The position numbers and the translations under genes are program-made. Under the pieces are notes generated by a model. The model worked only from the letters and a program-made list of their open reading frames with translations. It was not told the DNA's origin and did no database searches. From Squalus acanthias (lineage: Eukaryota), in contig CM059432.1 of NCBI GenBank assembly GCA_030390025.1, positions 90,274,001-90,338,000 on the forward strand: a stretch of DNA of 64,000 nt, in the 5' to 3' direction. Below, in pieces: positions 1 to 64,000 of this stretch; position 1 is the stretch's first letter; each line of letters begins with the position of its first letter.

Positions 1-1113
1 AGGGGGGGAAAGTCCCGGTTCAGCAGCACAACTCTGGCTTAAATGGCCTCATCGAATTTTGGGGGCTTTCAAGTCTAGCTGGTAATAGTTGAGGAAATTA
101 GTATTTTTTGGCAGTCAACAAATACCCATTCTTGAATAGCTTTTTGTTAGCCTCAGCCTGTGAAAAGCAATGTATTGCTTACAACTGTGTAAAGACCTTC
201 ATCACAACCCATTCTGAGGCATCTCTTAGGACGTCCAGGACATCCAAGCTAACCTGAGGCCTTTTTCTCCATGAAGGCAAAATTGTATTCAAAACAGAAA
301 CAAAGAAAGACATAATAGAAAACAATGAAGAGAGTGATATAAGAAAAGAAAGAGGAACTTTATGGAAACTTTAAATGTGAAGCAAAATCTATTGCACTTT
401 TAGAAACAGACTGAAACTGTAAGAGTAACATTAAAATATTATATGCAGTAAATCAATCATTACTATATGTACAGTTAGGTTCATAATCATTTACCAAAAT
501 ATAAACCACACTACCACTTTCTGAATACCTCAGAAAGTAACAACAGTGTTATTGTGATCCAGAGATTGAGACCGGAAGTGGGTCAGAGCAGGATTACTGC
601 CCGCTGACAAGACCACGCGGTAACTTGCACCTGCTAGCCCAACTCTGCCATTTTTCTCGGTGGGTGTGAATTACATACGCAGAGCAGGCTCCCAGCTGTA
701 CCTGCACTCTGCCGAGGGAGCCCACTACCACCAGAGAGGAATATCCTGTGGTGCTACAACTGGGCACTCGCTGCGGCATCTCAAAGGGACGGAGCTACTG
801 TTAAAGGGGGCAGTCTTCAAAATCATACATGGCCACACCCATCCTTTCTTTGCAACCTCCTCCATGCTTACCCTTCAGTCCTCTGACTAGCTTTTTGTGC
901 AATCCCCCCCTCCCTTTGCCCCAACATTGTTAGCAGAGCCTTCAGCCACCTCATCCCTACTCTATAACTACCTCCTTCAAAATTTCTGGCCTAAAAATTG
1001 AATATAGCCAAGAAAAGGGCAGTGTTAAGACTAAATGAGATTAAGCTGTGCCACCTGAAAATGGTCTAGTTAGCTTGCAAAATTCGTGCTCGGTCTTCAT
1101 TAATTTGATTGTC

Positions 1114-2350
1114 ATAGAATCATAACGGCACAGAAGAAGGCCGTTCGGCCCATCGAATCTATGCCGGCTCTCTGTAGAGCAATCCAGTCAGTCCCATTCC
1201 CCCTCTCTATCCCTGTAGCCCTGCAAGTTTATTTCCCTCAAGTGCCCATCCAGTCTCCCCTTGAAAACATTGAGAAAACATCCGTTTCCACCACTTCCGT
1301 CGGCAGCGAGTTCCAGGTCCTCACCACTCGCTGCGCAAAAAAGTTTTCCCTCATGTTTCCCCTGTATCTCTTGCCCAAAACCTTAAATCTGTGTCCCCTA
1401 GTCCTTGTACCATCAACTAGTGGGAACAGCCTTGCCCCGTCTAGCCTATCCAAACCCGTCATAATCTTGTACATCTCTATCAAATCACCCCTCAACCTCC
1501 TTTGTTCTAATAAAAACAAATCAGCTTCTCCAATCTGTCCTTGTAGCTAAGGTCCCCCATCCCCGGAACCATTCTGGTAAATCTCTCTGCACCCTCTCAA
1601 GTACCTTCACATCCTTCCTAAAGTGTGGTGACCAGAACTGGACACAATACTCCAGTTGTGGCCTAACCAGCGCTTTATAAAGGTTCAGCATAAATTCTCT
1701 ACTTTTGTACTCAATACTTCTATTTATGAAGCCCAAGATCCCATATGCTTTGCTAACCATTCTCTCAATATGTCCCTCCACCTTCAGGGACCTATGCACA
1801 TTAACTCCCAGGTCCCTCTGTCCCTGCACACTCTTTAAAACTGTGCCATTAAGTGCATATTGCCTCTCCCTGTTCCTTCTGCCAAAATGCATCACCTCAC
1901 ACTTCTCTGTATTAAATTCCATCTGCCACTTGTCTGCACATTCTGCTAGCCTTTTTATGTCCTGTTGCAGTCGATTGGTATCATCCTCACTGTTTGCCAT
2001 ACCCCCAAGTTTGGTGTCATCAGCAAATTTAGAAATTCTACTCTGTATTCCAATATCCAGGTCATTTATATATATCAAAAAAAGCAGTGGCCCCAGCACT
2101 GACCCTTGGGGAAAAGCACTGTCTACCATCCTCCAGTCTGAAAAACAGCCATTTACCACAACTCGCTGTTTTCTGTCCTTAAGCCAATTCCTTATCCAAG
2201 CTGCCACTGACCCACCTATTCCATGAGCCTCAATTTTGTTAACCAGCCTTCTATGTGGTACTTTGTCAAATGCATTCCGAAAATCCATGTAGACAACATC
2301 CATTGCATTCCCTTCATCAATCCTCTGTTACTTCATCAAAAAATTCAATT
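1114..2350 (-). mobile_element. 5'-truncated CR1 LINE (RT C-terminal half and 3' UTR) inserted in Harbinger copy 1
   Basis: ORF 1521-2303 has MDFRNAFDKVPH, PQGSVLGPLLF, KFADDTKL, LVRPQLEYCVQFW. ORF 1238-1519 has RRLRGDLIE and VVRTWNSLP. CR1 tail at ~1114-1170. Confidence 0.95.
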
Positions 2351-2590
2351 TGCGTAGTCATGATTTCAGTGCTGGAACTGATGTTCATTGGCTTAACGCT
2401 CAACAGGTGGACCAATATCGGGGCCAATCTAATTCACAGTCATAATTACCACAGGTTTTTTTCCACTACTTAAAGGGGAGGTGCATTAATACTGCAGCAC
2501 CTCATTGTCAGGATGGTGGGGTTTTCAGCTGCTCCAACAGCAAACTGAACAAGGTTAAGGACAAGCAAGAGATATTTAGAAATCATCATC

Positions 2591-4360
2591 ATGGCAGATC
2601 CTAGACCAAGGGAGATAGCCCAGAGGTTCTCAGATGAAGCTCTACAGGCATTGGTACTCGTGGTGGAGAGGAGGCAGGTAGTACTAACATTAACAGTAAA
2701 CTGGCAGGAGGCCCTCACAACACACATGTGGCATGAGTTTGCAGACCATGTCACGGCTAGCACTGTTATCCCCAGGACCCATACCCATTGCAGGAAGAAG
2801 TTTAACGATCTCGCACGGCAGGTCAAGGTGAGTGAAGGCTTCAGAAAATGCCTCACACCACCATCTGCACCACAAGCTTCACACACTGCTCAATGCACCA
2901 CACCCCCAGCACACTCAGAGCAACAATTTCTACCTATCACCACTCACACCTCCCAATCATAGCTTCACTTCACTCTCACAACCTTACCACTGCTGCAACA
3001 CTCACACCCACGTCTCACACACAATGACAGCTATTCAACTATGGCAGGCACATCACCCAAATACATTGCACTAAACTCACTCGACACTTTTTTCTCTTGC
3101 AGGCCAAGGTGGCTCATAATCGCCAGGAGCAGATAGGCGGGGGCCTGGCGAACATTCAACAACTAACCAGCTCGAGAAGTGAGTACTGCAGATCATTGGG
3201 TGCCATGTCTCTGACGCCGTGGCAACTAGCCATGGTAAACCTCTTTGGGACAATAATGGTTTGTTCATTCTTAATCCTATTTCTCCCATCCACTTCCCCC
3301 TCAGCCCACAATCTTTTCTCACTTTCAAGCTATTCATGCTGTATGCATGAATTTCTGGCTCCCTCCGCTCCTCACCATAACCTGACACTTGTGTCATTCT
3401 GCTTTCAGATAATCAACAAGCCTGTCCTGTCCCCGAGGGCACCGCAGAGAGTGGGGGGGGGCGGGTAGTGGGGGAAAGACACCGTGTCACTGCATCTCTC
3501 ACTCGCAGTCATCAGCTCAGAAACTGGCACTACGTGAACTTTAGAGGCTAGTGTAGAAGTGGGATCTGCACAGGGTGAGGCACCGGGCACGAGTGGGCTG
3601 CAGCAAGGCCAGGGGGAAAGGATAACTCGGGGGCCAATTCCCCAGGGGGCGAATTCGTGCATGAGTTCTGTTGCACAGGACACAGATGATGACCTCGATG
3701 GGGAAGCCTTCAGAAGAAGGGTGATGGGCATGCACACCAAATTGATGGGTACAATGGCAAAGCTGCCAGAGAGCCTCTTGGCAATGTCAAAGAGTGTGGA
3801 GGAGTTCACCTCTAACATTGCATGGGGCTCTGAGCAGAGCATAGAGCCCAGGATTTCCAGCCTGGAAATGATGGTACACTCCCAGAGAGACCATGGTGAC
3901 CCAGATGTGATGGCGCGCATGATGGGTGATGTCGTAGCTTCCATTGCAGCACAGGCAGAAGCGATCCAACGTCTTAGAGCTGCAGCCGAAGCTCAGACTG
4001 CTCTCATGCAGTCTCTGCTTGGTGCCATCGAAACTCCAACTGCTCTTATGCAGTCTCAGCGTGATGCCACCCAAGCTTATCATGGCTGGGTTTACCACCA
4101 TCGACTGGGGCTTGCAGGGTGTCACAGCAGCCCAGAAATCTGTGCTCCAAAAGATTGCTAGGAATGCTGAGATGCTGCCCCAGGGGCGTGGCAGTGGAGC
4201 AGGAGCCCGCTGTCCTCTCTCAGGATGACAGCATTCCTGTTCCCCCCACTGCCACTCCGCCATTGCCCTTGCCGCTGCCTGTTAGCAAGCCAGCCCAGAC
4301 GACTACCGTTCATGCCGAAGTGGTGCAGTCTACAGCCAGGCCTTGGGGAGCACTAAGACA
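2591..4360 (+). pseudogene. Harbinger Myb/SANT-like DNA-binding protein gene, 3 exons (2591-2827, 3103-~3234, 3409-~4360)
   Basis: Exon 1 encodes RFSDEALQALVLVVERR...WHEFADHV...RTHTHCRKKFNDL. Donor AAG/GTGAGT at 2828, acceptors TTCTCTTGCAG (3102) and TGCTTTCAG (3408). Coiled-coil-like exon 3 with frameshifts. Confidence 0.8.
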
Positions 4361-5567
4361 GACACTAAGGGAATCACAAGGGTGATTAGTTAATAGTATT
4401 ATTATAAATATATGTGGTGATTATTGATAAATTTATCAATTTTGTTTAGAATCTTTGTGGTGTCTCTCATTTCAGCGTTGTGCCCAGAAGAACGCTGTGA
4501 TATTTCACAAGACATATGATGGGGATGTGGTGAGCAACGGGGATCTGGGGTTTCATTCATTTGAATTGGAGTCTGATGAGCTGTTCAAAGACAGCCCGTC
4601 CGGATGGACGATTGGGTGCCTGCCTCCGTCCTCATCCTCATCCTGAGTTGGTGGCGCAATCCCTGTTGGCAAGTGCTGCGCCCTCACGATGGCCAAGTTG
4701 TGAAGCATGCAACAGACCACCACGAAATGGGACACCCGCTCCGCCGAGTACTGGAGGGCTCCTCCCGAGCGGTCAAGGCAGCGGAACCATTGCTTCAGTA
4801 GCCCAATGGTCTGCTCGGTGATGTTTCTAGTAGAAGCATGGCTCTCATTATGAGTGCTGGGCACGAGTGTTGGGGTTGCGGAGGGGAGTCATGAGCCAGG
4901 TGGAGAGCAGATGGCTGCTGTCTCCGAGCAGCCACCCTTGAGTTTGCTGTGATTGCTGGCACACTGGACTGGCGCAGGATGAAGGCAAGATGTCTGCTGC
5001 CAAGATAGTGGGCATTGACATTGAGGATTCGCTGTGCATGGTCGCACACAAACTGCACATTAAGTGAATGGTAGCCTTTGCGATTATGGAAGATCTCAGA
5101 ATTGTTATGTGGCGGCCGCAAAGCCATGTTTGTGCAGTCGATGGCGCCCTGCACCATGGGGAAGCTCGCTATCTTGGCAAAGCCACATGTGCTTGTCCTG
5201 CATCTCTCTGCTCAGAAAGAAGACAACATATTCCTTTCTCCTGGTGTAGAGAGCCTCAGTGACCTGGATGCAGCGATGGATAACGAACTGGGAGATGTTA
5301 GCTATCTCTCTTGCTGCAGACTGGAAGGATCCACTGGCGAAGAAATTGAGGGCCACGGTGACCTTGACTGCCACTGAGAGAGCCGTGGTCGCCCTGCTCT
5401 CAGGCTGCAGGTCTACTTCTGTGACCACCTCCTTGGTGAAGTGAAGCCTCCTAAGACAATGCTTCTCGTTTAATTGGAGGTAGAAGTGCTGTCGGAAAAC
5501 CCTTGGTGGATAAGGCCTCCTGTTGAGAGCCCTCATGGCCCTCTTCCCCTTTGCCATAGATCCTGGA

Positions 5568-5664
5568 CGAAAGTGAGAAGTCACACAACACCAGGTTATA
5601 GTCCAACAGTTTTATTTGAAATCACAAGCTTTCGGAGCGGCTGCTCCTTCGTCAGGTGAAGTGA
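5568..5664 (-). mobile_element. 97-bp Penelope-type terminal fragment with 6-bp TSD
   Basis: Flanked by CCTGGA (5562-5567 and 5665-5670). The homologous Harbinger site at ~16702-16720 is empty. Carries a hammerhead motif. Confidence 0.75.
5622..5659 (-). ncRNA. Minimal type I hammerhead ribozyme motif
   Basis: Minus strand reads TCAC-CTGACGA-A-GGAGC-AGCC-GCTCC-GAAA-GC-TT-GTGA: stem I TCAC/GTGA, core CUGANGA...GAAA, stem II GGAGC/GCTCC, palindromic stem III AAGCTT. Confidence 0.75.
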
Positions 5665-6849
5665 CCTGGAGGGAGAGGTCGACAGCCAGTACAGCCCCCA
5701 TGACTGTGAGCAAGTGTTCTAAGCAGAAGCCTTTAAAAAATAATGAGACAGTTCTTCACTTGCAACAATACTCGTTGTTACCAAAGAACCTTGAAATAAG
5801 TAAAGAAAGCTGTTGGAGTTGCAGGAAGTAGCACACAGCCATTCAAACTGCATAACCATGTCAGGTGCAACTGATTGCTGATGATCCTTTTAAATATTGC
5901 TGCTGCAGCCTCCTTCCTGCTGTTGGACGCCTGCTCTCCGTCATTGTTTAGATATGCCGGTAAGTTGAATGGCAAACAAACGCTACAGATCGGGTGTCAA
6001 GTGAGCATTGCACACTCCCTGACGTCATGATCTCGTTCATTTAAATCCCTCCGGCGATCACATTTACCGGCAGCGCTACCGGCCCTTGCAAAATGGCACC
6101 CACCACGGGAGCTGCCACCAGCTGTCGGAAGAGTGCTGACTGCTGTTTTTTTGACATTTCATGGTGTTAACGGGTGGCGCAAACAACCTAAATTTTTAGC
6201 CCATGTGTCTCTACTTCTCTCCCCACTTTTAAAAATCATCTCAAAACTTATCTTTTTGACTAAGCTTTTGGTCATCTCTCTTAAATCCAGCAACTTGGCT
6301 TGACATTCACTCCTTTCATCCAGTTATTTTTTTCTCCTCCCTATATATAAAGTGCCTTACATTTAACATAGATACAATAATCTGTGTAAAGGTACTGTAT
6401 AAATATAAGTCGATGTTGGATTGTTTCTGCACATCACATCTTTTTGCGGGCATTGAGGGCCATGTTAAACGATGTGCAAGAGAGGGCAGCTCAGAAGGTT
6501 TACAATATTGCAGTCCTGGTAAATCAAAGCACTTTTTCTCAGACAAGTGGAGGTATGAGTGTCTCTGCCTATGTATTCTAGTGCGAGGGCACTGGTCTGG
6601 GTGCTGATTGCCTTAGGTGCAGCCTGAACTGCTTCATGTCCCTATGTTGTTCCACCTCTTCTTCCTCCAAAAAGTAGAAATATAGGGGACAACATAGGAA
6701 TTTGAGGTGGGGGAGGGGGAAACACAGCACCAGCCCTCTAATACGGCCAGTCTTTGGCTTGTCTTTCTGGCCTCTTCAATGCATGGAATGCATCCCTAAT
6801 GGTGCGAGGAGCTGCCAGTGTCATTGAAGTGCAGGGACCTCTTTCTTCA

Positions 6850-7690
6850 CTGGGAACTTTGGCATAGGTCCTTGGTGGGTGCATCTCAGCACTACCCCCA
6901 GGATATGCCCCCCCATGGATTTTCTGGGCCGACCGCAATGACTAGGACAGCTCCTGCCATCTAAAGGTAACAACAGCATTAAGCTTCCATGCCTCAGGAT
7001 TCTTCCAAGCCATCTGCCAGATAGCCAGTGTGCAGTTCATACCTGTATAAAACAAGGGGCTTGTTTACCAGGAGAAACACCTTTGCCACTTTCCCCAAGG
7101 AAACAAGACACCAACTGGAGAGGACACTGAACTACTTCCAGCTGGCAGGCTTCCCAACAGACCAGTGCATTATAGATAGGACCGACTATCCCCCGTGGTC
7201 TCGTCACGCCCTATATATGTAACTTCCTCCAGTGCTACAATGCTCCCCCAAACTCTCAATTCCTCAGACTCTGGGCTCCTGTGCAACCCCATCCCTTGTC
7301 CCACTATTAGTGGTTCTGGAATTCCCTCCCTAAATCACTCTGTCTCTCTAACTCCCTCTCTTCTTTTAAGACCTTTCTTCGAACCCACCAATTTGACCAA
7401 GTTTTTAGTCATTCCTCCTAATAGCTACTTTTTCAGCTCAGCATCTGTTTTTTCCTTACACTTCTGTGAAGTACCGTTAAAAGTGTTATATAAATGCATG
7501 TTGTCGTCGTTGTTGCCGCCGCCAGGGCTCCACATAGCAATCCCAATGCAGGCAGCAACAGTAAGAAACAATACTCCATAAATCTGCAGGTGGTTTCTGA
7601 CTACAGTAATGTGATCCTGTATTTTAATGCCAAATATCCAGGGAATACCAATGGAACTCATTGCCACAGAGGGCAGTGTACGCCAGCTCA
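6850..7690 (+). pseudogene. Old Harbinger transposase remnant split by an L2-type 3' end (~7200-7515)
   Basis: RAPHSNP...KKQYSINLQVVSDYSNVILYFNAKYPG in ORF 7494-7694. The L2-type tail ends TATAAATGCATGTTGTCGTCGTTGTTG. Confidence 0.6.
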
Positions 7691-7694
7691 TTAA

Positions 7695-7880
7695 ATATAT
7701 TTAAGAGGGAATTAGATATATTTCTACAGGCAAAAGGGGTTAAGGGTTACGGAGAGAAGGCGGGGACGGGATACTGAATTGGAGGATCAGCCATGATCTC
7801 ATTAAATGGCGGAGCAGGCTCGAAGGGCCGGATGGCCTACTCCTGCTCCTATCTTCTATGTATCTATGTATCTATGTATT
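7695..7880 (+). mobile_element. CR1 3' tail fragment
   Basis: GATCAGCCATGATC...GGCTCGAAGGGCCG...CCTACTCCTGCTCC followed by (TATCTATG)n. Confidence 0.85.
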
Positions 7881-7933
7881 ACACAGCAATTCATAGTGCC
7901 TGCATCATTTGAAAGTGCAGACAGATCGAACAG

Positions 7934-8765
7934 ATGGCTTGTACTTCTTCCAACTTAGTATACTGTATTCTCTGCTCACGATGCGGTTTCCTCTACATTG
8001 GGGAGACAAAATGCAGATTGGGTGATCGCTTTGCTGAACACCTCTGTTTAGTCTGCAAGCGTGACCCTGAGCTTCTGGTCGCCTGTCACTTTATTTCTCC
8101 ATCCCACTCCCACTCTGACCTCTTTGTCCTCAGCTTCCTACGCTGTTCCGATGAAGCTTAACGTAAGCTTGAGAAACACCACCTCACCTTTCAATTAGGC
8201 ACTTTACAATCTTCTGGTCTTAACATTGAGATTAGCAACTTTAGATCTTAATCACCGCCACAATTTTCTCAGACAGCAGGTGCTGGCAATGGAGGACGGC
8301 TGCACCAGCGCCACTGGGAGTGTAGGTGGTGTGGGCTAGTGCTTGGGGTGCGAATTCTCTATAGGTACACGGCTGGCAGGTGGTCCGCATCCCTAGGGTC
8401 TACCTATCTTTCTCCGCCACATTCCCGGGCCACAGGAGCCTTCACCTCTTTGCCAGATTTTCCATGTTTCCCTCCACATCTGCTATTCTGCTGTAACCAT
8501 TAAAAGCTCCTCTGGACCCATCTTTTAAGAACACAAGAATTAGAAGCAGGAGTAGGGCATATGGCTCCTTGAGCCTGCTCCACCATTCAATAAGATCATG
8601 GCTGATCTTCGACCCCAACTCCTCTTTCCCTCTATTCTATACTTGTCTCATTGTCACCCCCTTTTTGCATTACACCATCATCCCTTTTTTCATGTAATCA
8701 CTCTTGCCCTCTACTCTATCACAGACTTTTTGCCTTTGTTATTTCCTTCCCCCTTTCCCCCCCCA
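7934..8765 (+). mobile_element. Penelope-like element fragment (GIY-YIG endonuclease C-terminus and 3' UTR); terminus probably continues at ~17250-17430
   Basis: CTSSNLVYCILCSRCGFLYIGETKCRLGDRFAEH (GIY-YIG). Downstream LEKHHLTFQLGTLQSSGLNIE. 3' UTR resembles 57290-57360. Confidence 0.85.
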
Positions 8766-8939
8766 GGCAATGTGTTGTTGTTGCATGTGGGAGCTCGTGG
8801 ACACCATTGAGGTCCAGGGCGACCACATCTGCAGCAAATGTTGGCTGCTCGAGGAACTTCAGCTCAGAGTTGATGAGCTGGAGTCCGAGCTTCAGACACT
8901 GCGACACATTAGGGAGGGGGAGCGTTACTTGGACACTTT

Positions 8940-9529
8940 GGGCTGGATTTTGTCTTGGGGTTGGGTTGGGGTCATGTCATCCGCATTTTGTGTTATCCAC
9001 CCGCCTGAAATTGGATGTGGGAGATTGATGCAATTTTCACTTAATTGGGCAATTGAGTTCCAGCATGTGGGAACTCATGAACCAATTAATGGTTTCAGTC
9101 TGAAAGTCGCCTCTGATGATGTCATCATTGCTGCTCAGGAGACAGACAGACTACTACTCCCTTCATCACAATACTACTACTACCTTCATCACATCTCCGT
9201 TGTAATAGTGGACCTGCAGCTGATAGTCAGCTATCCACTTGTGCTCACGCCAGGTTTCACTGGCGTGTTTCACATCAGGTGTACTTCACGTCGGAAAAGG
9301 GTTAAACTAGCTAAAACGTTTCAAAATGGCATTACAGAGCCAATTTAGGGCTTGTTAAGGGCTTTAATGGCCTCTCCCGCCTCTTGGAGGCGGGAACCCT
9401 GCGACCCATTTTGTCAAAATTGCGTGGAAGCGTGTTGGAGTCGGGATGGGGTCGGGACCCCCGAATCTGCTACTTTAACCCCCCACACACCTCCAAACCC
9501 GACTCCACGGGGCATTCAAAATCCAGCCC
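8940..9529. mobile_element. Harbinger-type MITE inserted in CR1 ORF1
   Basis: Perfect 13-bp TIR GGGCTGGATTTTG / CAAAATCCAGCCC. Flanks TTT/TAT. CR1 ORF1 resumes after it. Confidence 0.85.
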
Positions 9530-12500
9530 TATGTTCCAGGAGGCAGTCACACCCACCAGAATAATTACTTCCAATTTGGCAGGTATTGAGATCCAAGAGG
9601 TAGTGGTGGAGGAGCCTCAGCCTTTGGCCTTGTCCAACAGGTACGAGATTCTTGCTCCCTGTGTGGACGAGGCCAGGGACTGCAGGGAGGATGAGCAAAC
9701 TGACCACAGCACCATGGTACAGGGAGCCATTCAAGTGGGGGGAGCAAAAAGAAATGTTGTAGTGATTAAGGACAGTATAGTGAGGGGGATAGATACTGTT
9801 CTCTGCAGCCAAGAGCGTGAGTCCCGAAGGCTGTGTTGCCTGCCCGGTGCCAGGGTTAAGGACATCTCCTCTGGGCTGGAGAGAAACTTGGAGTGGGAGG
9901 GGGAAGATCCAGTTGTCAGGGTCCACGTAGGTACCAATGACATAGGTAGGACAAAGAAAGAGGTTCTGCTGAGTGAGTATGAGCAGCTAGGGGCTAAATT
10001 AAAAAGCAGAACCACAAAGGTAATAATCTCTGGATTACTACCTGAGCCATGAGCGAATTTGCATAGGGTAAATAAGATCAGAGAAATGAACGAGTGGCTC
10101 AAAGACTGGTGTGGGAGAAATGGGTTTCGATTTGTGGGGCACTGACACCAGTACTGGGATAAGAGGGACCTGTTCCATTTGAACGGGCTTCACTTGAACC
10201 ATGCTGGGGCTAGAGTCCTGGCAAATCGAATAACTAGGGCTGCAGAGAGGGCTTTAAACTAAATAGTGGGGGGGAGGATCCAGGTGAGCAGGAAAATAAA
10301 AAGTCAATGAGAAATGAGAAAGCAATAGAGCAGGCTAGAGATGGGGGAAATAATAACCAGAGTGTGACAGGAAGGGACAGAATGTTTAAAAATAAGAGTG
10401 TAACAAAGAAATAGGCCAAAACAAGGAAAAATGGTAAAAAGACAAAGTTTAAAGCTCTATATCTGAATGCACGCAGCATTCGTAACAAGATAAATGAGTT
10501 GACGGCACAAATAGATACAAATGGGTATGATCTGATCGCCATTACAGAGACGTGGTTGCTAGGCGACCAGGGCTAGGAACTGAATATTCCAGGGTATATG
10601 ATAATTCAGAAGGATAGAAAGAAAGTGAGGTGGGGTGGCTTTGTTGGCAAAAGATGGGATCAGTGCAGTGTTGAGAAGTGATATTGGCTCAGAAGATCAA
10701 GATGTAGAATCGGTTTGGGTGGAGATAAAAAATAATAAGGGGAAAAAGTCTCTGGTGGACAGAGTCTACAGGCCCCCGAACAGTAGCAATGCTGTTGGAC
10801 AGAGTATAAATCAACAAATAATGGAGGCCTGTAAAAAAGGTACGGTAATAATCATGGGTGATTTTAATCTCTGTATTAATTGGACAAATCAAATTGGCCA
10901 TGGTAGCCTGGAGGAGGAGTTCATAGAGTGCAGCTGGGACGTTTTCCTAGAACAGTATGTAATGGAACCAACCAGGGAGCAGGCTATCTTGGATGTGGTA
11001 CTATGTAATGAGACAGAATTAATAAATGATCTCATAGTAAAGGATCCTCTAGGAAGGAGTGATCATAGCATGGTTGAATTTCAAATTAAGTTGGAGGGTG
11101 AGAAAGTTGTATCCCAAACCAGTGTCCTGATCTTAAACAAAGGCAATTATAATGGCATGAGGGCAGAACTGGCTAAAGTGGACTGGAAAAACAAATTAAA
11201 GGGTAAGAAAGTTGAAATGCAGTGGCGGACTTTTAGGGAGATATTTCATAACTACCAACAAAAATATATTCCAGTGAGAAAGAAAGATTTTAAGAGAAGG
11301 GAGCACCATCCGTGGCTAACTAAGGAAGTAAAGGATGGTATCAAATTGAAAATGAAGGCATACAATGTTGCCAAGATTGGTGGTAGACCAGAGGATTGGG
11401 AAATTTTTTAAAACCAGCAAAGGATGACTAAAAAAAAATAAAGAGAGAGAAGATGAATTATGAGAGTAAGCTGGCAAGAAACATTAAAACAGATAGCAAG
11501 AGCTTCTGCAGGTATATAAAAAGGAAGAGAGTAGCTAAAGTAAACTGTTGGTCCCTTAGAGGATGAGACTGGGTAATTAATAATGGGGAAATGGCTGGGA
11601 CTGTGAACAAATATTCTGCATCTATCTTCACTGTAGAAGACACTAACAACATCCCAATAATGGATAATCAAGGGGCCACAGGGAGTGGGGAACTAAAGAC
11701 AATCACTATCACTAAGGAAATAGTACTCGGTAAAATAATGGGACTAAAAGACGACAAGTCCCCTGGACCAGATGGCTTGCATCCCAGGGTCTTAAAAGCA
11801 GTGGCTGCAGAGATAGTGGATGCATTGGTTGCAATATACCAAAATTCCCCGGACTCTGGAGAGGTCCCAGCAGATTGGAAAACCGTTAATGTAAAACCCC
11901 TATTTAAGAAAGGAGGGAGACAGAAAGCAGGAAACTATAGACCAGTTAGTTTAACATCTGTCGTTGGGAAAATGCTGGAATCCTTCATTAAGGAAGCAGT
12001 AGCAGGGCATTTAGAAAAATATACTGCAGTCAAACAGAGTCAGCATGGTTTTATGAAAGGGAAATCATGTTGAACAAATTTGCTGGAGTTCTTTGAGGAT
12101 GTAACAAGCAGGGTGGACAAGGGTGAGCCAGTGGATGTGGTGTATTTGGATTTCCAGAAGGCATTCGATAAGGTGCCGCATAAAAGGTTACTGCATAAGA
12201 TAAGAGCTCACGGAGTTGGGGGTAATATATTAACTTGGATAGAGAATTGGCTAACGAACAGAAAGCAGAGAGTCGGGATAAATGGGTCATTTTCTGGTTT
12301 GCAAACGGTAACTAGTGAGGTGCCACAAGGATCGGTGCTGGGCCCCAACTATTTACAATCTACATTAATGACATGGATGAAGGGGTCGAGTGTAATGTAG
12401 CCAAGTTTGCGGATGATACAAAGATGGGTGGGAAAGCAAGTTGTGCAGAGGACTCAAAGAATTTGCAAAGGGATATAGACAGGCTAGGTGAGTGGGCAAA

Positions 12501-12618
12501 CATTTGGCAGATGGACTATAATGTGGGAAAGTGCGAGGTTATCCACTTTGGCAGGAAAAATAAAAAAGCAAACTATTATTTAAATGGAGAGATTTTTTTA
12601 AATGCTACAGTTCAGAGG

Positions 12619-13703
12619 TGTAGGTGGTTTGCCTTGGTGGTTCAAATCACTTCTCCTACTTAGTTCTAGACGACAGGAATTACGGTGAACAGGATTGGAA
12701 CACATTGGACTCAACTGTACGGTGTTTAATAAGGTTAACACACACACCCGCCTCCAATACGTAAAATGCCTGGTGGCGTAAAACAAACAGTACAACAATA
12801 CAACTTGGCCCGTCGAACAGGCCCCTGTCTCGTATTAAGACGCCTAAAATCACACTGTGTTGCTATACAGAGTATAACATGGACTTGTCCCACAAACCCC
12901 AGAACATACACTATATAATACACACACAACCTCCCCACTAAGCCCCTCTGGATTGGTTGGAACACACAACACCCCCTCACACAGTACCAGTGGTCTTAAG
13001 GATGCGTGCGCTTGGACAATGCTCACCCCGATTGTCCGTTTTCTTGCTCGCTGCTTCCCTGTGTAGGGCGTGTCTCCTGGTTCCGTATCGCCGATGCAGT
13101 ATCCAAGTCCCAGTTTCGAGGTTCGTTCCTACAGTCGAAGAGCAAGGCAAGGCTCTTGTCGCTCATGGTGGTTTCTTCTCTCCGTCTCGGACGGAGTGCT
13201 CGGTTCTTGGTTCAGAGATGAGGGCACGTGAAGGCGAGAGCAAGCGACAGAGAGCGAGAATGGCCAAAGCTGCCTTCTCTTATACCCTAAAAGTTCATTA
13301 AGGTCTGTGTATTGCAGTGATGTTTTTTTAATCACCCTTCTTTGTCTGGTTTCCTGCCTTTCAGGGCTATCCCATCTAGGTGCTAGTGTTAATGGCAGAT
13401 GATGGGCTGCACTTCTTACCTGATCCTGGGTTAAGTGGTTTCCCATTAATTTACAATGGCCCTCCATCTTCTGTCCATTACCATATGAGTCACCTACTCG
13501 GGCCCATTGTTTCCCAGAGAACTCCTGACTGCTCACACATTCTCCCGTAATCAGTTTGTAGGCCTGGCTGGAATCTCCTGTCCATCACGAACACCTGGGC
13601 CCCTCCCATCTTCTCCAAACAGGCTGCTGGTCAATCAGCAGTAACAATCATACAACATGTCCGATACAAAAAAAAATCCTTGGGGCCTGCGCTGATGCTT
13701 ACA
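12619..13703 (-). mobile_element. Solo LTR (1085 bp) inserted in CR1 RT
   Basis: TGTAGG...CTTACA termini and 4-bp TSD GAGG (12615-12618, 13704-13707). CR1 RT resumes exactly. Minus-strand TATAAG (~13280) and ATTAAA (~12725). Confidence 0.85.
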
Positions 13704-13972
13704 GAGGGACCTGGGGGTCCTTGTGCATGAAACACAAAAAGTTAGCATGCAGGTACAGCAAGTAATCAAAAAGGCAAATGGAATGTTGGCCTTTATTTCA
13801 AGGGGGTTTGAGTATAAAAGCAGGGAAGTCCTGCTACAACTGTACAAGGTATTGGTGAGACCACACCTTGAGTACTGCGTACAGTTTTGTTCTCATTTAA
13901 GGAAGGATATACTTGCATTGGAGGCAGTTCAGAGACTATTCACTAGGTTAATTCCAGAGATGAGGGGTTTAA

Positions 13973-15529
13973 CATAGAAACATAGAAGATAGGAGCAGGA
14001 GTAGGCCATTCGGCCCCTCGAGCCTGCTCCGCCATTCGATGAGATCATGGCTGATCATCCAAACTCAGTACCCTGTACCTACCTTCTCCCCATATCCCTT
14101 GATACCTTTAGCTTTAAGAAATATATCTAACTCATTCTTCAATATATTTAATGACTTGGCCTCAACTACCTTCTGTGGTAGAGAATTCCACAGGTTCACC
14201 ACTCTCTGGGTGAAGAAATTCTTCCTCATTTCTGTCCTAAATGGCTTACCCCTTATCTTTAGATTATGACCCCTGGTTCTGGACTCTCTGACCATCGGGA
14301 ACATTCTTCCTGCATCTAGTTTGTCCAGACCTGTCAGAATTTTATATGTTTTGATGAGATCCCCTCTCATTCTTCTATACTCCAGCGAGTATAAGCCCAA
14401 TCGACCCAATCTCTCCTCATATGTCATTCCTGCCATCCCAGGTATCAGCCTTGTGAATCTTCACTGAACTCCTTCCATGGCAAGAACATCCTTCCTCAGA
14501 TAAGGCGACCAAAACTGCACACAATACTCAAGGTGTGGTCTCACCAAGGCCCTGTACAACTGCAGAAGGACATCCCTGTTCCTATACTCAAACCCTTTCG
14601 CTATGAAGGCCAACATACCATTTGCCTTCTTCACCGCTTGCTGCACCTGCATGCTTACCTTCAGCGACTGGTGCACAAGGACACCCAGGTCTCGTTGCAC
14701 TTCCCCTTCTCCCAATCTATTGCCATTCAGATAATAGTCTGCCTTTCTGTTTTTGACACCAAAGTGGATAACCTCGCATTTATCCACATTATATTGCATC
14801 TGCCACGCTTCTGCCCACTCACCCAACCTGTCCAAATCATCCTGGAGTTTCTCGGTATCCTCTTCGCAGCACACACGCCCACCCAGCTTTGTGTCATCTG
14901 CAAACTTGGAGATATTACATTTAGTTCCCTTATCTAGATCATTAATGTATATTGTGAATAGCTGGGGTCCAAGGACCGATCCCTGCGGTACCCCACTAGT
15001 CACTGCCTGCCACTCGGAAAAAGACCCATTAATTCCTACTCTCTGCTTTCTGTCCGCCAACCAGTTCTCTATCCAAGTCAATACCTTGCCCCCAATCCCA
15101 TGTGCCTTAACTTTACCCGCTAATCTCTTATGCGGGACCTTATCGAAAGCCTTTTGAAAGTCCAAATACACCACATCTACTGGTTCTCCCTTATCTATTT
15201 TCCCAGTTACATCCTCAAAAAATTCCAGTGGATTAGTCAAGCACGATTTACCTTTTCTAAATCCATGTTGACTTTGTCCGATCCTGTCACTGTTTTTCAA
15301 GTGCTCAGCTATTACATCCTTTATAATGGACTCGGGCTGCCTCCGCTGCTCTGGGCCTACCACGCCTCGGGGCTCACCTTTATACCGCCGCTCGCCGCAC
15401 GCCGCTCCTCGGGCTGCCTCCGCTGCTCTGGGCCTACCACGTCTCGGGGCTCACCTTTATATCGCCACTCCTCGGGCTGCCTCCGCTGCTCTGGGCCTAC
15501 CACGCCTCGGGGCTCACCTTTATACCGCC
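13973..15529 (-). mobile_element. CR1 LINE (RT to 3' end, well preserved) with 5' GC-rich tandem repeats, inserted antisense in another CR1
   Basis: ORF 14461-15363 is an open RT segment (QHGF, LDFQKAFDKV, GVPQGSVLGP, KFADDTKL). TSD-like GGGTTT at 13965-13970 and 15530-15535. Confidence 0.9.
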
Positions 15530-15530
15530 G
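15331..15530 (-). repeat. Three ~60-bp GC-rich tandem units, each with TATAAA on the minus strand
   Basis: Unit CTCGGGCTGCCTCCGCTGCTCTGGGCCTACCACGCCTCGGGGCTCACCTTTATACCGCCG starts at 15331, 15408 and 15471. Confidence 0.95.
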
Positions 15531-15945
15531 GGTTTGACTTATGAGGAAAGGTTGAGCAGGCTGGGCCTATATTCATTGGAATTTAGAAGAATGAGAGGTG
15601 ATCTTATCGAAACATATAAGATACTGAGGGGGCTCGACAGGGTAGATGCAGAGAGGATGTTTCCCCTTATGGGGAAATCTAGAACTCAGGGGCACAGTCT
15701 CAGAATAAAGGGTCGCCCTTTTAGAACTGAGATGAGGAGGAACTTCTTCTCTGAGGGTCATAAATTTGTGGAATTCTCTGCCCCAGAGAGCTGTGGAGGC
15801 TGGGTCATTAAATACATTTAAAGTGGAGATAGACAAATTTTTGCAAGATAAGGGAGTGAAGGATTATGGGGAGCAGGCTGGGAAGTGGCTTTGAGCCCTA
15901 GATCAGCCAAGTGGCCTATTCCTGCTCCTATTTCTTATGTTCTTA

Positions 15946-17250
15946 TTGCCACAGGCTTTTCCCAATACATAAAGGGGTGGTTCATTGATTCTGCAGCACC
16001 TCATTCTCAACATTGCTGGCTGTGCATCTGCCTCAGCAAGGAGAAGCAGAACAAGGAGAAGGATCCAAAGGACTGAAGCACGTGTGCTCATGGCAGATTC
16101 ACCTCAGTCGGGTGGTCAGGGTGATCGAATGCTTCAACAAATGCTACATGCCACCGTCTGTACCATAAGCTTCACACACTGCCCAAAGCACCACACCTGC
16201 AGCTGCTCACCCACCAACAATCTCTACCTACCAACACTCACATCCACATCTCACGCCTTGCACACAATGGCAGCTATTCAACTATGGCAGGCAAAAGGAT
16301 CATTAGTTATTAGAATGAATATATGTTTGCATAAATTTGTTAATGGAGTTTGCAATATTTTGTGGTCTCTCTCATTTCACCTTTGCACCCAAGAGGATGC
16401 TGTGATATGGCATGACACAGGGATGGTATGATGGACATGTGGTGAGCAAAAGGGATCTGGGGTTTAAGTCAACCTTATGTGTGAGGCTGGAGGTCTGTTT
16501 GGAGGAGGTTGCTGAGTTCAGTGACCACCACCTTGGTGATGTGGAGCCATCTAATACACTGCTTCTCACTCAATTGAAGGTAGGAGAAGTGCTGTCGGAA
16601 TACTCTCGGAGAGTAAGACCTCCTGGTGAGAGCCCTGATATCCTTCCTCATCCCTCTATGCATATGTTCCCGTATTTCTGGCTGCCTACGCTCCCTCTGC
16701 CATAGATCCTGGAGGGCGAGGTGGCGCCAGTACAGCCCCCATTAATGTTGTCAAGTGTAGCAGTTTGAATCTTTGAACAGTAAATGTAGCTACTGTGCAC
16801 TTGCCAGAAGACTGCTGATAAAGCTTGAAATTACTCATACAAACTCATCCACTGGGTGAAACTGACAAGAAACCACTGTAACTAACCTGGCCTGACTGCT
16901 GCGAGTGATTAATGCTGATGCCTTTAAATAACGTCGCTGGAGCCGGCTTCCTGCAGCTGTGTGCCTGCTCTCCCTGTCACTGTCTGGTCGAGACGCAAAG
17001 GTAAGTGGCAACAATAAATTTTCCAGATCAGGCACCCAGTGAGCGACATCATGATCTGCCTGCCGTTGAAGTCCCCGGCGGTACCTCGTACCGGTGGCGC
17101 AACGGGGTGGGGGGGGGGGGGGGTGGGGGGGGGGGCAGTATTTACCATGTGACACTAGATGTGCCTCGCCCAGGCGCTACTGCATCAGCACCCCATTACC
17201 GCCCTCTGCAGGTGCTAACGGGAGGCTCTAACCTACTGAATTTTCCCCCC
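15946..17250. mobile_element. Internally deleted Harbinger, related to copy 1
   Basis: 15946-16300 parallels 2448-3050. ORF 16475-16663 (YSPRVFRQHFSYLQLSEKQCIRWLH) is the transposase N-terminus. Right end GAATTTTCCCCCC. Confidence 0.7.
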
Positions 17251-17269
17251 TTAATCTCTAACATCTTAC

Positions 17270-17306
17270 AATTCTGATGAAAGATCATCGTCCTGAAACA
17301 TTAACT
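17270..17306 (+). ncRNA. Degenerate hammerhead motif in a Penelope terminus
   Basis: TT-CTGATGA-AAGATCATCGTCCT-GAAA-CA-TT-AACT. Same family as 57406-57442 but with stem mismatches. Confidence 0.5.
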
Positions 17307-17439
17307 CTGTTTCTCGATGCTGCCTGACCTGCTGAGTGTTTCCAGCATTTTCTGTTTTTAGAACAAATGGCTGGTGGGAGACCAGGGCTACACTTTGCAG
17401 CAAAAGCAAAATACTATGGATGCTGGAAATAAAAAATGA

Positions 17440-17705
17440 CAGTGGTTTTGAAAGGGGAGGGGACAGTACTGGAGGAGAGGGAACCATTTACGTCAGCTAG
17501 TGTGGGGGCCAGGAAGGGAAGTTGGGTGGTCAGCAGTTTAATGGGAATGGGGTCAAGGGAGCAACAGGTGGATCTCATGGGCAAGATGAAGTTGAAGAGG
17601 GCATGAGGGAAAATAGAAGTTAAACCGGAGAAAGACGCGGGTTCAGGGCTAAGGTGGGGGGAATCCTTGGGAGACATTAGGCTTGGTGGGCATGGGGAAG
17701 AGGGG
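17440..17705 (-). mobile_element. L2-clade LINE RT N-terminal fragment
   Basis: STCCSLDPIPIKLLTTQLPFLAPTLADVNGSLSSSTVPSPFKTTVI. Confidence 0.7.
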
Positions 17706-18610
17706 GATAGAATCATACAATCTTAGAATGATACAGCACAGAAGGAGGTTATTTGGTCCATCGTGCCTGTGCCGGCTCTTTGGTAGAGCTATCCAATTAA
17801 TCTCACTCCCCTGCTCTTTCCCCATAGCCCTGTAATTTTTTTTCCTTCAATTATTTACCCATTTCCCTTTTGAATGTAAATCTGCTTCCCACCACCCTTT
17901 CAGGCAGTGCATTCCAGATCACAACAACTCGCTGTGTTTAAAAAAAAAAGTTTCCTCACGATTCCTCTGGTTCTTTTGCCATTCGCCTTAAATTTGTGTC
18001 CTTTGGTTGCTGACACTTCTGCCACTGGAAACAGTTTCTCCTTATTTACTCAATCAAATACATCTCCATCAAATTAACCTTCTCTGCTCTAAGGAGAACA
18101 ACACCAGCTCTCCAGTCTCTCCACAGATGCGGCAGAGGCAGCTAAATGGATATCCATTCAGTTGCCTTGCAATTAATTCCATGAGCTTTTATCTCCTTTA
18201 TAAGCCTCACATATGTAACCTTATAAAATTCCTTTTGAAAATCAAAGTAGATAATATTTACTGGGTCACCCGATACATCCTTAGAGAATTCTAGCAGGTT
18301 GGTGAGGCGTGATCTATGGCTTCTAAACCTTTACCAGTTCCTTTTCATGACCTTTGATCTCTTTCCAAGAACTCTAACTTTTTAAAAGTTACACACTTGT
18401 TGGAAACATAGAATGGTTACAACACAGAAGGAGGCCATTTGGCCCGTCGAGCCCATGCCGGCTCTCTGCAAGAGCACTTCAATTAGTCTCACTCCCTCGT
18501 CCTTTCCCCATAGACCTGCAAATCTTTTTCCTTTTGAAAGCCATGATTGAATCTGCCTCCGCCACCCTTTCAGGCAGTGTATTCCAGATCCTAACCATTC
18601 GCTGCATAAA
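17706..18610 (-). mobile_element. Old CR1 3' fragments (17706-18125, 18405-18610)
   Basis: Tails ATAGAATC..ACAGCACAGAAGGAGG match the other CR1 3' ends in this window. Confidence 0.75.
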
Positions 18611-18814
18611 GGCAGAGAGGAATATCCCAGAGTTTTTGTTTCTCTAATTTGGCTTGGAGGTATTTTGTCTTTCTTGCCTTTCCCAGGTTATTGTATGGCT
18701 GGTTGGTGAGGGAGGGGGAGCAGATACGAGCCATCATTGCACCATGACAGCCTACAACAGGCTTGATGGACCAGCTGGTCTTTTCCTGTCCTTTGTTTTT
18801 CTTTGTTTATTTAT

Positions 18815-18985
18815 GTAGATTATCTGTCATTCATTCATTTTCTGTTTGTGGGACCTGGCTGTGTGCAAATTGGATGCCACATTCACCTACATAAGTGACT
18901 ACACTTCAAAAGTAATTCATCGGTTGTGAAGCACTTTGGGACATCCTAAAGACATGTTAAGGTGCAATATAAATGTAAATTTTTT
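18815..18985 (+). mobile_element. DeuSINE-like SINE 3' part
   Basis: GGGACCTGGCTGTGTGCAAATTGG (Deu-domain-like) followed by an L2-type tail GAAGCACTTTGGGACATCCT...ATATAAATG. Recognised from memory of the family. Confidence 0.6.
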
Positions 18986-21900
18986 CTATCCGTGCTGCAA
19001 TTTCTATTTTAAACAGTAAAGGAACATCTATAAATCCTTATACTATATTATGAAAGTAAGGAAGGCCGAGTCATAAAAAATGGTCAATTAAGATTTTGCG
19101 TCTGTGAAACACTTCAGGAGGCTCAACGAGGGCCTGAAATAGTTCAAAGCTATTCATTATTGTACACATTCATCAAATTGGGGTCCATAGGCCATCAAGC
19201 TAATGTTAAAATCACTCGTTAATATTACTTTGTATCTACAGTTTGTGCTGTCTACACAGTGTAGCAGTCTACCTTTTCTAGCACTGCACTAACATTTTAT
19301 TTTAAACTGCAGTATGCCTGCCAGGTGTGGAACTGAAGTATGACAGCCAGATGTGAGGCATGTATAGTAGAATAAAATACATGCAAATCGAACATAAGGT
19401 TTGAACTAATAGCACTATAAATGCAAGTAGCAAATATTTCTGACATAAAAATACAACTGAAACTAGGCCAGCAGAGAAGGCTCTTGGAGAAGAGATTTTG
19501 TGGAAAAGAAACTGACATTCTTGTTAAGGAATCCTTAATGTTGTATCATAAAACTATTTTAAATTTCCAGCCAGTGACCTTGGGAAACAAAAGTTCTCTA
19601 AAATGTAGCCTTAAATTGTTACTGCTTCATACATTAAAAAAATTGCCTCCAACTGATAGAAACTATTGACTATCGCTAAGGAAAGCAAAAGATAAAACAG
19701 TCCAAACACAGGTAGAAGGCACCATTCACTGACCGCCAACTCTCCATTCCAGAAAAATGAACACTCAGTGAGGAATAAATGACGGCGGAGTTTGGATAGA
19801 CATCTCACAACATGCCACCAGTGAAATAGAAAGACAGAGTCAGCCACTATTAAAGGGAGGAGAGAATGGCAAAAACCAGAAGGGATCAAGAAACACCAGT
19901 AAGCCTTCCATCAATGTAAATAATTAGAATTAATCAAAGGCACTGTGAGAGAAAAAGAAAGAGAGCAGCACATACAAACTGAATATCAGCCTTTCAAAAC
20001 GTCATTTCTCAAAAAAAATCAGCAGGAAAAGATTCACTTTCAAGCACTCTTATGATTAAGAGAGTATGAAGGACTTGGGACATCAGATGGGAAAGTTGGT
20101 AAACATATTCATGATGACGTTATGATAAACAAATACCAACTAAATTGAATAAAGGTATTCGGAGTAGCACGTGAGGACTAACAGTGGCTCCTAACACATT
20201 GAGAAATCCTATACTGGCAAAGACGTCTGTATATTCCTCAATTGCTGGTACAGATTTGAAAGAAAGAAGACAGGTGCAAGGAGCAGCTCTCTCTGGTGTA
20301 AAATTAGCTGGTAACCTGAAATGTACTGGTAACAATTTGAGTGCTCCAGTGCTCTTTACTGATAATGGCAAGGCACAATTCGTAGTGATAAGTCACTCCA
20401 AATCCTTTATATATGCCAAGATCATATAGCATCTGTTTGTTAAATATAAACGTATGATAAAAGTGAATCTCAGATCAGTCAACGTAACTACTTCTATAGC
20501 CTGTTTTGCATAGCCTTCTGTGCCTTGCAAATAGGAAGCCTTCAGATATTTTGGAATTGTCTTGGCGATGACAGATGCAGCTGTATTTTATATGCAGGTC
20601 CTCCATTTAACCTCATGAAAAGTCGTTTTAACAGTGCCACAGGCAATTACCACTTAATGCCTACAAATTGGCATATAAAATAGCACATGTGGCTTAAAAT
20701 GTGATGGTCTACATCATTTACACAAGTGCTAAGTGCCCCACCATGCTATGGGGCATGCATATAGCAACAAGACACACTAACTGAATCAAACTAAGTTGTG
20801 TTGCAATAAACACTGCAAAACACAAATAAAGGCATATTAATCCTCTAAGTAGCAACTGTGACATTGGCAAAATACATAAAATCATGTGCTCTAGCTGTTG
20901 TGGAGAAAAACACAATAAAATAACTCGCTGATACATAAGCAGTTTTGTAAAATACACCTAAAAAGATCAGCACGTTGTTAAGTTAGAACACAAATCTGCT
21001 TGTAACATTAATACCAATCTTCCACCACAATTATTTTGGTCATATTGAACAACCACATTGTAGGGTACTCTAGTATCAAGCCAAGTTGCAACTATTCCAT
21101 TCATAATTTGGGTGGCGGGGGGGGGGGAAGAAAAGTTTGAAGTAACAGTTTAAAGCTGTCAGTTGTATTGATGATAATATAGGGACTGTTGTGTAAAATG
21201 GATTGATTGCAGACTGATTTTTGCGACTTGATGTAAGTATAGATGGAGCCAGAAATATCAAGGGGAGAATTTGAGGCAGCTTAAAAGGGGACGATTGCAG
21301 GGAAAATGAATTGCTAAAGTTGGAGTGCCATGTTAAGGTGATAGCCACTGTTTGCCGTAACTCGGGATTGCATAGATATTAACCATGTAATATATTATGC
21401 ATGCTAATGTTTGACATTGATCATGGAAGGACACTTTCTTGGGTTTAATTCTGTTCATGTAGTGGATTGAAGTATCAATTGTTGTCCTTATTGCCATGGT
21501 TTTGACTGTGATTTCATTTGTGATTTAGGTTAAAGTACAGATTGCCTTTATCAGATCAAGGCACACTAAAGCGGAGCATCAGCAATTGTTTCCTACCATA
21601 TTTATTACCACCACAGAATTACCAAGTTCCAGGTAGATGGAAGGAAAAAAACTGAGTAATTCTGAAAGTAGGAAGAACTGAAAGGTTTGTAGGAGCACAA
21701 AGTAATTTGTTCCTCGAGTGCTAAAAGTTTTGTGAACCCAATGCCAACTCAGGAACTTTGGTTTTATTGGAGATAACAAAAGGAAACATGATCACTGGTT
21801 AACACAGCTTGAAATAACAAGCAGAAACCTGAGTACTGTAACTTTCTTAAAGTCAGTACTGTTAATTCTGCACTGTGAACTCTTAATCTCTTCCTCACAA

Positions 21901-22848
21901 AGTGTCAAAGAGATATGACAGGATGATTATCACATTACAACCCAGCATTTTGTACTGGCTCTCATGTCACTGGCAAAAGAAGAACTACTTTGCATTATAT
22001 AGGATAGATTTTACTAATTCACGTGCCACAAATGGATATCCGCTATTTAGGCGTGGAAGTCAACATGGATTTCTTTTTGTTCATTAATTTCCAGCAGTTT
22101 CTGACACAGCCTTCCAATGGTGAGCTTAAATTGGATTGCACTGACATTCAAGTTCTCTGTCTACCCTATTGGCTGCCTGCTTTTTGAAATGGGCATGAAA
22201 TAAATCACCTGAAGCTAATTAGAATGCATTTATTGTGCATATTGACTTAAGTGTAGGGAGCATACTGAATAGGGACAGAAGCAGGATATCTGGTCCATAA
22301 AGGCTGCTGGAAAAGCTTAGAGGTGCATATGGGGGGAAAAGAATCTTCCAGCTTTTAAAAAGTCTGAAAATAGTTTTTTTTTAATTGTCAGCCTTTTTAA
22401 AGGCTATCTTTGTGCTTGCAAAAACTTGACAAGCCAAAAGCAAATGAAGTGAACCCAATGTTAGAGCACAGAATTAAGTCTGTTGCAAGTGGCACAGAGG
22501 CATATCTCCTACCACCCCTTGGTTGATGGCTGGTAAAGAGAACACGTTACAGCATTAGGTGGGTGCAAGGAGGGTTTGATCCCTACAAGACAGCAGTGCA
22601 CCATGACTGGCAGGATGTGGCAGCCAGACTCAACACTGAGTACAGTATCTGCTGGATCCAGAAAAAGGCACGGTAAGGCTACCCAATAGTAAATGGCTTA
22701 AGCTTGCTTGCAACAAAATGTTGCCTGTTCCGTATTTACTGCTCACCCATTACAAGCTCTCACAATCTATATGCAGAACTGCATAACTGAGCTCCAGCTC
22801 TGGTAAAAAGTCTGCATTTGAGAGACGCCTCACAAAACAGAGAACTAA

Positions 22849-23357
22849 GGGGGAAAAATTGGGTTGCTTTGCGCCTCGAGGGCGATAATGGGACGCAAAG
22901 CCCCTAGCGGCCAGGCACGGCGCCGCTAACGCCTCCCGCGAAATTCAGCGGGAGTTTAGCAATGGCGGTAGCGCCCTGCGGCGGTGACGTCATCGCCGTG
23001 CGCCGCGCCTAACTCGCACCCCGGCCGCAAACTTCAGTTGCGCCCCCTGACCTATCGCCGGACAATATGTCTAACAGGGTCAGGGTGACGTTTTTGCAGC
23101 CGTGGCGGCGTAAGTTAAAGGGCAAGTGTCGGGAGGCCATTTATTGTGGGCGCCTGTCAGCACCTGGCCCCTTCCCCTTTTATATTCGGGATGCCGGCTG
23201 CGATCGCTCAGCCCGGCACTTCCAGTAGCGCCTCGCCTCCTGCTTGAGGCGCTGCCATTAAATTTATGGCGCAGGGCTGCTAACTTTTTCGGGGCGCTAA
23301 AAGTAGCGCCCCGGCAAAGTTAGCACCCCAAAGGGGGCGCCACCGAATTTTTCCCCC
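22849..23357. mobile_element. GC/CpG-rich Harbinger MITE (509 bp)
   Basis: 12-bp TIR GGGGGAAAAATT / AATTTTTCCCCC and perfect TAA TSD (22846-22848, 23358-23360). Confidence 0.9.
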
Positions 23358-26104
23358 TAAATATTTGAGAGACCCTTCACAAAACCAGGAACTAAATACT
23401 TGTGAGTGCAGATTTTGTTCATGATATAGTGGGTTCAGAATGGGCTCCATTCTGCATGTCTACTCCACCTGTAGCATTGATATGGGATCAATTTTCATTT
23501 TTATGATGGGGACTCCGTGATGGTGGTTGAAGTTTTTTTTATTCGTTTTTATGGGATGTGGGCATCGCTGGCAAAGCCAGCAGTTATTGCCCATCCCTAG
23601 TTGCCCTTGAGAAGGTGAGGGTGAGCCACCTTCTTGAACTGCTGCAGTCCGTGTGGTGAAGGTACTCCCACAGTGCTGTTAGGGAGGGAGTTCCAGGATT
23701 TTGACCCAGCGACGATGAAGGATCGGCGATATATTTCTAAGTCAGAATGGTGTGTGACTTGGAGGGGAACTTGGAGGTGGTGACGTTCCCATGCGCCTGT
23801 TGCCCACGTCCTTCTAGGTGGAAGAGGTCGCGGGTTTGGGAGGTGCTGCCGAAGAAGCCTTGGCGAGTTGCTGCAGTCCATCTTGTAGATGGTACACACT
23901 GCAGCCACGGTACGCCATGGTGGAGGGAGTGAATGTTTAAGGTGGTGGATGGGGTGCCAATCAAGCGGGCTGCTTTGTCCTGTATGGTGTCGAGCTTCTT
24001 GAGTGTTGTTGGAGCTGCACTCATCCAGGCAAGTGGAGAGTATTCCATCACACTCCTTACTTGTGCCTTGTAGATGGTGGAAAGGCTTTGGGGAGTCAGG
24101 AGGTGAGACACTCATCGCAGAATACCTAGCCTCTGACCTGCTCTTGTTGCCACAGTATTTATGTGGCTGGTCCAGTTAAGTTTCTGGTCAATGGTGACCC
24201 CCAGGATGTTGATGTTAGGGGATTCGGCGATGGTAATGCCATTGAATGTCAAGAGGAGGTGGTTAGACTCTCGCTTGTTGGAGATAGTTATTGCCTGGCA
24301 CTTCTGTGGCGCGAATGTTAACTGCCACTTATCAGCCCAAGCCTGAACATCGTCCAGGTCTTGTTGCATGCGGGCATGGACTGCTTCATTTTCTGAGGTT
24401 TTGTGAATGGCACTGAACACTGTGCAGTCATCAGCGAACATCCCCGTTTCTGACCTTATGTTGGAGGGAAGGTCATTGATGAAGCAGCTGCAGATGGTTG
24501 GGCCTAGGACACTGCCCTGAGGAACTCCTGCAGCAATGTCCTGGGGCTGTGATGATTGACCTTCAATCACCACAACCATCTTCCTGTGTGCTAGGTATGA
24601 CTCCAGCCAGTGGAGAGTTCCCCCACCACCACCCCCCCGCCCCCCCGATTCCCATTGATTTCAATTTTACTGGGGCTCCTTCATGTCACACTCGGTCAAA
24701 TGCTGCCTTGATGTCAAGGGCAGTCACTCTCTCTTCACCTCTGGAATTCAGATCCTTTGTCCATGTTTGGACCAAGACTGCAATGAGCTCGGGAGCAGAG
24801 TGGTCTTGGCGGAACCCAAATTGGGTATCAGTGAGCAGGTTATGGTGAGTAAGTGCCACCTGATAGCACTGTCGATGACACCTTCCATCACTTTGCTGAT
24901 GATTGAGAGTAGACTGATGGGGCGGTAATTGGCCAGATTGGATTTGTCTTGCTTTTTGTGGACAGGACATACCTGGGCAGTTTTCCACATTGTCGGATAG
25001 ATGCCAGTGTTGTAGCTGTACTGCAACAGCTTGGCTATAGACGCGGCTAGTTCTGGAGCACAAGTCTTCAGCACGAAAGCCAAGATGTTGTCAGGGCCCA
25101 TAGCCTTTGCTGTATCCAGTGCACTCAGCGGTTTCTTGATATCACGTGGAGTGAATCGAACTGGATGAAGACTGGCTTCTGTGATGGTGGGGACCGCAGG
25201 AGGAGGCCGATATGGATCATCCACTCGGCACTTCTGGCTGAAGATGGTTGCAAACGCTTCAGCCTTGTCTTTTGCACTCACGTGCTGGGCTCCACCATCA
25301 TTGAGGATGGGGATATTCATGGAGCCTCCTCCTCCCGTTCATTGTTTAATCGTCCACCACCATTCACGACTGGATATGGCAGGACTGCTGAGCTTTGATC
25401 TGCTCCGTTGATTGTGGGATCGCTTAGCCCTGGCTATAGCATGCTGCTTCCACTGTTTAGCATGCATGTAGTCCTGTGTTGCAGCTTCCCCAGGTTGGCA
25501 CCTCATTTTTAGCTACGCCTGGTGCTTCTCCTGGCATGCTCTTCTACACTCCTTATTGAACTAGGTTTGGTCCCCTGGCTTGATGGTAATGGTAGAGTGA
25601 GGGATATGGCGGGCCATGAGGTTACAGATTGTGGTGGAATACAATTCTGCTGCTGCTGAAGGCCCACAGCACCTCATGGATGCTCAGTTTTGAGCTGCTA
25701 GATCTGTTCTGAATCTATCCCATTTAGCACGATGGTAGTGCCACACAACACGATGGAGGGTGTCCTCAGTGTGAATACGGGACTTCATCTCCACAATGAC
25801 TGTGCGGTGGTCACTGCTACCAATACTGTCATGGACAGATGCATCTGCGACAGGTAGATTGATGAGGATGAGGTCAAGTAGGTTTTTCCCTCGTGTTGGG
25901 TCACTGACCACCTGTCGCAGGCCCAGACTGGCAGCTATGTCCTTCAGGACCCAGCCAGCTTGGTCAGTAGTGGTGCTACCGAGCCACTCTTGGTGATGGA
26001 CATTGAAGTCCCCCACCCAGAGTACATTCTGCGCCCTTGCTACTCTCAGTGCTTCTTCCAAGTGGTGTTCAACATGGAGGAGTACTGATTCATCAGCTGA
26101 GGGT

Positions 26105-26226
26105 GGGCGGTAGGTGGTAATCAGCAGGGGGTTTCCTTGCCCATGCTTGACCTGAAGCCATGAGACTTCATGGCTTCAGGTCAAGCATGGGCAAGGAAAC
26201 CCCCTGCTGATTACCACCTACCGCCC
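26105..26226. repeat. Perfect 59-bp inverted repeat with 4-nt spacer
   Basis: 26105-26163 is the reverse complement of 26168-26226. TGAGACTTCATGG is duplicated at 26161 and 26227. Confidence 0.95.
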
Positions 26227-26819
26227 TGAGACTTCATGGGGTCCGGAGTCAATGTTGAGGACTCCCAGGGCCACTCCTTCCCGACTGTATACCACTGTGC
26301 CGCCACCCCTGGTGGATCTGTCCTGCCGGTGAGACAGGACATTCCCAGGGATGGTGATGGAGGAGTTTGGGACATTGGCTTAAAGGTATGATTCTGTGAG
26401 TATGACTATGTCAGGCTGTTGCTTGACTAGTCTGCAGGACAACTCTCCCAATTTTGTCACAAGTCCCCAGATGTTGGCGAGGAGTACTTTGCAGGGTTGA
26501 CTGGGCTGGGTGTGCCGGTGCCGAGGTCGATGCCGGGTGGTCCGTCCGGTTTTTTTCTTATTATTTTGTTTCGTAGCAGTTTGTTACAACTAAGTGGCTT
26601 GCTAGGCCATTTCAGAGGGCAGTTAAGAGTCAACCAAATTGCAGTGGGTCTGGAGTCACATATAGGCCAGACCAGGTAAGGACGGCAGATTTCCTTCCCT
26701 AAAGGACATTAGTGAACCAGATAGGTTTTTACGACAATCCGATAGTTTCATGGTTACCATTACTGATACTAGCTTTTTATTCCAGATTTATTTAATTAAC
26801 TGAATTTAAATTCCCCAGC

Positions 26820-26900
26820 TGCCATGGTGGGATTTGAACTCATGTCTCTGGATCATTAGTCCAGGCCTCTGGATTACTAGCCCAGTGATATTACCACTAC
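26820..26900 (-). promoter_or_regulatory. tRNA-derived Pol III internal promoter (tRNA-Thr(AGT)-like) at the LINE 5' end
   Basis: Minus strand: GTAGTGGTAA (3' part of A box), CTGGG-CTAGTAA-TCCAG anticodon arm, a second arm CTGGA-CTAATGA-TCCAG, and B box GAGTTCAAATCC (26830-26841). Confidence 0.8.
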
Positions 26901-27049
26901 TGGTAGTTGGGTTTTACATTTTGGAGAAGGCCATTGCCTTGTACATAAGTGACATGAATGCTACTCGCCACTTCTCGTGTGGAATTTCCTTGGAAAAAAA
27001 AGTTGTTTAATAGTTCTCAGAGTTCTGGACCAATCTCCTTGTCTGTACT

Positions 27050-27650
27050 TCAGCTCCTTCCATGACATCTTCTCCTCTTCCTCCTCCTTTTGCTTTGAGC
27101 CTGAAGCCCCACAGGCCTGCTCTCTATCCTACTCTTTCCTCTTTGGATGGCAGAACCATGCAGCATACAGCAGATGGAAATGATTTTGAGTCTTTGGCTG
27201 GTACCTAGTCCAAGCAATACAAACAACTAGTTCAGCATCCTTATGGTGTGCCTGACGATAACAGTTGCTGCTGTGTAGGGTTTCTATTGGGAGTCATCAG
27301 TTCATTCTGTGGCACCATGGACTACAGCAAAATAAAAGCATCATGATGCAGGATATCATGGCTGTGGAATTACATTTGTGTGGTCTGAAACCATCTGTAC
27401 ATTTAAGGAGTTGTACTCCTTCCTGTTCATGTATGCATTTGGGTTGATGTGTAGAGCACTGATGGCCACACTGTTTCCCTCTATAATGTCCCAGACTCTT
27501 TGGAATTCTCTCAGGCTGTAAAAATCCTGTGTCTTCTCTAGTTAGTATCACCTTTCCATTGGGAAAGTGATATAGGATTTTCCCTTGACAAACATGTCAT
27601 CAGTTACTTGCTTTATACAGGTATGAACTGCACACTGGCTTATATAACAG
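27050..27650 (-). pseudogene. Highly decayed Harbinger transposase remnant
   Basis: Remnant AVCCMVL motif, acidic tail, and residual similarity to 6960-7200. Confidence 0.45.
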
Positions 27651-28492
27651 ATGTCCCTGTGGTGGCCTAGAAGAGTCCTGTTGCATAAAACTTTAATGTC
27701 ACAATGACCTTCAGAACTAGAGGAAGAGCCACCCCTGTCCTTGAGTTTGTTAGTAAGTCAAGCCTACAGCAGCCACAAATGCTGCAGTGAAGCAAAGGTG
27801 GTGATGACAGGTTTTCTCTGATCTACCCAATTAGGAGAGGCATGGTCTGCAAACACAATCCTTGGGCACTGAAAGAAGCTTGGGCATTAAATATTTTGTC
27901 CTTTCAGGAATTCACCCTCGTCATCTAATTCATGCAGCAATATGGCAACACCAAAAGAGATTTCCATCCTCTCAGCTTTGTTAGATACACCTTACACTTC
28001 AGCAATAATTGGCAAGACTTAGGAAGTGTGATTAAACAAACCGAAGGCTTCACCAACAAGGCAGAGAAAGGAAAATATAATTACGCAAGATGTTCAGTGC
28101 ACAAAAAGAAAAATGCCACGAGCCAAAAAAACTAAACTTTAACATCAACTGAAACAGCACACTTGCTGCAAGAAGCATTCCAAAGTGAGCTAGGCCTGGT
28201 TCACAGGCATGCACCCACTTTCCATGGATGAGGTAAATGCTAGGGATAGAACCGGGCCTGAAATTTTCAATTTAAATGAAGTTCGTGCATGCCTGCAGTG
28301 TGGGCCTCCTTACTCACCCTAAATCACATCTCAGAAAATTGAGCACAACTCAAATCGGGTACATGAGGTCAGGGATCCAATTCTCCAACCATGTCCACCA
28401 CCAATGGAGCCTTATACAATTTACAAGGTGAAATTGGTGAACATTTAGAATGACATCGGCTAATAATAGACAGTCAACATGAATTTGTAAAA

Positions 28493-28680
28493 TAACAACA
28501 GAAAATGCTGGAAACACTCAGCAGGTCAGGCAGCATCGAGGAGAGAGAAACAGAGTTAACCCTTGGTTCGACCCGAAACATTGACTCTGTTTCTCTCTCC
28601 TTAATGCTGCCTGACCTGCTGAGTGTTTCCAGCATTTTCTGTTGTTATTTCAGATTTCCAGCATCCGCAGTATTTTGCTA
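28493..28680 (+). mobile_element. Penelope terminal fragment with inverted copy (fold-back) and 14-bp TSD, inside an old CR1 (~28400-29650)
   Basis: TSD ATGAATTTGTAAAA at 28479-28492 and 28681-28694. ~70-bp inverted arms around a short spacer. Confidence 0.85.
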
Positions 28681-29699
28681 ATGAATTTGTAAAACCTGGG
28701 TCATTTTACTTTATTAAAGGCACTGTAGAAATGCAAGTTGTTGTTGTTGTTGTACATCACAAAATTAACTGAATTTTTTGAGGAAATGAAGAGTGTTATG
28801 GATAAAGGGAATACAATTTGATAAGGTGCCACGTAAGATGAGTCTAGAACTTTTACAAACCCTTTCAGGCTATTGGAAGTGTGGCAGAGCACATTTACCA
28901 CCACCCTAAATGAATTTGCGGTAGAGAGAGGTTCAATTGTCTTCTTCCCAGGACTCCATCCTAAATTGTAGGAATGGGCTCATTAGAATAATCAGGTAAT
29001 TTTTGGGGGGAAGAAGAACAGTAAAAGGATATATATCCTAAATGGTAGGATTCTTAATAGGGTGGATAAATGGATCAGCCATGATCTTATTGAATAGTGG
29101 AGCAGGCTCGAGGGGCCGTATGGCCTGCTCCTGTTCCTAATTCTTATGTTCATATGTTCTTATTGAGGAGTGTAGATACATAGATCTTTAAAGGTGAGAA
29201 TTCAGATAGAAAAGGCCATAAAAATGTAAATGGAATTCTGGATTTTATTTATAAAGGCATCAGATTCAAAAGCAAGGAAATATTGTTGAAATCTACAAGA
29301 CAGTGGTTAGGCCACAGCTGGAGTTTTATGTGCAATTCTGGAAACTCCATCAAGGATATTAGAGCCATGGAAAGGGTAGAGCAAAGATTCACTAGAATGA
29401 TACCAGAATGAAAGGTTATAGTTGTAAATAAAGGTTGAAAAAAATAGGCCCTTTCCACCAGAAGGTTAAGGTGGGGAGATGGAATCTAATGATGGTTTTC
29501 AAAATTATTAAAGACTTTGCAAGGGTAAATAATGAAAGATTGTTTACGCTGGTTGGGAAATAGGTAACAAGGAGTCATGGATTTAGGATTATCACGAGAA
29601 AAATGCAGTGGAAGGGAATTAGAAGAATATTTTACACATGGAGGGTTATTACCACAAGTGGCAATTGAGAATGTACAACCGTGCACATCTGACATAATT

Positions 29700-30460
29700 C
29701 GCACCACGGAAGTGCCAGGCAATGACTATCTCCAACAAGCGAGAGTCTAACCATTTCCCCTTCAATGGCATTACTATCGCCGGATCCCCCACTATCAACA
29801 TCCTGGGGGTCACCATTGACCAGAAACTTAACTGGACCAGCCACAGAAACACTGTGGCAACGAGAGCAGGTCAGAGGCTAGGTATTCTGCGGCGAGTGTC
29901 TCACCTCCTAACTCCCCAAAGCCTTTCCACCATCTACAAGGCACAAGTAAGGAGTGTAATGGAATACTCTCCACTTGCCTGGATGAGTGCAGCTCCAACA
30001 ACACTCAAGAAGCTGGACACCATACAGGACAAAGCAGCCCGCTTGACTGGCACCCCATCCACCACCTTAAATATTCACTCCCTCCACCGTGGCTGCAGTG
30101 TGTACAATCTACAAGATGCACTGCAGCAACTTGCCAAAGCTTCTTCGGCAGCACCTCCCAAACCCGCGACCTCTTCCACCTAGAAGGACAAGGGCAGCAG
30201 ATGCATGGGAACACCACCACCTCCACGTTCCCCTCCAAGTCACACACCATCCTGACTTAGAAGTATATCGCCGATCCTTCATCGTCGCTGGGTCAAAATT
30301 CTGGAACTCCCTCCCTAACAGCACTGTGGGAGTACCTTCACCACACGGACTGCAGCGGTTCAAGAAGGCAGCTCACCACCACCTTCTCAAGGGCAACTAG
30401 GGATGGGCAATAAATGCTGGCCTTGCCAGCGATGCCCACATCCCATAAGTGAATAAAAAA
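29700..30460 (+). mobile_element. LINE family 2, 3' fragment
   Basis: ILGVTIDQKLNWTSH, YKAQVRSVMEYSPLAW, HHHLLKGN*, tail GAATAAAAAA. Confidence 0.95.
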
Positions 30461-31919
30461 CATTTTAAAAATTGCATTCCCTTTAGATGGACTTACAGAA
30501 GTACAGAGTACCATAGAGCAAGTGACCTTTTCACGGCCATCTGGAGAAGAGCTATACTATATTCTCTCAGAACCACTGTGACTGGCGCCATTGAGACCTA
30601 GAGCACAAGTCTTTCACTGTCAGATTGATCATTCAGTAAGAGGAATGACATCTTACCCACATCTTATGGACCTTATGGACTGCTCTCATGCTCATCTCTG
30701 GTCATCCAGCTGAAGTATCCAGCACCAGGTTCATAGCAAGAAAAGTGTCTGACAAGGTGCACTCTTGTCAAGGTGGCTGCACATCCTTCCACTCGAGCCA
30801 GGGCTCTCAAAAACTGGAAGAAATGCCCGGAAGTGGGCGGGCGCTGGCAGCCACTGAGTTTTAAGCTGTGACTCCAGCTTTTGCATAAAGATTGGAACCA
30901 CAGAAGTTTACAACACAGTGTTGGATCTTTGTTAAAGTAATCCAAAACTAATCCATTGTCCTGCTCACTCCTCATAGCTCTATATCTTTTGTTATTTCAA
31001 AATAACCCTGCACCCAATGGCTCAAGGCCATGAGCATCACAAGAGGGCCTGCAATACCTAACTTTGACCTGCCATTACAGTTACTCCTCCGGGAACACTT
31101 AGATACAGCATTAAATTGGGAAGTAGGGCAAACATACCTTATAGGGTGACAAAGGGGAACCACATTTGGAATGTAAATAGCATTAAGTAAATATTGATCT
31201 TGTCATTTCTCCTTTTATGGACAGTGTTTGTTTTGTAGGGCCATAGAAATAATATAAGTGCCTAGAGGGGGCTGAAAAACAGCAGTTAAACTTGAGTGAA
31301 GGGAATGTGTGACATGTTCTTGAGTGCTACAATGTGTGGGATTGGAAAAAGTTTAGTAGCATAATGGGGGGAATTTTAACAGCAAACAGTGAGTGGGTTT
31401 GGGAGCGAGTGGGTGGTTAAAAGCACTGAAATTGACCGTGTCGGGAAGTTGGCTCCAACCCGTCGACTTCCGCATTTAACTGGAGCACGTTTGGCTGCGT
31501 GCGAGAATCGCCCTCGGGAGAGGCGGGTTGCAAATTTAAAGCTGTTAAGAGGTAGTTAAGAGGTAATTAACAGCTTTTTTAACAGGGATTTTCAACTTTC
31601 ACTGTGGATTCACAGGTTTCCCGGCTTCCTGGACCTTGCTAGTGAAAGCAAGGCAAGTGGCAATTGAGGAGGCTGAACAAATGACAAGCAAAAAAATTGC
31701 ATAAGTACTGAGACCCCACACCTGCTTCCTTGCCTAAGTGAAAGGCTTTTGCTCACAGCACTTGTTCTGAGAGTTTACTTTCAGTACTTTTCAGGTGATT
31801 TCTACAACTTTGGATGTGGTTTCTACTACTTTGGAGGTGACTTTCATTACATTGGAGGTCACTTTCACTACACTGCAGATTTGTGCGTCTGATTTCCACT
31901 GTCCATTTGTCATATATCA

Positions 31920-33020
31920 GATCAGCATAGGTGCTGCTTGTGCCATTTCACCAAGCTGAGCACCAGCACCAACGTCACCAGCAGGAGCAGCAGCAGCCTT
32001 CTCCTCACAGACCTGGCGCTCCACAGGAGAGAGGGGTTGAGCCAGGGGTGCACCTTCCAGGAGGCGATACCCCCAACACAGAGTATATAGGCAGAGGATC
32101 AGCTTTCTTGACATGTCGAACACCAATGCCTCAGGAGGCTCAGGGTATCGCGTCAGGTGGTGGCAGACATTTGCAGCCTGCTGGAACAAGACCTGCTGCC
32201 AACTGGACCTGGTGGCCACGCTTTACCAGTGGCTGTCAAAATGACCACCTGCCCTCAATTTCTTCACCTCAGGCTGCTTCCAGGGATCTGCAGGAGACAT
32301 ATGCAGGCTTTCGCAATCGGCCACTCAAAAATGCATCACCCAGGTGACCGATGCCATGTTTGCCAGGGCAGGCGATTATGTACACTTTACCACCGATGAA
32401 GTCAGTCAGAATGAGCGAGCGCTTGGGTTTTCAGCACTGACTGGCTTCCCACAGGTGCAAGGCATCATCGACTGCACACATGTGGCCATCAAGGCACCCC
32501 CAGATCACCTAGGAGTGTTCGTGAACCGTAAGGGCTTCCACTCCATCAATGTGCAGCTCGTCTGCAACCACAAAAAGATCATCATTCAGGTGTGTGCCAG
32601 ATTCCCAGGGAGCTGCCATGAAGCATTCGTCCTGCGCAAGTCCACCCTCCCTGTGCTCTTCGCACCACTGAACAGACTTATTGGCTGGCTGCTTGGAAGC
32701 AAGGGCTAGCCACATAAAATGTGGCTGATGAAACCCGTGAGGAGCCCAAGCATTGAGGCCCAAGAGCGCTACAATCAAAGCCACATGACGACGAGATGTG
32801 TCATTGAGCAAGCCATCGGGATGCTGAAGATGTGCTTCAGGTGCTTCAACAGATCTGGAGACACCCTTCAATACGCACCAGCCAGGGTCTCCAGAATGAT
32901 GCTCGTGGTGTACTGTGCTCTGCACAACATAGCGCAGTAGCGAGGATTGGAGCTGCAGGAGGAGCATGACGCAGAGCATAGTGCCTCTTCAGAGGAGGAA
33001 GATGAGGAGGAGGAGGAACG
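31920..33020 (+). pseudogene. Harbinger (HARBI1-type) transposase with stops and frameshifts
   Basis: [80 protein letters not shown]. Confidence 0.92.
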
Positions 33021-33039
33021 TCATTTTAAAAAATATATA

Positions 33040-35563
33040 TTTTATGGGATGTCGGCGTCGCTGGCAAGGCCAGCATTTATTGCACATCCCTAATTGCCTT
33101 GAGAAGGTGGTGGTGAGCCGCATTCTTGAACCGCTGCAGTCCGTGTGGTGAAGGTACTCCCACAGGGCTGTTAGGTAGGGAGTTCCAGGAATTTGGCCCA
33201 GCGACGATGAAGGATCGGCGATATACTTCTAAGTCAGGATGGTGTGTGACTTGGAGGGAATTTGGAGGGTGGTGGTGTTCCCATGCACCTGCTGCCCTTA
33301 TCCTTCTAGGTGGAAGAGTTTGTGGGTTTGGGAGGTGCTGCCGAAGAAGCCTTGGCGAGTTGCTGCAGTGTCATCTTGTAGATGGCACACACTGCAGTCA
33401 CGGTACGCTGGTGGTGGAGGGAGAGAATGTTTAAGGTGGTAGATGGGATGTCAGTCAAGTGGGCTGCTTTATCTTGGATGGTGCTGAGCTTCTTGAGTGT
33501 TGTTGGAGCTGCACTCATCCAGGCAAGTGGAGAGTATTCCATCACACTCCTTACTTGTGCCTTGTGGATGGTAGAAAGGCTTTGGGGAGTCAGGAGGTGA
33601 GACACTCATCGCAGAATACCTACCCTCTGACCTGCTCTTGTTTCCACAGTATTTATGTGGCTAGTCCAGTTACGTTTCTGGTCAATGGTGACCCCCAGGA
33701 TGTTGATGGTGGGGGATTCGGCAATGGTAATGCCATTGAATGTCAAGGGGAGGTGGTTAGACTCTTGCTTGTTGGAGATAGTCATTGCCTGACACTTCTG
33801 TGGCGCGAATGTTACCTGCCACTTATCAGCCCAAGCCTGAACGTCGTCCAAGTCTTGTTTCATGCGGGCATGGACTGCTTCATTATCTGAGGAGTTGTGA
33901 ATGGCGCTGAACACTGTGCAGTCATCAGTGAACATCCCCATTTCTGACCTTATGCTGGAGGGAAGGTCATTCATAAAGCAGCTGAAGATGGTTGGGCCTA
34001 GGACACTGCCCTGAGGAACTCCTGCAGCGATGTCCTGGGGCTGTGATGATTGACCTTCAATCACCACAACCATCTTCCTTTGTGCTCGGTATGACTCCAG
34101 CCAGTGGAGAGTTTTCCCCCCGAATCCCATTGACTTCAGTTTTACTAGGGCTCCTTCATGCCACACTCGGTCAAATGCTGCCTTGATGTCAAGGGCAGTC
34201 ACTCTCACATCACCTCTGGAATTCAGCTCCTATGTCCATATTTGGACCAAGGCTGTAATGAGGTCGGGCGCAGAGTGGTCTTGGTGGAAACCAAATTGGG
34301 CATCAGTGAGCAGGTTATTGGTGAGTAAGTGTCGCTTGATAGCACTGTCGATGACACCTTCCATCACTTTGCTGATGATTGAGAGTAGACTGATGGGTCG
34401 GTAATTGGCCAGATTGGATTTGTCCTGCTTTTAGTGGACAGGACATACCTGGGCAGTTTTCCACATTGTCGGATAGATGCCAGTGTTGTAGCTGTACTGG
34501 AACAGCTTAGCTAGAGGCGCGGCTAGTTCTGGAGCACAAGTCTCCAGCACGATAGCCGGGATGGTGTCAGGGCCCATAGCCTTTGTTATATCCAGTGCGC
34601 TGAGCCATTACTTGATATCACGTGGAGTGAATCGAATTGGCTGAAGATGGTCGGACCTCAGGAGGAGGCCGATATGGATCATCCACTCGGCACTTCTGGC
34701 TGAAGATGGCTGCAAACGCTTCAGCCTTGTCTTTTACACTCACGTGCTGGGCTCCACCATCTTTGAGGATGGGGATATTCATGGAGCCTCCTCCTCCCGT
34801 TAGTTATTTAATGGTCCACCACCATTCACGACTGGATGTGGCAGGACTGCAGAGCTTTGATCTGCTCCGTTGATTGTGGGATCGCTTAGCCCTGTCTATA
34901 GCATGCTGCTTCCGCTTTTTAGCACGCATGTAGACCTGTGTTGCCACTTCCCCAGGTTGGCACCTCATTTTTAGCTACGCCTGGTGCTGCTCCTGGCATG
35001 CTCTTCTGCACTCCCTATTGAACCAGGGTTGGTCCCCTGGCTTGATGGTAATGGTAGAGTGAGGGATATGGCGGGCCATGAGGTTACAGATTGTGGTGGA
35101 ATACAATTCTGCTGCTGCTGATGGCCCACAGAGCCTCATGGATGCCCAGTTTTGAGCTGCTAGATCTGTTCTGAATCTATCCCATTTAGCACGGTGGTAG
35201 TGCCACACAACATGATGGAGGGTGTCCTCATTGTGAATATGGGACATCGTCTCCACAATGTCTGTGCGGTGGTCACTGCTACCAATACTGTCATGGACAG
35301 ATGCATCTGCGACAGGTAGATTGGTGAGGATGAGGTCAATTAGGTTTTTCCCTCGTGTTTGGTTCTCTCACCACCTGTCGCAGGCCCAGACTGGCAGCTG
35401 TGTCCTTCAGGACTCGGCCAGCTTGGTCAGTAGTGGTGCTACCGAGCCACTCTTGGTGATGGACATTGAAGTCCCCCACCCAGAGTACATTCTGTGCCCT
35501 TGCTACTCTCAGTGCTTCTTCCAAGTGGTGTTCAACATGGCGGAGTACTGATTCATCAGCTGA
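33040..35563 (-). mobile_element. LINE family 2, 5'-truncated within APE
   Basis: ORFs 33606-34208 (LDIKAAFDRV, GVPQGSVLGP) and 35336-35614 (VGDFNVHH). Colinear with 23535-26100. Confidence 0.95.
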
Positions 35564-36659
35564 GGCCATGGCACCAACAGCAGTGCATATTGATGCCCGG
35601 GATGGAGTCATCATGGCAAGATTTAATTAGGTTGCATCACTGCACCATCTGGCAGCCACATGCTGAACCCACTTACACCGCCATCCACCCCGCAGAACAA
35701 AGCAGTCCTGCAATCAACAAAGCATCCCTTTTGCAGACACCCATTGTTTGGATTTAAGTCTTGTCTTACCATTCATCAGAACTGAGAAGCCCACTTCACA
35801 GGTTGCAGGCAAAAACGTGCAAGAAGGGAAAGCGGTGCAAAGAAATAATTTTTATGTGGCCCAAAATTTATACATAAACTTAACAGTGTAAGGTTGTATA
35901 ACATCCCCATATGCATACCCTTGTGCAACGACTAATCTTTCATCTTCCTTTTCCTACTAATACTATTACGTCGTGAAGCCCCTGTGACTGAGGCAGAAGT
36001 AGAGGCAGGCTGCTTACATCCCTGCTCTGACTGCTGAGATGCTCTTGGCCGACGTCCTCTGGGTTTTGGAGCTCTTGAGGGCCCCGCCAGATACGGCTCC
36101 AGCTGCACCTGTGCAGAGGCAGACTCAGCCATCGAATCACGAGGCAGCATTTGGGGCACTGACTGAGTCGGGGGATGGGGGGCAATGGGTGTCAAGTGGA
36201 AGTGCTTTGAACAGAGTCACAGAGTTCCCTTTCTCCATATTCCCTCTCATGGCCCACCCACACTTCCCTGCTCGCAAGGAGCCGGAGAGTATTTTGCTGC
36301 ACATCAGTGGAGTGCTGAACAGCCAGGGCTAGTTTTTGATCTATCCGAGTTAAGGTGGCATTCAGAGTGTGCAAGCCTTTGGTGAGGGCCAGTATGCACT
36401 CGTTTGACTGCCACGTTTGATGCTCCACGGACGAAGACATCATCGCAAAGTCCTGCGACATCATGCCAGTCATGCCTGAGATGGACTCCTCCATTCTCTC
36501 TGCAAGCGTGAACTGTGCGGCACCCTCAGAGTTAGCGACCTCATCTGAGGAGTCGTCATCCTCTTCCAGCACCACCACCTGTGGGACACTTGATGGGCCT
36601 GTGGGAGACTAAAGACATGATTTAGAATTGTCACGATAAGAATGTTTTAAGTAAACCCT

Positions 36660-39600
36660 TTATAGAATCATAGAATGGTTACAGCACAGAAGGAGGCCAT
36701 TCGGCCCGTTGAGCTCGTGCCGGCTCTCTGCAAGAGCACTTCAGCTAGTCCCACCCCCCGCCCTTTCTCCGTAGCCCTGCAATTTTTTTTCCTTCAGGTA
36801 TTATCCAAAGCCCTTTTGAAAGTCACGATTGAATCTGCCTCTACCACCCTTTCAGGCAATGCGTTCCAGATCCTAACCACTCGCTGCGTGAAATTTCTTT
36901 TCCTCATGTCGCCTTTGGTTCTTCTGCCAATCACCTTAAATCTGTGTCCTCTGGTTCTTGACCCTTCCACCAATGGGAACAGTTTCTCCCTATCTCCTCT
37001 GTCTAGACCCCTCATGATTTTGAACACCTCTATCAAGTCTCCTCTCAACCTTCTCTGCTCTAAGGAGAACAACCCCAGCTTCTCCAGTCTATCCACGCAA
37101 CTAAAGTCCCTCAACACTGGAAACTTTCTTGTACATCTTTTCTGCACCCTCTCTGAGGCCTTCACATCCTTCCTAAAGTGCGGTGCCAAGAATTGGACAC
37201 AATACTCCAATTGAGGCCGAACCAGTGTTTTATAAAGGTCCATCATAACTTCCTTGCTTTCGTACTCTATGCCTCTATTTATGAAGCCCAGGATCCCGTA
37301 TGCTTTTTTAACCACTTTCTCAACCTGCCCTGCCACCTTCAACGATTTGTGCACATGTACCCCCAGGTCGCCTTGTTCATGCACCTCCTTTAGGATTGTA
37401 TCCTTTGCACTTTTCTGCATTAAGTTTCATCTGCCACGTGTCCGCCCATTCCACCAGCCTGTCTAGGTCCTCTTGAAGTCTATTACTATCCTCCTCACTG
37501 TTCACTATACTTCCAAGTTTTGTGTCATCTGCAAATTTTGAAATTGTGCCCTGTACACCCAAGTCCAGGTCATTAATATATATCAAGAAAAGCAGTGGTC
37601 CTAGTACCAAAGACTGGGGAACCCCACTTTGTATATTCCTCCAGTCCGATAAACAACCGTTCACCACTACTCTCCGTTTCCTGTCACTTAGCCAATTTCT
37701 TATACATGTTGCCACTGTCCCTTTTATTCCATGGGCTTCAACTTTGCTGGCAAGACTATTATGTGGCACTTTATCAAACGTCTTTTGGAAGTCCATGTAC
37801 ACCACATCAACCGCATTGCCCTCATCAACCATCTCTGTTACCTCATCAAAAAACTCGATAAAGTTAGTTGAACACAATTTGCCTTTAACAAATCCGTGCT
37901 GGCTTTCCTTAATTAATCTACACTTGTCCAAGTGACTGTAATTTTGTTCTGGATTATCGTTTCGAAAAGCTTCCTCACTACCGAGGTTAAACTGACTGGC
38001 CTATAGTTGCTGGGTTTATCCTTGCACCCTTTTTTGAACAAAGGTGTAACATTTACAATTCTCCAGTCCTCTGACACCACCCCCGTATCCAAGGAGGATT
38101 GGAAGATTATGGCCAGTACCTCTGCAATTTCCACCCTTACTTCCCTCAGCATCCTAGGATGAATCCCATCCAGTCCTGGTGACTTATCTACTTTAAGTAC
38201 AGCCAGCCATTCTAGTACCTTCACTATCAGTTTTTATCCCATCCAGTATCTCAACTACCTCCACTTTCACTATGACTTCGGCAGCATCTTCTTCCTTGGT
38301 AAAGACAGATGCAAAGTACTCATTTAGTACTTCAGCTATGCCCTCTGCCTCTATGCGTATGTCTCCATTTTGGTCCCTAATTGGCCCCACCCCTCCTCTT
38401 ACTACTCGTTTACTATTTATATGCCTATAGAAGACTTTTGGATTCCCTTTTATGTTAGCTGGCAATCTAGTCTCATACTCTCTCTTTGCCCCTCCTTTTT
38501 CATTTTTCACTTCCCCTCTAAACTTTCTATATTCAACCTGGTTCTCACTTGTATTCTCAACCTGATATCTGTCATATGCCCCTTTTTCTGCTTCATCTTA
38601 CTCATCTATCTCTTTCGTCATCCAGGGAGCTCTGGCTTTGGTTGCCCGACCTTTCCCCCTTGTGGGAATGTACCTCGACGGTACCCGAGCCATCTCCTCT
38701 TTAAAGGCAGCCCATTGTTCGATTACAGTTTTGCCTGCCAATCTTTGACTCCAATTTACCTGGGCCAGATCCATTCTCAACCCACTGAAATTTGCCTTCC
38801 TCCAATTAATTATTTTTACTCTAGATTGCTCCCTGTCCTTTTCCATAGCTAATCTAAAACTTATGATACTGTGATCACTGTTCCCTAAATGTTCCCCTAC
38901 TGACACTTGCTCTACTTGACCCACCTCATTCCCCAGAACCAGATCCAGCAATGCCTCCTTCTCATTGGGCCGGAAACGTACTGATGAAGAAAGTTCTCCT
39001 GAACACACTTCAGAAATTCTTCCCCCTCTCTGCCCTTTACACTATTACTATCCCAGTCTATATTAGGATAGTTGAAGTCCCATATTATCACTACTCTATA
39101 GTTCTTGCACCTCTCTGTAATTTGCTCCTCTATATCCTTCCCACTAGTTGGTGGCCTACAGAATACACCTAGTAGTGTAATATCACCGATATTGTTTCTC
39201 AACTCTAACTAAATAGATTCTGTCCTTGACCCCTCTAGGACATTCTTTCTCTCCAGCGCTGTAATATTCTCCTTCATCAATACTGCCACCCCACTTCCTT
39301 TCGTTCCTTCCTATCTTTCCTAAACACCTTGGGCTGGACTTTGTGAATAGAGGCGAGTTGGAGGCGGGACTGCTGCTTGTCGTCTCAATGTCCCGCCTCC
39401 ATCCTTGCCTGACCAACCAGAGGGATTTTTCCCCTTATTGAGCTTGTTAAGCCCACCCTGCGGGCTCAGCAGGCCAATTAGGGAAGAAGTCACTGACAGA
39501 GCACGTCAACGTCAGACGTGCTATCTGTCAAGACTTCTTGAAAGAAGAAATGTCAGCGTTTGACAGCTCTGTGAAGCTGTCAAACACTGACATTCTCTTT

Positions 39601-41800
39601 AGTTTGATGAGTCCTTGTGTTCAGGACTTATCAAACCTTTCAAATTTGTAAATTTCACATGGCTGTTGGTTCGGAGATTCCAACAGCCAGTCTGTGAAAT
39701 TGACAAGGATGATGTTGGCTCTCCCGATCCACCGCGGCTGAAGGCTGTAGGAAGAAAACAAGGTAAGTAAACAGTTTTTAAAACTTATCACTCACCTTAC
39801 ATACTTACCACTCCACACTTGCACCCATCACTCACCTCTACATCTTACTTCCAGGTGCCTCTGACCGCCGCAGACCTCCTCCATGTCTCCTCCAACCCAC
39901 GCGGGTTCTCCGAGGTCGGGAAGCCTTCACCTGTGAAGGTAAAATGGCACTAATCTTTTTTTCTGCCTGTTAACTACCTGTTAACAGGCAGTTAAAAGGA
40001 TTAAATGCCTTTCCCGCCTCCAGGAGACGGGACCCGAAGCTGCACATCTTCCCGCCTCCTGGCAAAAGGGCACGGAGGCGGGATGGGGACGGGTTTGCCA
40101 TCCACCCCCACTTTCTCCGAATGTACCGGCTGTCCCGCCTCCATGCACGCCTCCTCGGAGCTTGGAAAATCCAGCCCTTATATCCAGGAATATTTAGTAC
40201 CCAAACCTGCCCTTTTTTGAGCCAGGTCTCCGTTATCGTCATGCCATCATATACCCATGTGTCTATTTGCGCTTGCAGCTCACCAACCTTATTTACCACA
40301 CATTGTGCATTCACACACATGCACTGTAAACCTATCTTAGACCTTCTTGTATTCTCTCTTAGTCTGACCCCACCTAATACTGTACTATTTCTTACTCTAG
40401 TGCTATCTGTCTCTCCCAATCCTTTGTGCACCTTGTTTCTCTTTCTAATGCTCCATCCTGGTGCCCATCCCCCAGCCAAATTAGTTTAAACTCTCCCCAA
40501 CAGACTCGCAAACCCTCCCCCCCGCTCCCCACGAGGACATTGGTCCTGGCTCTGTTGAGGTGCAACACGTCCGGCCTGTACAGGTCCCACCTCCCCCAGA
40601 AGCGGTCCCAATGTCCCAGGAATCTAAAGCCCTCCCTCCTGCACCATCTCTCCAGCCACTCATTCATCTGCTCTATCCTCCTATTTCTATACTCACCAGC
40701 TCTTGGCACTGAGAGTAATCCAGAGATTACTAGCTTTGAGGTCCTGCTTTTTAATCTCTTTTCTAGCTCCCTAAAGTCTGCCTGAAGGACCTCATCCTTC
40801 TTTCTACCTATGTCGTTGATATCGATATGGACCACGACCTCTGGCTGTTCACCCTCTCCCCTCAGAATGTTCTGCAGCTGCTCAGTGACATCCTTGACCC
40901 TGGCACCAGGGAGGCAACATACCATCCTGGAATCACATTTGCGGCTGCAGAAACACCTGTCTGTTCCCCTAACTATCGAATCTCCTATCACTATTCCATT
41001 CACGATCTTCCTTCTACCCCCCACCCCCCCCTGTACAGCTGAGCCACCCGTGGTGCCGTGGACTTGGCTCTGGCTGTACTCCCCAGAGGAACCATCGCCC
41101 TCACCACTGGTTAGAGAGTGAGATGCACTCAAGGGACTCCCACACTACCTGCCTGGTCCTCCTTGTCTGTCTGACGCTCACCCATTCCCTCTCTGCCTGC
41201 ACACTCTTATATTCTGGGGTAACCACCTCCTGAAACATGCTATCTATGTAGCTCTCAGCCTCATGGATGCACCACAGCGACTCCAGCTGCTGCTCAAGCT
41301 CTGAAACCTGGAGCTTGAGCTCCTCCAGCTGATGTCACTTCCTGCACATGTGGTCATCCAGGACACGGGAAGCGTCCTGGAGTTCCCACATGGCACAAGA
41401 TGTGCATTCCACAGGACCGAGGTGCCCTGCCATGCCGCTACTTAATAGACTATTAAGTAACTTAACAGAAATAAACTTAAGACTTTAAAAAAATCACTAA
41501 CTACTCACCAATCAGCTCCTTCCCTTGCGCTGACGTCACTTTCCATGCTCCCTGACACTTATGTTCCCTCCGGGCTCTTGGGCCTACATTGATCTGCAGC
41601 CGCTCCTCTCGATCTCCCGCAGGTCCGCTCTCGTGTCTATTAACTTAGAGACCTTGGGTTCTGTGGCTCCACTCCTCCTTTTCAGTCAGACGTCTCCACC
41701 GCCTTCTTCCTTTCCACCGATTCCTACACTCACAAAATTCTTCCACTCTGCTTGCGATTCACTCCCAGCTCTGTCTCCAAGCTCTGTGCTCAATCCTTGC
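36660..41800 (-). mobile_element. Full-length CR1 LINE (5' UTR, ORF1 from 41433, ORF2 APE-RT), decayed
   Basis: ORF1 MAGHLGPVECTSCAMWE..HMCRK, GDSIVRG, CLPGA, DVLHLN (SGNH esterase). ORF2 ITETWL, DFNYP, NSDH, YRPVSLTS, KFADDTKL. CR1 tail at 36660. Confidence 0.95.
39331..40177. mobile_element. Harbinger-type MITE inserted in CR1 APE region
   Basis: TIR GGGCTGGACTTT / AAAATCCAGCCC, similar to 8940-9529. Internal hairpins at 39549-39701. Confidence 0.8.
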
Positions 41801-42145
41801 CTTATTAGCCCTCCCCAAATGCATTACCTCACACTTCTCCGGATTGAATTCCATTTGCCACTTTTCTGCCCACCTGACCAGTCCATTGATATCTTCCTGC
41901 AGCCTACAGCTTTCGTTATCACTATCAACGACACGGCCAATTTTTGTATCATCTGCAAACTCGGCTTATCTCTAGCGTGTCCTCCTCTACAGCTGTCAGT
42001 GTGATGATTACTGGAGGGCCACCTCTGATTCTCTGTCTCTCCCGGGTGTTCTGTGCTCTTTCTCCTGCAAGAAGGGAAACAAGAGACCTTTGAGTGAGAG
42101 TCATGGAATGAGTGGAAGGGATGGATGGGCAACATTTGTAGAGGG

Positions 42146-43231
42146 TGTTAGAAACTAGGTGTGCCTAAAAATGTATATGGCTACACGAATAATACTGTGT
42201 TTAAATGATAAGTTTTGTTTTCCTGGAAAGCTTGTATTAGAATTTGAGACAGTCTTTTTAATCAGTTAGATTAGGTGAAACATAAACATTCCACACGGGG
42301 GCCCATAGGATGGCCCTGCTAGGCTAGTTATCTGTTGTTTGTAAGTTAGGGTTTTGACTTTGTTAATGTATCTTTAATTTGGCCAGTGAAGGCCCAACCT
42401 ATGTTTCTTCCATTATTACTAATAACCATATTATAATCTCTACAGATAGAATGTGGAGTTTGTTTAGCAGAACTGCTTTGAAGATAATTAAAAGTTAATT
42501 AGGAAAAGACATAGAATGAAAGGAATTTGAGGAGGCTAAGGTATCCATCTTAGAATGGGCCATTTGCTAGATGAAGGTGAGATAGCGACTGGCTAATGTG
42601 TGACAGCTCTGGCTGGGGCCATGATTAAGAGGGTCAGGCCAGGCCTTGTACTTGCTGGGTTAAGGAGGATTGAATCAAGAGAGATAAGATGGATTCCAAT
42701 GGAGGAACCTTCAAAATGTAAAAACAAGAAAGATAAATTGGATGAAGTAATGAGACCCTCTTTTGGGGAGGGCTTTCATCCAAGAACCAAGACAAAGAAC
42801 TTGAGCTGTCATTGGTTGATGAAGTTTTAGAGGAACCTCTATAGGTTAAATGGTCTTGTCAATAACTTGGCCTCAGGCCCACCCTTAAAATGAGAATAAA
42901 AGTGACACCCCAAGGGCTTGCCCACAGACGGTGGAGGGGAGAGCCGAACAGAAGTTGCAAAGAGAAGTTGGGCTGGTCGAATGCTCTTTTGAGAGTGATC
43001 CCACACTCAGCATTGGAGGTTCTAGAGTGAAAGAGAGAGAGAGAGAGAGAACTGTTCACGCCTGCCAGCCATCTGTCCGATCGGGTCCGGTACCAGCTGC
43101 TTGTCACATTCGTATGTTTTTGCTGTATTACTAGTGTGTTATATTCTGTCCTAAACTCCAATTAAACACAATATACCCACTATATTGGTTTGCACTCGAT
43201 CCTGTTTACCAGAGATACATGAATCTCTACA
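42146..43231 (+). repeat. 5' LTR
   Basis: Direct repeat of 47956-49056 with about 30-35 differences counted by eye. ATTAAA near the 3' end and a (GA)n tract. Confidence 0.97.
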
Positions 43232-43234
43232 AAT

Positions 43235-43252
43235 TGGTGAGTCAGGCAGGAG
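43235..43252 (+). promoter_or_regulatory. Primer binding site, tRNA-Arg(ACG)-like
   Basis: TGGTGAGTCAGGCAGGAG, 3 nt after the LTR. 15/18 match to the complement of the vertebrate tRNA-Arg(ACG) 3' end as I recall it (TGGCGAGCCAGCCAGGAG). Confidence 0.7.
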
Positions 43253-43549
43253 TGCAAGAGGGTTGTTGTGGTCGAAACGAGTTTAAGACGGGTTTGGTCT
43301 ATAATGGTACTAGGCGTTCTTATTGGGTTGTAACGTAAAAACGAAATGGCAGATGCGTATTTTAGAGAAAAGCCCACGCTACCAACCCCCAATCCGTGAA
43401 GGTAACGGGTCTGATTTGAACTCTGCAGCAGCAGCTCGAACACCTTTCGGCAGTAGTTGAGGCCATGAAGCACAGTCAGGCGGGGGGGGCAAAACGTTTC
43501 GGCTGTTTCTCGCAGTGGAGATGCACTCCCAGACTCATGACCCCAGTGA

Positions 43550-46500
43550 CGGTTAGAGGCCTCCACGGTGACCACGTCTTCTGCTGTCTGGTACGGGGAG
43601 GACGGACGACCCTTTGTCCGGGCCACTGATCATGGAGGCCGCCTCCATGTTAAAATTGTGGATTCCGGTTCTGCCGTGACTATTTTACATGACCCCGCTC
43701 CCTTTTCCCGCCCTAAACCTCGCTGGCTTTAATGCTTCTACTCAGTTAGTTAATTAGGGATTGAGCTCCACAGTCTTGTCCATCGATGGGAATTCCGTCG
43801 ATGTTCCCTCTCCTGTATATATGGCCACCCATGACCAAAAAGGTATCCTTGGAAGTGACACGCTGCATAAACACTCTGCTGTCCTTGACTACGCTAATGA
43901 TCGTCTTTGGTGGCACTTTAATGATGGACCACCGACACCAATTTCAGATGCCCATTCCGTATATGCAATTAAAAAACCCTGAGGATTTCACCCTTCCCGG
44001 GACTGAAGACCCCATGGTTAATACATTAATTCATAAATTTTCAGAGGTTCTTGCTAAGTCCAAACATGATTGTGGTAGGATGTTGGGAGATGAGGAGATT
44101 AATGGACCCTCCCACCCTCCTGTTAAGCAGTATTCCATTCCGGCTGAGAGTAAACCTTATGTTCGGTCTACTATCGATTCATTGTTAAAGCAGGGTGTTA
44201 TCCGCACTGGCACTTTTACCACTAATTCTCCAACCTGGCCAGTTAAGAAACCAGATGATAGCTGGCGTCTAACAATTGATTATCGCAAGCTTAATTCGGT
44301 AACCCCAGCTTGCACCCCTGTTGTTCGGGAGACCTCCACTCTCCTGTCCCAGATTCCACCAGGTAGCTGCTACTTCTCCACCTTTGACATTTCAAACGGC
44401 TTCTGGAGTATCCCTGTTAAGTCAAAGGATCAGTACAAGTTTGCCTTCACTTTTGAAGATCAAAGTTATACTTGGACATGTTTACCTCAAGGCTTTCACA
44501 ACGGCCCAACTATATTCCACAAATGGATGGCTCAGGCACTGAAACCTTTTTCGAGACCCGACTGCCTGCTGCAGTATGTTGATGACCTTTTGCTTGCAAC
44601 GCCTGACAAAAAGACTCATATTAAATTAATGGAAGAGCTATTAGACCTTCTTCTAAAAGCTGTGCTGAAAATTAACCCCAAAAATGTACAACTGTTACAG
44701 CCAGAAGTGACATTTTTAGGGATTCTGTGGGACAAAAGGGACTCAGCCCTGACCAGTATAAGATTGAGGTGATTCAGCGTTTACCATTGCCCGCATCCAA
44801 AACCGCACTTTGCTCCTTCCTGGGCCTAGTGGGATACCAGCGCTCATTTATTCCCAGATTTGCGGAGCTAGCCAAACCACTATATGAGCTGTTAAAGGGT
44901 GAAGAGGACGCTGTGGCCCGTGACTGGACCACCGAAACATACAACAGCTCTGTCCCTTTTTAAAACTGCTGTTATGCAAGCCACATGCCTGACAAGCTCT
45001 GACCGAGATAAGCCTTTCCACCTGGAGGTGGGATCCACCGATCAGAGTCTTGCTGCTGTTCTGCGCCAAGAGGTACAGGGTAAACTTATGCCAATCGCAT
45101 TCGCCTCCCGTATTTTGAATGGCGTGGAAAAGAATTTCACTGTGCGTGAGCGACATCTGCTAGCCACTTTTTGGGCAGTCAAACACTTCACGTTTATTAC
45201 TGGGTTGAACAAAACGATCATACATAGCCCCCACACCCCTTTGAATCTTCTACTCAAACCAGGGGACACTTTGGTCTCCTCTGCCCGACTCGGTCACTGG
45301 ACACTTCTGTTAACTCAGAGATTTGGAAATAACGCCAAGGCAGACAACTCTACTACCTCAGCTCCTACTGTACGAGGGGGTAAGCCATGAGTGCCCCCTT
45401 CCACCACTGGAGTTCGACCGTCACCCCGTCTCTCCTACTCCGCTAAGTGACGCCCAGAACGTCTACATTGATGGGTCATCCTATCACAGGGATGGAAAGC
45501 CCCTTACTGGATTTGCAGTAGTCATGCCTGACCGAGAACTTAAGTATAAATGCATTCCCCACTCTGCCCAATATGCTGAAGTTGCAGCCCTGGTGACAGC
45601 AATTCAAATTACTCATGACATATCTGTTAATGTCTGGTCAGATAGTGCCTATGCAATTAACACTTTGTTATCTTTACCGCTGTATGCTAGGAATAATTTT
45701 TGTACTGTTGATGGTAAGACCCTGCTCCATGCAGACCTCTTTGCTTCCCTTTGAGACTCTTTAAATTCACGATCTGCCCCTGTCTATGTTAGTAAGGTAA
45801 AGTCCCATTCACGTTCTTCAGATGTACATACCCAGGGTAACTCACAGGTAGATCGTGCTGCCAAGGACGCCGCTGTTAACGGTGACCTCTGGCAAGCCCC
45901 TACCCCTCCCTTAAGATCAGTCTCGAGTATCCAAGGTGGGGACATCGACCTCCCTTCCCTCCAGGCCAGTTATTCCCCCTATGCAGTTGTTATTGCATGG
46001 CATCAGAATGGATGTCCGTTACCTCAGCCCACTCCATGGGCTACGGACACACAATTGGTACCGGATCAGTCTGGGGAAGCTGCTCCCCTGTTCATGTTCA
46101 ACCCCCGCATGCGATGGCTATCATCTGATCTCCCGGTTGTCTGTGTTCCCCCATCCATGGCACCCGAAATTTTTGATCTCCTGCACTCACATCCAGTAGG
46201 AGGGCACTATTCAGCTGATGCAACTGTTCAGAAACTACGCAAATTTGCATGGTATTCCGATTTCATCACAGATGTCACTCATAGGGTGAATCATTGTCTG
46301 CCCTGTTTACAGCACAATCCAAGTGCCCACACTAATCGGGCACTGTTGCGCAGTCCCCCTCCTCCCGATGGGCCATGGACCCACCTTCAAATTGATTTTA
46401 TAGGGCCCTTACCTAGAGGACCTTCTGGTTGTCTGGTTATAGTTGATAAATTTACTAAATGGATGGAGGCTTTTCCATGTGAAACAAACACCGCATTGAC

Positions 46501-47215
46501 AGCAGCTCGCCTTTTATTGGGTGAAGTGATCTGCAGGTGGGGAGTGCCAATTCAAGTTGATAGTGATCAGAGATCACACTTTACCGCCCAAATTTTTACC
46601 GAATTACAACGGATAATGGGCATCTCGCATAAACTTCACATCTCCCATCACCCACAATCATCTGGAGTGGTGGAAAGAGGAAACCGAACTCTGAAAACTA
46701 TGTTAAACAAATTTTGTGCAGATCACCCCACCAAATGGTCCAGTATGTTGCCAATGTGTCTAATGGCTATTAGATCCACCCCGCATAGCACAACGGGTAT
46801 CTCACCCTACCAGGCTATGACCAGGCAACTAATACGAATGCCAGTCCATCTGTTAACCCCTTCAGCCACACCCTTAGTACAGGGAATTGCCAACCAAAAA
46901 TGGCTTGAAATGGTGGTAGAAAACATAGAACAAACTAACATGTTTGTAGCTACACAAACAGGCAAATCAAAAAACCAGGCAAAGAAATACTTCGACAAGA
47001 AGGTCCGACCATTTGAGTATCAAGTGGGAGATGTTGTAATGGTACTAAACTATGGGAAGAAGCAACATTGCTTCGAACCAAAGTGGAATGGCCCCTTCCT
47101 GATTATTGACAGGGCCAGTCCTTTGGTTTATCTGGTGCAATTCCCTGGGAAAAAGGGGAGGGCCAAGGTGGCTAAATGGTACCATATCAATCAGTTGAAA
47201 ACTGTGAAAGAATAA
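43550..47215 (+). pseudogene. pol: pro-pol: protease, RT, tether (dead RNase H), RNase H, integrase; several frameshifts and stops
   Basis: PR DGRPFV..IVDSGSAVT..ILGSD. RT WPVKKPDDSWRLTIDYRKLN, DISNGFWS, LPQGFHN, YVDD. Tether FHLEVGST..ERHLLA. RNase H YIDGS..SAQYAEVAA..WSDSAY..KVKSH..GNSQVDRAAK. IN HHCC, IDFIGP, DSD, VERGNRTLK, WNGPF. Confidence 0.93.
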
Positions 47216-47364
47216 ATATTCCTGGTTAGATGATAAACTGTCGCTTTCTTCACAATTTCTGTATTCTTTGTTTTGTATCGTCGCTTAAAATGTAATACTT
47301 AGTCGACGTGCTAATGATTGTAAGACTGAATTATAACTGTGACTGTAATAATTGTGTTTTGTAG

Positions 47365-47690
47365 GTAACAGAGCGTGGGAAAAGCCAGTAAGATCCAGTA
47401 TGAGCTGCACAGTTATGTGGTACAATTCAGGTACGACATTCTCCTGTTGTCTGAGGAATTCAGTGAGCTCGTGATGCGACTGAACTCCTCCCTAAAGCAA
47501 TTTGGAGCAAGACAACTCGAGAATAGATATTGAAGTTGACAGCATAGGGGATGATTCACACTGGTGGGATATTGGTGTTTATACATCAGCACAACCTTAG
47601 GTTCGTATCATTTGACACGCTCTGGTCAGTTCTCCAACTTGTAATGACAGTATATTTGATATATGTAACCCATGTAGTAAGACTTTGATG
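47365..47690 (+). pseudogene. Probable env C-terminal remnant
   Basis: Splice acceptor TTGTGTTTTGTAG (47364), amphipathic LLSEEFSELVMRLNSSLKQF, then DSHWWDIG (47562-47570) and hydrophobic VLQLVMTVYLIYV; read across frameshifts and stops. Confidence 0.55.
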
Positions 47691-47955
47691 CATAAGCCAA
47701 ATGTGTATCTATAAGTATGACTAACTGTACTAATGAATAAATGACGGATGAAAATCAGAGGCAATATAGAGGAGACCCCAGGCGGGGTAAGATCAGGGAA
47801 GATAGAAGAAACAGAGGATACCCCAGGCGGGGCAGAATTGGAACACCGGAACAGTTAATTGAACCGTCGAACCAATAATTTAGAGTTGGAATGGTTAGTA
47901 GAGGGTCTAAAATGAGAGGTCGAAATAGAGTTTTTCTCCCTCTCAAGGTGGGGAC

Positions 47956-49056
47956 TGTTAGAAACTAGGTGTGCCTAAAAATGTATATGGCTACATGAAT
48001 AATACTGTGTTTAAACGATAAGTTTCGTTTTCCTGGAAAGCTTGCATTAGAATTTGAGACAGTCTTTTTAATCAGTTAGATTAGGTGAAACATAAACATT
48101 CCACACAGGGGCCCATAGGATGGCCCTGCTAGGCTAGTTATCTGTTGTTTGTAAGTTAGGGTTTTGACTTTGTTAATGTATCTTTAATTTGGCCAGTGAA
48201 GGTCCAACCTATGTTTCTTCCATTATTACTAATAACCATATTATAATCTCTACAGATAGAATGTGGAGTTTGTTTAGCAGAACTGCTTGTGAAGATAATT
48301 AAAATTTAATTAGGAAAAGACATAGAATGAAAGGAATTTGAGGAGGCTAAGGTATCCATCTTAGAATGGGCCATTTGCTAGATGAAGGTGAGATAGCGAC
48401 TGGCTAATGTGCGACAGCTCTGGCTGGGGCCATGATTAAGAGGGACAGGGCCGGGCCTTGTACTTACTGGGTTAAGGAGGATAGAATCAAGAGAGATAAG
48501 ATGGATTCCAATGGAGGAACCTTCAAAATGTAAAAACAAGAAAGATAAATTGGATGAAGTAATGAGACCCTCTTTTGGGGAGGGCTTTCATCCAAGAACC
48601 AAGACAAAGAACTTGAGCTGTCATTGGTTGATGAAGTTTTAGAGGAACCTCTATAGGTTAAATGGTCTTGTCAATAACTTGGCCTCAGGCCCACCCCTAA
48701 AATGAGATTAAAAGTGACACCCCAAGGGCTTGCCCACAGACGGTGGAGGGGAGAGCCGAACAGAAGTTGCAAAGAGAAGTTGGGCTGGTCGAACGCTCTT
48801 TTGAGAGTGATCCCACGCTCACCATCGGAGGTTCTAGAGTGAAAGAGAGAGAGAGAGAGAGAGAGAGGCCAGAGAACTGTTCACGCATGCCAGCCATCTG
48901 TCCAATCGGGTCTGATACCAGCTGCTTGTCATGGTCGTATGTTTTTGCTGTATTACTAGTGTGTTATATTCCGTCCTAAACTCCAATTAAACACAATATA
49001 CACACCATACTGGTTTGCACTCGATCCTGTTTACCAGAGATACGTGAATCTCTACA
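47956..49056 (+). repeat. 3' LTR preceded by polypurine tract AAGGTGGGGAC
   Basis: Direct repeat of 42146-43231. Confidence 0.97.
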
Positions 49057-49282
49057 AGGGTGACTATGAGGGAGAGGCGTGACATTGCATTAAGATGAGG
49101 GTGAGTGTCATTGGTGGATGGTCAGATGGGGATGCGAGCAAGTGCATAGACAGAGAGGGATGGGTGCACCTGCAAGGTACGTTGGTGTAAGCAGTGATGT
49201 GCAGGAGTAGGCTTGGGAAGGCTGAGTGAGGGGTTGGGGTGACACACACATCAGGATGTAGTTGAATGTGGCATTGTGTTCA

Positions 49283-49518
49283 CCTTTCCAGCCCTCATTA
49301 GGTCATTAAACCGCTTCCAGCACTATATCCAGGAGCATGGCACCACACTCCTGCTGCTGACCTCCTCTGCGATCTCCAGCCTTCTTGGTCACTGAGGCTG
49401 GCTTCTTCCTCCTGTCAGCAGGGAATAGTATCTCCCTGTGGGCTCTTACACCTCGCAGCAGCAGGTCTAGGGATGCATCATTTAAGCAAGGCACAGGCTT
49501 TACACATTGAGACTCCAT
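49283..49518 (-). pseudogene. Harbinger Myb/SANT gene exon 1 (copy 3)
   Basis: PCLNDASLDLLLRGVRAHREILFP...KRFNDL followed by donor AAG/GTGAAC. Confidence 0.8.
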
Positions 49519-49829
49519 TCTTTATTCCTTCCTATGTTACTCCCACCTCCACAATCCTTCAACTGTCATCTTTGCAGTGTTCCTTTTAATAGCTTGAAAT
49601 AGACCCATGCGTGTCATCATCAGGCCTGCTCCCACTAATTGGTCGGGAGACCTGGAAGTCAGTTGCAAATGCAGTGGCTGGATTAAAAAGCCACTGACAG
49701 ATGCGCTGCAGCTACTTCCGGGTTTCCCGCGCGCTACTGGAAACCTGCCCCCACCCCCCGCCCCTGCTCCTAGTACGTCGGCAGGTAAATATTCCGGCCT
49801 TGCACCAATGTCCCAACCTGTACCTCAGT

Positions 49830-51083
49830 TTCATAAAAAGAGACCCTCCTCTTCTTCCATCTCTTCCTCAGGATCTTTAGACCGATGAACCTATTTCTCA
49901 TCCTACTATATGATTATTCCTCTCCAATTGGCAAAATTGTGCATGTTGCAGCAAACTTTGGCTGGAGTGCATAGCAGGACCTCACCTGTGCAGTCCAAGC
50001 AACATAATCATTGCTTCAGCATTCTTATGGTGTGCTCAATAGTAACTTGGGTGGTGGCATTGGCGTCATGATACCTGTGTGCTACTGCTGTGTGAGGATT
50101 TCTAATTGGGGTCATCGGTCATGGTACAAAGAGTAGCCCTGGTCTCCCACTAGACATCCATTCAGTCTGTGGGGACCCTCAAGTAATGCAGGAAGGTGGA
50201 CTTCTATTTAATAAAAACATCATGCTTGCTCCCTGGATAATGCGCATTAATATGAAGAGATTCCAATTTCTGCAGTCTGTAACCACGTACACATTAATTG
50301 AGTGGTTACCCTTCCTGTACAGTTATGCATTCGGGTTAATGTATGGAGCCTGAATGGCCACATGGATCATGTCTATAAATCCCTGGACTCTTTGAAAGGC
50401 TCGTATGATGTAATAACTTTGTGCCCTTTCCAGTTGGTATCTCTTTTCCACTGGGAAACTGATGAAGGTGTTTCACCTGGCAAACATAATGTTAGTCAAT
50501 TCGCTTAGCAAACTAAAGGCTTCAGTTAAAAAGCAGAAATATAGAAGGAAATAAAATTATGCAAGACATTCAATGGATCAGGGGGTACAATTTGGAGTGA
50601 GGCTAATGTCCCTATTGGCCATGATACAAAATTCTAATGGGTGGAGGGGGGAGGTGGGTAGGGTATTTCTTCCGCCCTTCCCCCTCCATCTTGATGTTAT
50701 TATAAGCGGTGGGACTGGCAGGATGACGTCCCCTGAATAATGATGGCACACTTGCTGTACAAGAGGCATAAGTTGACCTGAAATGCTGTTTCCCAAAAGC
50801 AGTCTCACAGTGATCGACTGCTGTTCGGAAAGTGGCAACTACAGGAAGGATCGTTTCTGAGCCAAAAATTCTCTCTATGACCAGACAGGCCTCCTTAGCC
50901 CGATTGATGTTGTTCCAAAATTCTGTATTGGCCTTCCCTCTGGTGGGACAGAGCACAAGTGGTGCCATAAATGGCCCTCTTTATGTTAATGAGCCCATCC
51001 CCAGGATTTAGGACTAGGGCAGCTGGAAGTCCCATACTGCTGCACTTCTGGCACCTCTGTGACCCATCAGGAATTTCTAACCC
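49830..51083 (-). pseudogene. Old Harbinger transposase remnant and terminus
   Basis: GCLVGDQGY, TPIRNPH, VIEHTIRMLK and CCNMHN remnants. End GAATTTCTAACCC. Confidence 0.6.
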
Positions 51084-51125
51084 TGTGCTTTTTTTAAAAC
51101 TCGCTTACTGACCAGGTAGCACAGT

Positions 51126-51886
51126 GGGCCAAACATTCGGCACTTGCCGGGTGAGTACGCGCTGTGTACTCACCCGTAAGGCCTACTGAAGTGCCGGTTT
51201 CCTGCATGCACTGTGCATGCGCGGGAAACCGGAACTTCCGGTTTCGTGAAGGGAGTGGTTCAGAGGTGAACCACGTGTGCGGGAGAGGCTGCGCGCACGC
51301 AGCGAACTTAGGTTTTTTTCAGGTTTCTCCGGGAAGGTAAGTATTGAAGAAGCTGCGCTTTTAAAAAGGAGGCGCAAGACCCGTTATTAACAAGGTAAGT
51401 GGTTAATTAATTACAATTTAAAAATTTTTTCAACAGCTTTATCTTTTTTAGATACTTTAAAGAAAGGTAAGTTTATTTTTAGCACTGTTAAAAAGTATTT
51501 TAAATTTTTCAAAAATTAAAATTTTTGTTTAAAGTAGTTAATTTATTTAACTTCTAGTTATTTTAAAAATGTGATGTTTTTTTTTAAGTTTATTTGAAGT
51601 TTAGGTGTTGTTTTGGGGCCGATTTCAATTCATAGATTTGACAGGTCCTGTCAAATCTATGAATGAAAGATGGTCTGCTGCCATTGGCTCTCCATGGCCC
51701 ACGTGATCCCAGGGGACGCATTGCACTAACTACGCCCCTGGGATACACAAGCACTGCGCGCCGGCAGCTGCAGGAGGCCCAGGAGCTGAAGTCCCCGTGG
51801 GCCCAGAGGTCAACGGCAGGCGCGGTAGGTAGGTGCACGCGGGATCCTTGCACCCGCAGGAAGCCAGGGAGCCTAATTTCTGGGCC
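51126..51886 (+). mobile_element. Harbinger-type MITE (~760 bp), family also at 56162-56926
   Basis: Ends GGGCCAAACATTC / AATTTCTGGGCC, flanks AGT/ATT. Inverted homologue at 56162-56926. Confidence 0.9.
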
Positions 51887-52007
51887 ATTAAATTTAGTGG
51901 TAGTAATGGAATAAGAGCTTCTGCATATAGCCACTCAGTTGCCAATCAAGCTGTAGATGCAATTTTGAAGCTATAGCCATTCAAACCCTGTCCAGTTTGG
52001 AAATTAT

Positions 52008-52135
52008 GGCCGAAAAATTCCTCGGAGCTGCTCCTGCTCTGCCGATGTTAATTCACATGTGTAAACAGATTTCCGCCGCACTTTCGGTGAAGTAACAGCA
52101 GCAGATTGGGAGAGGCTCCGAGGAATTTCCCGGCC
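52008..52135. mobile_element. 128-bp Harbinger-type MITE
   Basis: ~21-bp TIR GGCCGAAAAATTCCTCGGAGC / GCTCCGAGGAATTTCCCGGCC, flanks TAT/TAC. Confidence 0.8.
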
Positions 52136-53785
52136 TACATACATTCTTTGTGCAATGCTGCCGAACTTGCATTATCATAAGTCATAATATCACATCATTT
52201 TATACAACATTATGTGGCTAATAAAATAGTCGGTAAATCCTTGTTATCTTACATAAATGGGGACTATAATTTAAAACAGCTGTTTCTTACTCCCTTTGAC
52301 GACTCTGCCAGTCAAAATAAGAACAAAGAACTGAGCACGCAACATTACTAGTGAGGTGGAAAAAATGTGGTCTGACAACACACAAAATACTTGCTGTGAA
52401 CCTACACTTCAAAAAAAATGCAACCTCAATGACAAAAAATGAGAATAATAAACAAAGAGAGTTACCTTATTTTACTAACACTTAGAATAGAAATTCATTG
52501 TCATTGTGCCCTTTTTACAAGCGTAAAATGAGAGCAACAATGACCAATTTAGCAGTGGGGCAGCTTTTGTGCCCGGGCCACTGCTAAATTCATCAGGGCC
52601 TTTTTTTAGGCAGCCCTGGCAACTGCCTGAAACAAGTGTAGGCCTTATTTCAATAAGGGTCCTCCACCTGTTTCAGGACTCATCTACAAAATTTGTCTGC
52701 CTGGAGCATGGACATGGTCTACAAGCGGCCCAAGCAGTGGTTCTTAAAGGGACTGCTGGAAGCCGCCAGCAAAAATTTAAGTATTATTTTCATATCACAG
52801 CACTATTGCAGGTCATTGCCGACCCGCACTTGGCTCCACTCCCATTCGCCTCTCTCCCCAGGACTTACCTGAGGGCCATTGGCGACGAGGCAAGTGGTCC
52901 AAATTGGATTGGGCCATAGGGGTGAGCTCCCTCTGAAGCCATTACAGGTGCCGGTAGCTCGCTCCAACTATTAGGACGGTCCTCAGGCCTCCCGTTTCTG
53001 GTGCATGCTGGAAACACATCATCAGTTATGCACCCAAAAACTGGCCATAACAAATTTAGCCCCATTTTCTACACAAACAGCTCTGTAGTTCAACCACCTA
53101 CTTTTCTTTTACTTCCTTTCACCAATTTTTCAAGGCTCCACTGGTAGCAGACACAATGAAGAAAGCATGCCCCCAATTTCGCTTACCTGATTTGCCAATT
53201 AGTAATTTGGGGTCAAAGAATGGGGCCATGCTACCGGCATGCACAGACCTCCTTTCAACTTCAGGTGAGATTATGCCCACAGTCTGCACAACACCCATAT
53301 GAACTGGGTGTTTGGAAGTCCTGGGACTAGGCTTGCTAAAGCAAGGTTGTTAAAGGGAAACAATAGTTCTAGTAGCTGGTAAAAACTTTTTTTTTATTGT
53401 TTTGCTGCATCTTGTTCAATGGATTAGTTGATTTATTTTGTGAATTTTGTATTTCTTTTCCTGCTGCTGGCATTTAAATTGCACCATACAAAACGCTGAG
53501 TTGTTCCTTTGGGGTTTTGGACATGCTGCATGATTTAGATTAAGAACAGGAGCTCATAAGGGCTAACAGATGTAGGCATAACAAACACCTGAGGCATTTG
53601 AAGATTAAATCTAAGAGATTTAAGGGGGAAAAACTTTTTTTTCTATAGAGAAGGTAATGCAGCTAGGGAAGGCCCTACTGCAATTAGTGACTGCAATGGA
53701 ACTGAATATCAGGTGCAGCGTATAACGGGGCGGCCGATCCGATACAGCCCATTTTGCGCCACCGTCCGAGACGAATTTCTAGGCC

Positions 53786-54016
53786 GTTGACTTTCAGATG
53801 AGAAGTTAAACTGAGGCCCTGCTTACTCAGGTGGACATAAAAGATCCCTGGCACTATTTACAGGAAGTGTCCCGGCCAACATTTATCCCTTCAACCAGCA
53901 TCATTAGAAACAAATTATCTGCCCATATTACAACAGTGACTATTCTTAAAAAGCACTTGATTGATTGTGAAGTGCTTTGGAATGTCCTGAGGATGTGAAA
54001 TGCTCCATATAAATGG
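53786..54016 (+). mobile_element. DeuSINE-like SINE fragment
   Basis: CTTTCAGATGAGA..TTAAAC..GGTGGACATAAAAGATCCC..GGCACTATT..GGCCAACATTTATCCC with an L2-type tail. Confidence 0.65.
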
Positions 54017-54499
54017 CACGCTGGATTTAATATCTAATCAATTTATGCCTATATTTTCAAGAGGAAAAGCTGCACACAATATAAGGCAGAAGAATGCAAC
54101 TGGAGGAAGCACAGTCAATACCCATGAGGTAACCCCATTTGAAAAGAAAACCCTCTAAATTCAGGGCAAATATTTGGAAGAGGAGCCAGAAGATAGGAAA
54201 GCAAGAGCTTACACTCAGTGAACGGTTGGTCAAACATTGATCATTCAGAATCAATATTGAAAGTAGCATCATTCTAAAAGAATAAATTATGCAATTGCTC
54301 AATTGTAACTTTGTAGTGCCCTCTAAAGGTCTCAGAAGTCCTCATCATTAAACCTTCCAATGACAAGACCCAGCCTTTCACATACCCAATCTCCCAGCAT
54401 CTCACCAACAACCCTGTCACACACTCCATAACTACCAAGCTGCAGCTCAAACTCCATACATCCTTGGGAAATAGCGAGTGAGTTTTAGGGTAGCACAGC

Positions 54500-55620
54500 T
54501 GGTGAAGCACAAGTGAGCAAGAGTAAGTGAGGAGGTGGAGGAGGAAGAGGCAGCTCCTGATCAGAGTGTGAGGGCGCATCTCCCTGTAGCTGTTGGCAAC
54601 AGGGATCCAGATCTGCAGGTCCTAATTTCAAATGATAAATGCTTTGAGAGCACAAAAGTTGCTCCAGTCATTGCAGGATGCGCTGAGTGGCTTCTGACAC
54701 AAAGCAGTAAGCATGATGGAGTCCACCACCAGCATGCATGCGGTTGTTATGCAAGGCATTGAGAGTATGTCGTCAATCTCAGAACAAGTGACAGCTCTGG
54801 ACCATCTGGAGCGAAACCCCGGACATGTCCCCACCTTCAAGTGACTGCTGAAGCAACTGAGAGGAGGCAGGCCAGACTTCTACCACCCCAGAGGATGGGT
54901 TGCAGCCAGAAGCAGGCCTCTCTGGGGAAAGTGCATATGCAAATTGAGGCACTTCGCTCCCAGGAGCTTTCATCTGAAACCTGGCCTGGTTCCTGCTGTA
55001 GTGGAGGCACTCAGGAGAAGCATGAGAAAAAGAAAAAGAGCAGACAGACACCAAGTTTTACGAGTGCTAGGCACCATGTAAGGAAATGTAGAGGTAGGCT
55101 CACTTGTACTTTTTCTGCTTATAAATATTGATGTAGCAGTTCAATTATTTTTCTCCAGCTTGTATGTGTTTCCATGCTGATGTCATGACTGCTGTTGTAG
55201 CATTTGGGTGATGGTTTTTGTGGAGGGTTGAAATGTTGCTGTGGGGACCAGGATCAGATGCATTAGATGGGTCAACGAGGTGGAAGGTTTGAATGCAATT
55301 GGAAGGGTGCTGATCTTCAGGAGAATGCCTCGATTATTACAGTTTGCCTTGTAGCATTATCACACTCCTTAGGCTCGCCTGTATCCTCTGCAAGCTCGTC
55401 AGTCTCTTCATCTGAGGACTGGTTTTTGCTCCCTCAGGTGAAGGCCCCAGGCAATTGCAAAGTTGTGTGGGATACAGCGTGTCACTGTGATCTGAGATAC
55501 CTTGATGGGACTGTATTGAAAACCTGCTCCTGAGCAGTCCATGCAGAGGAACCACTCTGAGATTAGAGTAATTGAGTGCCAATCTTACTGTCCATATTGG
55601 CCATGGAGATATAAGAAGAG
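54500..55620. mobile_element. Decayed Harbinger interior (Myb C-terminus on +, transposase C-terminus on -)
   Basis: Convergent remnants with an acidic transposase tail and the same layout as the other copies. Heavily degraded. Confidence 0.4.
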
Positions 55621-56161
55621 TTCTGATGTCCAATCCCAATTGTGATTAAAATGAAACAGAAAAAGGAGGCTTATGGTAAATGTCAGGTTCATAATTCAGT
55701 AGAGAACTAAGCTGAATACAGAATGTGCAGAGGAGAACTGAAAAAGGAAATAAGAGGGGCTAAGAGAATGTATGAGAAAAAATTAGCAGGTAACATAAAA
55801 GGGAACACGAAAGTCTTTTATAAACTTATAAAGAGTAAAAGGATAGTCAAAGGAAGGGTGGGACTGATTAGAGATCAAAAAGGAAACCTTCTTGTGGAGG
55901 CAGAGGGCATAGCTGAGGTACTAATTGAATAACAACCGAAAACGCTGGAAAAACTCAGCAGGCCAGGCAGCATCCGTGGAGAGAGAAACAGAGTTAACGT
56001 TTCAGGTCGAAGATCCTTTGTCAGAACTGGCAAAAAGCAGGAAATGAAATAGATTTAAAGCAAGTATAATGCTGGGAAAAGGGGGAGGGGATGAAAGAAC
56101 AAAAGGGAAGGTCAGTGGTTGTATAGAAGGCAGGAGAGATTAAGAGACATTGGGAGACATT

Positions 56162-56926
56162 GGCCCTGAAATTCGCCTCTCCGGCTTGCCGCGGGGGTAA
56201 GGATCGCGCGCGCACTTACCTACCACGCCTGCCATTGTGTTTTGGGCCCACGGGAACTTCAGCTCCTGAGCCTGCTCCAAGTGCCGGCGCACAGTGCTTG
56301 CGTGTCCCAGGGGCGTAGTTAGTGCGATGCGTCCCCTGGGATCACGTGGGCCATGGAGAGCCAATGGCAGCAGACCATCTTTCATTCATAGATTTGACAG
56401 GAAGACCTGTCAAATCTGTAAATTGAAATCGGCCCCAAAAGAACAGCTAAACTTAAAATAATTTTTTTTTAAAACCATCACATTTATAAAATAACTATAA
56501 GTTAAATAAATTAATACTTTAAACAAAAATTTAAATTTTTGAAAAAATTAAAAAACTTTTTAACAGTGCTAAAAATAAACTTACCTTTCTTTAAAGTATC
56601 TAAAAAAGATAAACCTGTTGAAAAAAATTTAAAACTATAATTAATTAACCACTTACCTTGTTGAAAACGGGTCCTGCGCCTCCTTTTTAAATGTGCAGGT
56701 TCTTCAATACTTACCCTCCCGTAGAAACCTGAAAAAAAAACTAAGTTTGCTGCGTGCGCACAGCCTCTACCGCGCACGCAGTTCACCTCTGAACCGCTCC
56801 CTTCACCAGACCGGAAGTTCCGGTTTCCCGCGCATGCGCAGTGCATGCAGGAAACCAGCATTTCAGGACGCCTTACGGGTGAGTACACAGTCTGTACTCA
56901 CCCGGGAAGGGCCGAATTTTTGGCCC
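56162..56926 (-). mobile_element. Harbinger-type MITE with ATT TSD
   Basis: TSD ATT (56159-56161, 56927-56929). The empty site is visible in the opposite Penelope arm (~57270). Confidence 0.92.
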
Positions 56927-57405
56927 ATTAAGAGATATTCAAGGCAAGAGGAGGTGGTAATGTGGCAGGTTGAGGCTAGATGAAGTGTGAAATGCGCTGG
57001 CAGAATGAAGCTCGAGGAACAGCACCTCATCTTTCGTTTAGGCACGCTACAGCCCTCTGGACTCAACATAGAGTTCAACAATTTCAGATCATAACCACGG
57101 CCCCTATCACATATATATATATATTTTATTTTTTCATCCACCCTTTTGTTTGGCCCCTTTTTTTCTTCCCTCCCTTAAGCTGGCAGCTGTCCTTCATTCC
57201 GCCAGCGCATTTCACACTTCATCTAGCCTCAACCTGTCACATTACCACCTCCTCTTGCCTTGAATAACTCTTAATGTCTCTCAATGTCTCTTAATCTCTC
57301 CTGCCTTCTATACTATCACTGACCTTCCCTTTTGTTCTTTCATCCCCTCCCCCTTTTCCCAGCATTATACTTGCTTTAAATCTATTTCATTTCCTGCTTT
57401 TTGCC

Positions 57406-57442
57406 AGTTCTGATGAAGGATCTTCAACCTGAAACGTTAACT
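57406..57442 (+). ncRNA. Minimal type I hammerhead ribozyme motif
   Basis: AGTT-CTGATGA-AGG-atcttcaa-CCT-GAAA-CG-TT-AACT. The mirror copy at ~55992-56028 (-) has the core altered to CTGACAA. Confidence 0.8.
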
Positions 57443-58764
57443 CTGTTTCTCTCTCCACGGATGCTGCCTGGCCTGCTGAGTTTTTCCAGCGTTTTCTGTT
57501 GTTATTTCGTATTTCCAGCATCCACAGCATTTTGCGATCGTACTAATTGAATACTTTGCAACTGTCTTCACAAAACAGGAGGTACTTGCCAATGTCAAAG
57601 GGGCTAGAGAAATTGGTTAGGATAAAATAAAGAGGAGGTACTAAAAAGGTTAAGAGTGCTCAAAGTAGTAAAGTCACCCGGTCCGGATGAACGCATCCTG
57701 GGTTGCTGAGGGAAGTAAGGGTGGAAATTGCAGAGGCTCTGGCCACAATCTTCCAATCCTCCTTAGATATGGGAGTGGTGCCAGAGGACCAGAGGATTGC
57801 AAATGTTACACCTCTGTTCAAAAAAGGGGAGAGGGATAAACCAGGTAACTATAGGCGACTCAGCCTAACGTCGGTGGTGGGGAAATTTCCAGAGACCATA
57901 AGCCAGAATGACATTAATTGTCACTTGGAAGAACATGGGTTAATAAATGACAGCTGGCATGGATTTGTTAAAGGCAAATCGTGTCTAACAAATTGAGTTT
58001 ATTAATGAAATAACAGCAAGGGTTGATGAGGGTAGTGCAGTTGATGTGTATATGCACTTCAAAAGGCATTTCATAAAGTGCCACATAATAGACTTGTTAG
58101 CAAAATCGAAGCCCATGGGATTAAAGAGGCAGTGGCAGCATGGAGACAAAATTGGATAAGAGACAGAAAGGAGAGGGTAGTGGTGAACAGTTGTTTATCA
58201 GACTGGAGAAAAGTATACAGTGGTGTTCCCCAGGGGTCGGAATTAGGACCACTGCTCTTTTTGATATATATTAATGACCTGAACTTGGGTATAGTAGGAA
58301 AATTTCAAAGTTTTCAGCTGATACAGAACTTGGAAATGTGTGTAAATCGTGAGGAGGATAGTAACAGAGTTCAGGAGGACATAGACAGACAGATGAAATG
58401 GGCAGACACATGGCCGATGAAATTTAACGCAGAGAAGTGTGAAGTGATGCATTTTGGGAGGAAGAATGAGGAGCGGCAATATAAACTAAATGGTACAATT
58501 TTAAAGGGGGTGCAGAAACAGATACCTGGGGGCTTTGCATAAACAAATCTTTGATGGTGGCAGGACAAGTTGAGTAGGCTGTTAAAAAAGCTGTGGTATT
58601 TTTCGCTTTATACATAGAAATAGACGCCAATATTAATTTGAAGATGGCTTCCGTGCTGTGGAGGGGTGGAGGGGGGGTGGAAATATGTGGGGGAAAACCA
58701 GATGTCAACTGAGCCGGTCGGGATCTTCGACCTCAACTCAACTGAACCAGCATGATATAGACAG

Positions 58765-60700
58765 GGCGAAGTGATCCCACAATCAACAGATCAGATCAAA
58801 GCTTTGCAGTCCTGCCACATCCAGTCGTGAATGGTGGTGGACCATTAAACAACTAACGGGAGGAGGAGACTCCATGAATATCCCCAACTTCAATGATGGT
58901 GGAGTCCAGCACGCGAGTGCAAAAGGCAAGGTTGAAGCGTTTGCAACCATCTTCAGCCAGAAGTGCCGAGTGGATGATCCATATCGGCCTCCTCCTGAGG
59001 TCCCCACCATCACAGCAGCCAGTCTTCAGCCAATTCAATTCACTCCACGTGATATCAAGAAATGGCTCAGCGCACTGGATACAACAAAGGCCCTGACAAC
59101 ATCCCGGCTATCGTGCTGAAGACTTATGCTCCAGAATTAGCCGCACCTCTAGCCAAGCTGTTCCAGTATAGCTACAACACTGGCATCTATCCGACAATGT
59201 GGAAAACTGCCCAGGTATGTCCTGTCCACAAAAAGCAGGACAAATCCAATCCGGCCAATTACCGCCCCATCAGTCTACTTTCAATCATCAGCAAAGTGAT
59301 GGAAGGTGTCATCAACAGTGCTATCAAGCGGCACTTACTCTCTAATAACCTGCTCACTGATGCCCAGTTTGGATTCCACCAAGACCACTCGGCTCCCGAC
59401 CTCATTACAGCCTTGGTCCAAACATGGACAAAGGAGCTGAATTCCAGAGGTGAGGTGAGAGTGACTGCCCTTGACATCAAGGCAGCATTTGACCGAGTGT
59501 GGCATCAAGAAGCCCTAGTAAAACTGAAGTCAATGGGAATCGGGGGGGAAAACTCTCCACTGGCTGGAGTCATACCTAGCACAAAGGAAGATGGTTGTGG
59601 TGATTGGAGGTCAATCATCACAGCCCCAGGACATCGCTGCAAGAGTTCCTCAGGGCAGTGTCCTAGGCCCAACCATCTTCAGCTGCTTCATCAATGACCT
59701 TCCCTCCAACATAACAACAACAACAACTTGTATTTATATAGCGCCTTAACGTAGTAAAACGCCCCAAGGTGCAGGTCAGAAATGGGGATGTTCGCTGATG
59801 ACTGCACAGTGTTCAGCGCCATTCACAACTCCTCAGATAATGAAGCACTCCATGACCGCATGCAACAAGACTTGGACGACGTTTAGGCTTGGGCTGATAA
59901 GTGGCAGGTAACATTCGCGCCACAGAAGTGCTAGGCACTGACTATCTCCAACAAGCGAGAGCCTAACCACCGCCCCTTGACATTCAATGGCATTACCATC
60001 GCCAGATCCCCCACCATCAACATCCTGGGGGTCACCATTGACCAGAAACTTAACTGGACCAGCCACATAAATACTGTGGCAACAAGAGCAGGTTAGAGGC
60101 TAAGAATTCTGCATTGAGCGTCTAACCTCATGACTCCCCAAAGCCTTTCCACCATCTACAAGGCACAAGTAAGGAGTGTGATGGCATACTCTCCACTTGC
60201 CTGGATGAGTGCAGCTCCAACAACACTCAAGAAACTCGACACCATCCAGGACAAAGCAGCCCGCTTTATTGGCACCCCATCCACCACCTTAAATATTCAC
60301 TCCCTCCACCACCAGCGTACCGTGGCTGCAGTGTGTACCATCTACAAGATGTACTGCAGCAACTCGCCAAGGCTTCTTCGGCAACACCTCCAAAACCTGC
60401 GACCTCTTCCACCTAGAAGGACAAGGGCAGCAGACACATGGGAACACCACCACCTCCAAGTTCCCCTCCAAGTCACACACCATCCTGACATAGAAGTATA
60501 TCGCCAATCCTTCATCGTCGCTGGGCCAAAATCCAGGAACTCCCTCCCTAATAGCACAGTGGGAGTACCTTCACCACATGGACTGCAGCGGTTCAAGAAG
60601 GCGGCTCACCACCACCTTCTCAAGGGCAATTAGGGATGGGCAATAAATGCTGGCCTTGCCAGCGAGACCAACATCTCATAAACAAATAAAAAATAAATAA
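58765..60700 (+). mobile_element. LINE family 2, 5'-truncated, with an inverted L2-type tail fragment at ~59714-59772
   Basis: ORFs 59062-59697 and 60130-60633 (HHHLLKGN*). Tail AAATAAAAAATAAATAA. Confidence 0.95.
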
Positions 60701-60799
60701 TTTTGTCTTCCGGGTTTCCTGTTTCCAAGCTGTGCAGCAGGTGTATCTCAGCTGTATTTAAAGGGACAGTCTACAAATTTAAATTGAAGGTGTTCAGGG

Positions 60800-63700
60800 T
60801 GAATGGTGTACTCTGAGCAAGGGCAGCACCTAGATTTAATGATGCCTCGCTGGAATTACTGCTGGGTGCAGTCAGCAGGAGGAGGGAGGGGACATACTTT
60901 TCCCCAGCAATGGGATGAAGAAAGCTGCTGCTCTCACCAAGAAGGTGTGTTTGGAGGTAGCTGAGGAGGTGAGCAGCAGCAGCGTTATGCCCAGGTCATG
61001 GGTGCAGTGTAGAAAGTGGTTTAATGACCTAACCAGGTCAGGATAAGTGAATACATTTGATGATTCAACTACATTCTGTGCTTTAAGCCCGCTCCCTTTC
61101 ACTCCGTCTTGCTAAGTGTTCTCCATCACATCACTCCTCACACCCATTCAACTTTCAGCAGCATCCAGCCTTCACTTTCTATGCATTTCATCATCGCCCC
61201 ATTTATCTATCTACCGTGGACACTTACCTTCACTCACTCACAGGTCTGTTTTTTCGCTCCTTGTAGGAGAAGAGAATGCAAAACGCAAGGGAGAGGAGAG
61301 GACTGGAGATCGGCCACCACAAATAGTACAGCTCACAGAGGAGGACACCCTAGAGGTAAGTGGCACATCTGCATCCCTCTCAGTTGAAGATGGAGAGACA
61401 GGGAGCTCGAAGAAAGCTAGTGACAGAATTACAAGTATTTCTGATACACATGTGCTGACTTCATTTCATCAATGACTGAACTAAGAACATAAGAAATAGG
61501 AGCAGGAGTAGGCCATACGGCCCCTCAAGCCTGCTCCGCCATTCAATAAGATCATGGCTGATCTTCGACCTCAACTCCACTTTCCCACCCGATCCCCATA
61601 TTCCTTGATTCCCCTAGAGTCCAAAAATCTATCTATCTCAGCCTTGAATATACTCAATGACTCAGCATTCACAGCCCTTTGGGGTAGAGAATTCCAAAGA
61701 TTCACAACCCTCTGAGTGAAGAAATTCCTCCTCATCTCAGTCTTAAATGGCCGACCCCTTATCCTGAGACTATGCCCCTAGTTCTAGACTCTCCAGCCAG
61801 GGGAAACAACCTCTCAGCAACTATCCTGTCAATTCCCCTCAGAATCATATATGTTTCAATGAGATCACCTCTCATTCTTCTAAACTCCAGAGAGTATAGG
61901 CCCAATCTACTCAATCTCTCCCTATAGGACAACCCTCTCATTCCAGGGATCAATCTAGTGAACCTTCGTTGCGCTGCCTCTAAGGCATGTATGTCCTTTC
62001 TCAGATAAGGAGATCAAAAGTGTGCACAGTACTCCAGGTGTGGTCTCATCAAAGCCCTGTACAATTGAACTATAAGAATACTGAATATGGTGATTGTCAA
62101 GATTGTGACTTAGCCACAACGAAATAATATCTCTTTCTTTGTCTTCCAGGGCCTTCACGCGCACAGCAAGTGTCGCAGGACATCTATGAGGACGATTCCT
62201 CAGAAGACCTCATTCCTTCTGAGGGTGCACCATCACAGGACCTACAGCATGCACCAACACAGATACTTTCACTTTGGTAGGTCCACTTAGACAGTTAGTT
62301 GGGTTTTAATCTGGTGATTCGCACCTCACAAGTGAGCACAAGCAGACACTGGTGGCAGAAACAGCTGTGGAGAGTCCGCTTCAGGGGATGCAATCCTCTC
62401 CAAGCTCTACTCAGCTGGACACAGATGCTGAACCCTGGGGGCTTTCATTGAGAAGGAGAATACTAGAGGTGCATCAGTAATTTAGCCAGGTACTGACAGA
62501 CATGCCACGCACTCTCTCCACAATAACAGAGAAGATAGAGGAGTCCAACTCGATCACTAGTGGATTGCTGGTGCAGTGAATTGCAAGAATGTCTGCCATG
62601 GAGAGAGAGTCCGCTCCCTTGGAGCTTCAAGCAAGGCTCTCAAATGAGTCTATGCAGGCCATGACCACAGATGTGCAGACTTTGGATGCCAACTTGTCTG
62701 CCGCCTTAAACATGATGACAGATACCTTATCCATGGCCTTATAACATTTCACTGATCTTCACCAATCTGGTCTGCAGCAGAGTGGTAGGAGTGATGTGGC
62801 GCTGATTAGAGATAGGGATGATGGCGAAAGGGGACATGGAAGTGGGAACTCCACTCAAAGCGCTCCCACTTCTCACCTGTTGCTCCCCTTCCCAGCCAGT
62901 ACCTGACATGCTGCCTCGTCACCCAATGGCCAAATCTGCCCCTGCACAGGTGTAGGTGGAGCAGTCTTTTTGGGGTGCTCAGGGGCTACAAAACCAAGAG
63001 GTCATAGGTCAAAAACATCTCAGCAGTCAAGGTAGGGATCTGAACAGCCTGCCCGTACCTCTGCTGAAGCCACACGGGATGCACCACGTAGAAGCGGTAG
63101 GAAGCGTAAGTTGAAGAAATTGTAATTCACCAAGGGTATGCACATGGGTGTTTGACAAAATGTTATGTTGTTGATTCCTTTTTTTTTTATAATGCTGCAC
63201 AAAATTTAAAGATTTGCACCATTCCACATCTTGCCCATTCTTGCATCCCGAGGGCCAACTCATCCTTTCACTTATTTCATGATGAATGTCAATACATGCT
63301 GGGATCCATTGGGTGGTTGTGCAATGGGTGGATGAGTGGTTAAAGCACTGTTTAATGGAAAGGGAGAAGACGGTTGGTGCTGGTGGTGGAAGCGGACCGT
63401 AGGATTTCATTTCTTACGTTTCACGCTAGGTGAACCTTTGCAATATTAGGGCATCCCTGGCATCCCAGGCAGCAATGTAAGCAGCTGGTCTGGCAATGGA
63501 TGCCCCATCTTCATCCTCCTGCTCCTCCTCCTCCATGTTTTCCTCATCTGAAGATGAGTGATAAGCCCCTTTTTCCTCCTTTACCTGCAAACCTCCCTCC
63601 TGTGGACCTCTCTACTGTGCACATGCTGATCCCACCACAGCACGTTGTCACGGCCGTTGATGGTGATGGTTTTCCTCTTCTGATGTGTTGTCAAACACAT

Positions 63701-63900
63701 CCAAGGCACCTCCCATCCTGATCTTATCAATTTGAAATCCTCCAAGGTGGAAAAAAGCTGTATCCAAGGACACTCTGCCAGACATTTGCCAGAGGGAACT
63801 GAGACAGCAGCTGCAATTAGTGAGGTTTTATTCAGATGGGACAATGACAAGAATAAATACCCACTTGAACTGCTGCTCAAAGTTGCCTCTGTTTCCCTTG
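60800..63900. mobile_element. Harbinger copy with 3-exon Myb/SANT pseudogene (+, ~60810-63125) and decayed transposase (-, ~63400-63850)
   Basis: AAPRFNDASLELLLGAV..EVAEEVS..RSWVQCRKWFNDL. Acceptors CCTTGTAG (61266) and TCTTCCAG (62149). Ends PRRSGRKRKLKKL*. Confidence 0.75.
61483..62068 (-). mobile_element. CR1 3' fragment in Myb intron 2
   Basis: RLGLYSLEFRRMRGDLIE and tail TAAGAACATAAGAAATAGGAGCAGG. Confidence 0.92.
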
Positions 63901-64000
63901 TCAGTTTCCTGAGCCCCAGGAAACCCATGCTGCTGAAGTAAAATTTGGAGCCAAGTTAAAAACAATTTAAAAATACCCCATTAACATCTCCTAAGTACGT

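Follow-up and report, generated by a model that had tools for sequence, protein, structure and literature searches.

Zenon copies in the window

The window, a stretch of 64,000 nucleotides from Squalus acanthias (contig CM059432.1), contains a nearly full-length LINE copy of the Zenon lineage and three 5'-truncated copies of the same family. Their features are as follows.

23535..26900, minus strand: Zenon (CR1-group) LINE copy, decayed, nearly full-length, without the first 11-12 nt
26818..26900, minus strand: tRNA-derived head, hairpins read by eye
26900-26894, minus strand: 3' part of the A box, within the head
26885-26869 and 26864-26848, minus strand: two tandem anticodon-arm-like hairpins, by eye
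26841-26830, minus strand: B box, within the head
26587..26817, minus strand: SINE body, common to the genome's SINEs and five published elasmobranch Zenon consensuses
26494..26586, minus strand: linker with a hexamer repeat
23597..26493, minus strand: one APE-RT reading frame, interrupted by 7 stops and several indels
26174..26239, minus strand: 66-nt insertion specific to this copy, duplicating the adjoining downstream sequence in inverted orientation
23535..23596, minus strand: 3' UTR and A tail, the latter preceded by a single T
33041..35565, minus strand: 5'-truncated copy of the same Zenon family, consensus 747-3284
58744..60687, plus strand: 5'-truncated copy of the same family, consensus 1399-3289
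29697..30454, plus strand: 5'-truncated copy of the same family, consensus 2515-3289

The nearly full-length copy is 96.4% identical to the family consensus over 3273 aligned bases. Its lesions relative to that consensus comprise 7 in-frame stops, three small deletions, and insertions of 66 nt and 19 nt, the longer of which is missing from the other family copies (L002-L030); the AATAAA hexamer of the family is also altered. The copy is a dead element. An initial annotation of this DNA had described a tRNA-like head with a partial A box. The head is upheld, while the A box is partial in this copy because the first 11-12 nt are missing, and is not partial in the family. The same annotation had called the insertion TSD-bounded, which is not confirmed, as the flanks have no more in common than a 9-mer in which one position differs (by eye). 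Among 12 head-to-tail copies, the longest exact word common to both flanks is 4-9 nt, and one of the 12 (L055/L073) has a degenerate duplication of ~40 nt (by eye). Target-site duplication is not obligatory in non-LTR elements (PMC4494074).

A tRNA-derived head fixed across the family

The family consensus is 3289 nt long and has one 957-codon frame (973 codons in a longer linker variant), a length and frame that rule out classification of the element as a SINE. The family is high-copy; a search of the whole genome (3.7 Gb) with the element returned 30288 first-look candidates, of which 40 were scored. The 29 other loci, picked on whole-element score, are 93-97% identical to the consensus and begin at nt 1 (3 loci), at nt 15-270 (15 loci), or at nt 341-692 (11 loci); two pairs among them, L004/L005 and L007/L008, look like duplicate loci. 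Contigs of four sequencing runs that we guess to be RNA cover all 30 bins and include body-to-tail joins; they are silent on start, strand, level, and polymerase.

No alternative shared 5' end was found among the 29 copies picked on whole-element score, and it is on these picks that the test of head fixation rests. A query of head plus linker returned 6360 candidates, 40 of them scored, and the ORF continues past the head in 29 of 29 other loci, a count biased by the choice of query. A full tail lies ~3.3 kb from the head in 12 of 15 3' stretches, while one stretch ends early and two lack a tail. The tRNA head is a fixed, family-wide part of the LINE and the sole 5' end of the family. The initial annotation's reading of a head that runs through ~400 nt of leader into the ORF is borne out across genome copies, and its statement that there is no room for ORF1 agrees with the family consensus, which has neither an ORF1 nor another 5' end.

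Full-length copies begin exactly at tRNA +1; their A box, located at +8, is complete and is followed by an anticodon-like arm in duplicate and by a B box. An A box at ~+8 with a B box downstream, as found in the consensus when read against the established A and B box consensus sequences, is the arrangement of a Pol III type 2 promoter. ARAGORN called 0 tRNA genes in the head and Rfam gave no tRNA match there; the fold has a z of -0.56, and the arms were read by eye. The folding energy of head and body is unremarkable (z -0.6 to 1.2) and gives no IRES-like signal, and no HDV-like ribozyme match was found in the element with Rfam. The SINE body, probably a Deu domain, bears at most a faint likeness to hagfish EbuSINE2 (by eye).

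Published elasmobranch Zenon elements

Published Zenon elements come from sharks, rays, coelacanth, and hagfish; every one of them lacks ORF1 and ends in poly(A) (Stuart et al. 2026, PMC13343379). One of them, SquAca_Zenon-1 (3314 nt), matches our consensus by eye over the first 400 nt with few bases apart (PMC13343379), so the family of the window copy is most likely this element, already published including its missing ORF1. The lack of ORF1 is a general Zenon feature and no evidence for Pol III.

The elasmobranch consensuses are SquAca, CarCar, RhiTyp, ScyCan, and HypSab Zenon-1, and in the first 400 nt the head and body open 7 of 7 elasmobranch Zenon rows, from 5 species of which one is a ray; the B box is canonical in 3 of the 5 species (PMC13343379). 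Two hagfish rows and one coelacanth row have no such head and contain T4 runs within the first 400 nt (PMC13343379). The published elasmobranch elements agree with ours in length, absence of ORF1, and poly(A), and the head, the scarcity of T runs, and the link to SINEs are undiscussed in the passages of that paper covered here; the terms tRNA, polymerase III, and promoter have 0 occurrences in its main text, and tRNA has 0 in its supplement, as far as these were covered (PMC13343379). No Pol III-driven LINE was found in the literature searched, and a precedent may exist outside it (Repbase, Dfam, the Vingi/DeuSINE literature). What we describe is a known family, elasmobranch Zenon, with an architecture not found described in the literature searched.

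Reading frame and upstream AUGs

The consensus encodes a single ORF with APE and RT domains and no ORF1. The frame is fully open, and its first in-frame Met lies at about codon 270. Protein matches are to elements of sharks and rays and, at 42-48%, to invertebrate-type elements, one from a butterfly.

Nine AUGs precede the ORF in the consensus. An AUG in the linker, ~70-100 nt upstream of the ORF, is present in 33 of 44 copies (missing in 11) and in the first rows of all five species' published Zenon consensuses. In the window copy this AUG is mutated (~26555), so the initial annotation's claim of no AUG close upstream of the APE motif is correct for that copy but not for the majority of copies. 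The linker AUG is out of frame with the ORF in most copies, a -1 shift being needed in 34 of 43 measurable copies. Linker indels are multiples of 3, and one frame relation is kept in 34/43 copies; because the linker consists of repeated hexamers, this pattern does not prove translation. When the five published consensus rows were compared by eye, their synonymous changes favoured neither frame, and no canonical slippery heptamer for a -1 frameshift was seen. A 99-codon upstream ORF in the first consensus was rejected as a conserved feature, since a common variant places a stop in it.

Depletion of T runs

The sense strand of the window copy contains no run of four or more T, as the initial annotation had read it, against 17 A4+, 11 C4+, and 12 G4+ runs; the family consensus likewise contains 0. 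Taken alone, the absence of T4 from the consensus ORF is not significant against a synonymous-codon shuffle: codon permutation gives 0 versus a mean of 1.9 (P=0.11) and a third-position null 0 versus 1.8 (P=0.14), with free synonymous choice giving 0 versus 3.2 (P=0.03). The codon-permutation null is weak because it retains the already low use of TTT and Phe. Runs of three T are depleted under all three nulls, with 5 observed versus 11.4 under codon permutation (P=0.004), 15.0 under the third-position null (P=0.0003), and 16.7 under free synonymous choice (0 of 3000 shuffles). A3 runs in the consensus ORF are also low under two nulls (P ~0.01); C and G runs are not.

Family copies contain 10 T4 runs in 151 kb, copies that are not independent and descend from few source elements, versus 107 in 27 kb of 34 other RT-coding segments (30 CR1, 4 L2) from the window and its flanks. 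Against codon permutation, neither pooled CR1 (T3 P=0.06, T4 P=0.17) nor pooled L2 (T3 P=0.26, T4 P=0.97) is clearly depleted, and two single CR1 segments have low T3 P values (0.043 and 0.065).

A second comparison used metagenome loci with related ORFs, taking the best 80 of 224, which come from other hosts and are at most 42% identical. T4 runs are present in 80 of these 80, and no tRNA head or shared body was found in them, many of the contigs possibly lacking the 5' end. The 36 relatives with ORFs of 700 or more codons each have at least 6 T4 runs versus 0 in the family, a T3 observed/expected ratio of at least 0.81 versus 0.30, a TTT share of Phe codons of at least 0.38 versus 0.17, and a Phe content of at least 3.15% versus 1.88%. 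In the family ORF all 13 conserved Phe are retained, beside just 5 further ones; its T content is also the lowest of the set (0.19 versus at least 0.23 in the relatives). Although the test on T4 alone is not significant, the purge of T runs from the sense strand is real and lineage-specific, because T3 is depleted under three nulls and neither the control LINEs nor the relatives are purged.

The 3' end

The family has a poly(A) tail and an AATAAA ~40 nt upstream of a terminal T run. We scored 41 tails (39 of LINEs or fragments and 2 of SINEs, with two duplicate loci left out and four rows scored by eye). The number of T directly before the A tail is 0 in 2 copies, 1 in 19, 2 in 9, 3 in 3, 4 in 4, 5 in 3, and 6 in 1, so that two or more occur in 20/41 and four or more in 8/41. 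At five internal T-A4/5 sites the corresponding values are 4/240 and 0/240 reads. That a T run of differing length directly precedes the A tail of a Zenon LINE is a new observation.

The same order of AATAAA, T run, and A tail characterises the T+ SINEs (B2, Dip, Ves), and these give rise to polyadenylated Pol III RNAs (PMC8466645). These SINEs resemble the Zenon family in the hexamer, the variable T run, and the tail; they differ in being short, non-coding, and mammalian, and in that their polyadenylation is known from experiment, where that of the Zenon RNA is inferred (PMC8466645). Since terminal T runs of T+ SINEs can lengthen after insertion (PMC8466645), the pattern fits Pol III and is no proof of it.

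SINE derivatives

Two SINEs flanking the element consist of the Zenon head and body joined to the Zenon tail, with 88-93% identity per part. For each of the two SINE queries, 40 of 40 scored candidates match across the join; these are two multi-copy SINE families built of Zenon head and tail, and are new here. The longer of the two forms (L006 type), 462 nt in length, is 88% identical to the LINE in head, body, and tail and includes linker and ORF bases.

The 462-nt form corresponds in stated length and layout to SacSINE1, a 463-bp DeuSINE with a tRNA head, a Deu domain, and a LINE-derived tail (PMC2746220), the two being compared by description (PMC5499810, PMC2746220, PMC3747384). SacSINE1 is non-coding, in contrast to the coding Zenon LINE, and its partner is elsewhere given as L2-2_CM or 'CR1-4_DR-like', not Zenon (PMC5499810, PMC2746220, PMC3747384). 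The tail similarity to L2-2_CM is 78.6% for the CmiSINEs, which are related to SacSINE1 (PMC5499810). Our literature search found no paper linking SacSINE1 with Zenon; the Zenon LINE is a likely partner for the shark SINEs.

Relatives of SacSINE1 occur in elephant shark and coelacanth (PMC5499810), where no headed Zenon is reported, which suggests that the SINE is older and that the LINE captured its 5' half. The simplest order of events would have the SINE first and the capture of its 5' half by the LINE later, and the 462-nt form looks like a later deletion product of the LINE.

A candidate Pol III-transcribed LINE

The best explanation of these observations, to which we assign a probability of roughly 0.6, is that the element is expressed as an mRNA made by Pol III from the captured head and translated independently of a cap. 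An ORF1-less Zenon LINE would have taken the 5' half of a SINE, tRNA head and body, before the split of sharks and rays, and this would now serve as its promoter. TFIIIC and Pol III would start at +1, read 3.3 kb without meeting a terminator, and stop at the T run just past the 3' UTR or else in flanking DNA; polyadenylation would use the AATAAA ~40 nt upstream, in the manner of T+ SINEs. As 9 AUGs precede the ORF, ribosomes would not scan the uncapped RNA from its 5' end but would most likely enter internally, and would translate the ORF either from a non-AUG codon or by shifting to -1 after initiation at the conserved linker AUG. The resulting APE-RT protein would insert the RNA by target-primed reverse transcription, and internal deletions would give rise to the head-plus-tail SINE families, mobilised by the element.

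The initial annotation had proposed a Pol III-transcribed LINE purged of terminators, and from that proposal the fixed head and the T-run purge stand, the test on T4 alone fails, and Pol III transcription itself is what we infer. Several points weigh against the reading. It has been argued that limited processivity of Pol III keeps such elements at no more than ~1.3 kb (PMC10886601), and the 19 of 41 copies with one T before the tail are a counterpoint to termination by Pol III at that site. Functional mRNA made by Pol III was reportedly described, to judge by its title, in a paper of 1995. The full combination (Pol III mRNA, termination and polyadenylation as in T+ SINEs, cap-free translation, selection against terminators altering codon and Phe use, the body possibly acting in ribosome entry, and deletion products of the SacSINE1 type) we would put at about even odds.

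Alternatively, the captured SINE half may act as a Pol II promoter, or merely as the 5' UTR of Pol II RNAs arising internally or by read-through from the host, with the scarcity of T runs otherwise caused, for instance by avoidance of U-rich processing signals or by a C/A-rich bias of the lineage. LINEs are held to be Pol II transcribed (PMC10886601, PMC5786205), AATAAA with poly(A) would fit Pol II equally, and the T4 test is not significant. Pol II transcription from Pol III promoters has reportedly been described, judging by the title of a reference cited in PMC8223928, and counts for this alternative too. We nevertheless regard it as unlikely, because tRNA +1 is the precise start of full-length copies and +8 the position of their A box, because five species have retained both the A and the B box (the latter canonical in 3), and because the Pol II-type CR1 and L2 elements of the same genome and the 80 relatives (best 80 of 224) are unpurged; the 9 upstream AUGs would in any case hinder cap-dependent scanning.

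A division of labour is also conceivable, in which Pol III makes the 3.3-kb template RNA and the protein is supplied in trans from capped Pol II transcripts of copies in or near host units. Such an arrangement would account for the head, the purge, and the terminal T run with no need of cap-independent translation, and the SINE derivatives show that the protein acts in trans. An open consensus ORF, however, needs coding selection on the replicated RNA, that is, cis preference, and the start-codon problem would persist; we judge the arrangement quite improbable. The idea that a SINE and a 5'-truncated LINE came to lie side by side by chance in the window copy only is refuted; SINEs with the same head do occur at high copy number, but the junction is identical in dozens of loci and in five species, and the SINEs carry their own tail right behind the body, where the LINE has none.

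Coding LINEs are assigned to Pol II and short, non-coding SINEs to Pol III. If Pol III transcription from the captured head is correct, a 960-codon ORF that has kept a tRNA promoter ahead of it across sharks and rays would break this divide and provide a natural example of a long Pol III mRNA. The length limits of Pol III, translation of an uncapped RNA with many upstream AUGs, and the role of the SINE body would all be testable in one construct.

Comparison with other retroelements

Bov-tA and SINE2-1_ACar combine a tRNA head with 5' and 3' parts of a LINE and in this resemble the Zenon head, but elements of the Bov-tA type have lost the ORF (PMC5786205, PMC4494074). A possible precedent is RTE-1_DAn with its relatives, LINEs said to contain tRNA-like sequence, in one sentence of the paper that gives no position and makes no promoter claim (PMC5786205, PMC4494074). 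The single-ORF non-LTR elements R2 and L1Tc are translated from uncapped RNA, presumably by IRES-like entry; an HDV-like ribozyme releases this RNA from a co-transcript (PMC6765202), and the Zenon element has no Rfam match to such a ribozyme. Persaeus, a deletion derivative of lepidopteran Zenon that bears the Zenon 5' end, differs from the shark family in lacking both tRNA homology and a Pol III promoter in the description covered (PMC6740152). Lepidopteran Zenon elements are ~3.3 kb long, with a single ORF, poly(A), and short internally deleted derivatives, as in the family described here (PMC6740152).

SINE Forms and Leader of the Zenon LINE

Two SINE forms join the beginning of the LINE consensus to its end, and both are multi-copy families. 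The first, of ~390 nt (locus L054:2746-3119), fuses consensus positions 1-325 to 3224-end, while the second, of ~460 nt (locus L006:4182-4635), fuses 2-344 to 3169-end and contains 20 nt of the LINE linker as well as the ORF end.

Where the SINE body ends, an AUG in the ORF frame is followed one codon later by a stop (consensus 300-330, window 26612-26586). A second in-frame stop in this region is, by eye, a Tyr codon in the published rows of four other elasmobranchs. Translation of the ORF may begin by reinitiation or read-through.

A degenerate duplication of ~40 nt, in the L055 5' flank and the L073 3' flank, brackets one full-length copy; this is the sole clear case resembling a target-site duplication.

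Shark and ray gene models labelled as ordinary genes include pieces of the Zenon ORF, 55–86% identical (P0001, P0002, P0012, P0013, P0016, P0017, P0028), reflecting either mis-annotation or exonisation.

Other Features of the Window

The window copy carries two insertions:

26174-26239, 66-nt inverted duplication within the APE region, peculiar to this copy
24625-24643, G-rich insert of 19 nt, placed at a G run within the RT region

Its upstream flank (27000-27650, minus strand) is related to 7011-7176 and, by its motif, resembles a putative decayed PIF/Harbinger nuclease fragment.

Controls for T runs included the window's canonical CR1-like RT-coding fragments, labelled by eye from protein text:

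1253-2348
10463-12831
13711-15381
36800-39184
57583-58602
61682-62106

Two further repeat pairs are present:

42146-43232 and 47956-49057, direct, 96%
51125-51887 and 56161-56927, inverted, 89%
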